In this document: in pieces, positions 1 to 64,000 of the stretch
How positions within the stretch are numbered: the first letter of the stretch is position 1
Layout of the letters: each line of letters begins with the position of its first letter
Source of the DNA: a bacterium
Lineage (GTDB): Bacteria > Patescibacteriota > Saccharimonadia > UBA4664 > JBBRNT01
NCBI GenBank assembly: GCA_043767845.1
Contig: JAYUFZ010000016.1
Coordinates: forward strand, 2,523-66,522
DNA: 64,000 nucleotides
Reading direction: 5' to 3'
Translations under genes and position numbers: made by a program
The notes under the pieces: model-generated
The model's input: the letters and a program-made list of their open reading frames with translations, nothing else
The model's database searches: none
Told to the model about the DNA's origin: nothing

Positions 1-142
1 CGGACTAACCCTCCCCGACCTGTAACCACAACGGTATCTGGAAACCGTGAATCTACAATTTGGCAGATGCTCCCAAGTATCTGCCCCAACCCAAGGTTTT
101 GATCTGGCAATCGCCGGAATAGATCAAAACATTAGGTAGGAA

Positions 143-409
143 TTATTTCTCCAGGACTTCGGAGGCGTTTAGGTAGCCGGACTTCAAGTAGTACTTGAGT
201 TGCTCCAGGAACTTAATACCATCACTGGGCAAATACGTTTTGGGTTGGCCTGCTTTACGCATTTCATTCATAACGCCGTCGGACTGCAGACTCGATACTA
301 GATCAGGGTCTCCGCTGCAGCTCACTATATTATCGTCACCGAGCGTACAGATGGCGGCTATAGATTGCTTGTAGTCGGCTCCAAGGCGATAGATTTCGAC
401 ATATTTCAT
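143..409 (-). CDS. small hypothetical protein (88 aa), immediately downstream of the kinase-like gene
   Basis: Intact ORF with AGGAG 6 nt upstream of ATG (rc of 410-423). 14-nt gap to upstream gene on same strand. No recognisable motif. Confidence 0.45.
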   Translation of the reverse strand: MKYVEIYRLGADYKQSIAAICTLGDDNIVSCSGDPDLVSSLQSDGVMNEMRKAGQPKTYLPSDGIKFLEQLKYYLKSGYLNASEVLEK

Positions 410-423
410 AGTTTGCTCCTGGA

Positions 424-1380
424 TTAATAGGGCTGATATTTGCGGGCATAAGGGCTACCACGGAATTCCTCCCATGGACGGGCACTGCCGTTTGGGTCGC
501 TGAGGCAATCCCGTAGCCAATCGGTACGGCTCTGGAAATCGGCAATCTCGTCCTCCGGTAAAAGCAGGGTAAGTTCTCTCAGAAGGCTCTGCATTTTTTT
601 ACCGTCTCCGATGGTTTTTAAGAATTCCTGGCGAAATTGTGGGTCAATCTCGGATTCGGGGTAGTGGAGGGGGTTAAACGTGCGCTGTTCCGAACCGAAG
701 CGTTCCCGGAAAGCCATACCATTATCAATGGCAATTAATCTTCCATCCTCCTGCAGGATGTTCTGGGTATGGCGATCAGTATTGAAAATCAAGCAATCAA
801 AAAGCCAAAGTTTTTGGTATTCGAGCTCGCTGACCTGAGCCCTTAGGACTGCACGACCCTTCTCTGCGAAGTCCTGCAGACTGCCAGTCTCCCCATTAAT
901 GGTGCGGATGACGGTCGGTGGCGCAAGATCAAAATCAAGCATTTTACTAACCAAGTAGCCGGCTCGTTCACGGTGGCATTGACCGCCTATTTCAGCGCTC
1001 CCCACTCGGTAGTGGTCGTATTCGCCGCTCACCGGCTTGAAGACCGCTGCGCCGTCGCCGATGAGCTGCATGATCTGGGTCGTGTTAACGCCACCACCCA
1101 GTGCTTCTACGTGTCCAATTGGCAGTTCGGTTAGCTCTTGTTCGGTGGGGCTCAGGTGGGTTTCGAATTCTGGAGGGAGCTCGGCCAGTTCCGAGAAATC
1201 TCCGTGCTGCATGTCCTCGAGGAGGTTGTGCGGCTCGGCCTCATTGCGTTTACTCAGCATGTCTTCGAGCTCGCTTGCAAGCTGGGCACTCGAAGAGGCG
1301 CTACTCTCGGTTTGCGCGGAGTCGGCGTTTGTTGATTCAGGTTGGTCGCGGTGGCCGCGGAAAAAGCCTAAGATACCCAT
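424..1380 (-). CDS. atypical kinase with PI3/PI4-kinase-like catalytic core; N-terminal ~90 aa acidic low-complexity region
   Basis: FNTDRHTQNILQEDGRLIAIDNGMAF matches the PI3K/PI4K catalytic loop (DRHxxN) and activation loop (D-F/N-G) with canonical 14-16 aa spacing. Gly-rich LGGGVNTT precedes it. Differs from HipA (DDHAKN…APAYD). Confidence 0.55.
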   Translation of the reverse strand: MGILGFFRGHRDQPESTNADSAQTESSASSSAQLASELEDMLSKRNEAEPHNLLEDMQHGDFSELAELPPEFETHLSPTEQELTELPIGHVEALGGGVNTTQIMQLIGDGAAVFKPVSGEYDHYRVGSAEIGGQCHRERAGYLVSKMLDFDLAPPTVIRTINGETGSLQDFAEKGRAVLRAQVSELEYQKLWLFDCLIFNTDRHTQNILQEDGRLIAIDNGMAFRERFGSEQRTFNPLHYPESEIDPQFRQEFLKTIGDGKKMQSLLRELTLLLPEDEIADFQSRTDWLRDCLSDPNGSARPWEEFRGSPYARKYQPY

Positions 1381-1417
1381 TACTTTGATGATAGCACGCG
1401 AGATTCCGCTTACGCCG

Positions 1418-1495
1418 TGTTTCGAATAGAAGGTTACCTTTTTACGCAGAAGAAAGGTAACCTTCTATTTACTTTCGGTATTTGTTTGGTATAAT
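1418..1495 (+). promoter_or_regulatory. dispersed promoter cassette copy A: palindrome AGAAGGTTACCTTT-N11-AAAGGTAACCTTCT (1428-1466) + TTTACT-16-TATAAT; upstream of cmk
   Basis: Near-identical ~80-bp sequence recurs at 27375, 33300 (minus), 41323 and 51035. -10 TATAAT at 1490-1495. Confidence 0.6.
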
Positions 1496-1574
1496 GCATT
1501 GCGGTGTGCTTGACCTAGCTCTTTTTGGTAGGTAGTCTAGCTCTGTTCAATCCATCCCCGACGAAGGGCGTACC

Positions 1575-2381
1575 ATGAGTGACAACGCAATTGATGAGGT
1601 GGTTGCCATCGATGGCCCGGCTGGCGTCGGCAAGTCTACAGCGGCGGCCGCGGTAGCGCTGCGACTCGGCTGGCTGTTTGTTAACACCGGATCGCTGTAT
1701 CGGACAGTGGTGGTAATGGCTGGTATCCACTCCATTCCACTTGATGATGAGACGGCGTTGGTCGAACTGATATTGGCCCATAGAATCACCATTCCTGGGC
1801 CAAACAGGGTTCGCGTACACAACGCTGAGTATTCCGAGCAGATTCGAGCCCCAGAGATCAGCATGCAGACGCCACTCGTAGCCAGACTGCCCAAGGTCAG
1901 GCAGGCGATCACCGAGCTGACCAAGCAGATGGTCGCTGATGCTCCTGGTGCTGTGCTTGAAGGCCGTGATATAGGCACGGTGGTCTTTCCGAACGCCAGA
2001 TACAAGTTCTGGTTGATGGCTGATGTGGCAATGCGTGAAGAGCGCATCCGGCTGATGCAGATGGAGCGAGGCGTTCCTGCCGATCAGTTGGCTGCTCAAA
2101 CCGAGGAGATCTTGGAGCGCGACCGAATTGACGCGCAGCGAACAACGTCGCCGATGAAGAAGGCTGATGGTGCGATTGCGATTGATTCGTCGCATTTATC
2201 GAAGGAAGAGGTCGTGGCGCACATCTGTTTGGTAGTCCAGGCCGAGTCTGATCCGGTTCAGCTGTTGCGAGCTGATGCCCTGCCGGTGCAAATTGCTCGA
2301 AACACTCCCCGGGGGCCAATATACTGGCTTGATGCCAATAATAAGCCGCTGCGCATGTTTCACCCACAGCCCGATAAGTAG
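1575..2381 (+). CDS. cmk: cytidylate kinase
   Basis: VVAIDGPAGVGKST P-loop and NTGSLYR motif typical of Cmk. C-terminal ~45 aa extension. Confidence 0.85.
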   Translation: MSDNAIDEVVAIDGPAGVGKSTAAAAVALRLGWLFVNTGSLYRTVVVMAGIHSIPLDDETALVELILAHRITIPGPNRVRVHNAEYSEQIRAPEISMQTPLVARLPKVRQAITELTKQMVADAPGAVLEGRDIGTVVFPNARYKFWLMADVAMREERIRLMQMERGVPADQLAAQTEEILERDRIDAQRTTSPMKKADGAIAIDSSHLSKEEVVAHICLVVQAESDPVQLLRADALPVQIARNTPRGPIYWLDANNKPLRMFHPQPDK

Positions 2382-2413
2382 TTCACCCGCCCCAAGCTAA
2401 GCTTGGGGTTTGT

Positions 2414-2854
2414 TTATTTGCGAGGTAACCTGGGGTGACTCAGCACGTTGAGTAGCAATGGGCTTTGGTGCTCGGGTAGAAAGTCGGGGTGGAACCATTT
2501 GGCGTCGCGCAGCTCCATGTGGTCGACGCGAATTTGGCGTTTGGTGGCTTTGGCCAGGTAAACGTGATTGCCAGGGCGGCCGAAATTATTCGTATTCTCG
2601 ATATAGCCAAGCTCGTCGTGGATCTCAACCGAGAGGCGTAGCTCCTCGAATACTTCACGTAGGGCGGCCGACTTGGGGTCTTCGCCGTCGTCAATGCCGC
2701 CGCCAGGCAGCGACCAATGCCCGAAGCCAACCCAATTGCGCACCAGTAGGATGTGCTCGTCGTGGGTTATCAGGATATTGGCGCCCTTGGTGGGTTTGCC
2801 AAGGCGGATAGGGTAGTGTTTGGAGATCTCTTTGTCGGTCACGTTGGAGCTCAT
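2414..2854 (-). CDS. NUDIX hydrolase
   Basis: Nudix box GGGIDDGEDPKSAALREVFEELRL (GX5EX7REUXEEXGU). Confidence 0.8.
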   Translation of the reverse strand: MSSNVTDKEISKHYPIRLGKPTKGANILITHDEHILLVRNWVGFGHWSLPGGGIDDGEDPKSAALREVFEELRLSVEIHDELGYIENTNNFGRPGNHVYLAKATKRQIRVDHMELRDAKWFHPDFLPEHQSPLLLNVLSHPRLPRK

Positions 2855-3790
2855 TTAGCTTGATAGATTGGCTTTGGGGTAGGAGCCGAAGATTGTGACC
2901 TGGCAATTCTGGGTTTTCAGGATTTCGAGCGCTCTACTAAGGCTAGTATCCCCGATGCCAGCTTCAACGTCTAGGTAAAAGGTGTAATGCCAGGCGTCGG
3001 TGGGAATGGGTCGGGAGTGTAGCATGGTCATATTCATACCGAGATCGGAGAAGGCGGCCAAGGCAGAGACTAGTGAGCCGGGCGTGTGATCAGTCACCAG
3101 AGCAAGCGAGGTCTTTGTGGCTTGGCTAAGGTTGGCGGGGCGCTGCGCGTCGAGGCGGATGAAGCGAGTGTAGTTGCGGTGATGGTCCTCGATATCGGCG
3201 GCTAATATTGGGAGCTGGTGCAGATCGGCGGCTGCCTTGGATGCGATGGCGGCTTTAGCGGGGTCGTTCCAGCTTTTGACCAAGGCCACGCTGCCGGCAG
3301 TATCAGACTCCTCGATTAATTTGGCGTGGGGCAAATGTTGTTCTAGCCAGGCTCGGCATTGGCCGAGGGCGGGGGCTTGGGAGTGAACTTCATTGATCTG
3401 TGATAGCTCACTACTGGGGAGCCCGATGAGCTGGTGGTGGATCTCTAGATATACTTCGCCGGCCACCCAGGCGTGCTGTTCGCTGAGTAGGTCGTAGGTG
3501 TCGTTGATGGTGCCGTAGAGTGAGTTCTCGATGGCCACTACGGCGTGGTCGGCCTGGCCACTTGAAACTGCCTTGAAGGCGGCAGTAAAGTTAGGGCAGC
3601 CAATAAGCTCAACATCTGAGCCAAAGAGTCGCGTGGCAGCCTCGGCGTGAAATGAACCTTCTTGGCCTTGGATAGCAATTTTTGTTTTTATCATGACCGC
3701 TAGCTTAGCAATTTTGAGGATGACAATCAAGGAAGGCCCGTATGCTGCTTCATAGAGCATAAGCGTTTGAAAAAGGTCTGATCTTTTCAT
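2855..3790 (-). CDS. pheA: prephenate dehydratase (PDT domain + C-terminal ACT domain)
   Basis: KIAIQGQEGSFHAEAA … VAIENSLYGTINDTYDLL match the PDT family; ACT-like C-terminus. Probable true start at Met 3694 (MIKTKIAIQG). The first 32 codons of the ORF-track start are encoded by the 3770-3812 palindrome and are likely not translated. Confidence 0.7.
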   Translation of the reverse strand: MKRSDLFQTLMLYEAAYGPSLIVILKIAKLAVMIKTKIAIQGQEGSFHAEAATRLFGSDVELIGCPNFTAAFKAVSSGQADHAVVAIENSLYGTINDTYDLLSEQHAWVAGEVYLEIHHQLIGLPSSELSQINEVHSQAPALGQCRAWLEQHLPHAKLIEESDTAGSVALVKSWNDPAKAAIASKAAADLHQLPILAADIEDHHRNYTRFIRLDAQRPANLSQATKTSLALVTDHTPGSLVSALAAFSDLGMNMTMLHSRPIPTDAWHYTFYLDVEAGIGDTSLSRALEILKTQNCQVTIFGSYPKANLSS

Positions 3791-3812
3791 ACTGAAAAGA
3801 TCAGACCTTTTT
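3770..3812. repeat. perfect 18-bp inverted repeat AAAAAGGTCTGATCTTTT-catactg-AAAAGATCAGACCTTTTT in the pheA/manB divergent intergenic region
   Basis: Read directly. Related words (AAAAGATCTGATCTT, GAAAAGGTCAGACCT) recur at 13401-13495 and 63521-63537. Confidence 0.6.
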
Positions 3813-3954
3813 CATGGATACACCTGAAAACGCTATTACGCTTTTGCTGTCAGGGGGTAACAATGATCTGATCTTTTCTATTGCTAACGGATGGCCAGAT
3901 CGCCAAAAGTATCAGATAATGAAAGTATACAGATCGCTAATCCGGAGGGTTCTT

Positions 3955-5298
3955 ATGAAATTCGCCCAACATATTTTCAAAGCTTATGATATTCGTGGCC
4001 TGGTGCCAGATGAATTAACCGTCGAGCTGGCCTATAGTGTCGGTGTGGCATTGGCCGACTTTTTGCCAGATGAAGGCCCCGTGGGTGTCGGCCGTGATAT
4101 GCGCCCCGATTCCGCCGAGCTGGCCGAGCATGTCCGGGCTGGTCTCATCGCCCAGGGCCGCGATGTGGTCGACATAGGCCAGGTCACCAGCGACATGATC
4201 TACTTCGCCGTCGGCAAGTACGACCTGGCCGGCGGAGCAATGATAACTGCCAGCCACAACCCCGGCCAATACAACGGCATAAAGATGTGCGGCAAAGCCG
4301 CACGCCCAATCGGAATTGAGACGGGGCTAGCAACAATCCGTGACGCCATTGCCGCCGACGACTTCAAAGAACCCACTCGTATCGGTCAGATCGCCCAAAA
4401 AGATATCGTCGATGCCTGGGTTGATCACTCCCTAGGCTTTGTCGATGTCGACAAATGGCCCCCTTACAAGATTGCAGTCGATGCCGGAAACGGCATGGCT
4501 GGAGCAATTATCCCTCATCTGCACGGCAAAACACCGCTTGAAGTCACGCCGATGTATTTCGAGCTAGATGGCACCTTCCCTAATCATCCGGCCAACCCAT
4601 TGGTGCCCGAGGGCACCGCCGACCTGCGCGCTCGAGTCAAAGCCGATAAGCTGGACTTCGGGGTGGCCTTCGATGGCGACGGTGACCGAGCTTTTCTGGT
4701 CGACGAATTAGGTAACCTCGTAACCGGGGGGCAAATGTCGGCCATGCTAGCCGCTGCCTTTTTGGCTAAGTTCCCTGGCGCCAATATCGTCTACGACGCC
4801 CGTAATTCACACACAGTTCCAGAAGTAATAACTGAACTAGGCGGTAAGCCTGTAATCTCCAAAGTCGGCCACAGCAATATCAAGGCTGTCATGCGCGAGG
4901 CCGACGCACCATTTGGTGGTGAATTCTCGGGGCATTACTACTTCCGCGACAACTATTATGCCGACTCCGGATTGATCGGCGCTTTGGCTGCTATCGATGT
5001 GCTCGCTAAGTCTGGTAAGAAGCTATCTGAACTGGCTGCCGAGTATAGCCACTACGCCTCGTCAGGCGAGATTAACTCCAAGGTTGAGGATCCAGCTGGC
5101 AAAATCGAGGAGCTGGTAAAAAAATACGAGGACGGCAATCAAGATCGCCTCGATGGCCTATCCGTAAACTACCCCACCTGGTGGTTCAATGTGCGTGGCA
5201 GCAACACCGAGCCTCTCCTGCGACTTAATGTTGAAGCCAAATCCGAGGCCGAAATGATTGCCAAACGGGACGAGCTGCTCGATTTGATCCGAGGCTAA
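3955..5298 (+). CDS. phosphomannomutase/phosphoglucomutase (alpha-D-phosphohexomutase)
   Basis: FKAYDIRG N-terminal motif and TASHNPGQYNGIK active-site serine loop. ORF-track start 3814 lies inside the palindrome; MKF… at 3955 is the more plausible start. Confidence 0.85.
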   Translation: MKFAQHIFKAYDIRGLVPDELTVELAYSVGVALADFLPDEGPVGVGRDMRPDSAELAEHVRAGLIAQGRDVVDIGQVTSDMIYFAVGKYDLAGGAMITASHNPGQYNGIKMCGKAARPIGIETGLATIRDAIAADDFKEPTRIGQIAQKDIVDAWVDHSLGFVDVDKWPPYKIAVDAGNGMAGAIIPHLHGKTPLEVTPMYFELDGTFPNHPANPLVPEGTADLRARVKADKLDFGVAFDGDGDRAFLVDELGNLVTGGQMSAMLAAAFLAKFPGANIVYDARNSHTVPEVITELGGKPVISKVGHSNIKAVMREADAPFGGEFSGHYYFRDNYYADSGLIGALAAIDVLAKSGKKLSELAAEYSHYASSGEINSKVEDPAGKIEELVKKYEDGNQDRLDGLSVNYPTWWFNVRGSNTEPLLRLNVEAKSEAEMIAKRDELLDLIRG

Positions 5299-5356
5299 TT
5301 GACTGCCTATGCGGGCGGGCATAGTATTAGGCTGTTCCTACTACGGAAGGCCCTGC

Positions 5357-5653
5357 ATGAATGCTGCTTTGAATCAACGGTTCGTCCCGCTCCCACGAGC
5401 TCTCGCCCGGATGTGGATGTTGGCTGCGGCCTTGGGTTTCTTGACTGGTCTACAGCGCCAGCCCGCCTACTGGTTGGTCAACGTGCCGTTCATGCTCTAC
5501 ATAGCAGCCCATCTGCTGCATCGCCAGCCAAACAGCACCGGATCAAAGCACGATGATTCGCTGGTGAACATCGCACTATCGTTCATCGCGGTCGGAATCG
5601 TCGTCCTTTTCTGGTTCAGTATCGGCGCGTTGATCCATCGGGCCTTGACCTGA
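5357..5653 (+). CDS. small membrane protein (98 aa), hypothetical
   Basis: GGAAGG 6 nt before ATG 5357. Two predicted TM helices. Rho-independent terminator 5673-5700. Confidence 0.4.
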   Translation: MNAALNQRFVPLPRALARMWMLAAALGFLTGLQRQPAYWLVNVPFMLYIAAHLLHRQPNSTGSKHDDSLVNIALSFIAVGIVVLFWFSIGALIHRALT

Positions 5654-5735
5654 CGCTTGTGCCCCGTTGTCCCGATCATCTGATCGGGCTTCTTTTTGTG
5701 TTGGAAGTTCGCCCACTGTTCGGTAATATAACTGT

Positions 5736-6293
5736 ATGACAGCAAATGTGGCAAAACTTGGGCACAAGAAAGTCCGCGAATTGGCGCTTAGTGGCGAGGT
5801 TGTATTGGCGACGGCCGAGGGCTTGCGCCAGCTGAAGCTCCAAACCAATGCTCTCCAGACCGAGCGAAAACGCCTCGACTATGAGATAGGCGAGACGGTA
5901 AAAGATTATCCCGACTTACGCGAGAACGCCACCTACGATGTGCTCATTGCCAAGATCGACCACTCCTTGCCGCGTCAGGAGGCCGACTTGCGCGACCTTA
6001 TCCAGAAAACGCAATTGTACATTGAGAAAACCAAGGCCGACGTCGTAGCTTTCGGCTCAGTCTTTAATCTAGAGACCGTCGATGGCGATCAATCACGCTT
6101 TTGGCTCGCCGGCCCGATCGAAGCTGGCGCACAGCTTATGCAAGAAGACGCATTAGCAGTGTCGTATCTATCACCACTCGGCAAAGCCGTCTGGGGTGCG
6201 GCAGTGGGAGATGAGATCGAAGTCCGCTTGCCGGCTCGTGGCAAAGATCGCTTTACGCTCTACCGGGTTGTATCAGCTAAACGACCAAAATAA
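5736..6293 (+). CDS. greA: transcription elongation factor GreA-family
   Basis: N-terminal coiled coil plus C-terminal FKBP-like region (VSYLSPLGKAVWGAAVGDEIEVRLP resembles Gre SPIGRALIGK…GD). Confidence 0.7.
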   Translation: MTANVAKLGHKKVRELALSGEVVLATAEGLRQLKLQTNALQTERKRLDYEIGETVKDYPDLRENATYDVLIAKIDHSLPRQEADLRDLIQKTQLYIEKTKADVVAFGSVFNLETVDGDQSRFWLAGPIEAGAQLMQEDALAVSYLSPLGKAVWGAAVGDEIEVRLPARGKDRFTLYRVVSAKRPK

Positions 6294-6334
6294 TCGGCCT
6301 GATTATTAAGCTTACGCTGTGCTAAAATTAGAGC

Positions 6335-6982
6335 ATGAAAAAACAAGCAACCAAGCCTTCCGCAAAACCTACTGCCAAAGCAGTCACAAAACCTATTCCA
6401 AATAGAGCTACCACAGCAGGTACGCAGGCACTTCAAAGGAACTGGAAATTACTTATCAGTGCAGCAGTAGGGCTTGTAGCATTGTTGGTTATAACCGCAG
6501 CTTACTCACATAAGGCCACAGCGCCGGCATCGCTCGTAGCTTGCACCTCGAACTTGGCGGGCGACGTAAACCAAGTCGAATACAGCTATAGCGGAGGGTC
6601 AACCCCGCCACCTTACGGATACGTTTACCATATTGCACTCAACTGCAACGGATCTGTATTCAATATGGAAGATACTGCCAACAAACCGCTTTACCATACG
6701 ACAGGAAAGAATGATGCCGCTTCCCAGCAGATTATTGCGGCCTTGGCCATGGACTTAGCGGACCGCCGTAAAAGCGAGGTAAAGCCTGACGCGCTCGATT
6801 GCACGACTACTGTTGGTGGCCCATGGGCTTCAATTGTTCTTACGCATTCTGATACTGCCAAAACTAAATACACGATTGATCTGTGCTTATTTAAGGGCGA
6901 TGAGCGTACGGCTGCACTTGTAGACCAAATCAAGGCGCTAATTCCAGATCTCGATAGTATTGTAGCCAGCCACCACAAATAG
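6335..6982 (+). CDS. hypothetical membrane-anchored protein (Lys-rich N-terminus, one TM)
   Basis: ORF with signal-anchor. No recognised motif. Confidence 0.4.
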   Translation: MKKQATKPSAKPTAKAVTKPIPNRATTAGTQALQRNWKLLISAAVGLVALLVITAAYSHKATAPASLVACTSNLAGDVNQVEYSYSGGSTPPPYGYVYHIALNCNGSVFNMEDTANKPLYHTTGKNDAASQQIIAALAMDLADRRKSEVKPDALDCTTTVGGPWASIVLTHSDTAKTKYTIDLCLFKGDERTAALVDQIKALIPDLDSIVASHHK

Positions 6983-6989
6983 CCTGCTC

Positions 6990-7048
6990 TTGACGCCCAA
7001 AAATCATAACGCTAGGATAAATTAGCACTCAGCATAATAGAGTGCTAA
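6990..7048 (+). promoter_or_regulatory. groES promoter (TTGACG-17-TAGGAT) followed by perfect CIRCE operator TTAGCACTC-N9-GAGTGCTAA (7022-7048)
   Basis: Exact CIRCE consensus (HrcA operator) read directly, 38 nt upstream of groES start. Confidence 0.9.
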
Positions 7049-7085
7049 TATTGATGTATAGAGTTTGAATAATAAGGAGGCTTAC

Positions 7086-7358
7086 ATGAAATTGCAGCCA
7101 CTCGCAGACCGGATTATAGCCACGCCAGTCGAAGCGGAAGCTAAGAGCGCTTCTGGTATTTTGTTGCCAGAAAGCGCCAAAGAAAAACCACAGATCGCCG
7201 AAGTTATCGCTGTTGGCGCTGATGTGAAAGAGATCAAGGTCGGCGATAAGGTCGTTTACTCCGAGAATTACGACCATCGCCCGGAGACTTTGAAAGTCGA
7301 TGGCAAGGACCTTTTGATTATGAAAGAGAAAAGTATTTTAGCAGTGGTAAAGGGGTAA
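7086..7358 (+). CDS. groES: co-chaperonin GroES
   Basis: MKLQPLADRIIATPVEAEAKSASGILLPESAKEKPQ. AAGGAGG RBS at 7073-7079. Confidence 0.95.
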   Translation: MKLQPLADRIIATPVEAEAKSASGILLPESAKEKPQIAEVIAVGADVKEIKVGDKVVYSENYDHRPETLKVDGKDLLIMKEKSILAVVKG

Positions 7359-7360
7359 TT

Positions 7361-9025
7361 ATGGCAAAGAAGATTTATTTTGACGATGAAGCCCGCAGCC
7401 GAGTACTAGCTGGGGCCAAGGAATTGTATGACGCCGTAAAGGTAACCATGGGGCCAAAGGGTCGCAACGTGGTGATCTCGAAGTCTTATGGTGGTCCGAC
7501 TGTCACGCATGACGGCGTCACAGTCGCCAAAGCTGTAGATATTGAGCAATCGCCCAAGCTGGAAAAGACCTGGGGCTACAATGTCGGCGCCGACCTGATC
7601 CGCCAGGCAGCTTCAAAGACAAATGATACGGTTGGCGATGGAACGACGACTTCGACTGTGCTTGCGTATCGTATTCTCGCAGAAGCTAATAAGCTAATTG
7701 CTTCTGGCCACAACCCGATGGATCTGAAAAAAGGCCTTGATCACGCTTCCAGCGAAGTATTGGCACAGATCGAAGGCATGAGCGAGAAGATTGCCGGCAA
7801 TCGGGCTAAAATCGCCCAGGTAGCTACCGTATCAGCAGGTGACTCCGAGATTGGTGAACTGATCGCCGACGTTATCGAAGCCGTTGGCGGCGAAGGCTCT
7901 GTCACCGTTGAGCAATCGCAAACGCTCGGTATGGAGAAGGAGATTGTCGAAGGCTTCAAGATCGACCGCGGTTACGTCAGCCCGTATATGGTCACTGATG
8001 CAGCCCGTATGGAATCCGTATACGACAAGCCGCTCATCATGATTACCGATAAGAAGATCAGCTCCATTCAAGAGATTTTACCGTTACTCGAGAAAGTCGC
8101 CCAAGGCGGCAAGAAGGAATTGGTGATTATTGCTGAGGATGTAGAAGGCGATGCATTATCGACTCTAATCTTGAACCGCTTAAAGGGCGCATTTAATGCC
8201 CTAGCTATCAAGGCTCCAGCCTTTGGCGACCGCCGCAAGGCAATCCTCGAAGATATCGCCATCTTGACCGGTGCCCAGGTTATCAGTGATGAAAGTGGCA
8301 TGACCTTTGAGAATGTCGGTGTTGAAGTACTGGGAAGCGCTCGTAAGATCATTGCTACCAAGGATGACACAACCATTATTGAAGGCTACGGTGATCTGAA
8401 AGACGTCAATGACCGCATTGCCCAGATTAAGGCTCAGGCCGAGCATGCTACCAGCGAATACGACAAAGAGAATATGGAAAAGCGATTATCGGCGCTAGCC
8501 GGCAAGGTCGCCGTTATCAAAGTCGGCGGTGCTACTGAGACCGAGATCGAGGAAAAGAAGTTCCGCGTCGATGATGCCGTAGCTGCTACCAAAGCAGCCG
8601 TGGCCGAAGGTATTGTCCCTGGCGGCGGCGTGACTTTAGTCGATCTGTCCAAGTCTATTGATCTTGAAGGCGCTAAGGCTACAGATTCCCGCGCAGTTGG
8701 AGCATTAATACTGAAGGAAGCGCTGCTACACCCCTTCCGCCAGCTGATGTTTAACGCCGGATTGAATCAAGAAGAAAAGCTCGCCAAGGTGCTCGAATCA
8801 GGTAAGCCAGGTTGGGGCTTCGACGTCAATGCTGCAGATAAATTGATCGACCTGATGCAAGCCGGAATCGTCGACCCGGCCAAGGTGACGCGCGAAGCTA
8901 TTACCAATGCTGTATCTGTTGCCGGTACAGCCATGACCATGGGCAGCCTCATTGTTGAGATCCCAGAAGAGAAATCTGGCGGCGGCGCTGGTGGCGGGAT
9001 GCCTGGCATGGGCATGGATTACTAG
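7361..9025 (+). CDS. groEL: chaperonin GroEL
   Basis: Canonical GroEL sequence with C-terminal GGM-like tail. Confidence 0.97.
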   Translation: MAKKIYFDDEARSRVLAGAKELYDAVKVTMGPKGRNVVISKSYGGPTVTHDGVTVAKAVDIEQSPKLEKTWGYNVGADLIRQAASKTNDTVGDGTTTSTVLAYRILAEANKLIASGHNPMDLKKGLDHASSEVLAQIEGMSEKIAGNRAKIAQVATVSAGDSEIGELIADVIEAVGGEGSVTVEQSQTLGMEKEIVEGFKIDRGYVSPYMVTDAARMESVYDKPLIMITDKKISSIQEILPLLEKVAQGGKKELVIIAEDVEGDALSTLILNRLKGAFNALAIKAPAFGDRRKAILEDIAILTGAQVISDESGMTFENVGVEVLGSARKIIATKDDTTIIEGYGDLKDVNDRIAQIKAQAEHATSEYDKENMEKRLSALAGKVAVIKVGGATETEIEEKKFRVDDAVAATKAAVAEGIVPGGGVTLVDLSKSIDLEGAKATDSRAVGALILKEALLHPFRQLMFNAGLNQEEKLAKVLESGKPGWGFDVNAADKLIDLMQAGIVDPAKVTREAITNAVSVAGTAMTMGSLIVEIPEEKSGGGAGGGMPGMGMDY

Positions 9026-9094
9026 TACGACCTCGCTGTTTCACGTATTCCGTCTGATCTGAAAAAAGAGACCCCTTAGGGGTCTCTTTTTGGT

Positions 9095-9967
9095 ATGATA
9101 GAGCTAATGATACCCGAAATACCACTGACACACACCTTATCCAAATCCAAGCGTGAGCAGGACGGCGAGCGCCCCAGCCACGAGGGGATTCCTGCTGTAG
9201 ACAAGGATTCCTTTGAGCTTGACCGCGAGAGCTTCAAGGCTAACTTTGAGGTTGTCCGCGATATGATCGAAGCGGCTCGTAGCGCCGGCAGCCTGGCCGA
9301 GGGCTACAAGAAAGCGCTAGCCTATCGCGCCGAGTGCGGCCATCCGCAGCTCGCTCTCCAAATAGACTTAATGCTGAGCTCCATGACCGTCGGACCGGTC
9401 GACCGTGCCCTGCAACAGCTGCAGGGCGATAAAGAAGCCATAAAACAGCTACCAGTAGAAGAGCGCGATGAGGCACGGACCGAAAACAAGCTCAAGATTG
9501 CCCGGCATAAGCGGGTAATGGTTGGTTTTAATCACGGTATTCGCGAGCTAGTGGCCGAGAACCCACACGCTATGTCGATATCGAGCGTAACCAATTGGTT
9601 AGACCACCCGGATTACGACCGGACTTCATTGGTCGGCACCATCAAGGGCGCTTTTGGCGAGGTCGCCGCTCAAAAGATCCTTTCTGGGGTCAAGGGTGTG
9701 GTGGGCGTGGAGTACGGCAGTGTTGATGATGATCTGGTCGGTAAAGACCTGTGGGTGAAGGATATCAGCGGCAAAGAAATCGGCTTTGACGTTAAAAACA
9801 GTGTGTTGCCACAAGAGAAGACTATAGAGCGAGTAGCGCGCGAGGGTGAGCCAGATCGGATTATTCTCAGATTGGATTCAAATCAACTGATCGATACCGA
9901 CCCGAAGCCTGGCTACGCAGAGACCATCCAGCAGTTAGTAGCGCAAGAATTGGGCTTGACAATATGA
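9095..9967 (+). CDS. hypothetical protein (290 aa)
   Basis: Long ORF. No motif recognised. Confidence 0.4.
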   Translation: MIELMIPEIPLTHTLSKSKREQDGERPSHEGIPAVDKDSFELDRESFKANFEVVRDMIEAARSAGSLAEGYKKALAYRAECGHPQLALQIDLMLSSMTVGPVDRALQQLQGDKEAIKQLPVEERDEARTENKLKIARHKRVMVGFNHGIRELVAENPHAMSISSVTNWLDHPDYDRTSLVGTIKGAFGEVAAQKILSGVKGVVGVEYGSVDDDLVGKDLWVKDISGKEIGFDVKNSVLPQEKTIERVAREGEPDRIILRLDSNQLIDTDPKPGYAETIQQLVAQELGLTI

Positions 9968-10026
9968 CAGTTATGGTGTTTAATGTAATAGTTCATCGCT
10001 ACGCACGGGTTGTCCGTGCTCAAAAG

Positions 10027-10194
10027 CTGAAAGGAGGCAACTAATGCCTGCTACCGAAGCCCCCGCAGATCTCATCTGCGAAGTCGTCACCGTTTTGATG
10101 GCCACCAGCCAGGGCGAGCTGACCGACGACCAACGAGCACTCATGGAAGCGCACATTGCTTCCTGCCCGATCTGTACCGATCGAGCAACTCACT
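10027..10194 (+). CDS. mini zinc-finger peptide with ZAS (zinc anti-sigma, RsrA-like) spacing C12…H37-x3-C41-x2-C44; 55 aa
   Basis: GAAAGGAGG RBS 7 nt upstream. HxxxCxxC plus an upstream Cys at RsrA-equivalent positions. Strong terminator follows. Confidence 0.45.
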
Positions 10195-10209
10195 ACACCC
10201 CGGCCGCCT

Positions 10210-10248
10210 AGGCCTACCCCGTCCGTCCGCTCCGTGCCTTCACCGGTA
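10210..10248 (+). terminator. rho-independent terminator (CGCTCCGT…ACGGAGCG + T-tract)
   Basis: 8-bp perfect stem followed by CTTCTTTTTT. Confidence 0.7.
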
Positions 10249-10307
10249 CGGAGCGCTTCTTTTTTATCTGATAAATCGGCCGCATTAGATAAGGCTGTAA
10301 ATACCTA

Positions 10308-11100
10308 TTGACACAAATAACATAGCCTGATACGATCGTAAGCATCAGTTTCGTGGCCCTAACTACGAGATCGATTTTTGACAAGACAGAGAAATCCCCG
10401 GCTTCGGATCAGTGTTTCAAATCAGTTTGAAATAGCGATCCGAAGCTGGAAACACCAGCTCCCAACGAATGAGGTAATGCATGCACGACATGTCCACCTT
10501 CCACTCCTACAAGTTCTGAGCTCCGCGCCGCCGGCGACCCACAAGGTCTGCAGCACCCCGATGAAAGGTAATCATGCCACGAGCACCGAACACCCATCTC
10601 ATCCGCCGCAACACCCCAGCTCCACCGAGCTGAACACCGTCGCCGTCCGTTGACACCCAATTCGTAGTAGTGACCCGGCAATCACGCGGTAAGCTATGAA
10701 GCAAGTGTCCAATGTAAGGAGTATCAAATGCAGGAGATGCAGTAGCCCCGCCGCAAAGACGACAAGAAGAATCGTCTGACCGGAGCCCGGGGCATCTCGT
10801 GACGAATACGCAGTAACCCTAGCTGACAGCAGCAACCTGCGGGTCCACATGAGTTCTGACTTCGTCAGGCTGGCTGGGCGCTCTCGCCCCAATCCCACGC
10901 CTAGAAGCAAGCCATCTGCCCGATTCAAGGGACATTCAACCCTGACTGCTGAGCGTTTGAAGTGCTGCGACGAATATTCGTCAGGATGGGGGCAAGCTGG
11001 TAAGCTTGGGCACGTCGCTTGCGACCATGCTGGGATTCTCTGTCTTGTCTCCCCTCCGCAATTATTCAAAAATCCCTCGCCAATGGCGGGGGATTTTTGT
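10308..11100 (+). other. ~760-nt promoter-to-terminator unit without convincing ORF (candidate structured ncRNA or decayed gene)
   Basis: TTGACA-17-TACGAT at 10308-10336. Nested hairpins at 10395-10450 (GCTTCGGATC…GATCCGAAGC enclosing TTTCAAA…TTTGAAA). Terminator AAAATCCC…GGGGATTTTTG at about 11065-11100. Only short, low-complexity overlapping ORFs. Confidence 0.3.
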
Positions 11101-11283
11101 TACCCGCCTAAACCATTACAATCTTAAAGCCATTGACAAAAGTAGGCAAATATGCTAATATACAGCGCGTTACTCAACTGTACCTCACATCGGGTCTCTA
11201 GCCTCCACTGCTCTGGGTTGTATTCACCTACACCCCAGTACTGTGGAGTCCGCTAGGGACTCCCTCTCCCAGAGGAGAAATAC

Positions 11284-12009
11284 ATGCAGAAGCTCAATTT
11301 CACCGACGTTTTCCCCGATTCGCGCTTTGTGCGCAACGGCGCGTCCCATGAGGACGTCGTCAAAGGCGCGGAGATGGCGCTGGAGCACCGGGCCTTCGTT
11401 CGCGAGTTGACCGATCAGCTCGACGGGCGGATGTACAACACGATCAGCACCTGGGACACCTTCGTCGCCGAGGCCAACACCCAGCTCCACGCTGCACTGG
11501 TAGCCTTCAACCGGGTGGTTATCGCCTGGGAAGACTTCAGAGGCTTCATGCTCACCACCGAAGAACTGAAGACCGCCTCCGAGGCGTTGATCCGCTGCGA
11601 AGCGGCTCGACTCAACCTCACCGGCAGCTACCCAGCTCTCGTTTGCTCCAAGCTCGTCCACAACAAGTTGGCACGGGTCAAAGAGGGTATCCTCCAAGCT
11701 CGCCAGTATGAGCTGGACAAGGCAGAGTATCTTCAAAACGAGCTGCTGGGCATGCAACCCCAATCCGAAAAGCTGGTTGATCAACTGGTCGAACTGGCCG
11801 GCGATCCCCGGCTCACGCACGAATTGCAGGAAATGAGCACCGCACTCTGGACTCGGCTCTACTACGCTTGGAACGCTGCCGAAGAAGGCAAAGTCAAAGA
11901 TCTCTTTGAGCTGAAAAGCATCATCTCTGAGATGGAGCGCTTTGTGCTTAAGATGTCGAACCGCAAGCCGGCGCGGCCGGTCGAGGTGGTTCCCAAGACC
12001 GTCGACTGA
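11284..12009 (+). CDS. hypothetical protein (241 aa), locally GC-rich
   Basis: ORF with GAGGAG RBS. No motif. Confidence 0.45.
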   Translation: MQKLNFTDVFPDSRFVRNGASHEDVVKGAEMALEHRAFVRELTDQLDGRMYNTISTWDTFVAEANTQLHAALVAFNRVVIAWEDFRGFMLTTEELKTASEALIRCEAARLNLTGSYPALVCSKLVHNKLARVKEGILQARQYELDKAEYLQNELLGMQPQSEKLVDQLVELAGDPRLTHELQEMSTALWTRLYYAWNAAEEGKVKDLFELKSIISEMERFVLKMSNRKPARPVEVVPKTVD

Positions 12010-12311
12010 AGCAAGCAGGATCGCATTGCGGTGGCCAAGCCCCAGCGGGTCATCTCGACCCCCTCTCAGCGTGGGCGAGCAGTTGCCAATGCCGGCAAGA
12101 CCTCCGCCCAGCTGGCGGCTCGCGGCAAGAAGAAGTAGCCCCGGCTACACCTCGGCAAATAACACCGCCACTCTCTGGGAGAACCCCCGACCACATGCGC
12201 AAGTGCGTGGTCGGGGCAACCCCTAAGTACGTAACATAAGATTATGGCCTTAGGGGTTGTTTTTGTGTAAGCGGGGGCTCATCGACTATACTGGTGTAAA
12301 CAGGAGGGTTC

Positions 12312-13340
12312 ATGTTAGACGATCAGACTTTTATTGCCAAATACGATGTATCGAACGCGCTGGGGATTATTGGCGGCCAGCCAGATCAGCTTACGCAGGA
12401 CTACGACACCAGCCATATTGAGAAGTTTGAGGTTCGAAACATTGTATTAGCTGGTATGGGCGGTTCGGCATTAGCAGCGGAGTTTACTCGGTCGTGGTTA
12501 TCTGATCGCCTGCCTGTGCCATTCGTGATTGACCGCGACTACAATGACCCGGGTTTCGTGAACGAGAATACTCTCTTTATCGCTTCCAGTTATTCTGGCA
12601 ACACCGAGGAAACCATCTCGGCTCTCGAGCAAGCGGCTGCCAAAAAGGCTCATATTGTCATCCTGACGGCTGGCGGTAAGGAAGAAGAGATAGCAAAGGA
12701 GAAGAATTACCCCCTGCTGCTCACACCAAGTGGCCTCCAGCCGCGTCTAGCGGTTCTCTACGGCGTGAAAGCCCTCTGCCAGCTCTTTGATACACTTGAG
12801 CTCACCAAGGGCGCTACAGACGAGCTGATGGCCGGTGGCGAGTGGGCTAAGGCTCACATAGACACCTGGGTGGCTACGGCTCCTGCTGTTGGCAATGTGG
12901 CCAAGCAGATCGCCCAGGCCCTCTTTGGCTCGCCAGTCGTGGTTTACGGTGGCCCGAGCCTAGCTATGCCAACCATGAAGTGGAAGATCGATATCAATGA
13001 AAATGCTAAGAACGTGGCCTTCTACAATATTTTGTCCGAGCTCGACCATAATGAGTTTCAGGGTTGGATATTCCCCGAGCGCAAGCAGCTTAAAGTTGTA
13101 GAGTTGCAATCATCGTTTGATAATGATCGGATCAAGAAGCGCTTCGAGGTTACTAACAGGTTACTGAGCGGCCATATGCCGGCGCCAATCATCGTGCAGG
13201 CGATAGGTGAGAGCAAGCTAGAGCAAATGCTCTGGACACTTTTATTAGGGGATTTTGTGAGCGCCTACCTGGCTTTCCTAAATGGAATTGACCCGACGCC
13301 GGTAAAGCTCGTAGAGCAACTCAAGAAAGATCTCGGCTAG
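12312..13340 (+). CDS. bifunctional phosphoglucose/phosphomannose isomerase (SIS-domain, archaeal-type PGI/PMI)
   Basis: N-terminal SIS region VRNIVLAGMGGSALAAEF and overall pattern of the PGI/PMI family. Confidence 0.6.
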   Translation: MLDDQTFIAKYDVSNALGIIGGQPDQLTQDYDTSHIEKFEVRNIVLAGMGGSALAAEFTRSWLSDRLPVPFVIDRDYNDPGFVNENTLFIASSYSGNTEETISALEQAAAKKAHIVILTAGGKEEEIAKEKNYPLLLTPSGLQPRLAVLYGVKALCQLFDTLELTKGATDELMAGGEWAKAHIDTWVATAPAVGNVAKQIAQALFGSPVVVYGGPSLAMPTMKWKIDINENAKNVAFYNILSELDHNEFQGWIFPERKQLKVVELQSSFDNDRIKKRFEVTNRLLSGHMPAPIIVQAIGESKLEQMLWTLLLGDFVSAYLAFLNGIDPTPVKLVEQLKKDLG

Positions 13341-13530
13341 AGCTTCGGTACAGCCCTGCCACAGACACCCAAAACCCCCGCTGGTAGCGGGGGTTTTGGG
13401 GTGGAAAAGATCTGATCTTGTTCAGCATAACAATTACCATCCTCTAATCTGTTGAACACTTATGCTATCAGATTGGAAAAGGTCAGACCTCTTGGCGGTT
13501 ATGCTAGGATGTTGCGCAAGGCCTAGCGAG

Positions 13531-14262
13531 CTAGTCCCGCTTGCCAATAGCGGCGACCATTAGACCGAAGCCGGCTTTGTCGCGGCGGAAGCTGTGTAGG
13601 CTGACGTCTTCCATGCTGCAGCGCAGGTCGCGCTCGATCTGCTGTTTTGGGACGCCAGCGGCCAGCACTTGATCATAAACAGCTAGCGGATTGTCGATGT
13701 AGACCTTGGTCGGGTCGAGATGGGGGGCTTTGTACTTGGCAGCGAAGGGAGCGGCCAGTTCTTTGCCGAATTCGTAGCATTTGGCGCAGGCGCCAGGACC
13801 TTGGTAGATAAAACAGTCGGCCGGGTTGACCTTGTACTCTTTTTTCAGCGCGGCAAACATTGCAGGGATGGCGCCAGCCAGCGTACCTTTCCAACCCGAA
13901 TGGGTGGCGGCGATGGCGCCAGTTTTGGGGTCGTAGGCGAGGATGGTAACGCAATCCGCCGCTGTTACGCCAATTAACAGATCGGGCTTGTCGGTAATCA
14001 GCCCATCAACCTCGGTCTTACTCCGGACACCCACATACTCATCGATTCGCTCAATGGCGGCACCATGTGTTTGCTCGGCAATGATAAATTGGCCGTACTT
14101 GAAGCCGAGGTTTTCGGCGATCAGCGTGCGGTTCTGGATTGCCCGCGGGTAGTCCCAAGGTTTTACTTGGTCGTGGAGGCGACTTTTGGGGTCACGCAGG
14201 CTGAGACCGGCAGTGACTTTAGGGAATTGTTCAAAGATGGGTGGACGGAATAGCTGCATCAT
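13531..14262 (-). CDS. YfiH/PgeF-family (DUF152, laccase-domain) protein, paralog 1
   Basis: EQTHGAAI, ATHSGWKG, CAKCYEFG motifs. Confidence 0.7.
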   Translation of the reverse strand: MMQLFRPPIFEQFPKVTAGLSLRDPKSRLHDQVKPWDYPRAIQNRTLIAENLGFKYGQFIIAEQTHGAAIERIDEYVGVRSKTEVDGLITDKPDLLIGVTAADCVTILAYDPKTGAIAATHSGWKGTLAGAIPAMFAALKKEYKVNPADCFIYQGPGACAKCYEFGKELAAPFAAKYKAPHLDPTKVYIDNPLAVYDQVLAAGVPKQQIERDLRCSMEDVSLHSFRRDKAGFGLMVAAIGKRD

Positions 14263-15491
14263 TATTCGTATCTCAAAGCCTCAATTGGCCGTTTACGTGC
14301 TGCTTTTATGGCTGGTGCCAGGCCAAATATGATGCCAATGGCGACTGAAACGCCAAAGGCCAGGGCAATTGTCGGGACGGTGAAGACTGGCGTGACGCCA
14401 GCGAGGCGACCTACTAATGTTCCTTGGCCATAGGCGGCCGCGATACCAAGCAGACCACCAAAGAGGCTAATCATTATGGCCTCGATGAGGAACTGCAGGG
14501 CGATAGTTAGGCGGGTGGCGCCAAGGGCCTTTCGGATACCAATTTCACGGGTGCGTTCAGTGACGGTGACCAGCATCATGTTCATAATACCAATCCCGCC
14601 CACAATGAGGGCGATGGAGGCGATTGCCGCCACAAAGCTGCTCAACAGGTCTAGTATACCACCAACTGTCGAAACCAGGTCAGCTTGGGTCAGAACACTG
14701 AAGTCTTCCTGGCCGCCGTGGTTTAGCAGCAAGGCTTTTTTGACGCGCTCGACTGAAGGCTTAATCTGGTCGGAACTGTCGGCCTGGGTGACGATACGCA
14801 TGATCTGTACATTGCCGCCGGTCAGTGTGGTAGCGGTGTCGATCGGCATGTAGACGACGTTGTCGAGACCACCGCCGGTGAGCGATGATGTGCCGGTGTC
14901 GGTTTTAGCAATGACGCCAATGACTGTCAGGTCGGTAGTGCGGATTTTGATCTTCTCGCCGACGGCCTTTTTGTCGCCGAAGAGCTCGTCTTTGGCGTCG
15001 CTACCGAGCACTACCAGGTTTTTGGTTGTTTCGGCCGGCCAGAAGAAGCGGCCTTCGCTGAATTTCTGCTGACGGACCAGGTTGTAATCTGGAGTTGTGG
15101 CCAGAATGAGCGTGCCACTTGCCACAGTGCTTTGGTAGGAGACTACGCCAGAAATGATCGCCATGGGGGCTACGCGGGTAATATGGCTTTGGGCGCCAAT
15201 GGTCGTGACATCGGCCTTAGTAAGGGTCGAGGCGCCAACCCCGGAGGCGAAATTGGTTTGCTTCTTACCCTTGGCGTCGGTGGAGATGGTTTTACCGCTA
15301 GTAACAGTAATAATATTTGTCCCGAGGCCAGTGATCTGATCGGAGACCGACTTTTTGACCCCTTCGCCCACGGCGTTGATCGAGACGACGGCGGCAATGC
15401 CGATAATAATACCGAGCATGGTCAAAAAGGAGCGTAGCTTGGAGTTTTTGATGCTCATAGCCGCCATTTTGATGTTTTCGTAAATCATCAT
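14262..15491 (-). CDS. ABC transporter permease, MacB/FtsX-type with large extracytoplasmic domain
   Basis: N-terminal TM (LRSFLTMLGIIIGIAAVVS), periplasmic domain, C-terminal FtsX 3-TM bundle. ATGA overlap with upstream ATPase gene. Confidence 0.8.
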   Translation of the reverse strand: MMIYENIKMAAMSIKNSKLRSFLTMLGIIIGIAAVVSINAVGEGVKKSVSDQITGLGTNIITVTSGKTISTDAKGKKQTNFASGVGASTLTKADVTTIGAQSHITRVAPMAIISGVVSYQSTVASGTLILATTPDYNLVRQQKFSEGRFFWPAETTKNLVVLGSDAKDELFGDKKAVGEKIKIRTTDLTVIGVIAKTDTGTSSLTGGGLDNVVYMPIDTATTLTGGNVQIMRIVTQADSSDQIKPSVERVKKALLLNHGGQEDFSVLTQADLVSTVGGILDLLSSFVAAIASIALIVGGIGIMNMMLVTVTERTREIGIRKALGATRLTIALQFLIEAIMISLFGGLLGIAAAYGQGTLVGRLAGVTPVFTVPTIALAFGVSVAIGIIFGLAPAIKAARKRPIEALRYE

Positions 15492-16201
15492 AGTCGTCGT
15501 CCTATCTTAGCTTTCGGTGATCTGGGGGCGGTTCCGATAATCTGGCCGTCTTTGACCACGATCGTGCGCTGGGCTTGCTCGGCGAGCTCCGGGTTATGGG
15601 TGATCATGACGATGGTATTGCCGGCTTTATGGAGCTCATGGAGCTTGTCCATAACCACCTTGCTGGACTTGGTATCAAGATTGCCGGTCGGCTCGTCGGC
15701 CAGTATGAGGCTGGGCTTATTGGCTAGTGCCCGGGCAATGGCGGCGCGCTGGGCCTGGCCACCGGAAATCCGGTTTGGTCGGGCCTTGGCCTGTTCCTTG
15801 ATCCCCATTAGGTCGAGCAGTTTCATGGCGCGTTTGCGGCGGGCAGTGGCCGAAAGGCCAGCGTAGATCATTGGCACTTCGATGTTTTGGACTAGGCTCA
15901 GGCGAGTGAGTAGGTTAAAGCTCTGGAAAACAAAGCCGATTTTGTCGCGGCGGATGTGGGCCAGGCCGGCGTCTTTGATGCCGGAGACCAGCTCGCCGTC
16001 GAGTAGGTATTCACCGGAACTTGCTACATCGAGCAGGCCAATAATGTTCATAAGTGTTGACTTACCAGATCCGGAGTGGCCCATGATGGCCACGAATTCG
16101 CCTTTAGCGACACTTAAATTAATGTTTTGAAGGATTGGCGCCTCGTCTGGCGCGGCGTCAGCAAAGCGTTTGGTGATATTTCGGAGTTCGATAACATTCA
16201 T
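15488..16201 (-). CDS. ABC transporter ATP-binding protein (MacB/LolD-like)
   Basis: Walker A GHSGSGKST, signature LSGGQAQRAAIARAL, Walker B ILADEPTGNLD. Start taken at MNVIELRN. Confidence 0.85.
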   Translation of the reverse strand: MNVIELRNITKRFADAAPDEAPILQNINLSVAKGEFVAIMGHSGSGKSTLMNIIGLLDVASSGEYLLDGELVSGIKDAGLAHIRRDKIGFVFQSFNLLTRLSLVQNIEVPMIYAGLSATARRKRAMKLLDLMGIKEQAKARPNRISGGQAQRAAIARALANKPSLILADEPTGNLDTKSSKVVMDKLHELHKAGNTIVMITHNPELAEQAQRTIVVKDGQIIGTAPRSPKAKIGRRL

Positions 16202-16326
16202 GTATCTATTGTACTCTTTTACTCTCAGAAACTGAAAAGTATCAGGAGTGGAACGATTGCACATGTCTGAAATATTCGTTGTACTATATCACTTGACGAT
16301 ATATCAGAAATTGATATAGTAAGCAT

Positions 16327-16671
16327 ATGCACAATCAAAAATTACTCACCCAAGTTTCGTTCTGTATGTTATTAGCCCTGAGCCTCAAGCCGCGGCACGG
16401 CTATGAACTGATGAAACAGATCGAGGTCGATTCCGGAGGCCGGATTAAGCTCGGCCCTGGCGCCCTCTACGGCAATATTAAAGAACTAAGGCAAGCTGGC
16501 CTTATCGAAGAGCTATCCGCCACCACCAGCGAGCAACGCCGCCGCTACTACCAACTAACGGCCAAAGGGCGCGGCCGGCTGCAGCAAGAAATTACTTACT
16601 TCCGGGAAACAGTCAAAATTGCCGAGCAGAGGAATCTGATAATTAAAACAAATGAAGGGACCGTCTCGTGA
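16327..16671 (+). CDS. PadR-family transcriptional regulator
   Basis: LKPRHGYELMKQIEVDSGGRIKLGPGALYGNIKELRQAGLIEE winged-helix PadR pattern. ATATCA-N5-TGATAT palindrome in upstream region. Confidence 0.75.
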   Translation: MHNQKLLTQVSFCMLLALSLKPRHGYELMKQIEVDSGGRIKLGPGALYGNIKELRQAGLIEELSATTSEQRRRYYQLTAKGRGRLQQEITYFRETVKIAEQRNLIIKTNEGTVS

Positions 16672-17717
16672 AAAACCTATCAAAAAGTCTAGGAATCTAT
16701 GAAAGCTTGCTGGATTTGTACCCCGCCAGTTTCAAGCGCCAGTATGGATCGCAGATGATCGAGGCGGCCGATGATATGATCTCCGATGCCGCCGGCATAG
16801 ATCGCATCGGAGTAATGATCAAACTCTACGCCGAGCTACCGGCTAGTATCGCTTACCAAAGGCTGATAGCTGATGGTACACAGATCGCCCGGCGGCCAAG
16901 GCAGGTCGTGCGCCGGATAGTAATTACTAGCTTGGTTGTGCTCACGCCATTCTTTGCCGTGCCAGTTTTCGGCTACTTCCATTTTCACGATGCTTACTTC
17001 CAGCTCTCGGTCGACCGAAACTTCAGCCTGATCTGGCAATTGGCCTTGCCGCTGATCACCGTTTATCTTATAGCCAAGCACCTGATAGGCTGGTCGTTGT
17101 ACTTGAGATCCAAGAGCGGCCGGAGTAATGCCTGGATCAAGAAAGCCTGGCCGCTGGTGGCAGTCGGGTTGATGGCTGTGCCGCTGAGCCTGCTAGCGAT
17201 CTCGACGCTCTATTCCCCAAGCGAGAATCGCTCGATCGTCGCCTCGGCTGTCGCCCAAGCTACCTCTCCCAGTCACGCTTGCCAGGCCTTTCCTTTAGAG
17301 TCAGCAAAGAAGCTACTGGGCAGCAAAGCGGTAATGAATAATGCCCGGCAGTATGGGTCAGGGGAGATTCGTTACGATGGAATATTAAGCGATACACCCG
17401 ATGAAATAGTCAGCAGTTGTAGCTATGCCATCGGATTTGCCTCGCTGATTATCCAGGTCTCAGATCCGAAGAACAGTGCCGCCCAGACTGCTCAGAGGCG
17501 AGATTTCTTCACCAATCTTGCTGCAGTAGAAGAGCCTATCAGGGTCAGCGGTTACGATGGCTTCTACACCGATCCAACGGATAAAAACAAAGCTAGCAAC
17601 AATTCTAATCAACTAACTGAATTGCGGCTGTGGGCCAAGGGGCGCTGGGTTGAGGTAAGCGCCTCGAGTTTAGAAATGGCTATAGGCGCGATCAATGTAG
17701 TTATAAATAATCTCTAA
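16668..17717 (+). CDS. membrane protein co-transcribed with PadR (hypothetical)
   Basis: Overlaps padR stop. Multiple TM segments. Confidence 0.45.
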   Translation: MKNLSKSLGIYESLLDLYPASFKRQYGSQMIEAADDMISDAAGIDRIGVMIKLYAELPASIAYQRLIADGTQIARRPRQVVRRIVITSLVVLTPFFAVPVFGYFHFHDAYFQLSVDRNFSLIWQLALPLITVYLIAKHLIGWSLYLRSKSGRSNAWIKKAWPLVAVGLMAVPLSLLAISTLYSPSENRSIVASAVAQATSPSHACQAFPLESAKKLLGSKAVMNNARQYGSGEIRYDGILSDTPDEIVSSCSYAIGFASLIIQVSDPKNSAAQTAQRRDFFTNLAAVEEPIRVSGYDGFYTDPTDKNKASNNSNQLTELRLWAKGRWVEVSASSLEMAIGAINVVINNL

Positions 17718-17737
17718 AAAGTAAAACCGCCAGGGCG

Positions 17738-17782
17738 GAGCCGAACTTTGAGGGTTCGGTCCGCGGCTGGCGGCGGGTGGTC
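17738..17782. repeat. 45-nt GC-rich nested hairpin CCGCCAGGGCGGAGCCGAACTTTGAGGGTTCGG…CTGGCGG, second copy at 22455-22505
   Basis: Two about 85% identical copies, each directly 3' of a minus-strand stop codon (VWA gene; lipoprotein gene). Confidence 0.6.
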
Positions 17783-17786
17783 TTGG

Positions 17787-19214
17787 CTAGTGTTGGATAC
17801 GCAAGTTGTTGCGCGCATCAGCCCACAGCTCGATGTAGGTCTTGGAGCAGCTGCGCAAGGATTGGTTTGAGCCGTTGAAGATGACGGTGTGTAGGATGAC
17901 ATCACCGGCTAGGGCGGCTCGGATGGCCGCGCTGTCTTCGACGCCTTGGCCGTCGGTCATGAGTAGCACCTCGGGCACATCATCGGCGGTTTGGACCAAG
18001 TCGCGAATTTCGCTGGCCGCTACCCTTACGGCTTTCAAGATTTCCGTTCCGCCTTCGAGTAGCTGGGGTTCGGCAAAATGGGTTATGAGGCCCATTTTGC
18101 CAGCGCTGTCGTGAGCCTCGATCCGTGAACCAAGGCTTTGGGTGAAGGGGCGGTAGAGGTAGCGCGAGCCGTCGGCCAAGTGGCAGCCAACGACCACGGA
18201 GGCCAGGGCGATCTCGGCGGGGAGCCGTCTTGGATCGCAATCGAATCCGCCCGAGGTGTAGGTCGAGGGGCTCCAGTCCATGAGGATGTAGAGCACCTGC
18301 CCCTTTTTCTCGTCCGGGACGCGAACCTTTTTGGGAACCATGATGGTTTCCTCGTAGGGCTCTTGGACGGTTCTCGGTTCCTGGACGACGACCTCTTTTG
18401 GGACGGGCACTTGCTCGTAGTAGTCGTTGACCTGGATCTCACGCTCGACGACCCGCTTGGCCCAGACCTCCACGGGGAGGGCCAGAATGCTTGGATCGAG
18501 TCGGTTGATCTCGCTGAAGCCGCGGATGGGCCGGGAGACGGCATCATCGGTCGGGAACTGGACTTCCTGGCGCTCGGTTCCCTCAACCACTTTGACGACG
18601 TCTTTTTGGACGACGATTGATCGATACTTGGTGATGGTCTTGGGGACCTGGATGATGACCTCCTTGGTCAAGTCCGGGTTCAGCTTGTTGAAGTAGTCGA
18701 TCACCGGGATCCCTGGCAAATTGTTGATTTGCTCGATGAACCGGGCGATCAACTCGTGGTCAGGTCGGACCAATAGCTCGCCAATAGTCGCTCCGCTCAT
18801 AGCTGATAGTGATTGCACGAATTCACTCGTACCGCTATCCATGCGGCCTGGCATTGGCGGGCCGCTGTGTGCCAGCGTACTGCCTCCGCCCGGTTGCTTG
18901 CCACCAGAGTTGCCTCCCGAGAAGTCGGGGTGCTCAACCAGGGGCTTGAACTTCACGAAGTGTGCTAACCTAGACCGCAGCCTCTCTTGGGGAGAGACAT
19001 TGGTGTGAGTGGTGACATCGAAGATCGTGCCACCCATATGGTGCTTATCGCGCAGTTCGGCTTCGGCCTCCTCGTAGGTCTTGAAAAAACCAACTGGTTT
19101 GGCGCGCTTGTCGAAGAGGGCGAAAGGCCCACCGCTGCGCATTGTCGGCCAGGGTTTTTTGACGACCCATTTGGCAATACGCAGTGGACGCCCAAGCTTT
19201 TGGATGACAGTCAT
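17787..19214 (-). CDS. VWA-domain protein (C-terminal von Willebrand A domain with MIDAS DWSPS), partner of the AAA+ ATPase
   Basis: VLYILMDWSPSTYTSGG… DxSxS MIDAS. 4-nt gap to upstream AAA gene. Confidence 0.65.
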   Translation of the reverse strand: MTVIQKLGRPLRIAKWVVKKPWPTMRSGGPFALFDKRAKPVGFFKTYEEAEAELRDKHHMGGTIFDVTTHTNVSPQERLRSRLAHFVKFKPLVEHPDFSGGNSGGKQPGGGSTLAHSGPPMPGRMDSGTSEFVQSLSAMSGATIGELLVRPDHELIARFIEQINNLPGIPVIDYFNKLNPDLTKEVIIQVPKTITKYRSIVVQKDVVKVVEGTERQEVQFPTDDAVSRPIRGFSEINRLDPSILALPVEVWAKRVVEREIQVNDYYEQVPVPKEVVVQEPRTVQEPYEETIMVPKKVRVPDEKKGQVLYILMDWSPSTYTSGGFDCDPRRLPAEIALASVVVGCHLADGSRYLYRPFTQSLGSRIEAHDSAGKMGLITHFAEPQLLEGGTEILKAVRVAASEIRDLVQTADDVPEVLLMTDGQGVEDSAAIRAALAGDVILHTVIFNGSNQSLRSCSKTYIELWADARNNLRIQH

Positions 19215-19217
19215 TGC

Positions 19218-20486
19218 TTAGCCCTGCCAATCGTGGCTGAGCGACAGCGAGGTGGGGCTGACCGGAGCATCAATCTTCTCCACTTCGATGCGAAGTTGAG
19301 CGATGATGGCCTGGACGGTGGCGTGCGAGCTGTGGCGCTTGGCCAGGAATTCTTTCATTCCTAACACGCTCGCGGTCGGAATACGCGCGCCTACCATATT
19401 GGCCAGGTGGCCATTCTGCGGCGCTTCGATACGCATCACCCGCATATCTTGAGTGAGATCTCCCAGCCTCTCGATATTCCTTAGGTCCTTCTCGGTGGTC
19501 GGGATACATTCGGCGCAGACCTCGTCCCAGAGCTGTTCGAGCGCCGGGTTGGCGCCAAGGGTCAGGACGCCATACTTATAGGCGCCAATGTCCCTGGGCA
19601 CGACCGCGCTACGTCCACGGAGGACGGCCACGGCTCGGCTGAGATCGAACTCACGGTTCTCTGTGCGCTGGGAAAGCGGGGGTACAGCGCTGGCCAACTC
19701 TTCGGCCGTGGGATCACGGCGCATTTTTTTGGCCAACTGCTCGTGACAGAGTATCTGGCGGCGCTTCTCAAACTCGGCAAGCACGTAGGCATGCAGCAGC
19801 AGAAAGCCGTTGCTGATCTGGATACCACCCTCAGAAGGTTTCCTAGAAACCTGGTCGGCCATTTCAGCCAGCCCGCCATAGTCGAGGCTTGGCAATTGTC
19901 CGACCCGCTCTTCGAGGTAGGAGTCGTACATGCCAAACTTCTCGGTGTAGTCGCTGAGCTTCGGCGAAAAGGCCTTGATCAAGAAACGGTCCAGCACAGC
20001 CGCGAGGGCCTGGGTGGCGCGATTGAAGTTGGTTGTGGCGATGACGCTGTGCAGCGGGATGTGCTGCAGCGAATCGTCTTTCGACATATAGGACCGCTCG
20101 TTGAGGGCATTGAGCAAACCGCCGCGCAGGACCATGTCCGGTCCATCGAGCAGCTCGTCGAGGAAGGCAAAGATAGCCGTAAGCAGGCCACCTTCTTTGT
20201 TCCTGATATTTCGGCCTTCGGTGATGATCTTATTGATGATCAGGTTGCCGAAGAGGTCGTCGAGGATTGTTTCTTGGGAGATGCTCTTCTTGAAGATGGG
20301 CGCGCCGTGGAACATGCCGAAGGTCGACATGGCAAACTGGCTCTTGCCTGAACCTGGGAGACCGATCAACAGGACGTGCTCACGGGTCAATAGTCCCAAA
20401 AGCGTACCCTCAATGATGGTGTCATAGCCAGGAAAAGCTTTCTCGAGTTCGGCGAAAGCTGCCAACAGTTCGTCGCAGTAACTCAT
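19218..20486 (-). CDS. MoxR/CbbQ-like AAA+ ATPase (AAA_5-type)
   Basis: Walker A GLPGSGKS, Walker B AIFAFLDE, sensor-1 ATTN, arginine finger LDRF. Confidence 0.7.
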   Translation of the reverse strand: MSYCDELLAAFAELEKAFPGYDTIIEGTLLGLLTREHVLLIGLPGSGKSQFAMSTFGMFHGAPIFKKSISQETILDDLFGNLIINKIITEGRNIRNKEGGLLTAIFAFLDELLDGPDMVLRGGLLNALNERSYMSKDDSLQHIPLHSVIATTNFNRATQALAAVLDRFLIKAFSPKLSDYTEKFGMYDSYLEERVGQLPSLDYGGLAEMADQVSRKPSEGGIQISNGFLLLHAYVLAEFEKRRQILCHEQLAKKMRRDPTAEELASAVPPLSQRTENREFDLSRAVAVLRGRSAVVPRDIGAYKYGVLTLGANPALEQLWDEVCAECIPTTEKDLRNIERLGDLTQDMRVMRIEAPQNGHLANMVGARIPTASVLGMKEFLAKRHSSHATVQAIIAQLRIEVEKIDAPVSPTSLSLSHDWQG

Positions 20487-20510
20487 TGGTGTCCTTTTGT
20501 TGTAGGTGCT

Positions 20511-20550
20511 AGCGAGTCGGTCGCCAGGGCCGTGAGGTAGATTACCCTCA
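20511..20550 (-). promoter_or_regulatory. shared leader motif: palindrome AGCGAGTC-GG-TCGC plus 22-nt GCCGTGAGGTAGATTACCCTCA (identical at 22304-22325)
   Basis: Same motifs at the same distance (about 25-65 nt) upstream of the flotillin start. Palindrome alone also at 23809-23825 upstream of the LemA-like gene. Confidence 0.5.
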
Positions 20551-20640
20551 TAGATATGCTCAATTGCTAAATTGAGCGCATGTATGAGGCCTGGGGCAGC
20601 CCCCGTAGCTTGTGGCTACGAGGGCTGGGTCTCCCCAGGG

Positions 20641-20865
20641 TTAGTGGATGTTGAACTTGGAGACGTACAGGGTTCGGGGAGGAGATACCTCGATTATTAC
20701 GACCTGTGAGTCTTTCTCGATAACCTCCTGACCGTCGTAGGGGTGGGCCAGGTAGTGCTCGCTACCACCTCGAATTGAGACGACAACTTCACCTGTTGTG
20801 TTTGGCCCGACTAAGCCCGTAACTCGGCCTGTCTTGCCGACGAGGCTGCTATCAGACGTTGTCAT
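20641..20865 (-). CDS. NfeD-like C-terminal OB-fold small protein (74 aa)
   Basis: MTTSDSSLVGKTGRVTGLVGPNTTGEVVVSIRGG…VVIIEV resembles the NfeD/YuaF beta-barrel. ATG overlaps the flotillin stop. Lies in the same frame as a spurious 356-aa ORF. Confidence 0.45.
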   Translation of the reverse strand: MTTSDSSLVGKTGRVTGLVGPNTTGEVVVSIRGGSEHYLAHPYDGQEVIEKDSQVVIIEVSPPRTLYVSKFNIH

Positions 20866-22258
20866 CTGCGTTGTCGGTTGAGCTGTCGGTGTCGGCCGGC
20901 TGTTCAGGGGTTGCCGGAGCGGTCGGTTCGACACTGGTGATTGTCGCTGGGGCGGCTGCCGGGGCACTGTTCTGAGCGAACATACTCTTAGCAAAATTGA
21001 AGCTGTTGAGTGCGGTGCCAACGACCTGCATGAGTGCAGCGTTGACGCCTTCGGCGCCGTTGAGGACGGTGAAGTTGTCGACGTGCTCAAAAGCTCCTGC
21101 CGCAGCCGCAACAATCTCTGGCCACTGCTTGGCCAGCTCTTGCATGATGACTGCTTCGGAGTTAGCGGCCAGGGCTTCGGCACGTGCCTGGATAGCTGCA
21201 CCTTCGGCCTTGCCCCTGGCTTCGATAGCCGCGGCTTCAGCCTTGCCCTTGATTTCGATAGCCGCTGCCTCAGCCCTGGCCTCCAGCTCAACTTTCTGAG
21301 CCTGGCCTTCGGCCTGGAGGACGGCGACACGGCTGGTTGCTTCTGCCGAAGCAATGTCGGCATCACGTTTCGCTTCGGCCGGTCGAATGACTGTTGCGAC
21401 CAGGATTTGCTCCTGGCGGGCTGCTTCGAGCCGGGCGGCGGAGGTCTCTTGCTCAACGACGGCTTGGCGGGCTGATGCTTGGGCCAGAGGTCCGGCTTGG
21501 GCGCTTTCAGCATTGGCCTTGTCGACCTCTGCTTGGAAGCCAGCTTCTTTGATCGAGGCGTTGCGTTCAGCTTCGGCCTTGAGGGCATTGGCTTCTTGCT
21601 CACGTTCGGTGGCTTCACGGTCGGCACTGGCCTGCGCGATTCGGGCGAGACTCTGGACGGCCGCGGTATGCGGCATGGCCAGATTCTTGATGTAGCCGCT
21701 GGGGTCATCAATCTCCTGGATTTGGAGTGAATCGACTATGAGGCCGAGCTTGGCCATCTCTTCGCCTGATGACGCGCGCGTCTTGGCAGTGAGCTGTTCG
21801 CGCTCGCGGATCATGGCCTCAACGGTCATGCTGCCGACGATGGAGCGAAGGTGGCCTGCGAAAACGTTATGGACGCGGGCGTCCATTTGGTCTTGCTGGT
21901 CTAGGAAGCGTCGCGCGGCGTTGGTGATGCTAGCGCTGTCGTCGCCGATCTTGTAGATGACCGTGCCCTTGACCTGGACGGGGATGCCTTGTTCGGTCGG
22001 GCACTCCACATAGAGGTCGGCTTGGTGCAGTTGCAGCGAGAGGCGCCGAACCTTCTGGACACCAGGCATCACAAGGGTGCCTTTGCCGGTGACGATTCTA
22101 AAGCCCATGTGATCGCCTGCTGTGTCGGTGGCTTCACCCTTGTCATTGAGGCCTGAGATTATCAGTGCCTCGTTTGGCTCGGCGACGCGCCATGTTGCCT
22201 TAAAGAGCACGATGGGTACGATGATCGCCGCAGCGATAATGCCTAGTAGCACGTACAT
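20852..22258 (-). CDS. flotillin/SPFH (band-7) domain protein with Ala/Glu-rich coiled-coil repeats
   Basis: N-terminal TM, SPFH core, long EA-repeat region (AEAERNASIKEAGFQAEVDKANAE…). Start taken at MYVLLGIIAAAIIV. Confidence 0.75.
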   Translation of the reverse strand: MYVLLGIIAAAIIVPIVLFKATWRVAEPNEALIISGLNDKGEATDTAGDHMGFRIVTGKGTLVMPGVQKVRRLSLQLHQADLYVECPTEQGIPVQVKGTVIYKIGDDSASITNAARRFLDQQDQMDARVHNVFAGHLRSIVGSMTVEAMIREREQLTAKTRASSGEEMAKLGLIVDSLQIQEIDDPSGYIKNLAMPHTAAVQSLARIAQASADREATEREQEANALKAEAERNASIKEAGFQAEVDKANAESAQAGPLAQASARQAVVEQETSAARLEAARQEQILVATVIRPAEAKRDADIASAEATSRVAVLQAEGQAQKVELEARAEAAAIEIKGKAEAAAIEARGKAEGAAIQARAEALAANSEAVIMQELAKQWPEIVAAAAGAFEHVDNFTVLNGAEGVNAALMQVVGTALNSFNFAKSMFAQNSAPAAAPATITSVEPTAPATPEQPADTDSSTDNADDNV

Positions 22259-22286
22259 ATACTTCCTTCTGTTGTCGGTGGTACTC

Positions 22287-22325
22287 AGCGAATCGTTCGC
22301 TGCGCCGTGAGGTAGATTACCCTCA
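22287..22325 (-). promoter_or_regulatory. leader motif copy 2 (CAGCGAATCGTTCGCTG + GCCGTGAGGTAGATTACCCTCA) upstream of flotillin
   Basis: See 20511-20550. Confidence 0.5.
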
Positions 22326-22532
22326 ATACCGTGCTTTACTTTATATAAAGAAGGGGCAGGAGAGTCCATGAAGCTTTCATGGAAATAGATCAGTTACAAT
22401 AACTTTATTTGGGCAAATTGTCAATACTTTTTGACGTTTGTTTAGGGGTTGGGCCAGGGCGGAGCCGAACTTTGTGGGTTCGACCCCGCCGACTGGCGAA
22501 GGGTGGATGTTACTTAAGGGCCTCCTTAGGGA

Positions 22533-23204
22533 CTAGCCTTTCGTGGTAGGCGTTGCGGCTGGTGGGGCATCATGTGAGACCTTGATCCCGCCATCGGCAG
22601 TCGAATTGACTGCTCCGGCAGTGACGCTAGGCTTGGCGCTGGCTGCATCGTAAACGATGAGCGGCTTGGTGATGAGGTTTTGTGGTGAATCGGACTCTAG
22701 GTAGAGGCCATTCCACTTGATCTCGACACCTTCGGTGGTGAAGAAACCAATGCCGTCAGGTTCTGGACCCCAGGTACCATTGTCGCCAGGCGATTTAGTA
22801 GCTACTGCGTTGCCGCAGCTGCTACCGCAGTCGCTGTAGTTGATCTTATCCTCGACGGTCAGCTGGCTGTTAAGCGAGAAGACCATTCCTTGGATGGGGT
22901 ACTGGATGATCGGCTGCCCGACGTTGTTCATCAAGATGACGTAAGCCAGACGGTTGCGATCGTTCTGCCGGAGCAGGTTCTCGGTGAGCAGTGTACGCTC
23001 CAGCCAACCGCCTTTGACCATTGCCGCCAGGGGATATGGTGCGCCCCGTTCGGCAGACTGCTGATAGGTCTCGACGACGTTCTCACTTTGGGTCTGGCTG
23101 TCGGCTTCGGTTGGGCCTGTTTGGGTGCAGGCCGTTACGGTAACGGCAACAGCTACAACCGCGGCGATGATGCGGATGGGTCGGGGGATACTCGTGAATT
23201 TCAT
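22533..23204 (-). CDS. secreted lipoprotein, hypothetical
   Basis: Start at MKFTSIPRPIRIIAAVVAVAVTVTAC (lipobox-like …TAC). AGGAA RBS. Confidence 0.5.
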   Translation of the reverse strand: MKFTSIPRPIRIIAAVVAVAVTVTACTQTGPTEADSQTQSENVVETYQQSAERGAPYPLAAMVKGGWLERTLLTENLLRQNDRNRLAYVILMNNVGQPIIQYPIQGMVFSLNSQLTVEDKINYSDCGSSCGNAVATKSPGDNGTWGPEPDGIGFFTTEGVEIKWNGLYLESDSPQNLITKPLIVYDAASAKPSVTAGAVNSTADGGIKVSHDAPPAATPTTKG

Positions 23205-23218
23205 GATGGTTACGTTCC

Positions 23219-23782
23219 TTACTTGGAGGTGGTGGGGAGGCAGTCGAAGGCGGCGAAGTCTTCCTGGCCGCTGGTGAAGACCTGGTCGTTGGACCGGATC
23301 TTGTAGGGTAGGTCGGCGTCGCGGAAGTCGCGGGCCGTGTACTGCTCGGTGCTGGCGTCGTAGCGAGCTACAACGTTGCGGCACTGCTGCTGGATTCCGT
23401 TGACCGAGGTCTGCAGATTGCTCTGCTGTTCGGCCATCGGGTCGAAGGCCGTACCATTGCCAACATTGGGGTGAGCTGCGTTGAAGCTATTCAGCGCGGC
23501 AGAGGCATCATCCAGTTTGAGGTCGAGTGCGCGGACCGATTCGAAATCGCTGTGGAACTGAGCTTGCGACTGGATGCGGTTGACGGCACTGTTCTTGATG
23601 ACTGCGGCATCGCCTTTGCCCTTGATATTGCTGGTGCTAACCCGCAGCTGCCATGCCACAACGGGCACGATTACGGCGAGCAGAAGCACAACTACCAGGG
23701 TGACGACTGCCCAACGCCGGCCGGTACTTACGATCTCGCGATCGTTCATATCGACAAAGTTTCCATCACTGTCGTATTTCAT
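23219..23782 (-). CDS. membrane-anchored protein, LemA-like (weak)
   Basis: N-terminal TM. C-terminal RNVVARYDASTEQYTARDF resembles the LemA R..VAR.DYN..V..YN signature. Confidence 0.35.
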   Translation of the reverse strand: MKYDSDGNFVDMNDREIVSTGRRWAVVTLVVVLLLAVIVPVVAWQLRVSTSNIKGKGDAAVIKNSAVNRIQSQAQFHSDFESVRALDLKLDDASAALNSFNAAHPNVGNGTAFDPMAEQQSNLQTSVNGIQQQCRNVVARYDASTEQYTARDFRDADLPYKIRSNDQVFTSGQEDFAAFDCLPTTSK

Positions 23783-24144
23783 GAAGTTTCCTTAAGTTTT
23801 GGGGTACAAAGCGAATCAGTCGCTTAACTGCGGAGGAGGTTGCTCCCCCGTCGCCGGGATGAATTCAAGTTTCCCGGCGATAGGAGAGTAAGTAAGCAAG
23901 GGACAAAAAAAGCCCCGAGACACTGGCCGGGGTTTAGGCTAACCGCCGGGGTCAAAGGGACATTGTCGATACCGATAGCTTATTTAATTGTAAAGTCATT
24001 ATAGGACATACATTTGAGTTTGTCAATACCCCTAAACATGGCTCTGGAAAGCTAAGATAATATTCTGCCCTCGATTGGTGACAGAATTTGGGGGCTCTAG
24101 AATTGCCTTAGAAGGCCAAATCGGCTACACTAAACTTCGTCTTT

Positions 24145-24234
24145 GGAGAGGTCGCATAGTGGCCTAGTGCACCGCCTTGGAAAGGCGGCACGGGAGCAAT
24201 CTCGTCGAGAGTTCGAATCTCTCCCTCTCCGCCA
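24145..24234 (+). tRNA. tRNA-Ser (anticodon GGA), CCA encoded
   Basis: GGAGAGG acceptor, anticodon loop TTGGAAA, long variable arm, T-arm GAGTTCGAATCTC, 3' CCTCTCC-G-CCA. Confidence 0.9.
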
Positions 24235-24334
24235 TTGGATCTGTTCTGCATGTATTGCAGCATAATTCCAACGGCTATCTGATCTAAGCGTAAGCAATTT
24301 GATTATTTGTGCTTGGCCAGGTAATCTTCTTAGT

Positions 24335-24937
24335 ATGAAGAAGAAAACACAGCCCAAGCTCATAGATCACCTGACGGCTAAGCCGCATCGGACAGCTTTT
24401 ATCGCGATTGCAATCATGCTTTCGCTTGGCGTTGTTGCCTATGTGGGAGGGTTGCTCTTTGTCGCGACCCAGGGAGCCAAGCAGGCGAGCTCGCTTGGTA
24501 TTAGCGCCATAGTACTCAATGCTACAAGCACGCTCACGAGCGCAGCACCCGTTGACTTCAAGACTGGAGACATTTACTTTCCGCAGGCACGTTTATCTGT
24601 CCCCAGTGATTCAAGTTTTACCAACCTGCTATACGCCTATGTTCCAGAGGACAATTATCTCCTCATTAATAGCCGACAAGTACAAGGCCGCAATGAAGCC
24701 CAAATGTACTCTGCGCGTAATACCGAGGAAGCAATACGACAGATCCCCAAGCTGCAAGCCTGCCAGCGCGGTATTCGACTGGCCTATGCCAAGCTCAAAG
24801 ATGTTAAAGCCGGCGAGTATGACCTTCGCTCCACTGTGCGATTGAATAATGGCAAAGACATTTACATTTATCTGAACAAAAGCTGCCAAGAACTCTATCA
24901 GATAGCCGAACTGCTCAAAAAAGTCCGCGCGTACTAA
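24335..24937 (+). CDS. hypothetical membrane-anchored protein
   Basis: MKKKTQPKLIDHL… one TM, then soluble domain. Confidence 0.4.
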   Translation: MKKKTQPKLIDHLTAKPHRTAFIAIAIMLSLGVVAYVGGLLFVATQGAKQASSLGISAIVLNATSTLTSAAPVDFKTGDIYFPQARLSVPSDSSFTNLLYAYVPEDNYLLINSRQVQGRNEAQMYSARNTEEAIRQIPKLQACQRGIRLAYAKLKDVKAGEYDLRSTVRLNNGKDIYIYLNKSCQELYQIAELLKKVRAY

Positions 24938-25237
24938 TCGCCGTAAGCATAAGCATAAAACTATTGACGCTGGCTCCAATGCGGGTTATAGTATGTGCAT
25001 GTTGAAAGCATTTCAGTTCAAGTCACATAAAATTCTGACCGATTGCCCCGCCTATATGTCGGGCGATCTATTCGCGTGTGACTTGTCTCGTACTGCTTAA
25101 TTCTATAATTTAGTTAGACCAGACGAGTCTCCGACAACGGAGACTTTTGATTTAGTGACTTGAACGAAATGTTTCTCTCGGAGGCTCTTCTCGCCTAGCA
25201 AAACTTGCTAGGTAGTACATACAAGAAGGAGCAAAAG

Positions 25238-25927
25238 ATGTTTGGACACTGGATGCAGATTGATGGCGAAAAGGCCAGCTTGCGTATGGGGCCGATTCGG
25301 CGCGAGGACATGTCCCGCTATATCGCCGAGGAGGCTAGCTGGGGGATGCAGAGCTACGAGGTTACCAAATACCTGGGCCGAACGCCTGGCGCGCCGACCG
25401 AAGTCGGTGAACAGGCATGGTGGGAGCGAGTCAGTGATGACAAGGAGGAGGTAATCTGGGGTGTTTATGTGGCCGATGGCGACGACTGGAAGCTCACAGG
25501 CAGCACCAGTCTTCGATACATGAACCCAGCCATGCACACTCGAGCCACCAGTGGCTACCTGTGTTTCGATCGCAAGTTCTGGAATATTGGTGTTGCTAGC
25601 TTGTCGCACCTCGCTCGCACGCTGTTTGCCTTCGACGAGCTTGGGATGCTTGCCATCGATAGCCACGCCTTGGTGGCCAATACTGGCTCCAATAAGGCTC
25701 TGCAGTCAGTAGGCTATGTGAAGAGCGGCACGTATTATGGCGCGACTCGTCCGGTACATGGTCAGGGGAGTGATACCAATGACTACACCTTGGTTAACCC
25801 GGCTGAGCATAGCTGGCTGTACTTCTGGCAGCGTCCGGAGGCCGAGATTCCGACCGAGTTCACTACTGCCCGCCAAAAGACCCAGGCGGCGCTCGAAAAA
25901 GCTCGCCAGATCGTGAAGTTTCTCTAG
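25238..25927 (+). CDS. GNAT-family N-acetyltransferase-like (Acetyltransf_3/RimL-like pattern), low confidence
   Basis: AAGGAG RBS before ATG 25238. Overall hydrophobic/aromatic pattern of RimJ/RimL-type GNATs. Confidence 0.4.
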   Translation: MFGHWMQIDGEKASLRMGPIRREDMSRYIAEEASWGMQSYEVTKYLGRTPGAPTEVGEQAWWERVSDDKEEVIWGVYVADGDDWKLTGSTSLRYMNPAMHTRATSGYLCFDRKFWNIGVASLSHLARTLFAFDELGMLAIDSHALVANTGSNKALQSVGYVKSGTYYGATRPVHGQGSDTNDYTLVNPAEHSWLYFWQRPEAEIPTEFTTARQKTQAALEKARQIVKFL

Positions 25928-26031
25928 TTCCTTCCGCCCACTCAACCGCCCCGGCCCAGAGCAATCTGGTAGCCGGGGCTTTTTCTTGGTAACAAAAAAG
26001 ACGGAGTTTTGTCCGTCTTGGGTGGATTGGA

Positions 26032-26790
26032 CTAGCGCTTGCGTCGACCCCTCACATGCGCACGAGGAACACCACGCTGCATGGCCTCATACTCGTTAGA
26101 AAGAAAGGCGATGAGCTCGGTTCGGGTGCCAGGGTTGAGACTGTCAGGCGGCGTGCGAAATAGAAGCTGCTTTTCGGTCGGATATGCGGTCAGTCCCTGC
26201 TTGATGAAGCGGCAGAGGCCGCTCTCGGGATTGAGCCAAGCCTCCATAACCAGGTGCTCAATGACCAGGGGCTCGTAGATGTCATAGAAATTCTGAATGG
26301 CCGACCTCAATGGGTAATACGACCAGGCATCGATGATCGCCATACGCCTGTCGTAGTCGAGCTTGTCGAAGGCCTGTGCCTCCAAGCCGCCCGGTACCGA
26401 TCGAACATGGTAGTTGATGCGGTCGGCGAGATGGGTCCAGTCATCACGATTCATGAATGATTCAAAATCGGACAGGTCGAAACGCGGTCTCGTTGGCTGG
26501 GATTCAAGGTTCTCGGATGGTGCCGCGGTTGGCGACTGGGCTTTGGGCAAGTTGCCGGACTTCCAGGCTTTTAACGCCCGCTTTTGCTCATCTGAACCCC
26601 ATTTGTCCCAGTTCAGCACTGCGACTGCTTCGGGCGTCTTCTTGGGACGCAGGATGTCGCAGGCCTGCTCGAAGGTCATCTTGGCCGTGGTGGTTGTCAT
26701 GTAGTCCTCGATCGTAGGTGCTAGCGGATTGCCATTAAGCGCATAGGATAGCACATGCCTGTCTAGCCGTAAATACGAGCTCATTGACAA
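26032..26790 (-). CDS. hypothetical protein
   Basis: ORF with downstream bidirectional terminator pair (25948-26030). Confidence 0.4.
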   Translation of the reverse strand: MSMSSYLRLDRHVLSYALNGNPLAPTIEDYMTTTTAKMTFEQACDILRPKKTPEAVAVLNWDKWGSDEQKRALKAWKSGNLPKAQSPTAAPSENLESQPTRPRFDLSDFESFMNRDDWTHLADRINYHVRSVPGGLEAQAFDKLDYDRRMAIIDAWSYYPLRSAIQNFYDIYEPLVIEHLVMEAWLNPESGLCRFIKQGLTAYPTEKQLLFRTPPDSLNPGTRTELIAFLSNEYEAMQRGVPRAHVRGRRKR

Positions 26791-26852
26791 AATACTACAA
26801 TAATGTATAAATAACTCACCCGCACGTCAGTGCCCGAGCACCCGGAGGAATC

Positions 26853-27302
26853 ATGAACTTTGATGAAGCTATGGATAGGCATATGGACTGGCTTATCGCT
26901 CTGCCGAAGGCAATTATGTACTTGGGCGCCTTCGTCGCTACCGCTCCATTGCTACTCTTGGTGGCCATGGCCACTTCTAACAGCCAGCCCGACTCCCTCG
27001 GTCGAGCCACCTATCACTTCCACAGCACGTTCTACAGCTTCCTGGTGTGGGCCTACATTGCTCTGGCCGTTATGGTCGTCATTGTGACCTCCAACCGCTT
27101 CATGATCACTATCCAGTATACGATGGCAGCTGCCACGCTTGGTATCTGGACATACCTGGAAAACGGCGTCCGCAGTTATGGCATCCCCCTGCTGTCGCTG
27201 GTAGTGTTCAGTATTGTCACTACAGCTTACGCCTCGCTCCAGCTCTACTTGAGAACCTTCGGCGATAACTTCGATGATGAAACTGGCTTTGAGATCGTCT
27301 GA
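26853..27302 (+). CDS. hypothetical membrane protein (4 TM)
   Basis: Hydrophobic segments. No motif. Confidence 0.4.
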   Translation: MNFDEAMDRHMDWLIALPKAIMYLGAFVATAPLLLLVAMATSNSQPDSLGRATYHFHSTFYSFLVWAYIALAVMVVIVTSNRFMITIQYTMAAATLGIWTYLENGVRSYGIPLLSLVVFSIVTTAYASLQLYLRTFGDNFDDETGFEIV

Positions 27303-27374
27303 GTCGCGCCCATCGTCCACCTGGCCCCGCCATCGGCGGGGTTTTTCATTTGTCAGAAATTGGCCAAAATCCGC

Positions 27375-27452
27375 GTTTTCAATCAGAAGGTTACCTTTTT
27401 ACGCAGAAGAAAGGTAACCTTCTATTTACATTCGGTATTTGTTTGGTATAAT
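27375..27452 (+). promoter_or_regulatory. dispersed promoter cassette copy B (palindrome 27385-27423, TTTACA 27425-30, TATAAT 27447-52)
   Basis: Identical to copies A, D and E. Confidence 0.6.
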
Positions 27453-27503
27453 GACCCGCGGCTGATTTTGAGCATGCTAAAATAAGTAAAAGTGGAGGCC
27501 AAA

Positions 27504-28139
27504 ATGAAGATTACTAAGTTTGAACACGCCTGTTTGCTGCTCGAGGAAAATGGTAAGAAGCTCGTTATTGATCCCGGTAGTTTAGTGAGTAGGCTACCCA
27601 CTGACCTGAGCGTCGAGGCGATTGTGCTCACCCATATCCACGGCGATCATATGGACCCTGGACATATCCGGCAGCTAGTGGCTACTAATCCTGACCTGGT
27701 CATCTATGCGGACGCGGCGGCACTTGAGGCTTTGCAAGAAATTGATGCCAAAAAGGTCTTAGCCAAAGGCGGCCAGACCGAGCAGGTCGGTGGTTTTAAT
27801 CTGGAATTCTTCGGCCACGACCATGCTGTTGTTTTCGAAGTTGTACCCTGCGAGAATGTTGGCGTCATGGTCAACCACTCACTCTACTATCCTGGGGATT
27901 CCTATACCAAGCCAAATAAACCTGTCAAAACCCTAGCCTTACCTATATCTGGACCCTGGCTCAAGATCGGTGATGCCCTACAATTCATGATCGACGTCAA
28001 GCCACAGGAGATTTTCTCGACGCACGACTCGCTGCTGAGTGAAGACGGGCTGACATTTACCTTGGGCTGGGTCGACCGTATCGCCGACCGCGAAAGCATC
28101 GGCCACTTCCATCTAGCAGCTGGAGAGAGCTACCAATGA
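27504..28139 (+). CDS. MBL-fold metallo-hydrolase
   Basis: HIHGDHMD (HxHxDH) motif. Confidence 0.75.
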   Translation: MKITKFEHACLLLEENGKKLVIDPGSLVSRLPTDLSVEAIVLTHIHGDHMDPGHIRQLVATNPDLVIYADAAALEALQEIDAKKVLAKGGQTEQVGGFNLEFFGHDHAVVFEVVPCENVGVMVNHSLYYPGDSYTKPNKPVKTLALPISGPWLKIGDALQFMIDVKPQEIFSTHDSLLSEDGLTFTLGWVDRIADRESIGHFHLAAGESYQ

Positions 28140-28774
28140 AACACGATCGCTTACACGCCCTAGCCGATGGCATCTTCGCCATCGTAATGACCCTCCTGGT
28201 GCTCGACCTCAAAATCCCGGAACAAGGTGATGTGGTCTCGACGAGCCAATTGCTGGCCGCCGTCGGCCATCTGTGGCCCCTCTTCTTTAGCTTCGTGATG
28301 AGCTTTTTGGTACTCTTTGGCTACTGGCGGGCGCACAATGTGATCGTCTCGCAATACACCAAGAACCTCGATATGAACCTGATAACCATCAATATGGTTT
28401 TTCTGCTGTTCGTATCGCTGGTGCCGTTTTCGACCAACTTGCTAGGCCGCTTCATTGGCAATCGGGCGGGGATCATCATATATGGTATAAACCTGGGAAT
28501 GCTGGGCCTCACTCTCATGGCCGCCCGTAAGTACGCCGACAAAGCCGACAATATTGAAACCGCTGGCAATTGGACACTGCGCGACCGGCGCAACGGCTCA
28601 ATCCGCAGCTTCTTCCCAGTAGTCATGGCTATGGTAGCCGCCGGACTAAGCTTTTGGTCAATTCCATTGGCGCTATTTGTACTTATTAGCAGCGTCATTA
28701 TCAATCTGTTCACCAAGGGCCTGGATCCGCTGTTTTCAATGTTGGATGCGTTAAAAATCGGAATTGATGAGTAA
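28136..28774 (+). CDS. TMEM175/DUF1211-family putative K+ channel
   Basis: RLHALADGIFAIVMTLLVLDL matches the TMEM175 signature RxxxFSDGVFAIAITLLVLEL. 6-TM topology. Confidence 0.65.
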   Translation: MKHDRLHALADGIFAIVMTLLVLDLKIPEQGDVVSTSQLLAAVGHLWPLFFSFVMSFLVLFGYWRAHNVIVSQYTKNLDMNLITINMVFLLFVSLVPFSTNLLGRFIGNRAGIIIYGINLGMLGLTLMAARKYADKADNIETAGNWTLRDRRNGSIRSFFPVVMAMVAAGLSFWSIPLALFVLISSVIINLFTKGLDPLFSMLDALKIGIDE

Positions 28775-29477
28775 AGTTGGCGATATTAAAAAGGAGATCT
28801 TAGCCTCGGGTTCGGCCGAGAAAGCTAAGACCTCCAGCAGGTTCTTTAAGACGGGACTGGGGCAGTACGGAGAAGGGGACGTGTTTGTGGGGGTGACCGT
28901 GCCACAGCAGCGCACGATTGCCAAGCGACACTTGGATATGAGCGTAGATGAAGTGCTGGAACTACTGCATTCGCCCGAGCACGAGTTCCGCTCAGTAGCC
29001 TTAATGATTTGGACCTATCAATTCCCAAAGCTTGATGAGGGCGGGCGTGAGGCTATCTATCATGCCTACCTGGCCAACACCCGCTGGATTAATAATTGGG
29101 ATCTTGTCGATGGCAGCGCCCGGGATATAGTGGGCGCTTACTTGCTGGACAGGGACAAAGAAGTGCTAGTAAGGTTGGCCAAGTCCGGCTCCCTGTGGGC
29201 CAAGCGCATTGCTATTATTGCCACCCACGCCGAGATTATGGCCGGCCGCAGCCAGTGGACCTTCCAGATCGCCGATATCTTGATCGATGATCCGCACGAC
29301 CTGCTACAAAAGGCAGTGGGCTGGATGTTGCGCGAGGTGGGGAAGCGGGTGAGTCGGGAGGAACTGATCGACTATCTGTCGACGCGCTACAAGACTATGC
29401 CGCGCACCGCCTTGCGCTACAGCATTGAACACTTTGACCAACCAACCCGCCAAGATTATTTGGCTGGCCGGATATAA
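28767..29477 (+). CDS. DNA alkylation repair protein (AlkD/AlkC-like HEAT-repeat glycosylase family)
   Basis: FFKTGLGQYGEGDVFVGVTVPQQRTIAK conserved N-terminal block of the DNA_alkylation family. Confidence 0.65.
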   Translation: MSKVGDIKKEILASGSAEKAKTSSRFFKTGLGQYGEGDVFVGVTVPQQRTIAKRHLDMSVDEVLELLHSPEHEFRSVALMIWTYQFPKLDEGGREAIYHAYLANTRWINNWDLVDGSARDIVGAYLLDRDKEVLVRLAKSGSLWAKRIAIIATHAEIMAGRSQWTFQIADILIDDPHDLLQKAVGWMLREVGKRVSREELIDYLSTRYKTMPRTALRYSIEHFDQPTRQDYLAGRI

Positions 29478-29500
29478 CCGCGATCGGTTACACTGGATCT

Positions 29501-30883
29501 ATGCAAAACTTAGGCCAACGCGCCCTCGAATTGATCCGGTCCCACAAAAAAACCAGTCTGCTCATTTTCATTACGCTGGCCAGTTTCACTACCCACTTTG
29601 CTTTTTATAGCCGTCAAGACATGGCCGTGTTTGATGAGATCTACTTCACGACTGACGCTCAAGATTACTACACCCACAAGTATTACTTTGACATTCACCC
29701 ACCACTCGGCAAATTGCTGATAGCTGCTTCGGCTTTGCCCCAGGGAATCCCGGCCGATGTGCAGTTCAAGAGCGAGCGTTACACCGGCACTCAGCCCAAC
29801 TACGCTCGTCTGCGCCTGCTCCCTACGCTGGCCGGTGTGGCTTTGCCGATCATTATCTTTTTACTAGCCCTGGAACTGGGGTTGTCGCTCGTGGGCGCTG
29901 GGTTTGCTGGCGGGGCGATTGTACTCGAGAATGCTCTGCTGACCCAGAGTCGGCTAGTGTTGATCGACAGCTTCCTGCTGCTGTTTGGTTTTGGGGCATT
30001 GCTGTGCTTCATGCGTTACATCCGGCTCAAGGGTTCGAAGCGCGGGCATTTTGGTTGGCTTGTGGGCAGTGGGGTGCTTGTTGGCATGGCTATTGGCATT
30101 AAGTGGACCAGCCTGGTATTCCTGGCCTTCATGGGGCTTTTGTATCTATGGCGCAATAGGAAAGTACTGGGCCACACGCGGGTTATCTGGCACGGCTTAG
30201 TGGGGCTCGTGATCGCGCCTTTGGCCGCCTACGCCATTCCTTTTGCCGTCCACTTTGCGCTTTTGACTAAGACCGGTACCGGTGATGCCTTCATGTCGCC
30301 GGCTTTCCAGCATACACTTGTTGGCAATAATTACGCTAGCCAGTCAGGCTACAAAAAGCTCAGCTTCAAGGACAAATTCCTGGAGCTGAACTGGGAGATG
30401 TTTGATTCGAATAAGTCGATTACGGGTGGGCACCCCTACGGTAGTCGCTGGTACAGCTGGCCACTGCTGCAGCGGCCCATCTGGTATTACGTCGATGGCA
30501 AGCAGTACATTTACCTGCTCGGTAACCCATTGCTGTGGTGGCTGGCGACGATTGCTGCCGTGGTAATGCTGTGGCGGATATTCGATGAGAAGAAGCAGCG
30601 CAAACTGGTCAATATATTTTTAGCCGGTGCCTTTCTGGTGAGCTGGTTGCCGTTTATGCTCATTACCCGGGTGATGTTTTTATACCACTATTTCACGGCC
30701 TTAATCTTTAGTATTTTGATGCTTGCGGTGCTGGTTGACCAGATCCCGCAGAAACGCAAAGTGGTGATAGCGCTGGCAGTTGTCTGCGGCCTGAGTTTCG
30801 TGTTCTTCGCGCCATTGAGCTATGGTCTGCCACTCAACGAAAAGGCCCTCAGCTGGCATATGTGGCTGCCGAGTTGGCGTTAG
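29501..30883 (+). CDS. GT39-family (Pmt-like) membrane mannosyltransferase
   Basis: DEIYFTTDAQDYYTHKYYFDIHPPLGKLL matches the Pmt DE-motif/…FDVHPP(L/F)(G/A)K. Polytopic membrane protein. Confidence 0.7.
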   Translation: MQNLGQRALELIRSHKKTSLLIFITLASFTTHFAFYSRQDMAVFDEIYFTTDAQDYYTHKYYFDIHPPLGKLLIAASALPQGIPADVQFKSERYTGTQPNYARLRLLPTLAGVALPIIIFLLALELGLSLVGAGFAGGAIVLENALLTQSRLVLIDSFLLLFGFGALLCFMRYIRLKGSKRGHFGWLVGSGVLVGMAIGIKWTSLVFLAFMGLLYLWRNRKVLGHTRVIWHGLVGLVIAPLAAYAIPFAVHFALLTKTGTGDAFMSPAFQHTLVGNNYASQSGYKKLSFKDKFLELNWEMFDSNKSITGGHPYGSRWYSWPLLQRPIWYYVDGKQYIYLLGNPLLWWLATIAAVVMLWRIFDEKKQRKLVNIFLAGAFLVSWLPFMLITRVMFLYHYFTALIFSILMLAVLVDQIPQKRKVVIALAVVCGLSFVFFAPLSYGLPLNEKALSWHMWLPSWR

Positions 30884-30951
30884 ATGCCCCTAAATGTGAG
30901 AGTGGCCCCACCTCCGGAGAGATGGGGCCACTGGGTGGGCGGTGGACTCGG

Positions 30952-31365
30952 CTAGGCCGATTTGCGGCGGCGCAGCTGGATGACTCTGGCCTGCTGGTCG
31001 CCTTCGAAGTTCTCCTTCTGGTTGAACAGCTCGATGAACTGCTCGGTCCGGCGAACCACTGATGTGCCCTTTCCGAGGAGCTTCTTGCGCTGCCTGATGT
31101 AGGCGGAGAAGAAGGCGACGAGGTCGGGGTGGTAGAGGCGATGCATCGTCCAGTTGTCGGGCTGGCAGATCATCTGATGCTCGACCAGGTTGGTGACGAA
31201 CCGCTGGAGCGGAGTCCGGAACCAACTGGCCAGCGTAGTGGGGCTGACCCCGGTTTCACGTCGGACGAGCAGGCGGAGCTCTTCGTAGGTGAGCCAGCCC
31301 TCATCTTTCAGCTGCTCCGAATGTGTCGATGCCTTACCGCCGATGGTGGATACTGCTTTTTTCAA
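30952..31365 (-). CDS. hypothetical protein with HTH-like segment
   Basis: LTYEELRLLVRRETGVSPTTLASW. No further assignment. Confidence 0.35.
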   Translation of the reverse strand: MKKAVSTIGGKASTHSEQLKDEGWLTYEELRLLVRRETGVSPTTLASWFRTPLQRFVTNLVEHQMICQPDNWTMHRLYHPDLVAFFSAYIRQRKKLLGKGTSVVRRTEQFIELFNQKENFEGDQQARVIQLRRRKSA

Positions 31366-31484
31366 TGAAGCTCCTTAAGCCTCTCGATGTACAGGAGCCA
31401 CCACTCTAACACAGAATTCATCACGTGTCAATAGATACATCGAGAAGCGAGCAAAACGGCAGGTTCACAGCAGTCGCAAAAGGG

Positions 31485-31509
31485 TACCTTTTCTCCCCTT
31501 AAGAAGGTA
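31485..31509 (+). promoter_or_regulatory. variant palindrome TACCTTTTCTCCCCTTAAGAAGGTA overlapping -35 of a leaderless-type promoter (TACAAT-6nt-ATG); sibling at 35775-35799
   Basis: Two near-identical 25-mers, each upstream of a -10 box placed 6 nt before the ATG. Confidence 0.45.
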
Positions 31510-31532
31510 GGCTTCTTTGTTACAATAAAGTT

Positions 31533-31880
31533 ATGAATGTCGAAGAATACTGCCTCACCAAACTTGCCGCTGTCGAAGACTACCCATTTGGCGATGAAGT
31601 GGCGGTCTTTAAGGTTGGCGGTAAGATGTTTGCCTTGACCTCGCCGCCTGGTAAGCCGACTTCCATCAGTCTGAAATGCGAACCGACGCTGGCTATCTCA
31701 CTACGTCAGAAGTACCCGGCAATTACCCCCGGGTATCATTTGAACAAAATGCACTGGAATACTATCGATCTTGGTGGCACCGTACCAGATGCTGAGATTA
31801 AGCGGCTGATCACTCATAGCTATGAGCTGGTTGTAAGTGGCCTGCCCAGAGTGGGTCGTGAGGCCTTATCGGACATCTGA
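31533..31880 (+). CDS. MmcQ/YjbR-family protein
   Basis: GKMFAL…LKCEP…PGYHLNKMHWNTI conserved blocks. Confidence 0.7.
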   Translation: MNVEEYCLTKLAAVEDYPFGDEVAVFKVGGKMFALTSPPGKPTSISLKCEPTLAISLRQKYPAITPGYHLNKMHWNTIDLGGTVPDAEIKRLITHSYELVVSGLPRVGREALSDI

Positions 31881-31918
31881 ACTTGATGGATCATCCCTGA
31901 TCTGCTAGAGTAGCCGGC

Positions 31919-32467
31919 ATGTCCGACAACCCGCCTATGCCCCAGCTCCTTTCCAGCAAAGTAATCCTCGATAACCCTCGCTTCTCAGTCCGTGAAGACA
32001 CTATCAAAATGCCGAACGGCCAGATCACCGATTACATCGTGGCCGAACCGCAGTGCGCAGTATTCATGGTGGCGACTACTATAAGCGGCCTCTACGTCTT
32101 GGTTCGGCAACTCCGTTATCCTCTGGAGCAGGAAACGCTCGAGGTCCCCGCCGGCATGCTACCAAAGGGTGTCAATCCACTGGTGCAAGCGCAATGTGAG
32201 CTGGAAGAAGAGATTGGCTTTCGGGCCAAATCCTTGGAGCTCATAGCCACCTTGCAGGCTTGGCCATCGCGTCAGGATAGAAAGCAATTCATTATCCGGG
32301 CCAGGGGCTTGCCCGACGAAGGCCTGCACTACGGGGGCCAGGAGCACGACGAAGCTATTAGCGCTGTGGAGACGTACACCAAAGCTGATGTACTGGAGAT
32401 GATCAAGGATGGCCGACTGCAGGTTCAAGAAACAGTCGCCGCGTTGCTCCTCTCGTTTCTTGAGTAA
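31919..32467 (+). CDS. NUDIX hydrolase (ADP-ribose pyrophosphatase-like)
   Basis: Nudix box …GVNPLVQAQCELEEEIGF. Confidence 0.7.
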   Translation: MSDNPPMPQLLSSKVILDNPRFSVREDTIKMPNGQITDYIVAEPQCAVFMVATTISGLYVLVRQLRYPLEQETLEVPAGMLPKGVNPLVQAQCELEEEIGFRAKSLELIATLQAWPSRQDRKQFIIRARGLPDEGLHYGGQEHDEAISAVETYTKADVLEMIKDGRLQVQETVAALLLSFLE

Positions 32468-32512
32468 TTCCTATCGACCAACCGACCGCCAGTTCAGCTG
32501 GCGGTTTTTCAA

Positions 32513-33265
32513 TTAGCGCAGGGCATAGACGATGCTGACGCTAGCGCTGATCTCATTTTGGCCTGTATAGACCTGGCTGGGGACTGGTGCCACTTCGGAT
32601 TTGGCAATCATCGGTTTGCCGCCGGCTGAGCTATCATTAGCCATCATGGGAATCGTCCCACCGTAACCGCCCGATAGGTTGATGCTCTGGGCCTTGCCAA
32701 CTCGTAAGCCCAATTCGCTGGCCGCCTGGTCGGCCTTGGATTTGGCATCGGCGATTGCTTTGGTGCGGGCTTGGGCCTCGAGGTCTTTACGGCGGCTTTC
32801 GCTGAAACTCGATTGGGGTGAGGCCGAGCCAGTCAGGTTGGTAGTGAGCAGATAATCCTGAACCTGAGTGGCCAGATTTTTATCATGAATGGTAATTGTT
32901 ACCTGAGCGTGCCCGGTTTTGGTGGTGTCATCCCAACGGAAGGGGTAGTAGCCACTCCCAGCGTTGGAAGACGTGGCAATATCCTTATCGGCTACCCCGA
33001 GTCCTTTCAGGCCTTTGATCACCTCAGCTGTCACAGCGTTGACGGCGGCCAAAGCCTCTTTCTCGGTCTCAGCCTTCTTCTCGTAAGCAGGATTAAAAAC
33101 AAACTCATCGGGCAGGGCCTTAATGGTCGCGTCTCCGGTGATCGAGATAGTCTTGGTCGAAAAGGCTGCCGTCCAGGGTCGCCACACTCCCAACATGATT
33201 AAAATTATGACAAATAGTCCAGCGCTTAAGATCCGAAAATCGAGTTTGAATGTGATGTTTTGCAT
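32513..33265 (-). CDS. SIMPL/DUF541-family protein
   Basis: ISITGDATIKALPDEFVFNPAYE… typical SIMPL N-terminus. Start taken at MQNITFKL. Confidence 0.65.
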   Translation of the reverse strand: MQNITFKLDFRILSAGLFVIILIMLGVWRPWTAAFSTKTISITGDATIKALPDEFVFNPAYEKKAETEKEALAAVNAVTAEVIKGLKGLGVADKDIATSSNAGSGYYPFRWDDTTKTGHAQVTITIHDKNLATQVQDYLLTTNLTGSASPQSSFSESRRKDLEAQARTKAIADAKSKADQAASELGLRVGKAQSINLSGGYGGTIPMMANDSSAGGKPMIAKSEVAPVPSQVYTGQNEISASVSIVYALR

Positions 33266-33299
33266 AAATTCATTGTAGCACCCCAGCTGTACGAAAAGC

Positions 33300-33377
33300 A
33301 GTATACCAAACAAAAACCGAAAGTAAATAGAAGGTTACCTTTCTTCTGCGTGAAAAGGTAACCTTCTGAGCAATCAG
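33300..33377 (-). promoter_or_regulatory. dispersed promoter cassette copy C (minus orientation; -10 TATACT), drives the SIMPL gene
   Basis: Reverse complement matches copies A/B/D/E with one loop mismatch. Confidence 0.55.
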
Positions 33378-33390
33378 CTACAATTGAGTA

Positions 33391-34191
33391 ATGAAAAACA
33401 TGGATGAGTTTCAAAAACTAGTGATTGACTATTATTCTCAAAGCGGCCGCCACGACCTGCCTTGGCGGCTTGATGTGTCGACGTATTCGATCGTGATTAG
33501 CGAGGTGATGCTGCAGCAAACCCAAGTGAGCCGGGTAATCCCCAAATACCAAGCCTGGATGGCCGATTTTCCAGATTGGCAGGCTTTGGCTGGGGCTAGC
33601 AACTATCAGATTCTGACAGCCTGGCAGGGTCTAGGCTATAACCGCCGAGGATTGTGGTTGGCTCAGACTGGAAAGACCGTAGCTGATCAGTATGATGGCG
33701 AGCTACCAAATGATCCGGCCGATCTGGTTAAACTCCCTGGAATTGGCCCCAATACCGCCGGGTCAATAGCTGCTTTTGCCTTTAATGTGCCTGTAGTATT
33801 CGTCGAAACTAACATCCGCCGCGTATTTATCCATCACTTTTTCGAGGATCAGGAGGGGATTGATGACAGCCAGTTGCGGCCGTTGATCGAGAAATCACTA
33901 TCCGATCAGCAACCGCGCATCTGGTATTGGGCTTTGATGGATTACGGATCCCATCTGGCGACCCAGCTGCCCAACCCCAACCGCCGCAGCAAGCATTACG
34001 CCAAGCAATCAAAGTTCCAAGGTTCGGCCCGCCAGATACGCGGTGAGGTTTTGCGCCAATTATTAGCTGATTCGAAGTCGCTCGATCAATTGCAGCTCCA
34101 GATCAAAGATGACCGGCTGATCAAGGTCTTATCGGATCTGATGACTGAGGGCATGATCGCGCTTGATTCGGATAACTACCAGATCAAGTAA
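33391..34191 (+). CDS. HhH-GPD DNA glycosylase (MutY/Nth-like), no obvious FeS-cluster cysteines
   Basis: LPGIGPNTAGSIAAFAFNVPVVFVETNIRRV helix-hairpin-helix/GPD loop. Confidence 0.65.
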   Translation: MKNMDEFQKLVIDYYSQSGRHDLPWRLDVSTYSIVISEVMLQQTQVSRVIPKYQAWMADFPDWQALAGASNYQILTAWQGLGYNRRGLWLAQTGKTVADQYDGELPNDPADLVKLPGIGPNTAGSIAAFAFNVPVVFVETNIRRVFIHHFFEDQEGIDDSQLRPLIEKSLSDQQPRIWYWALMDYGSHLATQLPNPNRRSKHYAKQSKFQGSARQIRGEVLRQLLADSKSLDQLQLQIKDDRLIKVLSDLMTEGMIALDSDNYQIK

Positions 34192-34942
34192 GCGGCTTAG
34201 AGCTTGCCCAGATCACATCGTAGAGAGCTTGCATCATCTGGTAATGCTCGGCGGACTTCACCAACAGCGCGTAGCCACTAGCCAGCGAAGAGATATAGAG
34301 CACGCTTTGGTCATACATGAACACCGTGCTGCGGAAGTTGTCGCCGAGGCCGCTGGGCATCATCCGTATCTGGGATTTGTCGTAGAGGGCGGCGATGATT
34401 TTCGGGTCAATCGGCACGCCCCAGAGGTTGCGGGTACTAACCCCTAGATCGTGCCGCAGTTTCACATAGCGGCCCACGAATTCCTCCCCGAGCTGCCAGA
34501 AAAAGTTCGTCGTTGGTACGAGGGTGTCGATGCTGCGGCTGTGGCAGTAGGCGCTCTCCATGATAATGTTTTTGACCGCATCGACCCCTTCATAAAAGGC
34601 CACCTGCGGTTTATGGTCGCCGGCTGGCGACAGCTGGAACTGGGCGACAAATTGGTCGAGATCAGCTTTAGTTTTCTCGATCTGATGCTGCTTTTGAGCG
34701 ACTATGGTTTGCAGCCGTTTGAGCGGCTCTAATCTGAATTTACTACCATCATCCAGCCCGGTCTTGCTCAGCAATCCACGCCGTTCAAGCGAACTGAGGG
34801 CGTAATAGACAGTTGGCCGGCTGCGGCCAGTCACGGCTACAATGTCACGGGCCGCCAAGGCGCCACCAAGCATGGCCAAATACACCTCGGTTTCGGCTTC
34901 GGTGAGGTCTAATGCGGCTAATAGGGCGCGTGGTTCAATCAT
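34184..34942 (-). CDS. TrmB-family transcriptional regulator
   Basis: N-terminal TrmB HTH (LDLTEAETEVYLAMLG…ARDIVAVTGRSRPTVYYALSSLERRGLL). Confidence 0.7.
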   Translation of the reverse strand: MIEPRALLAALDLTEAETEVYLAMLGGALAARDIVAVTGRSRPTVYYALSSLERRGLLSKTGLDDGSKFRLEPLKRLQTIVAQKQHQIEKTKADLDQFVAQFQLSPAGDHKPQVAFYEGVDAVKNIIMESAYCHSRSIDTLVPTTNFFWQLGEEFVGRYVKLRHDLGVSTRNLWGVPIDPKIIAALYDKSQIRMMPSGLGDNFRSTVFMYDQSVLYISSLASGYALLVKSAEHYQMMQALYDVIWASSKPLT

Positions 34943-35034
34943 GTGTCTAATCCTTATTATACATGCTTAACTATTTGCCCGGCTAGATCTATGATGGCAG
35001 TGTTCTTTCACAAGTAGCTCAACAAGGGGGAGTA

Positions 35035-35652
35035 ATGGCTAAGATCAATCTCATGCAGCACTGGGTGGATTTGTTCCCGAATGCAACGGTAGACGCGAGT
35101 TTGCAGGCTTATCGGGACGTCGTGGCTTACTACGGCGAGCCTGGCCGGTATTATCACACGCTGGTGCACATTGCCCCTATGCTTGAGGCGCAGCGTCAGT
35201 ACTTTCCAGATGCGTCCCGGAGTGTTCTGGTGGCCATCTGGCTGCACGACGTCATCTACAACGGCACTCCAGGCCAAGACGAGGCCGATAGCGCCACCTA
35301 TGCCGAGAAACTCGCACTAGAGCTGGGCGAGAGCCAGGCGTTCGCTTCCGAGGTTAGCGCATTGATCTTGACGACCGCTGGGCACATGCCGGCTGACGCC
35401 GCGAGCCAGATGCTCTGCGATCTGGACTTGCTCTCACTCGGCTGTAAGTCGGACACCTACAAGGCCAATACGGCCAAGATCCGCCGCGAGTACAGCCACG
35501 TTTCTGGCTTCCAGTGGCGCATCGGCCGCAAGGCCTTCATCGAGAGCTTTCTTGACCGGCCATTCATCTTCCACGACCCAGTCCTCCGTATCGAGTTCGA
35601 AGCCCAAGCCCGCCGCAACCTCTGCGCCGAGCTGACCGCGCTGTTCGAGTGA
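35035..35652 (+). CDS. HD-superfamily-like hypothetical protein
   Basis: YHTLVH … LHDVIY (H…HD) pattern. Weak. Confidence 0.4.
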   Translation: MAKINLMQHWVDLFPNATVDASLQAYRDVVAYYGEPGRYYHTLVHIAPMLEAQRQYFPDASRSVLVAIWLHDVIYNGTPGQDEADSATYAEKLALELGESQAFASEVSALILTTAGHMPADAASQMLCDLDLLSLGCKSDTYKANTAKIRREYSHVSGFQWRIGRKAFIESFLDRPFIFHDPVLRIEFEAQARRNLCAELTALFE

Positions 35653-35840
35653 TCTGATCCATACAACACAAGCCCCTTGAGATTCAAATCTTTAGGGGCT
35701 GTTAATTATCAGATCAATAAACAAAAAAAGGCCCCCGCGAAGGGGCCTTTCGGCCCACCTATGTCCCAGAACCCTACCTTTTCTCCCCGTGAGAAGGTAA
35801 CCTTCTTTTGGCCGGTCGCTATCTGGGGTAAACTAAGCTT

Positions 35841-36440
35841 ATGATTGTTGTCGATGTCCAAACCAGCGGGCTCAACCCGCGTAAACACTCCATATTGAGC
35901 ATTGGGGCCGTTGAGTTTGAGCATTCCGGGAACACGTTCTACATCGAGTGCCAGGTGGATCCTGATGCGGCAGTCGAGGCTAAGGCCCTCGAGGTGAACG
36001 GCTTTACGGAGGAGCAGATTGTCGACCCAAGTAAGCCGACTTTGAAAGAAGCGCTGGAAAAGTGGCTAGACTGGGCGATTGCGATCCCAGAGCGCACCTT
36101 AGCCGGGCACAACACAGCCTTCGACTACGCCATGCTGGAGGCTGCTTGCCGCAAATACGACCTGGGCTGGCCGTTTGGCAGCCGGACTGTCGATCTGCAC
36201 AGCCTAGCTTATGCCGATTATTACCGCCGCCAGCTGGAGATGCCTAAGCACGGTGGGGCATCGGGCATTACCGCCCCGATGGTGTTTGAATATGTCGGCC
36301 TTGAGCCCGGAACCGGTCCGCTCAACGGACTAGAAGTGGCTAAAAAAGAGGCCGAGGCCTTGAGCCGGTTTATGAGCGGGAAGACGATTATTGCCGAGTA
36401 TGGGAAGTTTGTATTGCCGGAACATTTGAGACGTAGCTAG
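35841..36440 (+). CDS. DEDDh-type 3'-5' exonuclease domain protein (Exo I motif reads D-V-Q rather than D-x-E)
   Basis: VVDVQTSGLN (Exo I), GHNTAFDYAML (Exo II), HSLAYAD (Exo III). Confidence 0.65.
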   Translation: MIVVDVQTSGLNPRKHSILSIGAVEFEHSGNTFYIECQVDPDAAVEAKALEVNGFTEEQIVDPSKPTLKEALEKWLDWAIAIPERTLAGHNTAFDYAMLEAACRKYDLGWPFGSRTVDLHSLAYADYYRRQLEMPKHGGASGITAPMVFEYVGLEPGTGPLNGLEVAKKEAEALSRFMSGKTIIAEYGKFVLPEHLRRS

Positions 36441-36527
36441 CCTTGATAAATGACCTCTAGCGGCCTATAGTAGCCACGCGGAAGTGCCGCACGGTACTTC
36501 CAAGCCCTCGAGCGAAACGAGCCCCCG

Positions 36528-37361
36528 ATGCGTCCCGATGCCAGCTACACCCTGATCATCCAGATCGTCAATTTCCGAAGCAAGCAATTGCTTATCAACT
36601 TACTTAGATCTATCCAAAAACATCCTCCAAGTTGTGGCTATATGATCAAAGTACTAGAGAATGGCTCCGGCGATGACCTCTCCGATCTGGAAGTGCAGTT
36701 TCCTACGCTCGATCTCGCCGTCTACGAGACGCCCCGCAACTTCGGTTTTGGTGCCGGACATAATCTCTTGGCTAGGAAAGACCCCCTGGCGACCATCTTT
36801 CTGCTGCTACTGAACCCGGACTGCGAAATCCGCTCGCCAGGCACTGTCGACGGACTGCTTCGAGCACTGGGGGAGCACCCAGAATGCGCCGTTGCCGGGG
36901 CCCAAACCCTTGGATTCGACGGCAACCTGGCCGAGTGGGATCACGGTGAGATTGAAGGGCTAATAAACCGAGTTGTTGTCTCCGTCACGGCCTTTGGAAG
37001 GTGGAAGCGACGTTTTCATAGCGGCAGAGTGGCCTGGGTGTCTGGAGCCTGTATGCTCATACGCCGCAAGGACTTCATCGATCAAGGCGGGTTTGATGAG
37101 AGGTTCTTCATGTATTACGAAGAGGTAGACCTACAATATCGTCTTTCTGGGTCCGGGCGCTATGCCTGGTATGAAGCAACTGCTCAGGTATACCACAAAG
37201 GTGGTGGCAGTGGTGGTGATCGAAACACACTCATGGCGCTGTCCAATGAACACTTCAATCGCAAGCACCTCCGCCCATGGAATCCAGTTCACCTGGTCAT
37301 GCGCCTGAGCTGGTGGCTGCGTGGTCGCAAGACAGCTGGCGCTCCGCCAAGTCGACCATAA
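36528..37361 (+). CDS. GT2-family glycosyltransferase-like
   Basis: …ETPRNFGFGAGHNLLAR… and overall GT2 pattern. Confidence 0.5.
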   Translation: MRPDASYTLIIQIVNFRSKQLLINLLRSIQKHPPSCGYMIKVLENGSGDDLSDLEVQFPTLDLAVYETPRNFGFGAGHNLLARKDPLATIFLLLLNPDCEIRSPGTVDGLLRALGEHPECAVAGAQTLGFDGNLAEWDHGEIEGLINRVVVSVTAFGRWKRRFHSGRVAWVSGACMLIRRKDFIDQGGFDERFFMYYEEVDLQYRLSGSGRYAWYEATAQVYHKGGGSGGDRNTLMALSNEHFNRKHLRPWNPVHLVMRLSWWLRGRKTAGAPPSRP

Positions 37362-37420
37362 GGTCGGCTTTTTCATGTCTCAAGCCAGCATTTCTCGCCC
37401 AACTAAGGTAGAATGAGGCT

Positions 37421-38236
37421 ATGAATAATACTCCCACGCCCGCTTCCGACCTGCCCTTTTCTGGTAAGACAGCCCTCATTACAGGTGCTTCAAGCGGTAT
37501 TGGGCTTTCCCTCGCTAGACTTTTTGCGGCCGATGGCTGGAAGCTGGTGCTCGTGTCCCAAGACCAGGAGCGGCTGAGGGCGGCTGTGGCCCAACTGAAA
37601 GCTGATTTTCAAGTAACTGTGGTATCCGTCTGCCAAGACCTGACCATACCTGGCGCAGCCCGGATAGTCTACGACAAGCTGCGTAAGGCCGATATTAAGG
37701 TTGATGCCCTGGTGAACAACGCTGGTTTTGCCACCTACGGCGAGTTCACTTTGATCGACCCGGATCGTGAAACTGCTGAGATCCAACTGAATGTAGCGGC
37801 TGTCACCGAAATGACTAAACTCTTTGTGCCACCAATGCAGAAGCGTAAGCAGGGCTATGTGCTCAATGTGGCCTCGATAGCCGCTTTCCAACCCGGCCCT
37901 CTTATGGCCGTCTACTATGCTACCAAGGCCTACGTCTTGAGTTTCTCGGAGGCAATCGCAGAAGAGTTGGAGGGTAGCGGCGTGAGCGTTTCGGTAATCT
38001 GTCCTGGTCCTACAGCTACGGCCTTTGCTAGCACCGCCAAAATGAGCAAATCCAAACTGTTTAAGGGCAAATTGATGACCGCCGAGCAGGTGGCAGAGGC
38101 CGGCTATAGGGGACTACTCGCCGGCCAGCGTCTGATCGTTCCGAGCCGGCGCGACCAGGCGATGATCTTTGGCAGCAGGTTTTTACCACGCAAGCTAATA
38201 ACTAAAATTATCAAACAAGCCCAGGACCGTCAGTAA
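37421..38236 (+). CDS. SDR-family oxidoreductase
   Basis: GKTALITGASSGIGLSLA Rossmann motif. YYATKAY (YxxxK). Confidence 0.85.
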   Translation: MNNTPTPASDLPFSGKTALITGASSGIGLSLARLFAADGWKLVLVSQDQERLRAAVAQLKADFQVTVVSVCQDLTIPGAARIVYDKLRKADIKVDALVNNAGFATYGEFTLIDPDRETAEIQLNVAAVTEMTKLFVPPMQKRKQGYVLNVASIAAFQPGPLMAVYYATKAYVLSFSEAIAEELEGSGVSVSVICPGPTATAFASTAKMSKSKLFKGKLMTAEQVAEAGYRGLLAGQRLIVPSRRDQAMIFGSRFLPRKLITKIIKQAQDRQ

Positions 38237-38658
38237 TGGACCAGATGGGAGCAGCTGGATACTCCGGCAAACCACTAGTGGATAAGCTCGGTATTAAGAT
38301 TGACACTAACCTGGCAATCCTGAACGCGCCAGATAATTACGATGATCTGATCGGCGGCTGGCCAGTTGGCTCCTCTATAAGTCGCGATCTGAGCGAGCCA
38401 AGCTATGAATTTATTCATTACTTCGCGACTAGCCGCAGCCAGTTCGTCTCAGATGCAGCAGATCTGAAAAATCACCTCGAAAAGGGTGGCATGCTGTGGG
38501 TGAGCTGGCCAAAGCAGGGTTCTCCACTGGCCGGTGATCTAGGTGAGCAGGTACTGCGCGACACACTCCTGCCGCAGGGATTGGTGGATACCAAGGTCTG
38601 TGCCGTCGACGACAGCTGGAGCGCTTTAAAATTTGTATGGAGAAAAGCTACAAAATGA
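38236..38658 (+). CDS. hypothetical protein (140 aa)
   Basis: ORF overlapping the SDR stop. No motif assigned. Confidence 0.4.
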   Translation: MDQMGAAGYSGKPLVDKLGIKIDTNLAILNAPDNYDDLIGGWPVGSSISRDLSEPSYEFIHYFATSRSQFVSDAADLKNHLEKGGMLWVSWPKQGSPLAGDLGEQVLRDTLLPQGLVDTKVCAVDDSWSALKFVWRKATK

Positions 38659-39680
38659 CCGACTTACGCTACGAATCACTGCACAATCACACCACGACCT
38701 CCGATGGCTTAATTAGCTACTTCCAATCACTCAAGGCCGCTGAGGAAAACCACACTCGGGTCATTGCTTTTACCGATCACGACGCGCTGCCGGATGAGCG
38801 GACACTGAGTGAACTCAAGGCCTACGAGGGGCCGGTCAAATGGCTAACAGGCGTGGAGCTATCGAGCGGGCTGCCCAAGGAATTGGGTGGGCACTTGGCA
38901 GGCACTTTCCATATCGTTGGGCTGTTTGTTGATCCGACAAACACCCCGCTACTTCAGCATTGTCAAAAAGCCGGGATCGCCAGGTTGGAGCGAATGCGCG
39001 ATATTGTGGCAAATTTACGCAAGATTGGCATAACTATCAGCGAGGCTGATTGCCTCAAGGCTTCTGGCGGCGAATCTGTCGGCCGGCCGCATATTGTGGC
39101 GGCTATCCTGATGCACCCGGAGAACGTGCCGGTTATCGAGAAGCTGGCCGAGCAAATGAAGCTGGAGGCCGAGGGAGATCCAGAACTTGCCAAGACCTAC
39201 CAAGATATGATCGTCATGCCCATCGAGCAGTGGATTTACCGAATGCTGATCAGTGGTGAGGCATTTATTCCGGATATTTATGTTGACTACACTTACTGGA
39301 CAGATATGGATACGACGGTTAGCTTGATCCGGGACGCTGGTGGGGTAGCTGTGATAGCTCATTGGTTCACCGTCGCCAAAAACCTGAAGTCGGATTTGCT
39401 GGGTGAGATATTGCGCGACAACCGGCTCGATGGCGTGGAGCTGGCCAACCTCAACCATGCCAATAGGAGTGAAGCGGCGGCCGAGTCGGCCGAGCTAGCT
39501 GCCCTGGCCAAAGCCTACGGCCGGCTGCAAACGATCGGCACTGATGCCCACACTGCCGAAGACTATAAGTTTTTTGTGACTGACCGCAAGGAAATGGCCG
39601 AGCAGAGCATTGGCCAAACCGCGCGCTTGCTGGAGAAGTACAAGCTCGACACTCACTGGTCTAATCTGAGCAGCAAATGA
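38655..39680 (+). CDS. PHP-domain phosphoesterase
   Basis: LHNHTTTSDG … IAFTDHDAL PHP motifs I/II. Confidence 0.7.
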   Translation: MTDLRYESLHNHTTTSDGLISYFQSLKAAEENHTRVIAFTDHDALPDERTLSELKAYEGPVKWLTGVELSSGLPKELGGHLAGTFHIVGLFVDPTNTPLLQHCQKAGIARLERMRDIVANLRKIGITISEADCLKASGGESVGRPHIVAAILMHPENVPVIEKLAEQMKLEAEGDPELAKTYQDMIVMPIEQWIYRMLISGEAFIPDIYVDYTYWTDMDTTVSLIRDAGGVAVIAHWFTVAKNLKSDLLGEILRDNRLDGVELANLNHANRSEAAAESAELAALAKAYGRLQTIGTDAHTAEDYKFFVTDRKEMAEQSIGQTARLLEKYKLDTHWSNLSSK

Positions 39681-40300
39681 AGAAGCAGGCACCGAGGCGG
39701 GTGGTAATAGTTCACGGTTGGCGTGGTCGTCCGGATAAGGGGTGGCTCAAGTCGCTCGGTACTGAGCTGGAAAAGCGGGGGATTGAGGTCATCAATCCGC
39801 AGTTGCCGGACCGCTACGACCCTAAGCCAGCGGTTTGGGTGGCAGAGCTGGCTCGGCTCGTCGGGCCGCTCGACACAAATACTATTTTTGTCGGCCACTC
39901 CATGGGTTGCCCGACAATTTTGCGCTACCTAAGCGAGTACCAGGTGAAGCCGAGGGGACTTTTGACGCATGTCGCCCGGCGACTTTTGCGCCGCCGCGAG
40001 GAAGTCCAGATTCCGGCGGCTATTTTTGTGGCTGGTTTTTATGAGCTGGCAACACCCGCCCTGGACAATTTCTTTGGCCCCGAACCCGATTTTATGAAGC
40101 TTAAGAGCATGATAAAAAAGACCTTTTGCGTTTACAGTGATAATGATAAGATAGTCGATCCGGCGCGCAGTAAGGAGTTGGCCAGTAAGCTCGACTCCGC
40201 GGAAATACTGCTGCCCGGTAGGGGACACTTCGGCAATGTTTTGCTGGCTGAGGTACCTGAAGTATTAAAGTTAGCACTCGATGTTTTTGGTTTGGAGTAG
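39677..40300 (+). CDS. alpha/beta serine hydrolase, YdeN/RBBP9-like
   Basis: VVIVHGWRG… GHSMGC nucleophile elbow. Confidence 0.65.
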   Translation: MKKQAPRRVVIVHGWRGRPDKGWLKSLGTELEKRGIEVINPQLPDRYDPKPAVWVAELARLVGPLDTNTIFVGHSMGCPTILRYLSEYQVKPRGLLTHVARRLLRRREEVQIPAAIFVAGFYELATPALDNFFGPEPDFMKLKSMIKKTFCVYSDNDKIVDPARSKELASKLDSAEILLPGRGHFGNVLLAEVPEVLKLALDVFGLE

Positions 40301-40318
40301 ACCACAAAGCTTATAAGT

Positions 40319-40347
40319 ATTGACAAAAGCATAAGTATAATGTATAA
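40319..40347 (+). promoter_or_regulatory. consensus sigma-70 promoter TTGACA-17-TATAAT
   Basis: Read directly. Followed by about 310-nt leader before the next RBS. Confidence 0.6.
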
Positions 40348-40658
40348 TACTTCTCGTTCAAGTTGAGGTAACTTAATTTGACGCTCCTTACAGGCTCGGT
40401 TTAGTTTCCTGGTATTGCACCACTTATAGCTCCTCCAGTACAAATCCTGTTTTTTTGTACGCGCCCGAATGGCTAAAAACTTGTTTTGTTCGCTCGCCAT
40501 ATACCCCATATATGCCTTGCTCGCAAAAGCAGCTTTTTATCTCATCCGGATCATCGTCCAAAACTAACATGTTTTGTACTGGAGGAGCTAACCCAACTAA
40601 GTGGTGCTATTCCGGGAAACTATCGTGGGTTTCCCAACACACCCCCACAGGAGGGGCT

Positions 40659-40856
40659 ATGCAGGAAGCAGTATCGGGCGGCGACAAGCCGTTCAGCATT
40701 ACCGGCGCTCAGCTGGCAGGCGACTTGTTTGCCGCGCCGGTGTTCACCGGACCACAGGATCGCAGCCGGCTGCCCGGCTCGTACCGACGACCGCCGGACT
40801 ACCCGACCTACGATCCCGATACTGGCGAGCAGAAGCCCTTGCAGGGCAGCCTGTGA
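40659..40856 (+). CDS. small Pro/Gly-rich hypothetical protein (65 aa)
   Basis: GGAGG 5 nt before ATG 40659. GC-rich region with three open frames, so the frame was chosen by RBS. Confidence 0.35.
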   Translation: MQEAVSGGDKPFSITGAQLAGDLFAAPVFTGPQDRSRLPGSYRRPPDYPTYDPDTGEQKPLQGSL

Positions 40857-41149
40857 TCAACGCACTGGTCGCCGAAGCTCCATTGGAGCTCAGCGCCAAG
40901 ACTGGCCTTCCAATGCAGTACGTCTGCCCGGTGGCTGACAGCATCGCCGCTGAGCATGCTCGGCAAGCAGGAGTGATCTCACACCAACGTGTCTACCAGA
41001 CACCTGAGGATTACGAGGTAGCTTTCCTGCTGCTCTTCGCCGCCGCCCTCGAACAGAAGATCACCTCCGGCCACAAGTCGCTGCACCCGGCCCTCAAGGG
41101 CCAATTGCAGCTTACGGCCATCGTGGTCGCACTCAGCCGGGCCGCCTAG
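40853..41149 (+). CDS. small hypothetical protein (about 98 aa), translationally coupled (GTGA overlap)
   Basis: GTG start overlaps upstream stop. Frame choice tentative. Confidence 0.3.
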   Translation: MINALVAEAPLELSAKTGLPMQYVCPVADSIAAEHARQAGVISHQRVYQTPEDYEVAFLLLFAAALEQKITSGHKSLHPALKGQLQLTAIVVALSRAA

Positions 41150-41257
41150 CCCACCGCCCAACCCCGTCCACTGTCCATCACCCGCAAGGGTCCCAAGCTT
41201 CCGGAAGTTCCGGACTGCGCGCCCCTCGATTCACTTCGAGGGGCGCTTTGCTTTTCA

Positions 41258-41283
41258 GCACGCAGAACAAAGGTTACCTTCTC
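41258..41283 (+). repeat. half-copy of the cassette palindrome (CACGCAGAACAAAGGTTACCTTCT)
   Basis: Matches loop plus one arm of the 39-bp palindrome, 50 nt upstream of full copy D. Confidence 0.45.
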
Positions 41284-41322
41284 AAGTTCATCCTCGAACC
41301 TGAAAAGCAGCCCAAGTTCAGC

Positions 41323-41400
41323 GTTTTCGAATAGAAGGTTACCTTTTTACGCAGAAGAAAGGTAACCTTCTATTTACATTCGGTATTTGTTTGGTATACT
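41323..41400 (+). promoter_or_regulatory. dispersed promoter cassette copy D (palindrome 41333-41371, TTTACA, TATACT) upstream of dnaG-rpoD
   Basis: Identical to other copies through the -10. Confidence 0.6.
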
Positions 41401-41424
41401 GTACAGCACTGGTATACTAAGGAT

Positions 41425-43212
41425 ATGGACGAAGTAGAGGAAATTAAAAGCCGGCTCGAAATAGCCGAGGTGGTGGGCGGATACTTGCAGCTCAAGCAAG
41501 CTGGCCGCAACCTTAAGGCGCCGTGCCCCTTCCATCAGGAGAAGTCGGCTAGCTTTATGGTAAGCCCCGAGAAAGGGATTTACCATTGTTTTGGCTGCGG
41601 CGAGGGCGGCGATATCTATAAATTCGTCATGAAGATGGAAGGCTTGGATTTTCGGGGTGCTCTTGAGCTATTAGCCAGAAGAGCTGGGGTTGAACTCAAG
41701 AGCCGAGGGGGAGCCCCGAAGCAGAGCAATGAGCGGCTGTACGAGGCGCTAGAACTGGCCGTTAAATACTTTCAGGCCAGCCTGGTCAAGAATCCCACAG
41801 CTCTCGAGTATGTCATCAAAAAGCGCAAACTCACCAAGCAGACAGTCAAAGACTTCGGCATTGGCTATTCACCCGACTCCTGGAATGCGTTAACCGATTT
41901 CCTGCGCAAGCGAGGCTTTAGCGTCGATGAGCTGCTCAGGGCTGGGCTGGCCGGCCAAAAGTCCGGCCGCGACAATATCTACGACCTTTATAGAGGAAGG
42001 CTCATGTTCCCCATTTACGACCCCCAGGGACGGTGTGTGGGCTTTACGGGTCGTGTACTCGATGATAGTCTCCCAAAGTACCTCAACACCCCTCAAACTG
42101 TCTTATACGACAAATCTAGAGCCATATTTGGCCTGCATTTGGCCAAAGAGGCTATTAGGACCAAAGACGAGGTCATTTTGGTCGAAGGTAACATGGACGT
42201 CGTCGCTAGCCATCAAGCTGGCGTTAAGCAGGTGGTGGCTGCCAGCGGTACGGCTTTGACGCTCGATCAGCTCAAAACGCTCAGCCACCTGACCAAGAAG
42301 GTTAAGTTATCTTTCGATGTCGACCGGGCGGGAATGGCGGCCACCGAGCGGGCTATTCCTCTCGCTCAAAAGTTAGGCCTCAACCTCTACGCCGTCGAGA
42401 TCAAAGATGCCAAGGATCCAGATGAGCTGATTACCACAGACGTGAAGCTTTGGGAGAAGGCTATATCTGGGGCCAAGGAGATCAGGGAATACTGGTACGA
42501 GCGATCTCGGCTTGAATACAGCATCGATGATAATCCGTCTGGCATCGACAAAATCCAGTTCGTGAAGCGTATGGCCACAATACTCGCGCTTTACTCAGGT
42601 GACGAGCAGCAAGTGTTCCTTAAGCACATGGCCGGCCAGACCGGTATAGATGCCAGCGATTTTGAGGCCGCTATTGCTTCCAGCGACGAGAAGTTTTCAC
42701 CGACCCGCAGCTCGTCGCCGACTTCATCGGCCAATGCCTCGGCGCCTATCGCGGCATCTGAAGACGCGCCAGCCACTCGGCAATCAATGCCCCAGCAACG
42801 TCTCCTGGAAACCTCCTTCTTAGCACTCAACCTAACCACCCCCGAAGCCCGCCTGAGCCTCGAAGACATGAGCGCTGACGATTTTGAATCTGAGCAGCAT
42901 CAGGCAATATTTGCGGCCCTTTCAAAGCGCGGCCGGAAGGCCACCATGGCCGATATTGTAAAAGACTTGCCAGAACTAGCTGATTATGTCAAAATCCTTT
43001 CATTAAAGGGCGAAGAAGAATATGCCAATGTGGCCCCGGCGGACCGGAGCTTCGAAGCCTTTACCCTAGCGCATACCCTCAGGCAGCTAGCCAGCAAGAC
43101 CAGCATGAAACAATTAACCAAACAATTGCGCGAAGCCGAAGCATCTGGTGACGCGCAGTTAATACGTTCGCTACTCAACGAATATCAAGCATTGATCAAA
43201 GAGGAGAAGTAA
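41425..43212 (+). CDS. dnaG: DNA primase
   Basis: Zinc-binding CPFHQEKSASF…YHCFGCGEGGD, TOPRIM region. Confidence 0.95.
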   Translation: MDEVEEIKSRLEIAEVVGGYLQLKQAGRNLKAPCPFHQEKSASFMVSPEKGIYHCFGCGEGGDIYKFVMKMEGLDFRGALELLARRAGVELKSRGGAPKQSNERLYEALELAVKYFQASLVKNPTALEYVIKKRKLTKQTVKDFGIGYSPDSWNALTDFLRKRGFSVDELLRAGLAGQKSGRDNIYDLYRGRLMFPIYDPQGRCVGFTGRVLDDSLPKYLNTPQTVLYDKSRAIFGLHLAKEAIRTKDEVILVEGNMDVVASHQAGVKQVVAASGTALTLDQLKTLSHLTKKVKLSFDVDRAGMAATERAIPLAQKLGLNLYAVEIKDAKDPDELITTDVKLWEKAISGAKEIREYWYERSRLEYSIDDNPSGIDKIQFVKRMATILALYSGDEQQVFLKHMAGQTGIDASDFEAAIASSDEKFSPTRSSSPTSSANASAPIAASEDAPATRQSMPQQRLLETSFLALNLTTPEARLSLEDMSADDFESEQHQAIFAALSKRGRKATMADIVKDLPELADYVKILSLKGEEEYANVAPADRSFEAFTLAHTLRQLASKTSMKQLTKQLREAEASGDAQLIRSLLNEYQALIKEEK

Positions 43213-44328
43213 TTGGCCAAGAAAACCACCGCTCCCGAAGGTGAAGAAACCACTACCCCGGGGTACACGCCCGAAATTGAACGCTTAATCGCCAAAGGCA
43301 AGGAACAAGGCTTCGTCACGCAGCAAGAAGTTGCCGCGGCAATTCCTGACGCCGAAGAAAACCTGGAAGATCTCGATGATCTCTACGCCGCGCTGCTCGA
43401 AAACGGCATCGAGCTAACCGACCAAAAAGAACGCCTCATCTGGGATACCGATGAAGATGATCCAACCGGCAAGCCGGAAAATGACGATTACATCAAAGAT
43501 ATCGCCGACGACTCGGTGCGTCTCTACCTGCGCGAGATCGGCAAGATCCCACTGCTGACCAGCGCCGAGGAAGTTACCCTTGCTAAACGTATCGAAGCCG
43601 GCGACAAGGCTGCCAAAGACGCTATGGCCGAGGCCAATATGCGCCTCGTCGTCTCCATTGCCAAAAAGTACATTGGCCGCGGTCTAGACCTATTAGACCT
43701 TATCCAAGAAGGCAATACCGGCCTATTGCGTGCCGTTGAAAAATTCGACTACACCAAGGGATATAAATTCTCGACCTACGCCACTTGGTGGATCCGCCAA
43801 GCTATTACCCGGGCCATTGCCGACCAAGCGCGCACCATCCGCATCCCCGTGCACATGGTTGAGACAATCAATAAGCTGATCCGTACCCAGCGTCGGCTGG
43901 TGCAAGAGCTTGGCCGCGAGCCAATGCCCGAAGAGATCGCTGCTGAGATGGAAATGGATGTCGATAAGGTGAACCATATTATCAAGATCAAGCAAGATAT
44001 CGTTTCTCTCGAAGCCCCAGTTGGTGAAGAAGATGACTCGCGCTTAGGTGACTTCATCGAAGACGAAGAAGCCCAAACCCCAGCCGAAGCTGCTACTTAC
44101 CAGCTGCTCAAAGAGCATGTTAATCAGGTATTAGCGCTCCTGACTCCCCGCGAGCAAAAAATTCTTCGTATGCGTTTCGGCCTCGAAGACGGCCGTAGCC
44201 ATACCTTAGAGGAAGTCGGCCAAGAGTTCGGCGTCACCCGCGAACGCATCCGCCAGATTGAGGCTAAAGCCCTGGCCAAGCTGCGCAAGCACCGCGAAAG
44301 TAAGAAACTGCGCGACTATCTAAGCTAA
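43213..44328 (+). CDS. rpoD: RNA polymerase sigma factor RpoD (short, 371 aa)
   Basis: Region 2 [32 protein letters not shown]…[27 protein letters not shown] and region 4 HTH. Confidence 0.95.
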
Positions 44329-44345
44329 GTTTGAGATTTCCACAC

Positions 44346-44372
44346 AAAAAAGCCCCGTAAGGGGCTTTTTTG
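44346..44372 (+). terminator. rho-independent terminator after rpoD
   Basis: AAAAAAGCCCCGTAAGGGGCTTTTTTG. Confidence 0.8.
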
Positions 44373-44451
44373 TACAGCTAGGATTGCAAACACTAATGCT
44401 TACAGAGAATACTTATGGTAAATTTAGAACAATTTTAAGCGAATTGTAACA

Positions 44452-44805
44452 ATGATTGAGCAAGTATCAGTGAAAAAGTCCATTCCTATATCAGTTCAGA
44501 TTCTCTATGCATTGGGAATAATAGGGTTAATCTTCGGCTTGGTATTATCAACTGTATTTTTTGCTTTCCTTGGTCCAATACTATCTGTCGGCCTTGGTGC
44601 CATTAGCATCTTAGGCTTTGTACTGATAAACAAAATCCATTCCGGAAAACGGTGGGCGTTGACTATCTACACGGTGTTAGTGTCGCTTAATAGTATCCAG
44701 ACACTCGCCGCTAACCCATATACAATCCAATCCTACTTAGTTGCCTCACTTCCGATAACCCTATTGGTGGTTATATGGGTTAAAGACAAGGCTTATTTCA
44801 GCTAA
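44452..44805 (+). CDS. small membrane protein (4 TM), hypothetical
   Basis: Hydrophobic ORF. Confidence 0.4.
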   Translation: MIEQVSVKKSIPISVQILYALGIIGLIFGLVLSTVFFAFLGPILSVGLGAISILGFVLINKIHSGKRWALTIYTVLVSLNSIQTLAANPYTIQSYLVASLPITLLVVIWVKDKAYFS

Positions 44806-44952
44806 ATCCAAACCTCTTCCGGCTCGAGCTTAGGCATGGAAGACGGCCGCACGGCGTCGCAGCTATCGAGATGGGTCTCCTCCCAGAGGCGAGATGGCTA
44901 TTAAAATTGACAAAACAGCGAAATAGTGTATAATGTATACTTATCGTCAGAA

Positions 44953-45429
44953 ATGGCGCGTTCCAGATCTCTCAATCTGCCCCTCTACCCAAAGGAGGCC
45001 TCCGTGGCCTACATCACCGTCACCCGCTACATCCCGGTCCACCCTGTGAGCCGCAAGCCCGTCAGCAAGAAGTATCCAGTCAGCTCCAAGAGACTGGCCA
45101 AGATCGGCCGCCGCGTGTTCAACACTGTGGGCTGGAACCTCATGATGAAGGTGCCGGTCGTACTCGACCTTGAGGACCTCACCGTCGACCTCATTTCGGC
45201 TCCCCGCGGTTCGATCAGTGGCCAAGACTTTGAAGTCACCCTAATCGTGGCCTCCGACGATGCCCTGCGGGTCTTTGACAGCGACTCCCCCAAGGAGCAG
45301 ATGGACGACATGGCCGAAGCCATCGCCCTGGCCTTGTTCCTTAAGGTCCCGCGCCATCTGTGCTACCACGTCTGGGTCCGTGCTTTGGGCCTTACCGGCT
45401 ATTGCCGGATGGATCCCAAAGACTGTTAG
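44953..45429 (+). CDS. hypothetical protein
   Basis: TTGACA-16-TATAAT promoter at 44907-44935. Terminator CCGCCTACCC…GGGTAGGCGG at about 45455-45490. Confidence 0.4.
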   Translation: MARSRSLNLPLYPKEASVAYITVTRYIPVHPVSRKPVSKKYPVSSKRLAKIGRRVFNTVGWNLMMKVPVVLDLEDLTVDLISAPRGSISGQDFEVTLIVASDDALRVFDSDSPKEQMDDMAEAIALALFLKVPRHLCYHVWVRALGLTGYCRMDPKDC

Positions 45430-45523
45430 CAAGTTCTTGTCCAGCCGCCCACCAACCGCCTACCCCTAACCGGGTAGGCGGTTTTGCGTTGCAATGAAAA
45501 ATAGCCCCACCGGGTTGGTGGGG

Positions 45524-46114
45524 CTAGGAGGGGATCATGAGCGCTTGCTTCAGCCAGGCAGAGAGGTTGCCCCAACGCTCCGGGGCGATGGCCAGCTTCA
45601 TGCGGCGTTGGCCAAGCCATGAGCCAGAGATGACTACCTGTCCGTAAGTTTGACCCCTGAGCTCGAGGCTTTTCAGGACAAGCGTGGCATCGGCACCGGG
45701 TATATGGTGGAGTTCGGCAAGGCAGTTGGGTTTTTCGCTTGGTGCGATCATTCCCCCGAGGTTCTCGTAGAGGAAGCGTATGCGCCCATCATTGTTGTTG
45801 TAGGGCTGCAAGAAGACAAGCCCTGGCGCTATGGATATGAGGTCACCGATCTGTTGTTCTCGCCACTCCGGACGATTATACCCGTAGTTGCTCTTTGCCC
45901 ATCTCTCGACATGATCGAGATCGGTGCCGAAAAATGGCTCTAGATCGATTTCATGGCCGCTGAGTCTGCGCAGGCTTGGCGGGCGCATGGTTTCGGTGGC
46001 GAAATGCTCAAGTAGCATCTGGGTAGCTGCCGGATTCCAAGTCCGCACATTGGTGCCGTGCTGGTACCAGAGCCCTCGGAGTAGTTCGTCTGGGTCGGGG
46101 AGGGTGATTGGCAT
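45524..46114 (-). CDS. hypothetical protein
   Basis: ORF. Minus-strand terminator hairpin AGCCCCA…TGGGGCT at 45497-45520. Confidence 0.4.
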   Translation of the reverse strand: MPITLPDPDELLRGLWYQHGTNVRTWNPAATQMLLEHFATETMRPPSLRRLSGHEIDLEPFFGTDLDHVERWAKSNYGYNRPEWREQQIGDLISIAPGLVFLQPYNNNDGRIRFLYENLGGMIAPSEKPNCLAELHHIPGADATLVLKSLELRGQTYGQVVISGSWLGQRRMKLAIAPERWGNLSAWLKQALMIPS

Positions 46115-46135
46115 GTCAAATTCCTATCCGTTGGG

Positions 46136-46771
46136 CTAGCTGGTCAGCGCGGCGGTGAGGTCTTGTGGGGAAATGGTGATGCGCAGGGTGTAGAACTGCC
46201 AGATTGTATCCAGTAGACCCATATTGCGCTGTTCCTCACTCTCTTTGGACGAGTAGAGCTGGTTGGAATCCCAGCACTTCGCTTGCAGTTGCTCGGTGGA
46301 CAAACTGGAGGGTGCTTTCATATCGGTGCAATATGGGGGCTTGCTGCGAGTCGGCACAAACTCCAGTACCGGGTTGGACTGGAAATTGCCCTGTTTCCAT
46401 TGCAGTTCGGTTCGGCTGATTTCTAGCTCAGTAATCTGGCCTTTCACTTCGAGCATCAGGATCAGGTTATCGGACAAGCCGATACCAGTATTCTTGGCAT
46501 TGAACAGGTGCAAGTGGGGGTTTGATCCACCGCCGATAGTGCCGACCGAAATGTCCTGCTTGCCGCTGGTCGGAATACCCAGCCTGCTGCTGAAATACTC
46601 TCGGCTAATGCTCACAGTCTTGGTCGGGAAGGTCTCGGGCTTGGCCTGAGCGTTTTGGCTAACTCCCAAGATCCATCCGGCGGTCATAATGACCAGGGCG
46701 ACGAGTGGCACAATCAGCCAGTCGAGAGTGTAGTAGGCGGCCTCACGGACCACTTTCCATAGCTTTGTCAT
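46136..46771 (-). CDS. hypothetical membrane-anchored protein
   Basis: N-terminal TM. AGGAA RBS. Confidence 0.4.
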   Translation of the reverse strand: MTKLWKVVREAAYYTLDWLIVPLVALVIMTAGWILGVSQNAQAKPETFPTKTVSISREYFSSRLGIPTSGKQDISVGTIGGGSNPHLHLFNAKNTGIGLSDNLILMLEVKGQITELEISRTELQWKQGNFQSNPVLEFVPTRSKPPYCTDMKAPSSLSTEQLQAKCWDSNQLYSSKESEEQRNMGLLDTIWQFYTLRITISPQDLTAALTS

Positions 46772-46889
46772 GTCAAATTCCTATCTGTCGATCGGGTGGG
46801 GCGATAATAGCATAATTTACTAGGTCCGTCACCCGGGTCGTCTTTACAAAGCAGAAGCCCCGCCGGATGGCGGGGCTTGGTGGACGGGG

Positions 46890-47300
46890 TGGACGGTGTT
46901 TCTGGTAGTTGGGGTTACCATCCTCGTGGGTGGTGCATCCGCAGACGCTGCACTCGGAGCGGGCGAAGCAGTCCTAGCCGATGGTCTTGTCCCAGACGTG
47001 CCAGCCTTACTTGAAACGGCCCAGAACGGCATTCTGCCCGTTGTGCGGACAAGGTACAGTTAGTGCGCCAAGTAGGCTATGGGCGGTCTCGATGTCGATC
47101 GGCATCCGGCGCATTGGCGGCGCTTCGGGGTTAAACCGCTTGGCCATGGCCACGTATGTTTCGCCCTGGTAGAGGGCGACCCACAGTTTGTGGTCTCGGA
47201 GTGGTGTGGTGCGGCCGAAGCGTTGGGCGGAACAAGACGGGGGTCATGGAACCTTTCAAGGGCAGTAGGCGGTCTCTGGGCATTGTGTCCAGGTGCATAG
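46890..47300 (-). pseudogene. possible decayed gene remnant (protein-like segments interrupted by in-frame stops; Cys-rich CSVCGC…PCPHNG pieces)
   Basis: Minus-strand translation gives …ALYQGETYVAMAKRFNPEAPPMRRMPIDIETAHSLLGALTVPCPHNGQNAVLGRFK*…*DCFARSECSVCGCTTHEDGNPNYQ. No intact ORF. Confidence 0.2.
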
Positions 47301-47377
47301 AACGCATATACAATAACATAAGTAGTATAAAGTCAATAACATTCTCGATTGAAGTCAACAAAAAGCCCCACTAGATT

Positions 47378-47719
47378 CTAATGGGGCGGCGGGTCACAGA
47401 GCGTGGCCGAGAGTGCTTGGAGGCTGGGCGAAAGGCGTTGGGCGGTTTGGTGTGCTCCCGGGCCGCTATAGCTGAGAGCTATCTTGAGGCCTACGCCTTG
47501 TTCGAGACTGGTGCAGTCGATCTTGATCTGGCTGGTTGACGTCGGGCCTGCAGCGCTGGGCTCCGTGAGCTGGTGATCACTTGGTGTGTGGCTGAAGGCG
47601 ATGAGAATTGCCCAGAAGCTCAAGATAACCACGAGAGCGATGGGGGCGATCAAGCGCTTAGAGATCTGAAAACTGATGCGGATGTGCTGGGTGCGAGTGC
47701 TACTGGCCAGGTCTGTCAC
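47378..47719 (-). CDS. small membrane-anchored hypothetical protein
   Basis: ORF followed on the minus strand by terminator GCCCCATTAGAATCTAGTGGGGC-TTTTTG (47362-47395). Confidence 0.4.
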   Translation of the reverse strand: MTDLASSTRTQHIRISFQISKRLIAPIALVVILSFWAILIAFSHTPSDHQLTEPSAAGPTSTSQIKIDCTSLEQGVGLKIALSYSGPGAHQTAQRLSPSLQALSATLCDPPPH

Positions 47720-48090
47720 AGTCCTTCTTTCATACCCGTGTCTCTGGAGGTCTCAGATTGCAGCTCGATAGTGCCTTATTCGGTGCTAAGTGTCAACATT
47801 ATCTACAATTTGTCAGTAAGAAATATTGCATTAATCCGATAAATATGTTACGGTCATATAGGTTGTCCATCTAGTTCGTTCCGACATAGGGAGGTTAACC
47901 TCACTTCAGCATTATTTTCGTCACCCTGGCGCAAATCATACCCATGAGGAGTATATGACCCCACGAAACTAGGGTTTCCGGCTTCAAATCTGCAGTAAAC
48001 CGCTCAGATTAGACATATAAAGCCGGTTGCCCGCACCAATCCACCTAGAGAGTAGGCAAAGCGTCTGCTCCAACGATATCTCTAAGGAGA

Positions 48091-48786
48091 ATGATGCGGC
48101 AATCAATACAATTCAAACAAGGCCAGAAGCGATTCTGGTCGATTAGCGTGCTGCTCGCAGCACTCATCAGCTTCACCGGCCTGGGTATTTCTCCGGCCAA
48201 AGCCTATGTAGACGAGTCACAGCCAACGGCTACCCAAGCGGTATCCCAACCTGTCGGCCCGGTCCTTGCTCGGCCCGAACCCATGGGCCTCCATGGTAGC
48301 CAAGATGCGGAACTAGCTGCGCTTGTCGAGCCAACTCCTGCGCTCACCGAGCCAGAAGTACCTTTTACCAAGGCCACACTTGAGCTAGCAGCCCAGATCA
48401 GCCCACCTGGAAAAATAGAGTCGCAATCCTTTCTAAAGGGGAGTGGTTCAGCTGGCATTAAGCAGATCATCCTAGAAGAATTTGCAGGAACAGGCGCGGG
48501 GAGTAAGGCTATTCGCGTTGCTCAGTGCGAGTCTACCCTCAATCCGAAGGCGCGGCATGTAAATAAGGCGGTCTTGATCAGGATTGGCAAGAGCAAGAAA
48601 AAGCTCGTTCGCAAGATCACGGTCGACCTTGGTCTCTTCCAGCTCAATGATGGCGGCACTGCGCAGACCCTTCTCAGGCGATTGGGTTACAGCTGGGACG
48701 CACTCTTCAACGCGCGTCTTAACGCTCGGATGGCTCGATCGCTCTGGAACGAGACCCATTCATTTGCACGCTGGACGTGCGGATGA
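48091..48786 (+). CDS. secreted lytic transglycosylase-like (lysozyme-like/SLT) domain protein
   Basis: Signal peptide. QCESTLNPKA…DLGLFQLND resembles the SLT ES…GLMQ(I/L) catalytic block. Confidence 0.5.
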   Translation: MMRQSIQFKQGQKRFWSISVLLAALISFTGLGISPAKAYVDESQPTATQAVSQPVGPVLARPEPMGLHGSQDAELAALVEPTPALTEPEVPFTKATLELAAQISPPGKIESQSFLKGSGSAGIKQIILEEFAGTGAGSKAIRVAQCESTLNPKARHVNKAVLIRIGKSKKKLVRKITVDLGLFQLNDGGTAQTLLRRLGYSWDALFNARLNARMARSLWNETHSFARWTCG

Positions 48787-48831
48787 GTACAGTGGATATG
48801 TACACGCACAAATCCTGAGGAGGTGAAAAGC

Positions 48832-49092
48832 GTGGAGAAGCCAATCAGTACTCCCGTTGCAAGAAATGTGGCATTGCAGAAATCGATCACCGATTACCTG
48901 CGCCGCTATAGTCAAGTGCCTGGTATGCGCCGGACAGCCCGTATTGTCCACGCTTTTGCCAAATCCGCTTCCCGCGATCAGATTGTGGCTCAACTCGAGC
49001 TCATGACAGATACGGGCACCATCGAAACCAACGGCTTCGGACGCTACCAGCTAGCTGACGATCCGGACGATCAATTATGCGAGGCCGTCTAA
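48832..49092 (+). CDS. small hypothetical protein
   Basis: GTG start with GAGGAGG 8 nt upstream. Confidence 0.35.
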   Translation: MEKPISTPVARNVALQKSITDYLRRYSQVPGMRRTARIVHAFAKSASRDQIVAQLELMTDTGTIETNGFGRYQLADDPDDQLCEAV

Positions 49093-49204
49093 ATAGCGGC
49101 TTTCTAGGCCCTCCCGGGTACTTCCTGGGAGGGCTACTTCATTTAAAGTGGGTATAAGCGAGCAATATGTTGAAAAGTTCTGACAAATAGTCCATAATAC
49201 CTGT

Positions 49205-49963
49205 ATGCAAATACCCGAATTAGCCAGCAAGCTGCAAGCCATAGGCCTCAATGACAAGGAGGCCCGTGTTTATGTTGCCAGCTTGTTTTTGGGGCCAGCA
49301 GCTGTGCAGCGCATTGCCGAGCAAGCGGGTGTTAATCGCGCCACAACCTACGTGATTCTGGGTCAACTCCAGGAGATGGGCCTGGTCAGTGAATCTACTG
49401 AGGCCAAAAAGACTGTCTACATCGCTGAAGGCCCAGAAGGTCTGGCGCGTTGGATTGCCGACCAAGAAGCCCTGGTGGCCACCCGCCGCAAGTCGCTCGA
49501 AGCGCTCACCGACGAATTACAGCAAGCGCAGCGCGTTGAAGAACGTGATGCTCCCGTGATCCGCTTCTACCGTGGCCGCGATGGGATTAGTAGTGTTCTT
49601 GAAGAGTCACGGCGAAAAAGACAACAAGGCGACGTGGTATATGGCTTTAGTGATAATGACGAAGCAGCAAAGATACTCCCCGACAACAGTAAAAAGTCAC
49701 CTGCTGCCCGTCTCAAGAAAAAGGTTTCAAGCAAGGCCTTCTATTACGCTAAGGGCAAGGGTTTAGCCTCGGATCCGAAATTGCTCCGAGAGGTCAAGAA
49801 GCTGGCTGCCGCTCCAAAGGCGGATATCTCCCTATCTCCTGGTCGCGCAACCATTATTACCTATCGAGGTGTCGATTCTATTGCCGTTGTCATAGAGAGC
49901 CAAGAGATTGTCGGTGCTCTTCGCCAGCTATTTGAACTGGCTTGGGAAAATAAGCCTGAGTAA
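49205..49963 (+). CDS. TrmB-family transcriptional regulator (second paralog)
   Basis: LNDKEARVYVASLFLGPAAVQRIAEQAGVNRATTYVILGQLQEMGLV. Confidence 0.7.
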   Translation: MQIPELASKLQAIGLNDKEARVYVASLFLGPAAVQRIAEQAGVNRATTYVILGQLQEMGLVSESTEAKKTVYIAEGPEGLARWIADQEALVATRRKSLEALTDELQQAQRVEERDAPVIRFYRGRDGISSVLEESRRKRQQGDVVYGFSDNDEAAKILPDNSKKSPAARLKKKVSSKAFYYAKGKGLASDPKLLREVKKLAAAPKADISLSPGRATIITYRGVDSIAVVIESQEIVGALRQLFELAWENKPE

Positions 49964-50009
49964 AAACTGTCACATCTAGTTGACAGAAAATCGATCTTAT
50001 GCTAGGATG

Positions 50010-50524
50010 TGAGCACCGTTTCTAAAAGCAGTTGCTGTCTTCCTGATGCTTGTGCGGTAGATGTCCGCACCATTGTTTTGATAGCGAAGCTCGACAGATG
50101 CACCCGGAAAGTCCTGGTGTAAGCCGTAAGGCGACGGTTAGTTACTCCTGGTGACTAATGGATTCCAATTAGTAGGTGGCACCCGAGCTGCCCAAAAACT
50201 CGGGTCGGTCGACATCGACCGTGTACGGTCCGGAGGCGGATAACCGCCCAGACACTGCTGCTGTAAGCGGCGCCTGATCGCTTCTACCAAGGAGGACCCC
50301 GACTCACAGATACGACGTGGCCTGAAAAGGTTGCAATCCAAAAGGCGTTTTCAGCGCCACAACACGCGGCTGTGCCGCGGAAACCATCGTCGATCGCCCA
50401 TCGCGATCAGCAACAAAATGGTCCGCTTGGCCGGTAGGAAAGTAGCTCACTTGCAGCAAACCCCTCCGGCCAGGCGCCCCCAATCTATGATCTTTATACC
50501 TAAACGCCTCTGGGCGTTTTTTGT
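50010..50524 (+). ncRNA. candidate structured ncRNA (about 515 nt) bounded by promoter and terminator; identity unresolved
   Basis: TTGACA-17-TAGGAT at 49979-50007. Terminator AAACGCC-TCTG-GGCGTTTTTT at 50503-50524. No ORF longer than 18 aa with a start. Contains GGAAAGUCC and a GGCGG-AUAA-CCGCC hairpin. Confidence 0.35.
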
Positions 50525-51034
50525 TTGCCTTGTTGCGCAGACCTCACTTACAATTTGTATGAACTGTGGATAACTGGATCAAATTTAAGTAATTTAGTCG
50601 GCATTCATTGACGCTAATAAACTATTACTCAACGGATAGGAAGTTAGAATGATTTAAGATATTACACAGAATGTGTTGACACAAAATTATAGACGTGATA
50701 ATCTACAATCAGTTCAAAGAAAAAATGTCAAAGAGGAGGGACAGAATGGAACAATTACGAGTCGACAAAGCTGTGAGCAGCGCCAAAAAGTGTCAACGGC
50801 TATGGGATGACTCGGGCTAGCGGTGAGTAACAAAAATCTTTTACGGGTTCGAAGTTTCTAGGCAAGCGAGAGAAAAACCATATAACTTCCGGTTCAGCAC
50901 AGTGCCACATAATTACGATCAAGTATTAGGGCAGGTTTAGGCAGAAGCGGGGGTTAGGTTCAAAAACAAGAGAGATGGGCTTTTAGGGTAAGCACATCTC
51001 TTTTTTGTTTTGTACGAAAATACATCGTTTTACC

Positions 51035-51112
51035 GATTTCGAATAGAAGGTTACCTTTTTACGCAGAAGAAAGGTAACCTTCTATTTACATTCGGTATTT
51101 GTTTGGTATAAT
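51035..51112 (+). promoter_or_regulatory. dispersed promoter cassette copy E (palindrome 51045-51083, TTTACA 51085-90, TATAAT 51107-12) upstream of polA
   Basis: Identical to other copies. Confidence 0.6.
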
Positions 51113-51158
51113 GCTTTTTTCGGGTTTCAGCGAGTTGCTGGGCTGGTATACTTAACGC

Positions 51159-53945
51159 ATGAGTAAAAAACCACTTCTCGTCCTTATAGACGGCAGCGCT
51201 ATCTTCCACCGCGGCTACCACGCCATCCCGCCAACCTTTACCAATAAAGCTGGCCAGCCGACCAATGCCATTTATGGCTTTACCATGATCCTGCTGAAAG
51301 TTCTGGCCGATCTGTCGCCTAAGTACGCCGTAGTGGCGTGGGATATGCCCGGCGGCACCTTCCGTGATGACCTTTACGACCAGTACAAGGCGACCCGTAG
51401 TGCCACGCCGGACGATCTGAAGGCCCAAATGCCATACGCTCGAACTGTCACAGAGGCCCTCGGCATTAGCTTCGTGGAGCTATTCAAGTATGAAGCCGAT
51501 GACATCATAGGTACCTTCGCTGCGCAGGCTCATCACCAGAAAGAGCAGCTCGAGACTATCATTATCACAGGCGATAAGGATCAGCTGCAGCTCATAGACG
51601 AGCAAACCAGAGTCTTTTTGTATCGGCCGGTGGGCACCGATCCTATCAAGTACGATCTGGAAAAGATGCAGGAACGCTATGGCCTGACCCCGAAACAGTT
51701 CATTGACCTGAAGGCGCTGATGGGCGACTCCAGCGACAATATTCCGGGCGTAGCTGGCGTTGGCGAGAAGACGGCCATGACCATGATGGCCTCCTATGGC
51801 AGCCTGGATAATATCTATGCCCATGTCGACGAACTGAAGGGCAAACTCCAGGAACGGATGCTCGACCAAAAGGACATGGCCTATCTATCTCTTGAGCTTT
51901 CTCGGATTGCTTTGGACGCGCCGGTGAAGCTGGATATGGAGCAGGCTCGGCTGGGAACGGCCAAGAAGGAAGAGCTGATCGAGCTATTCAGGGAACTTGA
52001 TTTCAGGAGCCTGCTAGCTAAGCTACCCTCTGCTATCCATGCCGATGAGGCCGAGCTAGCGACTATTAGCGCCCAATCATCGGTCATCAGCGGTATGCCT
52101 AGCCTGTTTGGTGATGCTCCAGTGGTGGTACGCGACCGCCCACACCTCAAGACCGCCAAATATCATACCGTAGCTACCGAAGCTGATCTGGAAAAGCTGG
52201 CTGCTGAGCTGAGTAAGCAAAAAGTCTTTGCTTTTGATACCGAGACCACCGGCCTGGATGTCCTCACCGCTGATCTGGTGGGCATGAGCTTTAGTTTCAA
52301 GGCTGAGGAGGCATATTATGTGCCTGTAGGGCATGCTGGCAGTGATCAGGTGCAATTATCCAAACAAATGGTGCTACAAGCATTGAAACCAATTCTGGAG
52401 AATCCAGCCATCGGTAAGGTGGGGCACAATATTAAGTACGACTTCGAGATAATGCTGCGCCAGGGAGTTCGTCTGGGCAATGTGGCCTTCGACACTATGG
52501 TGGCCGCCTTTATCGTCAATCCGCTGGGCCGTACACAATCGCTCGATGACCTAGCTTCCAGCGAACTCGGGGTGGAGATGATTCCGATCTCGGAGCTGAT
52601 CGGCACCGGTAAGCAACAGCTCAACTTTTCTAATGTCTCTATCGAGCAAGCGACGACCTACGCTGCCGAGGATGCCGATATGACCTGGCGATTGTACGAG
52701 CTACTTGCGCCACAGATCCCAAAAGGCGGCTATGAACGGCTGACAGGCGATATCGAGTGGCCGCTTATTCCCGTTTTGGCCGACATGGAAATGGCTGGTA
52801 TTGAGCTGGATTCGGACTTCTTGGCTAAGTTCAATAAGGTCATTTCCAGGCGTATTCTGGAGCTCGATGAGCTGATCTGCGAGGCCGCCGGGGAGCGCTT
52901 TAATATAGCCTCGCCTTCGCAACTGTCGCGCATTCTCTTCGAGAAGCTAGCACTTACGGCAATAGGGGTTAAAAAAGGCAAAACCGGCACTATGTCGACA
53001 GCCGCCGGCGAGCTGGAGAAGCTTAAGGGCCAGCACCCCATCGTTGATCTGATATTTGAATACCGCGAACTAGCCAAGCTCAAGAACACCTACGTCGACG
53101 CCTTGCCGTTGATGGTTGGCGAGGATGGCCGGGTACATACCAGCTTTAACCAAACAATTGCCCAAACCGGCCGACTCTCATCGACCAATCCCAACCTGCA
53201 AAACATTCCGGTGCGTAGCGAGCTTGGTCGCGAGATTCGTAAGGCTTTTGTGGCCCCGAAGGGTAAAGTGCTCATTAGCGCCGACTATTCGCAGATCGAG
53301 CTGCGCGTGGCTGCCTCGCTATCTGGTGATAAAGCGATGATTAAGACATTTACCGATGGTATTGATCTGCATCAGCAGACAGCCGCCGAGCTCTATGGAG
53401 TACCACTTGAAGAGGTGACTAAGGAGCAGCGCTACAACGCCAAAACTATCAATTTCGGGGTGCTCTACGGCATGAGCCCACACGGGCTGAGCGTGGCTAC
53501 CGGGATGACCCGAGAGGAGGCGGTTGGCTTCATCGAACGCTACTATGAACTGCGGCCGAAGCTGAAGTCCTACATCGAGGGGATCAAGGCCGACGCCCGT
53601 AAAAACGAGTACGTTGAGACGCTCTTTGGCCGCCGCCGCCCCTGCGCTGAGATTAATTCTAGCAATTCTTTGATCTCCAACGCTGCTGAGCGCATGGCTG
53701 TGAACGTGCCAATCCAAGGTACCGCCGCCGATATTATGAAGCTAGCCATGGTAGCCCTAGCTCCGAAGCTGACTGGTGAAAATAAGCTCCTGCTCCAGAT
53801 ACACGATGAATTGATAGCTGAAGTCCCGGCCGATCAAGCCGATGCGGTGACCAAGATTATGAAAGACACTATGGAATCAGTTTATGATCTGGGCGTGAAG
53901 ATCGAAGTAGACACTGCCGTGGGCAAGAACTGGGGAGAGCTGTAG
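51159..53945 (+). CDS. polA: DNA polymerase I
   Basis: 5'-3' exonuclease N-terminus, 3'-5' exo, and polymerase motifs (RRxAKxxNFGxxYG, HDE). Confidence 0.95.
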   Translation: MSKKPLLVLIDGSAIFHRGYHAIPPTFTNKAGQPTNAIYGFTMILLKVLADLSPKYAVVAWDMPGGTFRDDLYDQYKATRSATPDDLKAQMPYARTVTEALGISFVELFKYEADDIIGTFAAQAHHQKEQLETIIITGDKDQLQLIDEQTRVFLYRPVGTDPIKYDLEKMQERYGLTPKQFIDLKALMGDSSDNIPGVAGVGEKTAMTMMASYGSLDNIYAHVDELKGKLQERMLDQKDMAYLSLELSRIALDAPVKLDMEQARLGTAKKEELIELFRELDFRSLLAKLPSAIHADEAELATISAQSSVISGMPSLFGDAPVVVRDRPHLKTAKYHTVATEADLEKLAAELSKQKVFAFDTETTGLDVLTADLVGMSFSFKAEEAYYVPVGHAGSDQVQLSKQMVLQALKPILENPAIGKVGHNIKYDFEIMLRQGVRLGNVAFDTMVAAFIVNPLGRTQSLDDLASSELGVEMIPISELIGTGKQQLNFSNVSIEQATTYAAEDADMTWRLYELLAPQIPKGGYERLTGDIEWPLIPVLADMEMAGIELDSDFLAKFNKVISRRILELDELICEAAGERFNIASPSQLSRILFEKLALTAIGVKKGKTGTMSTAAGELEKLKGQHPIVDLIFEYRELAKLKNTYVDALPLMVGEDGRVHTSFNQTIAQTGRLSSTNPNLQNIPVRSELGREIRKAFVAPKGKVLISADYSQIELRVAASLSGDKAMIKTFTDGIDLHQQTAAELYGVPLEEVTKEQRYNAKTINFGVLYGMSPHGLSVATGMTREEAVGFIERYYELRPKLKSYIEGIKADARKNEYVETLFGRRRPCAEINSSNSLISNAAERMAVNVPIQGTAADIMKLAMVALAPKLTGENKLLLQIHDELIAEVPADQADAVTKIMKDTMESVYDLGVKIEVDTAVGKNWGEL

Positions 53946-54562
53946 TGAAGATGTATATTGACCTGACGCATGTCATGAATGACAAAACGGCAGTTTACCC
54001 GGGGGACCCGGCTACTACACTGGTGCCACATTCCAAGCTGGAGTCCGAGGGCTATTGTGACTACCTTTTGACCACCGGCACTCACGCCGGAACGCACATT
54101 GACGCCCCGATGCATATGATCGAAGGCGGCCAGGGGCTGGAGGCCTATGGGCCGGTGCGTTTCTTCGGACCGGGTATCTACGTCGACGCCAAAGACGGTT
54201 TTGACCTGGAAAAGATCAAAACCTTAGGCATTACCTCCGATCACATCGTCTTATTCAACACCGGCGCTTATTACCGTTTTTATGATGCCGACTACTATGA
54301 GTCATTCGCCGTTCTACCAGATACGGTCGTCGAATATCTAGCCAGTGTGCGGCCCAAGATGGTGGGTGTTGATACCGGAAGCGCCGATAATGCCGAGGGT
54401 TTTCCGGTGCACAAAGGCCTTTTGGGGGCCGATATTTTAATTATCGAGAACCTGGCGAACCTCGATCAGCTCGAAGGTAAGCAATTTGACGTGGTAGCAT
54501 TCCCTATCAGACTGGAAAATGATGGCGCGCCGGCCCGGGTAGTAGCAATAATCCAAGAATAA
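53945..54562 (+). CDS. cyclase-family protein (kynurenine formamidase-like)
   Basis: HAGTHIDAPMHM metal-binding motif. Overlaps polA stop. Confidence 0.7.
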   Translation: MKMYIDLTHVMNDKTAVYPGDPATTLVPHSKLESEGYCDYLLTTGTHAGTHIDAPMHMIEGGQGLEAYGPVRFFGPGIYVDAKDGFDLEKIKTLGITSDHIVLFNTGAYYRFYDADYYESFAVLPDTVVEYLASVRPKMVGVDTGSADNAEGFPVHKGLLGADILIIENLANLDQLEGKQFDVVAFPIRLENDGAPARVVAIIQE

Positions 54563-54610
54563 AACGGCCGGATCAGATTGCTCCGATCCGGCGAAGAGGT
54601 CATTGGGCCG

Positions 54611-54766
54611 TTACTTGCGCCCGTAGGCTTTTTCGCGCTTGTGGGCCGTAGCCCAGGCATCGTTGGCGGCTTGGTCAGCTGCGGCGACCTTGGCCTCTTT
54701 GCCGACACTGCGCATGGTTTTGATGATCACGGCGGCTATTGGGATGAGAAGCAAAGCGAATACCAT
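54611..54766 (-). CDS. small membrane protein (51 aa)
   Basis: AAGGA 6 nt upstream of ATG (MVFALLLIPIAAVII…). Minus-strand terminator hairpin at 54573-54600. Confidence 0.4.
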   Translation of the reverse strand: MVFALLLIPIAAVIIKTMRSVGKEAKVAAADQAANDAWATAHKREKAYGRK

Positions 54767-54919
54767 ATCTATCCTTCGGTCCGGAGGCCGTAGCCTCAAT
54801 TTGTGGATTGCTCGATTGTAGCACAGATTCTACTGAAGTCGACTTTACTAGTATCCGTTCCACTCATGCTTTAGATTAAGGGTAAGCGCGCCGTATAATC
54901 TAGGTAACAGGGGTTTATG

Positions 54920-55633
54920 ATGAGTATTGAGGTAAAAGTCCACGAGGCGCAGACCAGTATCTTGCGTGAGTTATTGTTCGTGAAGGACTCCGGGTACTCC
55001 GAGCTACAGAAGCCGACTGGACTGACCAGTGATCACTTCAACTTTCATATCTCTAAGCTGGTGGAGTTAAAACTCGTCGAAAAAACGGATAAAGGGCGCT
55101 ATCACCTGACGCCACGCGGCAAAGAGTACGCCAATAAGCTTGATACCGACAATAAAACCATTGAGCGGCAGCCGAAAGTAGCGGTGCTGCTTGCCGTCGA
55201 GCGATCTGATAATGGCCAGCGCCAACTGCTATTCCAGGAGCGGCTGAAGAATCCGTACTTTGGCTATTGGGGCTTCCCCTCGGGCAAGATCCGTTGGGGC
55301 GAGACTATTCCGGAGACTGCAGCCAGGGAATTGATGGAGGAGACGGGCCTAGAAGCTGATTACCGCATTCTGGGGCTCTACCACGAGCATACCTTCATGG
55401 ATGAGACCAATGAGCTACTGGAGGACAAAATGTTCTTTGTGGTGCACTGTACCAATCCCAGAGGGGAGCTGATCGAGCGCTTCGAGGGTGGCCGCAATAG
55501 CTGGCTGTCGCTGGAAGATGCCCGCAAGCTCGATCCAAAGTTCACCAGCTTCGAAACCGAGCTGGAGATGATTGAGGGTACGCGGGGGATGTGGGTCGAG
55601 GAGCAGCACCGATATAGTAAGGAGAACTTTTAG
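54920..55633 (+). CDS. winged-helix + NUDIX fusion protein (NrtR-like regulator candidate, reversed domain order)
   Basis: N-terminal wHTH (SILRELLFVKDSGYSELQKPTGL…KLVELKLVEK). C-terminal Nudix box GFPSGKIRWGETIPETAARELMEETGL. Confidence 0.55.
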   Translation: MSIEVKVHEAQTSILRELLFVKDSGYSELQKPTGLTSDHFNFHISKLVELKLVEKTDKGRYHLTPRGKEYANKLDTDNKTIERQPKVAVLLAVERSDNGQRQLLFQERLKNPYFGYWGFPSGKIRWGETIPETAARELMEETGLEADYRILGLYHEHTFMDETNELLEDKMFFVVHCTNPRGELIERFEGGRNSWLSLEDARKLDPKFTSFETELEMIEGTRGMWVEEQHRYSKENF

Positions 55634-55688
55634 ACGGAGTGCGATCGCTTGGCCGTGATATGATAGCTGTATCTGTTGAGGAAGTGTT

Positions 55689-56567
55689 GTGCCGGAACTA
55701 CCAGAAGTTGAAACCGTTCGTATTGGCCTAGCAAAATTGCTAGTAGGCCATATTGTTTTGCGTGTTGTTTCGGATACCCCGAAAAGCTTCCCCAATGAGC
55801 CCCAAGCAGTCGAGAAACTAGTTGTCGGCAAAAAGGTGATAGCAGTGCGGCGGCGGGCCAAGGTACTGCTCATTGACCTGGAAGGTGACCATACACTGGT
55901 AACCCATCTGAAGATGACCGGGCAGCTGGTCTACCGCAAGGCCGATGGCCAACGTTTTGGTGCTGGCCACCCAAACGAGAGCTTGATTGGTGACCTACCG
56001 GATCGTTCGACTAGAGTCACACTCGAGCTTGATAATGCCAATCTGTACTTCAATGATCAACGCAAGTTCGGCTGGATGAAATTACTAGCGACCGATATGG
56101 TCGAGCAAATGCCCTTTTTTCTCAAAGTCGGGCCCGAACCGCTTGATCCGAGCTTTACGCTCAAAGTGTTTACTGACAGGCTTATGAAACGGTCAAATTC
56201 GGGTATCAAAGCTGTTTTACTCGATCAGACTGTGCTGGCCGGCATCGGCAATATCTATGCCGATGAAGGGCTATGGGCGGCCAAAATCCACCCCGAGACG
56301 AAGGTCAAAGACATCCCAGCAGCGAAGATGAGAGCTCTGTATATTGGGTTGCTTGAAGTATTGCGATTGAGTATCGAAAAAGGTGGTTCTACAGATCGTA
56401 ATTATGTGAACGCCGAGGGCAAGCGGGGGAGTTATATCGACTTCGCCAAGGTTTTTCGGCGCGAGAAGTTGCCCTGCCCCAGGTGTGGGACGATTATCAT
56501 CAAAACGCGGGTAGCCGGTCGGGGGACGCATACCTGTCCGAAGTGCCAACGATTGAGCAATTCCTAA
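55689..56567 (+). CDS. fpg: formamidopyrimidine-DNA glycosylase (Fpg/MutM)
   Basis: N-terminal PELPEVE. C-terminal zinc finger CPRCG…CPKCQ. Confidence 0.9.
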   Translation: MPELPEVETVRIGLAKLLVGHIVLRVVSDTPKSFPNEPQAVEKLVVGKKVIAVRRRAKVLLIDLEGDHTLVTHLKMTGQLVYRKADGQRFGAGHPNESLIGDLPDRSTRVTLELDNANLYFNDQRKFGWMKLLATDMVEQMPFFLKVGPEPLDPSFTLKVFTDRLMKRSNSGIKAVLLDQTVLAGIGNIYADEGLWAAKIHPETKVKDIPAAKMRALYIGLLEVLRLSIEKGGSTDRNYVNAEGKRGSYIDFAKVFRREKLPCPRCGTIIIKTRVAGRGTHTCPKCQRLSNS

Positions 56568-56657
56568 ACCTGCCAGGTTGGTAGGCTTGAGAATTGCCCC
56601 CGGCCAGACATTTGTCTGACCAGGGTCTGGTGACGTGGACGAATCCTAGCTCGGCAG

Positions 56658-57122
56658 CTACATGTTGGAGGTATCAATCTTGACCAGTTTGTCGTAGCCC
56701 TCTTCCTTGTGCGGCGGCCTGGCATCGAGCCAGCCAGCCATGAAGCCCATCCGGTAGTCGGGTACAACGCGTGCCCGTGCCTGAACGCGGCTGAGGCAGA
56801 CGGGGATCCGGGCGACATAGTAGCGGCCTTCGATCCTATCGGCTTTGACCCTACAGTGCCTGATCATCCGTAGACGCTCGGGCCGCTTAGCGTTAGTGGC
56901 GTCGACAACGATGTCACGGTTTTCGGCGAGCGCCGCATGGATAAGCCGGAAGACCTGGCTCCAGACTTCGGAGTTTCGAGATTGATCAGCTGCATCGCCG
57001 GTCATCTCCAGCCGAATATCGTCCGGGCAGATGTAGACAGCCCCTTTGTTGGCGGCAAAGGGCTTGAGGTGGGTGGTTTTGCCGCTGCCAGGCAGGCCGA
57101 TACCAATATAGGCGGTGGGCAT
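56658..57122 (-). CDS. P-loop kinase (AAA_33/zeta-toxin-like nucleotide kinase fold)
   Basis: GLPGSGKTT Walker A with short kinase-like body. Start taken at MPTAYIGIG. Confidence 0.5.
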   Translation of the reverse strand: MPTAYIGIGLPGSGKTTHLKPFAANKGAVYICPDDIRLEMTGDAADQSRNSEVWSQVFRLIHAALAENRDIVVDATNAKRPERLRMIRHCRVKADRIEGRYYVARIPVCLSRVQARARVVPDYRMGFMAGWLDARPPHKEEGYDKLVKIDTSNM

Positions 57123-57300
57123 ATAGACTTCCTCGGTGCTGGGAGGGTATGGGGTGCTTCTTGCTCCGGCTAGAGGCCGGTTAGATCTGACATATAATAC
57201 TATAATTGCACGGTAAGTCAATATTTATCTGATGTAAAATGCTCTGCTTTTGGAGAATCTGTTATAGACTTTCACCTTATCCTCAACGTAGACTAAGGCT

Positions 57301-58236
57301 ATGATCCTCTTCTTCTATGGCCCTAATACCTATGCCTCGCGTGCTGAATTGCGGCGGATGAGCGAAGCCTATTTGGCTAAAGCCGGATCGGATTTTGGTC
57401 TAGAGCGCATCGATGGGCCGGCTGCTAACCCCAAGACATTGCCCACCCAGCTGATGGCGGCACCTTTTTTGGCCAACTCACGGCTGGTGATTATCGACCA
57501 GCTAAGCGCCAATAAACCAGCTTGCGAGATGGTACTCAAGGTGCTTGATAAGGTGCCCTCGACGACCGTGGTTATATTCTACGAAGTTGAGCCCGACCAG
57601 CGCACTACTTGGTACAAAAGCCTTTTGGCCGCGTCAAAAGCTGTAAAGTTCGAGATGCTAACGCCTGGCCAACTGCAGACCTGGATTCGTCGCGAAGCGG
57701 CTAAGCTTGGCGCCGAAATAGACCGCCAGGCTACCAGCGAACTACTAGAGATTTGCGGCGATGATCAGTGGCGCCTTTCCGGTGAGATAGCCAAGCTGGC
57801 AGCCTATACACCGAGTATCGATGTGGCAAGCGTCCGTGCTCTCGTTACTACCAGCGCCACGAGCACTATTTTTGATATGGTCGATGCTATGACGGCTGGT
57901 GACCAGCGTAAGTCGATTGAAAGCTATCGCAACTTACTGGCCGCCCAAGCCAACGAATTATACATTCTCAGTATGATAGCTTGGCAATTGCGTAACCTCT
58001 TGCTAGCCAAGTCGGCCGGCAAAATATCCTCCCGCGATCTAGCCAAAAAAGCAGCCATGAGCCCCTATGTGGCCGAGAAGATGCTGCGCAAACAAGCCGG
58101 GCTATCGCTGGAGATGATCGGGAATGCCTACCGGCGCACTATTGAGACCGACTTTGCCATAAAGAGTGGCTACGGTAAGGCCGATGTGCTCGTTGAGAAG
58201 CTAATACTCGATGTGGCCACGGCGGCAGCTAAATAG
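57301..58236 (+). CDS. holA: DNA polymerase III subunit delta
   Basis: MILFFYGPNTYAS…ERIDG N-terminus typical of HolA. Size and helical C-terminus consistent. Confidence 0.65.
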   Translation: MILFFYGPNTYASRAELRRMSEAYLAKAGSDFGLERIDGPAANPKTLPTQLMAAPFLANSRLVIIDQLSANKPACEMVLKVLDKVPSTTVVIFYEVEPDQRTTWYKSLLAASKAVKFEMLTPGQLQTWIRREAAKLGAEIDRQATSELLEICGDDQWRLSGEIAKLAAYTPSIDVASVRALVTTSATSTIFDMVDAMTAGDQRKSIESYRNLLAAQANELYILSMIAWQLRNLLLAKSAGKISSRDLAKKAAMSPYVAEKMLRKQAGLSLEMIGNAYRRTIETDFAIKSGYGKADVLVEKLILDVATAAAK

Positions 58237-58269
58237 CCAAGCAAAAAGCCCCAATCGAGAGACTGGAGC

Positions 58270-59118
58270 TCAGTTGAAGCGGCCGATGAGGGCAGCCATT
58301 TGGCGGAGACCACCTGGTTGGGCGATGGCGATCTGGCGGCGGTTGCTGTGATACTGGGGGTTGCAGATACTGCAGCCCGGAGTGTGAGCCTCAATGTTTG
58401 AACGTCGTATACCGGCCAGTATCAGCTCTTCAATTACCAGGTCTTGCAAGTCGAAGAAGAATTGCTTTCCACGTTGGCGGAGGTGGCTCCTGAAGTGTGG
58501 CCACTCATCGCTCGGGTAGTGATCAAGGAACTCCAGGGTAACCTCATAACAGCAACTTTTGGCCCCTGGTCCGATGTAGGCCAGCAGCTGACCGCGCTGG
58601 TCAAGCGGGCAGAAGTCGAGGAGTGTGCCTCTCAGGATTCCGCCAGCCACTCCTCGCCAACCGGCATGAATTGCCGCTACTTGGTGTGTAGCCGGGTTGG
58701 CCAGCAGCACCACTGGGCAGTCGGCCGAGCGTACCTCCAGCGCCAGGCGATCGGAGGCACCAACGGTATAGAGGCCATCAAAGGGCTGCTTCGGGCAGGG
58801 CGTGATGTCACCTGGCCCGAGAACTGGCCTGAGCCCAGAGGAGTGCGGTAGCCCTAACGGACTGGCAAGCAGTTTGGGCTCAAAATCGATCTGCGCGGCC
58901 AATTCGGCGAGGTTGGCGTCGCGCTCGGCGGCCCGGACGCTGAAGTTGAATTCGTCGGGGCGATTCGGGTCACGTAGGCTGATGACAGCCTGGACCCAGC
59001 CGGCCGTTTCGGGCCGGCTAAAGATCAGCGGTTTGTAAAACAGCAGCCGTGTAGCAGTATGGGACATGGGCGTCCAATCGTTCGGAGGACAAGGGCTGGC
59101 ACTGAGTATAGCAGTCAA
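58270..59118 (-). CDS. YfiH/PgeF-family (DUF152) protein, paralog 2
   Basis: HQVAAIHAGWRGVAGG, IGPGAKSCCYEV motifs. Confidence 0.65.
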   Translation of the reverse strand: MTAILSASPCPPNDWTPMSHTATRLLFYKPLIFSRPETAGWVQAVISLRDPNRPDEFNFSVRAAERDANLAELAAQIDFEPKLLASPLGLPHSSGLRPVLGPGDITPCPKQPFDGLYTVGASDRLALEVRSADCPVVLLANPATHQVAAIHAGWRGVAGGILRGTLLDFCPLDQRGQLLAYIGPGAKSCCYEVTLEFLDHYPSDEWPHFRSHLRQRGKQFFFDLQDLVIEELILAGIRRSNIEAHTPGCSICNPQYHSNRRQIAIAQPGGLRQMAALIGRFN

Positions 59119-59138
59119 GTGCCGAATTGAGAACCGGA

Positions 59139-59339
59139 CTAAGACTCCGCGCGCTTGATCTGCTCCAGTAGTGTGTCTAGGTCACTTACCAGGCCAGTAA
59201 TCTTACTTAACTCACCCTTGGCTAGCCAAGCATTGCCAGGCGTTGTGGCGTAGTCACGAAGCAGTTTGATGTGCTCGGTAGTATCTGAGCACAGCTCGAT
59301 ACATTCGGCGCGCAGTTTTTCGAGGATGTCGTTTTTCAT
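59139..59339 (-). CDS. small hypothetical protein
   Basis: ORF only. Confidence 0.3.
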   Translation of the reverse strand: MKNDILEKLRAECIELCSDTTEHIKLLRDYATTPGNAWLAKGELSKITGLVSDLDTLLEQIKRAES

Positions 59340-59429
59340 TACCCTTAGTATACCCAAGTTGTCACGTATCAGATAGGGGAGGCCGGCAACAAAAAAACCG
59401 CCTTTCGGCGGCCTTTTGGCAGCGACTCT

Positions 59430-59801
59430 TTATTTAGCTGATTTCTTCGGGGCTGCTTTTTTAGTAGCGGCCTTTTTAGTAGTTGTGGTCTTGGCCTCAG
59501 TTTTTGCGGCGGCCTTTTTAGCAACCTTAGGGGCAGCAGCAACAGTCTTTGCCACGCTCTTGGCCAAGCGACTCTTTTTGCGGGCAGCAGTGTTTTTGTG
59601 CAGCGTGCCCTTCTTGACGGCGCGGTCGATCTCGGAGAAAGCGGCGCTCAAAGCGAGCTCGGCAGCTTTAGCGTCGCCAGAAGTGGCGGCTGTGAGGGTC
59701 GCTTTGACATCAGTTTTGACAGCAGCCAAAACCTTAAGGTTACGACTGCGTCGAACCTGGGATTGCTTAGCGCGCTTGATAGCTGATTGGATGATTGGCA
59801 T
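59430..59801 (-). CDS. rpsT: 30S ribosomal protein S20 with about 45-aa Lys/Ala-rich C-terminal tail
   Basis: MPIIQSAIKRAKQSQVRRSRNLKV…IDRAVKKGTLHKNTAARKKSRLAKSV matches bS20. Tail AKKAAAKTEAKTTTTKKAATKKAAPKKSAK. Confidence 0.8.
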   Translation of the reverse strand: MPIIQSAIKRAKQSQVRRSRNLKVLAAVKTDVKATLTAATSGDAKAAELALSAAFSEIDRAVKKGTLHKNTAARKKSRLAKSVAKTVAAAPKVAKKAAAKTEAKTTTTKKAATKKAAPKKSAK

Positions 59802-59971
59802 CTTTTGGAGTCTCGCAAAAGTAATTAATACCAATGGAATATACCTTATCTACCCCGTTCTGTAAACCCTTTTATACCACCACCAGCCGTAGCCAAATCA
59901 AGTATTGGCAGATCTGATAATCTGGATTACAGTAGGCCTAAGCTTTGTCCGACGAGTGCAAGGGAGCAACA

Positions 59972-60298
59972 ATGAGTAGAGCGGGTGAGAGCCGCGTGGG
60001 CGATCCAGCCCCTGCCGCCTCCGGTAGGTATAGCAGCGGTATTGAGAGCAGGGCTTGGCAAAGCCGGGCCAACTGTATGGGGGTCGACCCAGAGCTCTTC
60101 TTTCCAGAACGGGGAGCCAGTACTCGCGAGGCCAAGGAGATCTGCCGCGGCTGCGTGGTGCGCCTTGATTGCATGGAGTTTGCCTTGGCCAACAGTGAGA
60201 AGTTTGGGATCTGGGGTGGCCTGAGCGAGCGCGAGCGTCGTAAGATTCGCAGGTCACGTGCCCTCCAGCGCCGAATCAGTGGCGCCACAGCGGCTTAA
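59972..60298 (+). CDS. WhiB-like (Wbl) 4Fe-4S transcriptional regulator
   Basis: Four Cys in Wbl spacing (ANCMGVDPELFFP…AKEICRGCVVRLDCMEFAL) plus GIWGGLSERERR turn. AAGGGAG RBS. Confidence 0.75.
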   Translation: MSRAGESRVGDPAPAASGRYSSGIESRAWQSRANCMGVDPELFFPERGASTREAKEICRGCVVRLDCMEFALANSEKFGIWGGLSERERRKIRRSRALQRRISGATAA

Positions 60299-60410
60299 CG
60301 CCTAACGTTGAGTCGCTTTTTCATGCCGGGAGTTATGAGCACAAGCATTATCAGATCACTTGTCTTGACAAAAGAGCAAAATTGATCTAAATTACTTGAT
60401 TACTTTATAA

Positions 60411-61736
60411 GTGGTTTGTATGGATATCAACGCTCTCACACCTAAGCAGCAGGCTTCCGAAGCCGTTCGCCAAGCGGAAAACATTCTGATTAGCACCGGG
60501 CAGTTCCCGAGTGTTGATCAGGTTGCGGCTACCTTGGCTTTGGCTCAAATCCTTCGGAAGCTAGGCAAGAAAGTTACAGCTATTGTAAGCGACCAAATTC
60601 CTACTCAAGCTGCTTTTCTGTCGACTGTCGGACTCGATAAAACATTGGGTGGCCAGCGGGATTTTATCCTCAAGATTAGCCAGAAACGCACTCAAGCTGA
60701 TGGCTTAAAATACACCGTCGAAGACGGTTTTCTGAATGTCCACATTACTCCACTGCAGGGTGGTTACGCTCCCAGCGACGTGACCTTTGCCTACGGCGCC
60801 TATCACTATGATGTGGCTATAGTTCTGGGTGTGCCGACGCGCGCGCGGCTTGACCGGGTATTTAGTGAGAACCCCGAGATCATAACCGAAATCCCACTCA
60901 TCAATCTGGATTTTCATCGCTCGAACGAGCTGTATGGCGCTGTCAATCTGATTGATACCAATGCCGCCTCACTCTGTGAAATGCTCGTCGCACTCAGTGA
61001 GTCACTGCAAACCGGACTGATTGACGAAGAAATTGCCACTGCTTTGCTGACGGGCATTATTGCCTCTACAGATAGGTTCACCGCCGCGCATACCACGCCC
61101 AAGGCATTAACCGTCGCTGCCCAGATGATGGCTATAGGCGCAAAACAACAAACCGTGATCAGGGGTCTGTACAAGTCTGGCGAAAGCCGCTCTGATAACA
61201 ATCGTGACAAAGATGGTCGTGGCGGCAGTGGCCCTAGCCGTGGTGGCCGCGACCCGCGACCAGGCCACGACGACCGTAGTGGTGCCTCAAACCCCTATGC
61301 CCCTTCTAGCTACCAGCCAATAGCTACCGAGCCCCCTCCAAGTGAGCCTATTGTTACAGTGGTTGCTCCAAGCATCACCACGGTTTCGGAAGTGTTAGCA
61401 ACCCCAGCTGAAGTTGTCCAGCCCGTAGCCGCTGTCGAAACTGTCGTGAACACACCGTCCGAGGTCAAGCAAGAAACCGTTGTTATACCAGAAGCTCCAA
61501 CTGAGCCAGTAATTGAGCTCAAATCTCCCTTAGCGACTCCCGAGGCTCCAACTGTTCAAAAGACAGTCGCTGCCGCGGTCCCGAACCGGCCGCAACTCGT
61601 TGATGCCGACGAACCGCACCTGTTCTTTAAGGGTCACGGAAGCGTTTTGGCAAACCTGCCGGATGATGATGACGCTTACTATGAAGCCAGCGGCAAAGCC
61701 CTGAACGATCCTTTCGGCTCTCTTGCAGCCGCCTAA
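60411..61736 (+). CDS. NrnA-like DHH-family protein with degenerate catalytic motifs and Pro/Thr/Val/Glu-rich disordered C-terminal tail
   Basis: ILISTGQFPSVDQVAATLALAQILRKLGKKV aligns with NrnA ILITTHxNPDGDAIGS…. DHH motif III reads IDTN. LLTGIIASTDRFTAAHTTPKALTVAAQMMAIGA matches the NrnA linker block. Tail lacks GGGH. Confidence 0.55.
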   Translation: MVCMDINALTPKQQASEAVRQAENILISTGQFPSVDQVAATLALAQILRKLGKKVTAIVSDQIPTQAAFLSTVGLDKTLGGQRDFILKISQKRTQADGLKYTVEDGFLNVHITPLQGGYAPSDVTFAYGAYHYDVAIVLGVPTRARLDRVFSENPEIITEIPLINLDFHRSNELYGAVNLIDTNAASLCEMLVALSESLQTGLIDEEIATALLTGIIASTDRFTAAHTTPKALTVAAQMMAIGAKQQTVIRGLYKSGESRSDNNRDKDGRGGSGPSRGGRDPRPGHDDRSGASNPYAPSSYQPIATEPPPSEPIVTVVAPSITTVSEVLATPAEVVQPVAAVETVVNTPSEVKQETVVIPEAPTEPVIELKSPLATPEAPTVQKTVAAAVPNRPQLVDADEPHLFFKGHGSVLANLPDDDDAYYEASGKALNDPFGSLAAA

Positions 61737-61775
61737 ATACTTGCCAGACCTCGCCAGATGAACGATTGTTGAGAC

Positions 61776-62468
61776 ATGGATACTGCCGACCCACAGCTGA
61801 ACGGACTGCTGCTTGTCGACAAGCCGGAAGGCCTGTCGTCTTTTGATATTATCCGCCGCTTGCGTCAGACTACTGGCTTCAAGAAGATTGGTCATGCTGG
61901 GACGCTCGATCCGCTGGCCACTGGCCTGATGCTGATGCTTTTTGGTCCAACGTGCAAAAAGGCCAGCGAGTTTTCTGGATTAGATAAGACCTATGTAGCC
62001 GAGATTACCTTAGGCGCCAATTCGACTACCGGCGATAGGGAAGGGGAGAAGGTGGTGGTCTCCGACGCGCAGCCGACCCGTGAACAGATAGAATCGGTGG
62101 TCAAACAATTCATCGGCCAAATCACCCAGACCCCGTCGCAGTATTCGGCAATCAAGATTAATGGTACAGAAGCGTATAAATTAGCTCGGGCCGGTAAAAC
62201 TGTTGATATGCCCTCGCGACAGGTGGTGGTTCACTCGATTACTATTGATAACTATGACTATCCGATCATTCAGGTGACTGCAAATGTCTCAAGCGGCACT
62301 TATATCCGCAGCCTGGCCGAAGATATTGGAGCGGTACTTGGGGCTGGCGCCTACTTGAGCGCCCTCCGACGGACGACTATTGGAGCTTTCGATCTTGATC
62401 AGGCTCATCAGCTCGATCAGGTTACCCGTCAAACCATAGAAGCAGATCTCCTCGACATTACAGCATAA
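61776..62468 (+). CDS. truB: tRNA pseudouridine(55) synthase
   Basis: GLLLVDKPEGLSSFDIIRRLR…GHAGTLDPLATGLMLML. Confidence 0.9.
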   Translation: MDTADPQLNGLLLVDKPEGLSSFDIIRRLRQTTGFKKIGHAGTLDPLATGLMLMLFGPTCKKASEFSGLDKTYVAEITLGANSTTGDREGEKVVVSDAQPTREQIESVVKQFIGQITQTPSQYSAIKINGTEAYKLARAGKTVDMPSRQVVVHSITIDNYDYPIIQVTANVSSGTYIRSLAEDIGAVLGAGAYLSALRRTTIGAFDLDQAHQLDQVTRQTIEADLLDITA

Positions 62469-62554
62469 GGATTGTAGAAATTTTGTTCCTAATTTGGGCA
62501 ATATTTAGCAACTTTGCATAACAACTGTTCGTATTATGTACGGTATTATTCAGA

Positions 62555-63460
62555 GTGGAAGCTTCCTACATCCATTGGAGAATAATGTCTAACCGCCATC
62601 TGTTGCGCAGCACGCTCGACGCCTCGATCAATATTACCGAGACCGGCGACTATCCCGGCATGATCGAGTCGCGTTACGTGCGGCGCTGCCCAGAAGAAGT
62701 ACTCGTTTATTTGTCATCGCAATCCGGCTGCGCCCAGCGTTGCCGGATGTGTCATTTAACCCAATCTGGCCAAACCAAGCTGGAGGATATTGATTTACCG
62801 GGCCTCATCGCCCAGGCTGGGCAGGTATTCGACCTTTACGACGAGTCGGGCGTGGCCGCCGATATCGTGCACTACAACTTCATGGCTCGCGGTGAGGTTT
62901 TCGCCAACCGGCATATACTAGTGGCTGCCGATCAGCTGATCGGGGAGTTGGCTGATCTGGCGATGGCTCGCGATCTGGTGCCTTCTTTCAAGTTCTCAAC
63001 CATCATGCCCAAGCGGATGTCTGATTTGAAGCTAGTCGACATTTTTCGTTGCTCACAGCCAGACATTTACTACTCAATCTACTCGGTCGATCCGGCTTTT
63101 CGCCGGCGCTGGCTCCCGTTTGCTATGGGGGCGGGGGAGGCTTTGCGCAAACTGGCGGATTGGCAGCAGGTCAGCCATAAGATTCCGGTTCTGCACTGGG
63201 CATTCATTGCCGGCGAGAACGATCGGGAGGCTGATATTGAGGGCATCTGCCGGGCGGTGGCTGCTCACCGACTGCGGGTGGACTTCAATATCGTCCGTTA
63301 CAATCCCTTTGCCGAGGCCTTTGGCGCCGAGCCAGAGGAGGCGGTGGTGCAGCGTAACGCGCGGCTGATCGCCGACCAATTACCAGAGGCCAAGATCCAG
63401 GTCGTGCCGCGGGTCGGTTTCGATGTAGCCGCCTCCTGCGGTATGTTCATAAACCCTTAA
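62555..63460 (+). CDS. radical SAM enzyme of the RlmN/Cfr family (short form)
   Basis: LSSQSGCAQRCRMCHLTQSG (Cx3Cx2C, RlmN-like SSQVGCAxxCxFC) and C-terminal …AASCGMF (RlmN …AACGQL). Confidence 0.55.
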   Translation: MEASYIHWRIMSNRHLLRSTLDASINITETGDYPGMIESRYVRRCPEEVLVYLSSQSGCAQRCRMCHLTQSGQTKLEDIDLPGLIAQAGQVFDLYDESGVAADIVHYNFMARGEVFANRHILVAADQLIGELADLAMARDLVPSFKFSTIMPKRMSDLKLVDIFRCSQPDIYYSIYSVDPAFRRRWLPFAMGAGEALRKLADWQQVSHKIPVLHWAFIAGENDREADIEGICRAVAAHRLRVDFNIVRYNPFAEAFGAEPEEAVVQRNARLIADQLPEAKIQVVPRVGFDVAASCGMFINP

Positions 63461-63477
63461 GCTCGCCAAACCCTTAC

Positions 63478-63511
63478 CGGGCTGTTGTAACAACAGCCCG
63501 ATTTTTGTTTG
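63478..63511 (+). terminator. rho-independent terminator
   Basis: CGGGCTGTTGTAACAACAGCCCG + ATTTTTGTTT. Confidence 0.8.
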
Positions 63512-63672
63512 AAAAGGTCAGAACTTTTCTGCTTTGAAATGGCTAATACGCAGAATCACATATCCATATGAAGTTATTGCGATATCCGGAGCAATATGGT
63601 ATGGTAATACATTCAGTTTTTGGATCCGAATGCTGGCTGGGTAGCCGGCCGAACCTGTAGAAAGAGGCGTAT

Positions 63673-63879
63673 ATGCCCACCATAGAGGCCGACAGGCGTT
63701 GGCTTGTTCAGGAATGCCCAAGGCACGGTCTGTCATCTCTGCTGGGCAGAGATCCGTTGAGCCGTAAGGGCACACGCTGCCCGATCAGAAATGACGCTGG
63801 CTATGTCTGTCATGAGCGACTCAGTTATCCGTTCACGCTGATGCTGGCGCCGCTGGGCGCTACTCCGAAAGAGGCCTGA
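63673..63879 (+). CDS. small Cys/His-containing hypothetical protein (68 aa)
   Basis: AAGAGG RBS. TTGCGA-17-TATGGT promoter. CPRHG…CPIRNDAGYVCHE. TGATG overlap with next ORF. Confidence 0.4.
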   Translation: MPTIEADRRWLVQECPRHGLSSLLGRDPLSRKGTRCPIRNDAGYVCHERLSYPFTLMLAPLGATPKEA

Positions 63880-64000
63880 TGCCCACGCTTGGCACTCATC
63901 TCCGCGATGCCCTCGCCCTGCGTAAGGGCCGAATCTTCTCGATCTACATCGAGGCAGAAGACGCGGTCGAGGGGTATCGGGCGCGCACCTACAACCTCCT
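63880..64000 (+). CDS. hypothetical protein, 5' end only (continues beyond window)
   Basis: Open frame from overlapping ATG to window end. Confidence 0.3.

What the first reader, a model, noticed from the sequence alone, without database searches (positions are those of the whole stretch)
41258..41400. Dispersed ~80-bp operator+promoter cassette (5 full copies and a half-site) in front of unrelated core genes
A 39-bp element (14-bp perfect inverted repeat AGAAGGTTACCTTT / AAAGGTAACCTTCT around a conserved 11-nt loop TTACGCAGAAG) is fused to an identical -35/-10 promoter (TATTTACATTCGGTATTTGTTTGGTATAAT). About 10 conserved upstream bases (TTTCGAATAG) are also shared. It occurs at 1418-1495 (cmk), 27375-27452 (MBL hydrolase), 33300-33377 on the minus strand (SIMPL protein), 41323-41400 (dnaG-rpoD, plus a half-site at 41258-41283) and 51035-51112 (polA). 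Independent promoters do not normally share identical spacer sequence. Identity through the -10 and divergence immediately after it therefore suggest either a mobile promoter-carrying miniature element or a strongly constrained regulon operator plus promoter for a global regulator. Two variant 25-mers (31485-31509, 35775-35799; TACCTTTTCTCCCC-K-T-R-AGAAGGTA) sit at the -35 of two leaderless-type promoters.
Basis: seen in the sequence. Interest (0 to 1): 0.72.

Follow-up and report, generated by a model that had tools for sequence, protein, structure and literature searches.

The report
Copied operator-plus-promoter module in Saccharibacteria
A tiny-genome Saccharibacteria bacterium carries at least five near-identical copies of an 80-base palindrome-plus-promoter module, each pasted in front of an unrelated core gene that already had its own promoter; this fits the known "mobile promoter" class, so it is a tidy example rather than a new kind of system.

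Summary
Five copies of a ~79-bp module lie at 1418-1496, 27375-27453, 33299-33377 (minus strand), 41323-41401 and 51035-51113. They are 94-100% identical to each other, and no shuffled sequence gives any match. There is also a truncated copy at 41258-41283 and two diverged relatives at 31478-31516 and 35768-35806.

Each module has two parts. The first is a 39-bp inverted repeat whose arms are each a near-perfect 15-bp palindrome (AGAAGGTNACCTTCT), with centres 24 bp apart. Two bases downstream sits a near-consensus sigma-70 promoter (TTTACA-16-TGGTATAAT).

The organism is an orphan Saccharibacteria lineage. Relatives, including one with the same gene order, have the same genes behind simple leaderless promoters. 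They have no module and no motif. In the window those native promoters survive downstream of every copy, so the module is a lineage-specific add-on.

Loop and spacer are conserved, which means the copies arose by copying and not by convergence. I found no terminal inverted repeats, target duplications, transposase, REP tag, Rfam hit, or phage or plasmid match.

Best reading (0.5): a duplicated operator-plus-promoter module that adds a second, probably repressor-gated, promoter to a replication- and repair-biased gene set. The main rival (0.25) is a selfish hairpin element. It meets the published definition of putative mobile promoters, so it is a new member of a known kind.

The parts
1418..1496 (+). 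Copy c1. Inverted repeat at 1428-1466. Promoter: -35 TTTACT at 1468-1473, 16-bp spacer, TGG + -10 TATAAT at 1490-1495. It lies 79 nt upstream of the cmk ATG (1575) and 48 bp from the start (1380) of a divergent minus-strand gene.
27375..27453 (+). Copy c2. Inverted repeat at 27385-27423. Promoter TTTACA-16-TATAAT at 27425-27452. Downstream operon: MBL-fold hydrolase, TMEM175, AlkD-type DNA alkylation repair enzyme, PMT. A canonical terminator of the upstream gene lies at 27323-27343, and the native TGCTAAAAT promoter plus a GGAGG ribosome-binding site lie downstream.
33299..33377 (-). Copy c3, the most diverged copy with 4 substitutions. Inverted repeat at 33329-33367. Promoter runs from 33327 to 33300 (TTTACT-16-TATACT). 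It points into the SIMPL/YggE-like gene (ATG 33265), whose native leaderless -10 TACAAT is at 33277-33272. The same repeat covers the -35 position of the divergent HhH-GPD glycosylase promoter (-10 TACAAT at 33379-33384, ATG at 33391).
41323..41401 (+). Copy c4, the finding's own coordinates. Inverted repeat at 41333-41371. Promoter TTTACA-16-TATACT at 41373-41400. It lies upstream of dnaG-rpoD.
41258..41283 (+). Truncated copy made of the loop plus the right arm (CACGCAGAACAAAGGTTACCTTCTCA). It abuts the T-tract of the upstream terminator (41219-41256). It has no left arm and no promoter.
41410..41427 (+). Native leaderless dnaG promoter, TGGTATACT followed by 6 nt and then the ATG at 41425. 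It is retained 12 nt downstream of the module. dnaG is preceded by the same -10-plus-6-7-nt-plus-ATG arrangement in several other Saccharibacteria loci.
51035..51113 (+). Copy c5. Inverted repeat at 51045-51083. Promoter TTTACA-16-TATAAT at 51085-51112. It lies upstream of polA and a cyclase gene. It is identical to c2 over 69 nt.
51144..51161 (+). Native leaderless polA promoter, TGGTATACT followed by 6 nt and then the ATG at 51159. It is retained 34 nt downstream of the module.
31478..31516 (+). Diverged relative of the inverted repeat (AAAAGGGTACCTTTT-CTCCCCTTA-AGAAGGTAGGCTTCT). It ends 4 nt before the -10 TACAAT (31521-31526) of the leaderless yjbR-NUDIX promoter (ATG 31533).
35768..35806 (+). 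Diverged relative of the inverted repeat. Its right arm, 35792-35806, is the perfect 15-bp palindrome AGAAGGTAACCTTCT. It lies 22 nt upstream of the -10 TAAACT (35829-35834) of the leaderless RNase_T/DEDD exonuclease gene (ATG 35841). It shares the loop TTCTCCCC with the 31478 element.

Best explanation
This is a lineage-specific family of copied operator-plus-promoter modules in a Saccharibacteria (CPR) chromosome.

Shown:
- The ~79-bp unit is a perfect 14-17-bp-stem inverted repeat. Each of its two arms is a near-perfect 15-bp palindrome (AGAAGGTNACCTTCT), with centres 24 bp apart.
- Two bases downstream there is a near-consensus extended -10 sigma-70 promoter.
- The copies descend from one another. 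Loop and spacer are identical, a truncated copy keeps the loop, and an older sub-family shares a different loop.
- Every copy sits in promoter-upstream intergenic DNA, points into the downstream gene, and lies 12-37 nt upstream of that gene's own promoter. For dnaG, polA, SIMPL, yjbR and the exonuclease, that native promoter is the leaderless type also found in relatives that lack the module.

Inferred:
- The palindromic arms are the operator of a dimeric DNA-binding protein, probably a repressor. The diverged sites sit at about -24, -31 and -42 relative to inferred start sites, and these positions overlap core promoters.
- The module therefore adds a second, strong, gated upstream promoter on top of basal leaderless expression. 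Its transcripts would carry 5' leaders of roughly 18-73 nt.
- This wires a gene set biased towards DNA replication and repair (dnaG-rpoD, polA, HhH-GPD glycosylase, the AlkD operon, a DEDD exonuclease, yjbR-NUDIX, cmk) to one signal.
- The module spread by duplication or gene conversion. The mechanism is unidentified. The promoter hexamers were tuned afterwards at individual loci.
For: - Repeats are real and non-random. An independent read assembly breaks at them.
- The promoter is among the top consensus matches in the 20 kb scanned, at 11/12 and 10/12 with a TG extension.
- Each arm is self-palindromic, and 35792-35806 is a perfect 15-mer. There are 20 matches at 3 or fewer mismatches against 2.0 expected. 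By my classification 14 of these belong to the elements.
- All 8 element occurrences lie in intergenic promoter regions.
- Native promoters are retained downstream of every copy. Relatives carry leaderless dnaG and polA promoters and no module.
- A syntenic relative, GCA_038230095.1, has the same gene order but no motif in 37 kb.
- Copying, not convergence: loop 1 change in 55 cells, spacer 1 in 80, arms 0 in 140.
- Four of the 6 substitutions fall in the -35 and -10 hexamers (Fisher p=0.0095). All four allele combinations occur, which points to gene conversion or parallel tuning.
- DNA replication or repair transcription units carry the element in 4 of 6 cases, against 5 of 43 for the others (p=0.007; the classification was made post hoc by hand).
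- The repeat lies upstream of the promoter and downstream of canonical terminators. It is therefore a DNA-level element and not part of the mRNA.
Against: - No expression or binding data exist. Promoter activity, the start site and protein binding are all inferred.
- No cognate regulator is identified. The PadR and two TrmB-like genes have no site at their own promoters.
- The two arms are exact reverse complements of each other, including the central base and the asymmetric flanks. Two independent dimer sites do not need this, and it fits a hairpin-recognising enzyme better.
- The motif is not conserved at orthologous promoters in any relative.
- The repair enrichment is post hoc, and the region is rich in repair genes anyway.
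- Only 64 kb of one genome could be examined. Orientation is informative for only 3-4 copies.
- Which left flank pairs with which right flank across identical copies rests on the deposited assembly.
Confidence: 0.5

Rival explanations
1. The element is a selfish, non-autonomous hairpin element, REPIN- or PATE-like. In this reading the 39-45-bp hairpin is the recognition structure of a single-strand transposase (Y1/HUH, RAYT or IS200/IS605-type) encoded elsewhere in the genome. The promoter is cargo, or the part that makes insertions tolerable. Copies survive only where they do no harm, that is, upstream of genes and in the sense orientation.
For: - The two arms form a perfect inverted repeat, 14 of 15 as reverse complements against 11 of 15 as direct repeats (sequence). 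The DNA fold is -16.5 kcal/mol with z=-4.9.
- Like REPINs, the unit is a doublet of small palindromes.
- Two sub-families of different age plus a truncated copy look like bursts followed by decay.
- There are no target duplications or terminal inverted repeats, as expected for IS200/IS605-type mobilisation.
- The family is lineage-restricted and has no homologue elsewhere.
Against: - No transposase, RAYT or integrase is found in 64 kb.
- There is no GTAG or CGTC tag, and the location is upstream of genes, whereas REPs lie mostly downstream or between convergent genes (PMC3733652).
- The 3' border falls exactly after a functional -10, and the 5' border is fuzzy.
- The element is enriched at replication and repair genes.
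- The diverged copies have been integrated into native promoters in different registers.
Confidence: 0.25
2. This is an ordinary regulon. The operator and promoter arose independently at each gene and are kept identical by selection alone, for example because a regulator and sigma factor contact every base.
For: The palindromic arms recur at promoters. The arms carry no substitutions at all.
Against: - Identity also covers the 11-nt loop and the 16-nt spacer.
- A second sub-family has a different loop, so the loop sequence is not required.
- The truncated copy keeps loop bases.
- The motif is absent from orthologous promoters in a syntenic relative.
Confidence: 0.04
3. The repeats are an assembly or binning artefact. 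Either they were created or misplaced by the assembler, or the contig is a chimera joined at repeats.
For: c2 and c5 are identical over 69 nt, so short k-mers cannot link their flanks. The rpoD-polA spacing differs from relatives.
Against: An independent k=31 assembly of SRR23617225 contains the unique-flank-to-module junctions: the left flank of c4 and the right flanks of c1 and c5. It is 100% identical to the window. The copies differ by private substitutions. A module of about 80 bp is shorter than a typical sequencing read.
Confidence: 0.03
4. The hairpin acts at the RNA level, or as a terminator or insulator. In that case it would end upstream transcription, or form a structured RNA.
For: The simple terminator scan flags the c2 hairpin.
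Against: - Only 5 of 16 stem pairs are G-C, and the tail is ATTTACATTC, so there is no U-tract.
- c2, c4 and c5 already have canonical G+C-rich terminators just upstream.
- c1 and c3 lie between divergent genes, where nothing needs terminating.
- Rfam gives no match.
- The hairpin lies upstream of the module's own promoter.
Confidence: 0.03

Closest known systems
Putative mobile promoters (PMPs; Matus-Garcia, Nijveen & van Passel 2012, PMC3488235)
   Same: It meets the operational definition exactly: highly similar upstream regions of 50-100 nt, at least 80% identical, in front of non-homologous genes within one genome. Those authors found more than 4000 such families. One example is a 10-member Treponema family with 95% identity over 84 nt.
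   Different: PMP is a descriptive class with no set mechanism. This family has an explicit internal anatomy (a double palindrome plus a complete promoter). It stops before the start site and does not run up to the start codon. It is stacked on top of retained leaderless promoters. It occurs in a CPR genome, and I do not recall CPR genomes being in the completed-genome set surveyed in 2012.
Correia repeat-enclosed elements (Neisseria) and ERIC elements: miniature transposons that carry promoters
   Same: These are short dispersed intergenic repeats that supply promoters to neighbouring genes (cited in PMC3488235).
   Different: Correia elements have terminal inverted repeats, a TA target duplication and promoters at their termini (my own knowledge). 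Here I find no terminal inverted repeats and no target duplication. The promoter is complete and internal to the 3' half of the unit.
REP and REPIN elements mobilised by RAYT transposases (PMC3733652, PMC8049555)
   Same: Both are small palindromes arranged as an inverted doublet that can fold into a longer hairpin. Both form sequence populations within one genome.
   Different: There is no GTAG or CGTC tag. The copies lie upstream of genes, not downstream or between convergent genes. No RAYT is seen in the window. The element carries a promoter.
Stress regulons built on a shared palindrome or promoter motif: LexA/SOS boxes, Deinococcus RDRM/DdrO, mycobacterial RecA-NDp/PafBC (from my own knowledge, not tested here)
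   Same: It works like them in outline. A 15-bp palindrome at the promoters of polA, a glycosylase, an exonuclease, an alkylation-repair operon and dnaG would allow co-induction on top of basal expression.
   Different: The motif sequence matches none of those boxes. No regulator is identified. The sites are copies of one module, not independently evolved boxes. The motif is not conserved in related genomes.
IS-element outward-facing or hybrid promoters
   Same: In c4 the 3' end of the module (TTGGTA) also supplies a -35-like hexamer 16 bp upstream of the native -10. IS ends do the same.
   Different: There is no IS, and the module carries its own complete promoter.

Membership tests
Putative mobile promoters (PMC3488235) | Upstream-region similarity of at least 50 nt at 80% identity or more within one genome | tested here: met
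   69-79 nt with 65-69 of 69 identical in every pairwise comparison.
Putative mobile promoters (PMC3488235) | Downstream coding sequences are non-homologous; only the promoter is duplicated, not the gene | tested here: met
   The downstream genes are cmk, an MBL hydrolase, SIMPL, DnaG and PolA, which belong to different Pfam families. Flanking sequence is unalignable.
Putative mobile promoters (PMC3488235) | The repeat is not also inside coding sequences and is not the terminal repeat of a transposase gene | tested here: met
   All significant nhmmer profile hits in the window are the five copies or the known partial and diverged elements, which I place in intergenic DNA from the ORF list. No transposase domain is found in the window.
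MITE / Correia-type miniature transposon | Terminal inverted repeats at the two ends of the element | tested here: not met
   The best end-to-end match is 7 of 12 over all plausible boundaries. The inverted repeat is internal, not terminal.
MITE / Correia-type miniature transposon | Target-site duplication flanking each copy | tested here: not met
   No pair of boundaries gives a flanking direct repeat of 2 nt or more in at least 3 of the 5 copies.
MITE / Correia-type miniature transposon | A cognate autonomous element or transposase in the genome | not testable with these tools
   Only this 64-kb window of a 67,997-bp contig is available. None is present in the window.
REP / REPIN (RAYT-associated) | A 20-40-bp palindrome carrying an unpaired GTAG or CGTC tag at one end (PMC3733652) | tested here: not met
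   The bases flanking the stem are ATAG, TCAG or CTCAG on the 5' side and ATTTAC on the 3' side. There is no GTAG or CGTC on either strand.
REP / REPIN (RAYT-associated) | Location predominantly downstream of genes, between unidirectional or convergent ORFs | tested here: not met
   All copies lie upstream of a start codon, and two lie between divergent genes.
REP / REPIN (RAYT-associated) | An inverted doublet able to fold into a long hairpin | tested here: met
   A 17-bp stem with an 11-nt loop, -16.5 kcal/mol, z=-4.9.
Transcription-factor regulon operator (SOS/RDRM-like) | A palindromic motif recurring at promoters more often than chance | tested here: met
   AGAAGGTNACCTTCT at 3 or fewer mismatches gives 20 matches against 2.0 expected. 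By my classification 14 of them lie in the 8 intergenic elements.
Transcription-factor regulon operator (SOS/RDRM-like) | Motif conserved upstream of orthologous genes in related genomes | tested here: not met
   AAGGTNACCTT does not occur in the syntenic 37 kb of GCA_038230095.1. It is also absent from L001 and from the dnaG/polA upstream regions printed for the other Saccharibacteria loci. The nearest relative has only 64% PolA identity, so this test is weak.
Transcription-factor regulon operator (SOS/RDRM-like) | An identified cognate regulator that binds the motif | not testable with these tools
   There are candidates only. The yjbR promoter carries a diverged element. Two TrmB-like genes lie in lineage-specific insertions. 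None has binding data.
Intrinsic terminator | A G+C-rich stem followed directly by a T/U tract, at the 3' end of a gene | tested here: not met
   The stem has 5 G-C pairs of 16 and the tail is ATTTACATTC. Separate canonical terminators precede c2, c4 and c5.
Any curated RNA family (Rfam 15) | A match at or near the gathering score | tested here: not met
   The whole-window gathering search finds only a tRNA. The permissive search of 41200-41450 gives only a chance PyrG_leader hit, at 22 bits against a gathering score of 65, and it lies on the neighbouring terminator.

The most novel reading that the evidence does not exclude
A CPR bacterium with very few regulators has assembled a stress regulon for DNA replication and repair by copy-pasting a single operator-plus-promoter module in front of genes that otherwise use leaderless promoters. 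A newly acquired DNA-binding protein would gate the module. Candidates are one of the two lineage-specific TrmB-like proteins, or the YjbR/MmcQ-family protein whose own promoter carries the element. De-repression would switch dnaG-rpoD, polA, glycosylase and exonuclease mRNAs from the leaderless to the leadered form. That would be regulon birth by promoter propagation, caught in the act.
Probability: 0.12. Interest if true: 0.7.

Novelty: new member of a known kind. Interest (0 to 1): 0.45.

Why it matters
If the module is active, it is an unusually clean natural example of regulatory rewiring by promoter copying. The donor unit, its borders, the retained ancestral promoters and an 'empty' syntenic relative are all visible. 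It affects essential genes (primase, the primary sigma factor and DNA polymerase I) in a reduced epibiont genome whose regulation is almost unstudied.

It also gives a concrete 15-bp palindrome to use as bait for finding a Saccharibacteria regulator. And it yields a testable prediction: these genes should produce both leaderless and leadered transcripts.

If the module is merely a selfish repeat, it is still a useful warning for assembling and binning such genomes, because contigs break at every copy.

Tried and rejected
- **Exact and degenerate pattern scans of public collections.** The 39-mer arms gave 0 hits in 185,579 GTDB species genomes. The JGI metagenome scan gave one unrelated AT-rich contig, L081. 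IMG/VR gave 0 hits. blastn against the phage and plasmid collections gave no match. An nhmmer profile of the 5 copies against all 84 fetched loci gave nothing outside this organism.
- **Strain-level presence/absence test.** This was not possible. The next-best PolA in 5.8 billion proteins is only 64% identical.
- **Extending the census beyond the window.** This failed. Several window proteins are not on record, and the read-assembly contigs stop at each copy.
- **Link to a restriction-modification system.** The core contains GGTNACC, which I recall as the BstEII site. I rejected the idea because GGTNACC is not avoided elsewhere: 18 sites outside the elements, against about 10 expected for the whole window.
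- **Terminator and RNA readings.** Rejected.
- **Integron attC, invertible promoter and uptake-sequence ideas.** Rejected on anatomy. The element lies upstream of essential genes, the inverted repeat encloses only 11 nt, and the copy density is low.
- **Autoregulatory sites at the TrmB-like and PadR genes.** None found.
- **Published Patescibacteria LexA motif.** The paper (PMID 28618189) is not held in the library, so I could not compare.
- **Consistent target-site duplications.** Some by-eye matches (CCGCG at c2, CAGC at c4) did not survive a systematic test.
Full report
**1.

The 39-bp element AGAAGGTTACCTTT-TTACGCAGAAG-AAAGGTAACCTTCT occurs five times with at most one mismatch. The positions are 1428, 27385, 33329-33367 (minus strand), 41333 and 51045. 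No match is expected by chance.

The adjoining 30-mer TATTTACATTCGGTATTTGTTTGGTATAAT occurs at the same five places with 0-3 mismatches.

An alignment with flanks shows that identity ends one base after the -10 (TATAATG). On the 5' side it fades about 10 bp before the repeat. Over the 69 nt from the repeat to the -10, the copies share 65-69 identical bases. c2 and c5 are identical.

The simple promoter scan ranks the module's TTTACA-16-TATAAT, with its TG extension, at 11/12 (c2) and 10/12 (c4). These are among the best promoter matches in the 20 kb scanned. The spacer is 16 bp, not 17.

As single-stranded DNA the element folds into a 17-bp stem with an 11-nt loop (-16.5 kcal/mol, z = -4.9).

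**2. Finer anatomy**

Each arm is itself a palindrome. The consensus is AGAAGGTNACCTTCT, and it occurs perfectly at 35792-35806. At three or fewer mismatches there are 20 matches against 2.0 expected. By my classification 14 of them belong to eight intergenic elements. The two arm centres are 24 bp apart.

Besides the five full copies there are three more elements:
- **A truncated copy at 41258-41283.** It keeps the loop bases ACGCAGAA as well as the right arm.
- **Two diverged elements at 31478-31516 and 35768-35806.** They align in register with the whole 39-bp repeat, but share a different loop, TTCTCCCC.

The substitutions among the five copies are distributed as follows:

| Segment | Substitutions / cells |
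|---|---|
| Arms | 0 / 140 |
| Loop | 1 / 55 |
| Spacer | 1 / 80 |
| -35 and -10 hexamers | 4 of the 6 substitutions in total |

The hexamer changes are TTTACA to TTTACT in c1 and c3, and TATAAT to TATACT in c3 and c4. Their concentration in the hexamers gives Fisher p = 0.0095. All four allele combinations occur.

Identity in the loop and spacer, together with a second sub-family that has a different loop, means the copies are related by descent and not by convergence. The hexamer pattern suggests later tuning or gene conversion.

**3. Not an assembly artefact**

PolA of the window is on record from an NCBI contig of 67,997 bp and from a Logan assembly of run SRR23617225. Three Logan contigs are 100% identical to the window. 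Their ends fall at 1470 (c1), at 35780 and 41354 (the 35768 element and c4), and at 51084 (c5). The overhangs of about 30 nt inside the module are what a k=31 graph gives at a multi-copy sequence.

This shows that flank-to-module junctions exist in the reads for c1, c4 and c5. The pairing of left and right flanks across identical copies rests on the deposited assembly.

**4. Organism and context**

RpoD-based retrieval places the window in Saccharibacteria. The best hit has 77% identity (L001). The closest PolA anywhere is 64% identical, so this is an orphan lineage.

Genes downstream of the full copies are cmk, an operon of MBL-fold hydrolase, TMEM175, AlkD and PMT, a SIMPL/YggE-like gene, dnaG-rpoD, and polA with a cyclase gene.

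Other placements:
- c3 also covers the -35 position of the divergent HhH-GPD glycosylase promoter.
- The diverged elements sit at the leaderless promoters of yjbR-NUDIX and of an RNase_T/DEDD exonuclease.
- c2, c4 and c5 are each preceded by a canonical G+C-rich terminator of the upstream gene.

The hairpin therefore lies in untranscribed DNA, between a terminator and a promoter.

**5. The module is an add-on**

In this window many genes start 6-7 nt after a TANNNT box, that is, from leaderless promoters. Such a promoter is still present downstream of the module at three genes:
- dnaG: TGGTATACT, 6 nt, ATG at 41425
- polA: TGGTATACT, 6 nt, ATG at 51159
- SIMPL: TGCTACAAT, 6 nt, ATG at 33265

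Leadered native promoters are recognisable downstream of c1 and c2.

In L001, and in several other Saccharibacteria loci, dnaG and polA are preceded by the same -10, 6-7 nt, ATG arrangement, with no repeat upstream.

A relative with the same gene order is available: GCA_038230095.1, contig JBBRNT010000001.1. Its order runs TMEM175, yjbR, SIMPL, then HhH-GPD, RNase_T, SDR, then dnaG, rpoD, then polA, then Fpg, holA, DHH. It has leaderless promoters at yjbR, SIMPL, the exonuclease and dnaG. It has no AAGGTNACCTT anywhere in 37 kb and no comparable repeat family. Its dnaG intergenic region is 51 bp, against 275 bp here.

The elements are thus a gain in this lineage, stacked 12-37 nt upstream of pre-existing promoters.

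**6. What it is not**

- It has no Rfam match.
- It has no phage, plasmid, viral-contig, GTDB-representative or JGI-metagenome homologue.
- It has no terminal inverted repeats and no target-site duplications.
- No transposase, RAYT or integrase domain occurs in the window.
- It has no GTAG or CGTC tag and does not show the downstream location typical of REPs (PMC3733652).
- It has no U-tract, so it is not a terminator.
- GGTNACC is not avoided elsewhere, so a restriction-site explanation fails.

**7. How it most likely works**

Shown: copied modules, promoter-like, palindromic, in promoter position, added to native promoters.

Inferred: the 15-bp palindromes bind a dimeric protein. The diverged sites lie at about -24 (yjbR), -31 (HhH-GPD) and -42 (exonuclease) relative to inferred start sites. 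In the module the proximal site is centred near -43, directly abutting the -35. These positions fit a repressor.

The module would then give each target a strong, gated upstream promoter producing leadered mRNA, in addition to basal leaderless transcription. In c4 the two promoters overlap. The module's TTGGTA serves as a -35-like hexamer for the native -10, so occupancy of one probably excludes the other.

Transcription units that contain strict DNA replication or repair genes carry the element in 4 of 6 cases, against 5 of 43 for the rest (p = 0.007). This classification was made post hoc, by hand, so it is suggestive only.

Candidate regulators, none of them tested:
- **The YjbR/MmcQ-family protein.** Its own promoter is overlapped by an element.
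- **The two TrmB-like proteins.** Both lie in insertions that are absent from the syntenic relative.

**8. Main rival**

The arms are exact reverse complements of each other, 14 of 15, against 11 of 15 as direct repeats. The family shows sub-families of different age and a truncated member. The lack of terminal inverted repeats and target duplications is what IS200/IS605- or RAYT-type single-strand transposition would leave.

A selfish hairpin element whose promoter makes sense-oriented upstream insertions tolerable therefore remains plausible (0.25). Only the complete genome can decide, through a census, orientation statistics, and the presence or absence of a Y1/HUH transposase.

**9. Comparison with what is known, and verdict**

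The family satisfies every operational criterion of 'putative mobile promoters'. These are defined as 50-100 nt at 80% identity or more, upstream of non-homologous genes. More than 4000 families are known, in 1043 genomes (PMC3488235). It resembles Correia/ERIC promoter-bearing repeats and REPINs only in part, and it fails their defining features.

It is therefore a new member of a known kind. Its unusually legible structure, and its position upstream of dnaG-rpoD and polA in a CPR genome, make it moderately interesting (0.45). It is not categorically new.

Noticed in passing
window 3771-3811; also 13405-13421, 13477-13493, 63512-63528: A second palindrome family, AAAAGGTCWGAYCTTTT, has 5 sites against 0.15 expected. 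At 3771-3811 two sites form a perfect 17-bp inverted repeat with a 7-nt loop. Their centre-to-centre spacing is 24 bp, the same as in the module's repeat, and the half-sites are related (AAAGGT/ACCTTT). This pair ends 3 nt before the phosphoglucomutase ATG (3814). The other sites lie between convergent genes. The Logan contig L084 ends inside this element.
   Followed up: partly
window 40320-40348 and 44907-44934: Two perfect 12/12 sigma-70 consensus promoters (TTGACA-16/17-TATAAT) share extra sequence: ATTGACAAAA ... GTATAATGTATA ... CTTNTCGT. They precede unrelated hypothetical genes. This may be a second small 'promoter reuse' pair.
   Followed up: partly
window, many gene starts (e.g. 5736, 6335, 9107, 16327, 29501, 31533, 33391, 35841, 37421, 41425, 51159, 57301): Leaderless architecture, an extended -10 TGNTANNNT followed by 6-7 nt and then ATG, is common at gene starts in this genome. 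The same arrangement precedes dnaG and polA in several other Saccharibacteria loci and in the syntenic relative.
   Followed up: partly
window 44400-51030 and 34184-35652: Two insertions are lineage-specific relative to the syntenic relative GCA_038230095.1 and to L001. One is about 6.8 kb, lies between rpoD and polA, and holds hypothetical proteins, an SLT lytic transglycosylase and a TrmB-like regulator. The other is about 1.5 kb, lies between the HhH-GPD and exonuclease genes, and holds a second TrmB-like regulator and a hypothetical protein. Each contains a TrmB-like gene and ends next to a repeat element.
   Followed up: partly
window 17729-17758 and 22453-22482: A 30-nt direct repeat, GCCAGGGCGGAGCCGAACTTTGWGGGTTCG, is 97% identical between two intergenic spots about 4.7 kb apart (family D17).
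   Followed up: no
window 27492-36440 and 51159-58236: There is a dense cluster of DNA-repair and nucleotide-sanitising genes: AlkD, an HhH-GPD glycosylase, a DEDD exonuclease, several NUDIX genes, Fpg, PolA, HolA and a SIMPL/YggE-like 'oxidative stress defense' protein. This raises the background for any claim of repair enrichment.
   Followed up: partly
L085 11848-11886 and 13271-13309 (relative GCA_038230095.1): The relative has its own 39-nt repeat, 100% identical between two copies. It is a G+C-rich terminator-like hairpin (CCCCGCCGCCCAGATGGGCGGCGGGG) and lies beside the SIMPL and ADSL genes.
   Followed up: no

Follow-up and report, generated by a model that had tools for sequence, protein, structure and literature searches.

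The locus raises the question of what, if anything, is encoded by a strongly promoted unit of ~0.5 kb in which no gene is evident. The stretch of DNA analysed here (hereafter, the window; 64 kb) contains a 1.2-kb interval (49964-51158) that extends from the stop codon of a regulator gene to polA (51159-53945), which closes the gap downstream, and convincing genes are absent from this interval. Saccharibacteria (TM7), to which the source genome of the window belongs, have genomes of ~1 Mb with very short intergenic regions; an identical contig is present in the sequencing run SRR23617225. The initial annotation had regarded the first part of the interval as a candidate structured RNA and possibly as a divergent RNase P RNA. 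The former proposal is borne out by a conserved promoter and terminator, non-coding content, an excess of folding on the plus strand and the same architecture in relatives, whereas the latter finds no support in Rfam matches, in a P4 partner or CR-V block, or in alignability among relatives. In our assessment, the unit is fairly likely to be a genuine functional non-coding RNA (ncRNA) gene, rather than a decaying spacer, a cis-acting untranslated region (UTR) or leader, or a set of hidden ORFs. We give about an even chance to the reading that it is a lineage-specific, fast-evolving structured ncRNA gene of ~510 nt, designated RNA1, that is probably controlled by the adjacent regulator.

Organization of the regulator–polA interval

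The gene upstream of the unit (49205-49963, plus strand) encodes a TrmB-family (TrmBL2-like) winged-helix DNA-binding regulator of 252 aa (Pfam PF01978, E-value 4.3e-13) and not the tRNA (m7G46) methyltransferase for which it could be taken from the label 'trmB' in the initial annotation. In total, 179 homologues of this regulator were found, nearly all in Saccharibacteria/Patescibacteria, and the closest is 64% identical. The AlphaFold model of the protein has a mean pLDDT of 90, and its best Foldseek matches are full-length TrmBL2 structures (5bqt/5bpd/5bpi, E-value 1e-12), followed by MarR-type winged-helix regulators that match in the N-terminal domain only; when the sequence was compared with PDB, TrmB was matched weakly. 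The regulator is, as judged from the model, a dimeric DNA binder.

A near-consensus sigma-70 promoter, P1 (49980-50008, plus strand; TTGACA-17-(TG)c-TAGGAT), begins 16 nt past the stop codon of the regulator gene, matches the consensus at 10 of 12 positions and has a TG before the -10 box. The intrinsic terminator located 515 nt further on (50502-50527, plus strand; AAACGCC-UCUG-GGCGUUU) consists of a 7-bp stem with a 4-nt loop (stem-loop, 50502-50519) and a U-run, and both elements were found as initially annotated. The two delimit RNA1 (50012-50524, plus strand), an ORF-less, GC-rich and hairpin-rich predicted transcript of ~510 nt, the start of which was placed 4-7 nt after the -10 box. The GC content of the 515-nt unit is 0.56-0.61, compared with 0.36-0.39 in the spacer downstream. 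The -35 box of P1 is overlapped by the palindrome CTGTCA-N8-TGACAG (49967-49986), a putative operator, and a search of the 64-kb window for TGTCA-N6-10-TGACA returned a single occurrence, at P1. A palindrome in this position would be the natural candidate site for the adjacent regulator; the assignment is a tentative one because TrmBL2 itself, which serves in archaea as a TrmB-like chromatin protein and global repressor, shows little specificity in its binding to DNA.

After an AT-rich spacer of 150 nt, a second promoter, P2 (50676-50704, plus strand; TTGACA-17-TAATCT, with an upstream TG), precedes a second unit of ~300 nt, RNA2 (50711-51010, plus strand), which has its own terminator (50962-51010) and contains a 24-aa ORF (50746-50820, plus strand) with the Shine-Dalgarno (SD) sequence AAAGAGGAGG. 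A perfect DnaA box is present at 50565-50573, but the idea of an oriC in this region was rejected because DnaA boxes occur at chance density and form no cluster. The window stretch from 44.4 to 49.1 kb, near RNA1, contains genes without family matches. The rpoD gene lies 4.9 kb upstream in the window, and on a relative's contig (P0010) it is located three genes upstream of the regulator.

ORFs inside RNA1 range from 4 to 37 aa, those with GTG or TTG starts reaching 30-37 aa, and two ATG ORFs (51 aa from 50418 and 28 aa from 50487) cross the terminator. The initial statement that no ORF with a start exceeds 18 aa thus holds only approximately; no credible ORF is present, and no SD sequence was found at any ORF of the unit. 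Reading UGA as sense still gave no long ORF in the unit, its six-frame translations contain no Pfam domains, traces of pseudogenes are absent, and no similarity was detected by blastn against phage and plasmid records. No start codon lies within 20 nt of the sole strong SD-like motif in RNA1, AAGGAGG at 50289; over all RNA1 units, including those of the relatives described below, SD-like motifs are modestly enriched (20 versus 9.9 ± 3.6). That one or more unannotated small-protein genes reside in the unit is very improbable. The short GTG/TTG and ATG ORFs listed above do exist, and the units of relatives contain 4-codon mini-ORFs with strong SDs, but these points are countered by the lack of SDs at the window ORFs, the terminator crossed by the ATG ORFs, the zero Pfam signal, the distance of AAGGAGG from any start codon and the absence of the mini-ORF motif from the window. 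With its own promoter, its own intrinsic terminator and no translatable ORF, the unit has the generic anatomy of a stand-alone ncRNA gene.

RNA1 was predicted to fold into a multi-branched chain of about a dozen (~12) GC-rich local hairpins, among which GGCGG-AUAA-CCGCC (50235-50248, plus strand) had already been pointed out in the initial annotation, as had the GC-rich hairpins in general. Relative to dinucleotide shuffles, the minimum free energy (MFE) of RNA1 has z-scores of -3.4 on the plus strand and -2.7 on the minus strand, and the values become -4.5 and -2.3 for the plus and the opposite strand, respectively, when the terminator is removed. The segments predicted to be unpaired are two loops (50190-50198 and 50333-50343) and a tail (50491-50501). 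This tail, which is unpaired with a predicted probability of 0.8, is the 3' part of a C-rich then AU-rich segment, GCGCCCCCAAUCUAUGAUCUUUAUACCU (50477-50501, plus strand), that lies directly before the terminator and is a candidate interaction site; similar AU-rich tails also precede the terminators in four of the relatives (L043, L027, L050 and L047). Internal repeats of the unit are limited to short, chance-level matches. Two nested long-range complementarities (50009-50024/50435-50450 and 50066-50080/50411-50425) were also found, for which comparative support is absent.

Comparison with RNase P RNA and other catalogued RNA families

At the gathering score, Rfam 15 identified one tRNA and nothing else in the whole 64-kb window, in agreement with the initial remark that no RNase P, tmRNA, 6S or SRP RNA is recognizable there. 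Infernal/Rfam searches for a known family gave no match for the unit at any of three stringencies, and the RNaseP_bact_a/b, archaeal and nuclear models, in particular, failed to match whether searched at the gathering score or at E ≤ 10, the latter both on 1401 nt and on 526 nt with lax filters. The tmRNA, 6S, SRP, OLE, GOLLD, ROOL, HEARO and raiA families showed no Rfam match at E ≤ 10 on the 1401 nt or the 526 nt, and CsrB, riboswitch and leader families showed none for the unit at E ≤ 10. Rfam searches of the wider island around the unit returned nothing relevant, and no matches to OLE, GOLLD, ROOL, HEARO, raiA or other large Rfam ncRNAs were found inside the units of relatives. ARAGORN detected no tmRNA in the unit, in which a tRNA-like domain with G3-U70, a T-arm and a tag frame were not found. 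RNA1 is outside all Rfam families and is best regarded as an unclassified stand-alone bacterial ncRNA gene.

Bacteria of the CPR carry diverged P RNAs that fall below the Rfam thresholds although the conserved core persists (PMC8172020). Because lowered thresholds can be needed for these RNAs, the defining features of RNase P were checked directly. RNA1 shares with bacterial RNase P RNA type A (RF00010) a stand-alone, ORF-less and GC-rich character and a size class (350-500 nt), as well as the nonamer GGAAAGUCC at ~95 nt from the 5' end. This block, which had initially been interpreted as the most conserved P4 block of RNase P RNA, is indeed present (nonamer GGAAAGTCC, 50106-50114), but the interpretation does not stand. 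The block forms the loop and the 3' side of a local hairpin, CACCCGG-AAAGU-CCUGGUG (50101-50119, plus strand; from sequence and fold prediction), and its P4 partner (CR-V strand ACAGAAnCCGGCUUA), sought downstream in the unit, was not found. Complements of at least 6 bp to the block are G-U-rich pairings with the U-tail of the terminator and with one other U-run only, and an additional 6-bp pairing, CCUGGU/GCCAGG, sits immediately outside the block. The CR-V block ACAGAA-CCGGCUUA is absent from the unit. The single copy of GGAAAGTCC in 64 kb corresponds to chance level, as at least one copy occurred in 37 of 100 shuffles. The exact block GGAAAGUCC is confined to the unit of the window, and the units of relatives either lack it or contain variants only.

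It is therefore hardly conceivable that RNA1 is a divergent RNase P RNA, i.e. a reduced CPR-type P RNA that was missed by Rfam and has GGAAAGUCC as the 5' strand of P4. Apart from the presence of the block, a unit size inside the P RNA range and the documented existence of CPR P RNAs below Rfam thresholds (PMC8172020), the lack of a recognizable rnpB elsewhere within the 64-kb window could be adduced in its favour, but this last point is uninformative because 64 kb represents a small part of the genome. No covariance model matched at E ≤ 10, even when the 526 nt were searched alone with lax filters, and the block is locally paired, occurs at chance frequency and has neither a P4 pseudoknot partner nor an accompanying CR-V block. 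Moreover, the syntenic units of relatives are mutually unalignable, which is impossible for an essential ribozyme core; such a lack of alignability beside a flanking protein with up to 78% identity cannot be reconciled with the core of RNase P, which is conserved universally. The RNase P candidate was rejected on these grounds. In practical terms, the case cautions that a GC-rich hairpin can come to contain the 'most conserved RNase P block' by chance.

Architecture and sequence divergence of the module in relatives

The locus was compared with the contigs of ten distinct regulator homologues (L023, L025, L027, L042, L043, L045, L047, L048, L050 and L052), whose regulators are 51-78% identical among themselves and 54-63% identical to that of the window. 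All ten relatives have the same layout, consisting of the regulator stop codon, P1, an RNA1-type unit, a terminator, an AT-rich spacer, a second promoter, and a second RNA or small ORF. A P1-type promoter (TTGACA-17-TAnnnT) is found directly after the regulator stop codon, within ~30 nt, in 11/11 loci, in most cases with TG or GC preceding the -10 box, and two of the loci have a -35 box that extends into the end of the regulator gene. The palindrome occupies the exact homologous position in L025, L042, L045, L048 and L050, and an nGTCA half-site is located 8-9 nt ahead of TTGACA in 9-10 of the 11 loci and is missing from the second promoters. The units are 330-560 nt long and GC-rich, gene callers marked only one ORF in them (43 aa, L048), and each relative's unit is closed by an intrinsic terminator equivalent to that of RNA1.

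In each of the 10 loci long enough to cover this region, a second TTGACA-17-TAnnnT promoter lies 58-170 nt past the terminator of RNA1. The second unit contains a small ORF in L023, L027 and L043 (52-62 aa) and in the window (24 aa); in L050 and L052 it has no ORF, and its RNA is conserved between the two. The flanking genes vary, including polA (window and L027), PGI (L050/L052) and Nramp (L025), with groEL, leuS or rpoD upstream; since the wider gene neighbourhood differs, the module travels as one unit. In relatives, the interval also harbours hammerheads, numerous tiny ORFs and a tmRNA-like element, the last being an 80-nt tRNA-like domain without a tag template. TrmB relatives from other CPR bacteria (26-33% identity), identified in a metagenome scan with the regulator protein, were not accompanied by the module architecture. 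Blastn and nhmmer searches with the unit gave no matches in polA-anchored Saccharibacteria loci, which contain neither the regulator nor the intergenic gap (the PolA of the window shares 55-60% identity with those of Saccharibacteria MAGs), and the same two programs found no matches to the window unit in the regulator-anchored loci.

When terminators were removed, all 11 units still folded significantly better than their shuffles on the plus strand (z, -2.5 to -9.1), compared with -1.75 to +0.74 for six coding controls from the window, and the plus strand was the better folder in 8 of the 11 units. The low folding energy may in part reflect a GC-rich palindromic composition, because the opposite strands of the units also score negatively (z, -0.7 to -6). 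What the loci retain is position, promoter, palindromic site, size range, GC-richness, foldedness and terminator; the primary sequence turns over fast. The initial annotation had named the lack of an Rfam match, of expression and of sequence conservation as counting against its reading. An Rfam match and sequence conservation are both lacking, and what is conserved across the 10 relatives is the position and architecture of the unit.

The extent of this turnover is considerable. The k-mers common to the 11 units show no excess over chance, and blastn among the units detected only the pairs L023/L047 and L045/L047 and one 20-nt match between L048 and L052. In global alignments, z-scores above 5 were reached by no units other than L023/L042/L047 among themselves, and the window scored at most 2.6 against every other unit. 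Even in the pairs L050/L052 and L027/L043, whose regulators are 77-78% identical, the units share short islands only. Because no homologue that could be aligned with the window RNA was recovered, covariation evidence is restricted to the 5' domain of four relatives.

These four relatives, L023, L042, L045 and L047, share a 5' domain of ~115 nt for which RNAalifold predicts 21 pairs, 10 of them preserved by changes on both sides, and which includes an 8-bp hairpin with four compensatory positions and zero broken pairs. When the domain was turned into a covariance model (R1), the four sequences used to build it scored 80-111 bits; with default filters at E ≤ 10, including the whole window, the model recovered nothing beyond them. 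With the filters off, the best intergenic match in the window was a weak one at 49970-50124 (5.3 bits, E ~0.1), which runs co-linearly with the beginning of RNA1 and stops exactly at the GGAAAGUCC hairpin. Hairpins similar to the latter occur ~100 nt from the unit start in L023, L047, L045 and L042. In this pentaloop hairpin, GG-AAAGU-CC of the window corresponds to GG-AAGGU-CC of L023 and L047, with A-U for C-G in the stem, and a sequence profile of the region did not recover the window copy. RNA1 and the units of the four relatives have in common the locus, promoter, palindrome, strand and terminator as well as the pentaloop hairpin preceded by a purine-rich strand, but the window is without the GAAAGGRGG...AUGG mini-ORF hairpin and the CCYCC-AAGG blocks of these units. 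Position and this one hairpin suggest, but do not demonstrate, that the RNA1 of the window shares descent with the four units.

Sequence turnover that is nearly total between relatives might also be expected of a functionless or decaying hypervariable spacer, e.g. the remnants of a ribozyme-rich 'RNA island', that is transcribed from a strong promoter arisen by chance. The hammerheads, the tmRNA-like fragment and the tiny ORFs in the interval of relatives suggest insertions and decay, and the neighbourhood at 44.4-49.1 kb with its genes lacking family matches fits the same picture. We nevertheless consider such a spacer unlikely. Promoter sequence, spacing, palindrome, terminator and size class are kept in 11/11 lineages with 51-78% protein identity, and each unit has a strongly negative folding z-score, unlike the coding controls. 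In addition, neither pseudogene traces nor mobile-element similarity were detected, and it is rare for reduced genomes of ~1 Mb to maintain a neutral stretch of 0.5 kb at the same site in all lineages. As far as can be judged from the compared sequences, the conservation of position and architecture shows that the unit is not an accident.

The unit could alternatively be a cis-acting element, either a long structured 3' UTR by which the regulator mRNA is stabilized or terminated, or a leader that gates read-through into RNA2/polA. The regulator mRNA must enter the unit, because no terminator separates it from the regulator stop codon; the unit is co-oriented with RNA2 and polA; and the 5' domains of relatives show mutually exclusive SD, anti-SD and anti-anti-SD pairings that are switch-like. 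A role in cis is decidedly unlikely, however, given that a near-consensus promoter of its own precedes the unit in each lineage and that the next unit is separately promoted after a spacer of 58-170 nt. The downstream gene varies (polA, PGI or Nramp), and there is thus no constant regulated gene, nor was any riboswitch or leader family matched.

Proposed mode of action and relation to known systems

In the preferred reading, RNA1 would be transcribed from P1 and would end at 50520-50527. The dimeric winged-helix regulator would bind GTCA-N8-TGAC over the -35 box and thereby determine how much RNA1 is made, in the simplest case by repression. As there is no terminator between the regulator gene and RNA1, transcripts of the regulator gene probably extend into RNA1 as well and end at the RNA1 terminator. 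RNA1 itself may act in trans as a stable regulatory RNA, either by pairing with targets via its few unpaired C-rich/AU-rich segments or by titrating a protein on its hairpins. A target search for complements of the unpaired segments across the window was unremarkable, and none were found near gene starts. RNA2 did not emerge as a co-evolving partner of RNA1: the energies of RNA1-RNA2 duplexes are the same within a locus (-175.9) as between loci (-174.2), although the method (duplexfold) is blunt on inputs of this length. To our knowledge, neither Hfq nor ProQ has been described from Saccharibacteria.

One form of the ncRNA-gene reading is that RNA1 is abundant and sequesters a protein in the manner of 6S/Ms1 or CsrB, with selection acting on its copy number and shape and not on its sequence. 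The strength of the promoter, the stability of the GC-rich fold and the retention of foldedness in a labile sequence would suit such an RNA; 6S RNA is not recognizable in the window, and rpoD is located upstream of the regulator (by three genes on P0010 and by 4.9 kb in the window). Ms1 of actinobacteria (~300 nt) and 6S RNA are, like RNA1, strongly promoted, terminator-ended and structured, with poor sequence conservation and a retained fold. RNA1 differs from them in matching no 6S or CsrB model in Rfam and in its predicted fold, a multi-branched chain of hairpins in place of a rod with a central bubble. Inspection by eye showed no enrichment of GGA motifs, and SD-like motifs are enriched only modestly. 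This form is accordingly an improbable one.

Other known RNAs resemble RNA1 in part. OLE, GOLLD, ROOL, raiA and HEARO are likewise ORF-less RNAs of 0.3-0.8 kb with heavy secondary structure, but they have conserved covarying cores, whereas the RNA1 units are mostly unalignable and are not matched by their models. DapZ and MicL, enterobacterial small RNAs derived from 3' UTRs, are similar to RNA1 in having a promoter at or after the end of the upstream CDS and a terminator shared with the mRNA; RNA1 is five to ten times longer than these RNAs, and its upstream gene is the presumed regulator of RNA1.

What is unusual in the present case is the conservation of a regulator-RNA module at the phylum level together with the speed of its sequence turnover. 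In the literature that we searched, neither an RNA of this type nor small RNAs in general were described for Saccharibacteria, and a preprint on the TM7x transcriptome refers to 'no currently validated small RNAs' (10.1101/2022.03.25.485537). A 0.5-kb RNA gene that is kept beside the same regulator in lineages so diverged would rank among the first defined riboregulators of the phylum. The locus illustrates that synteny can expose RNA genes that are missed by sequence or covariance searches. The adjacent regulator and the palindrome provide an obvious handle on RNA1, and because Saccharibacteria are now transformable (PMC10633639), its deletion is feasible.

It is a more speculative and rather doubtful idea that RNA1 is a member of a Saccharibacteria-wide class of structure-selected, fast-evolving RNAs of 330-560 nt that are hard-wired to a TrmBL2-like chromatin or regulator protein. 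In this view, the locus of relatives, which also contains hammerhead ribozymes, small-peptide RNAs and a tag-less tmRNA-like domain, would be a dedicated 'RNA island', and the combination of fast turnover with kept architecture would fit a conflict or host-interaction RNA of these epibionts or the RNA subunit of a novel RNP.

The second RNA unit between RNA1 and polA

RNA1, the ORF-less and hairpin-rich unit located 3' of the gene for the TrmB-family regulator, is followed by a second promoter-to-terminator unit, RNA2, at window 50676–51010. RNA2 has the promoter TTGACA-17-TAATCT, an ORF of 24 aa (50746–50820, MEQLRVDKAVSSAKKCQRLWDDSG) preceded by a strong SD sequence (AAAGAGGAGG), a 3' sequence of ~140 nt in which UUAGG occurs three times, and its own terminator (50962–51010). 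At the position of RNA2 in relatives, ORFs of 52–62 aa were identified, and those of contigs L027 (52 aa) and L043 (56 aa) share the motif ...ICxxFFxxGxESGHxC.... The small ORF is replaced in L050 and L052 by an ORF-less conserved RNA.

The AT-rich spacer separating RNA1 and RNA2 contains a perfect match to the DnaA-box consensus (window 50565–50573, TTATCCACA, minus strand). Because DnaA boxes with one mismatch or less occur at chance density across the window and form no cluster near this site, there is no sign of a replication origin at this position.

Repeated hairpin-promoter cassettes and a gene-poor stretch of the window

At least five copies of a ~90-nt cassette were found within the 64-kb window, i.e. 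at 1407–1496, 27364–27453, 41312–41401, and 51024–51113 on the plus strand and at 33292–33369 on the minus strand, together with diverged copies at 31473–31518 and 35763–35808. The cassette contains a long, near-perfect hairpin (AGAAGGTTACCTTT-N11-AAAGGTAACCTTCT), the arms of which reach 28 nt in the copy at 51031–51097, and the sequence TTTACA-16-(TG)TATAAT lies 3' of this hairpin. At least some of the copies are located directly 5' of a gene, namely polA (starting at 51159) and the ORFs starting at 27492 and 41425. Two readings of the cassette are conceivable, a shared operator/promoter module and a miniature repeat element carrying a promoter.

A second stretch without a convincing gene (1.3 kb; window 46772–48090), with a GC content of 0.6 in part, resides between rpoD (43213–44328) and the regulator gene. 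It contains two terminators (46878–46855 and 47387–47365) and a possible membrane ORF of 113 aa (47378–47719), all on the minus strand, as well as broken-up ORFs at 46844–47361, which look like a decayed gene. Several ORFs nearby (44926–46771 and 48823–49092) had no Pfam match, and the ORF at 48091–48786 showed a weak match to the SLT domain.

Mini-ORFs, hammerhead motifs, and a tmRNA-like element in the relatives

The 5' domains of RNA1 in the relatives contain a strong SD sequence (AAAGGAGG or AAGGGGG) followed, after 5–8 nt, by AUG, three codons, and a stop codon, which in most cases lies inside a hairpin loop. Such mini-ORFs, encoding the peptides MDGV, MGGV, MNGT, MHGT, MDGL, and METI, were found in L023 (4830–4870 and 4945–4985), L045 (~4830–4870 and ~4990–5030), L047 (~4835–4875), and L042 (~2955–2995). 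Mutually exclusive SD : CYYCC : GGRRG pairings are present in the same domains, and the whole arrangement, which RNA1 of the window lacks, resembles a switch built around a mini-ORF of four codons.

Motifs of the type III hammerhead ribozyme (CUGAUGAG...CGAAAC, flanked by helices) were identified on the plus strand in the gene-poor stretch 3' of the regulator gene in L047 (6099–6153 and 6939–6995), L045 (~5490–5545, at the start of RNA2), L043 (~4765–4820, ~5470–5500, and ~6265–6320), L027 (~6285–6370), and L023 (~5690–5765), and on the minus strand in L038/L039; none were found in the window. The two motifs of L047 scored 41 bits (E about 5e-7), slightly below the gathering score, and flank on both sides a tmRNA-like element of 80 nt.

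This element, found in L043 (4250–4329) and L047 (6515–6596) and not in the window, matches the Rfam tmRNA model from end to end (68.8 bits in L043, 52.1 bits in L047), with 9–15 nt replacing the ~300-nt pseudoknot and tag-template domain. The L043 copy has all parts of a tRNA-like domain, namely an acceptor stem containing G3-U70, a T-arm, and an ACAA end, and lacks an mRNA part; the lower-scoring L047 copy has acceptor-stem mismatches. ARAGORN made no call for the element, which is overlapped by a weak match to permuted tmRNA. The element may represent a mini-tmRNA lacking the template, one part of an unusual split tmRNA, or a relic.
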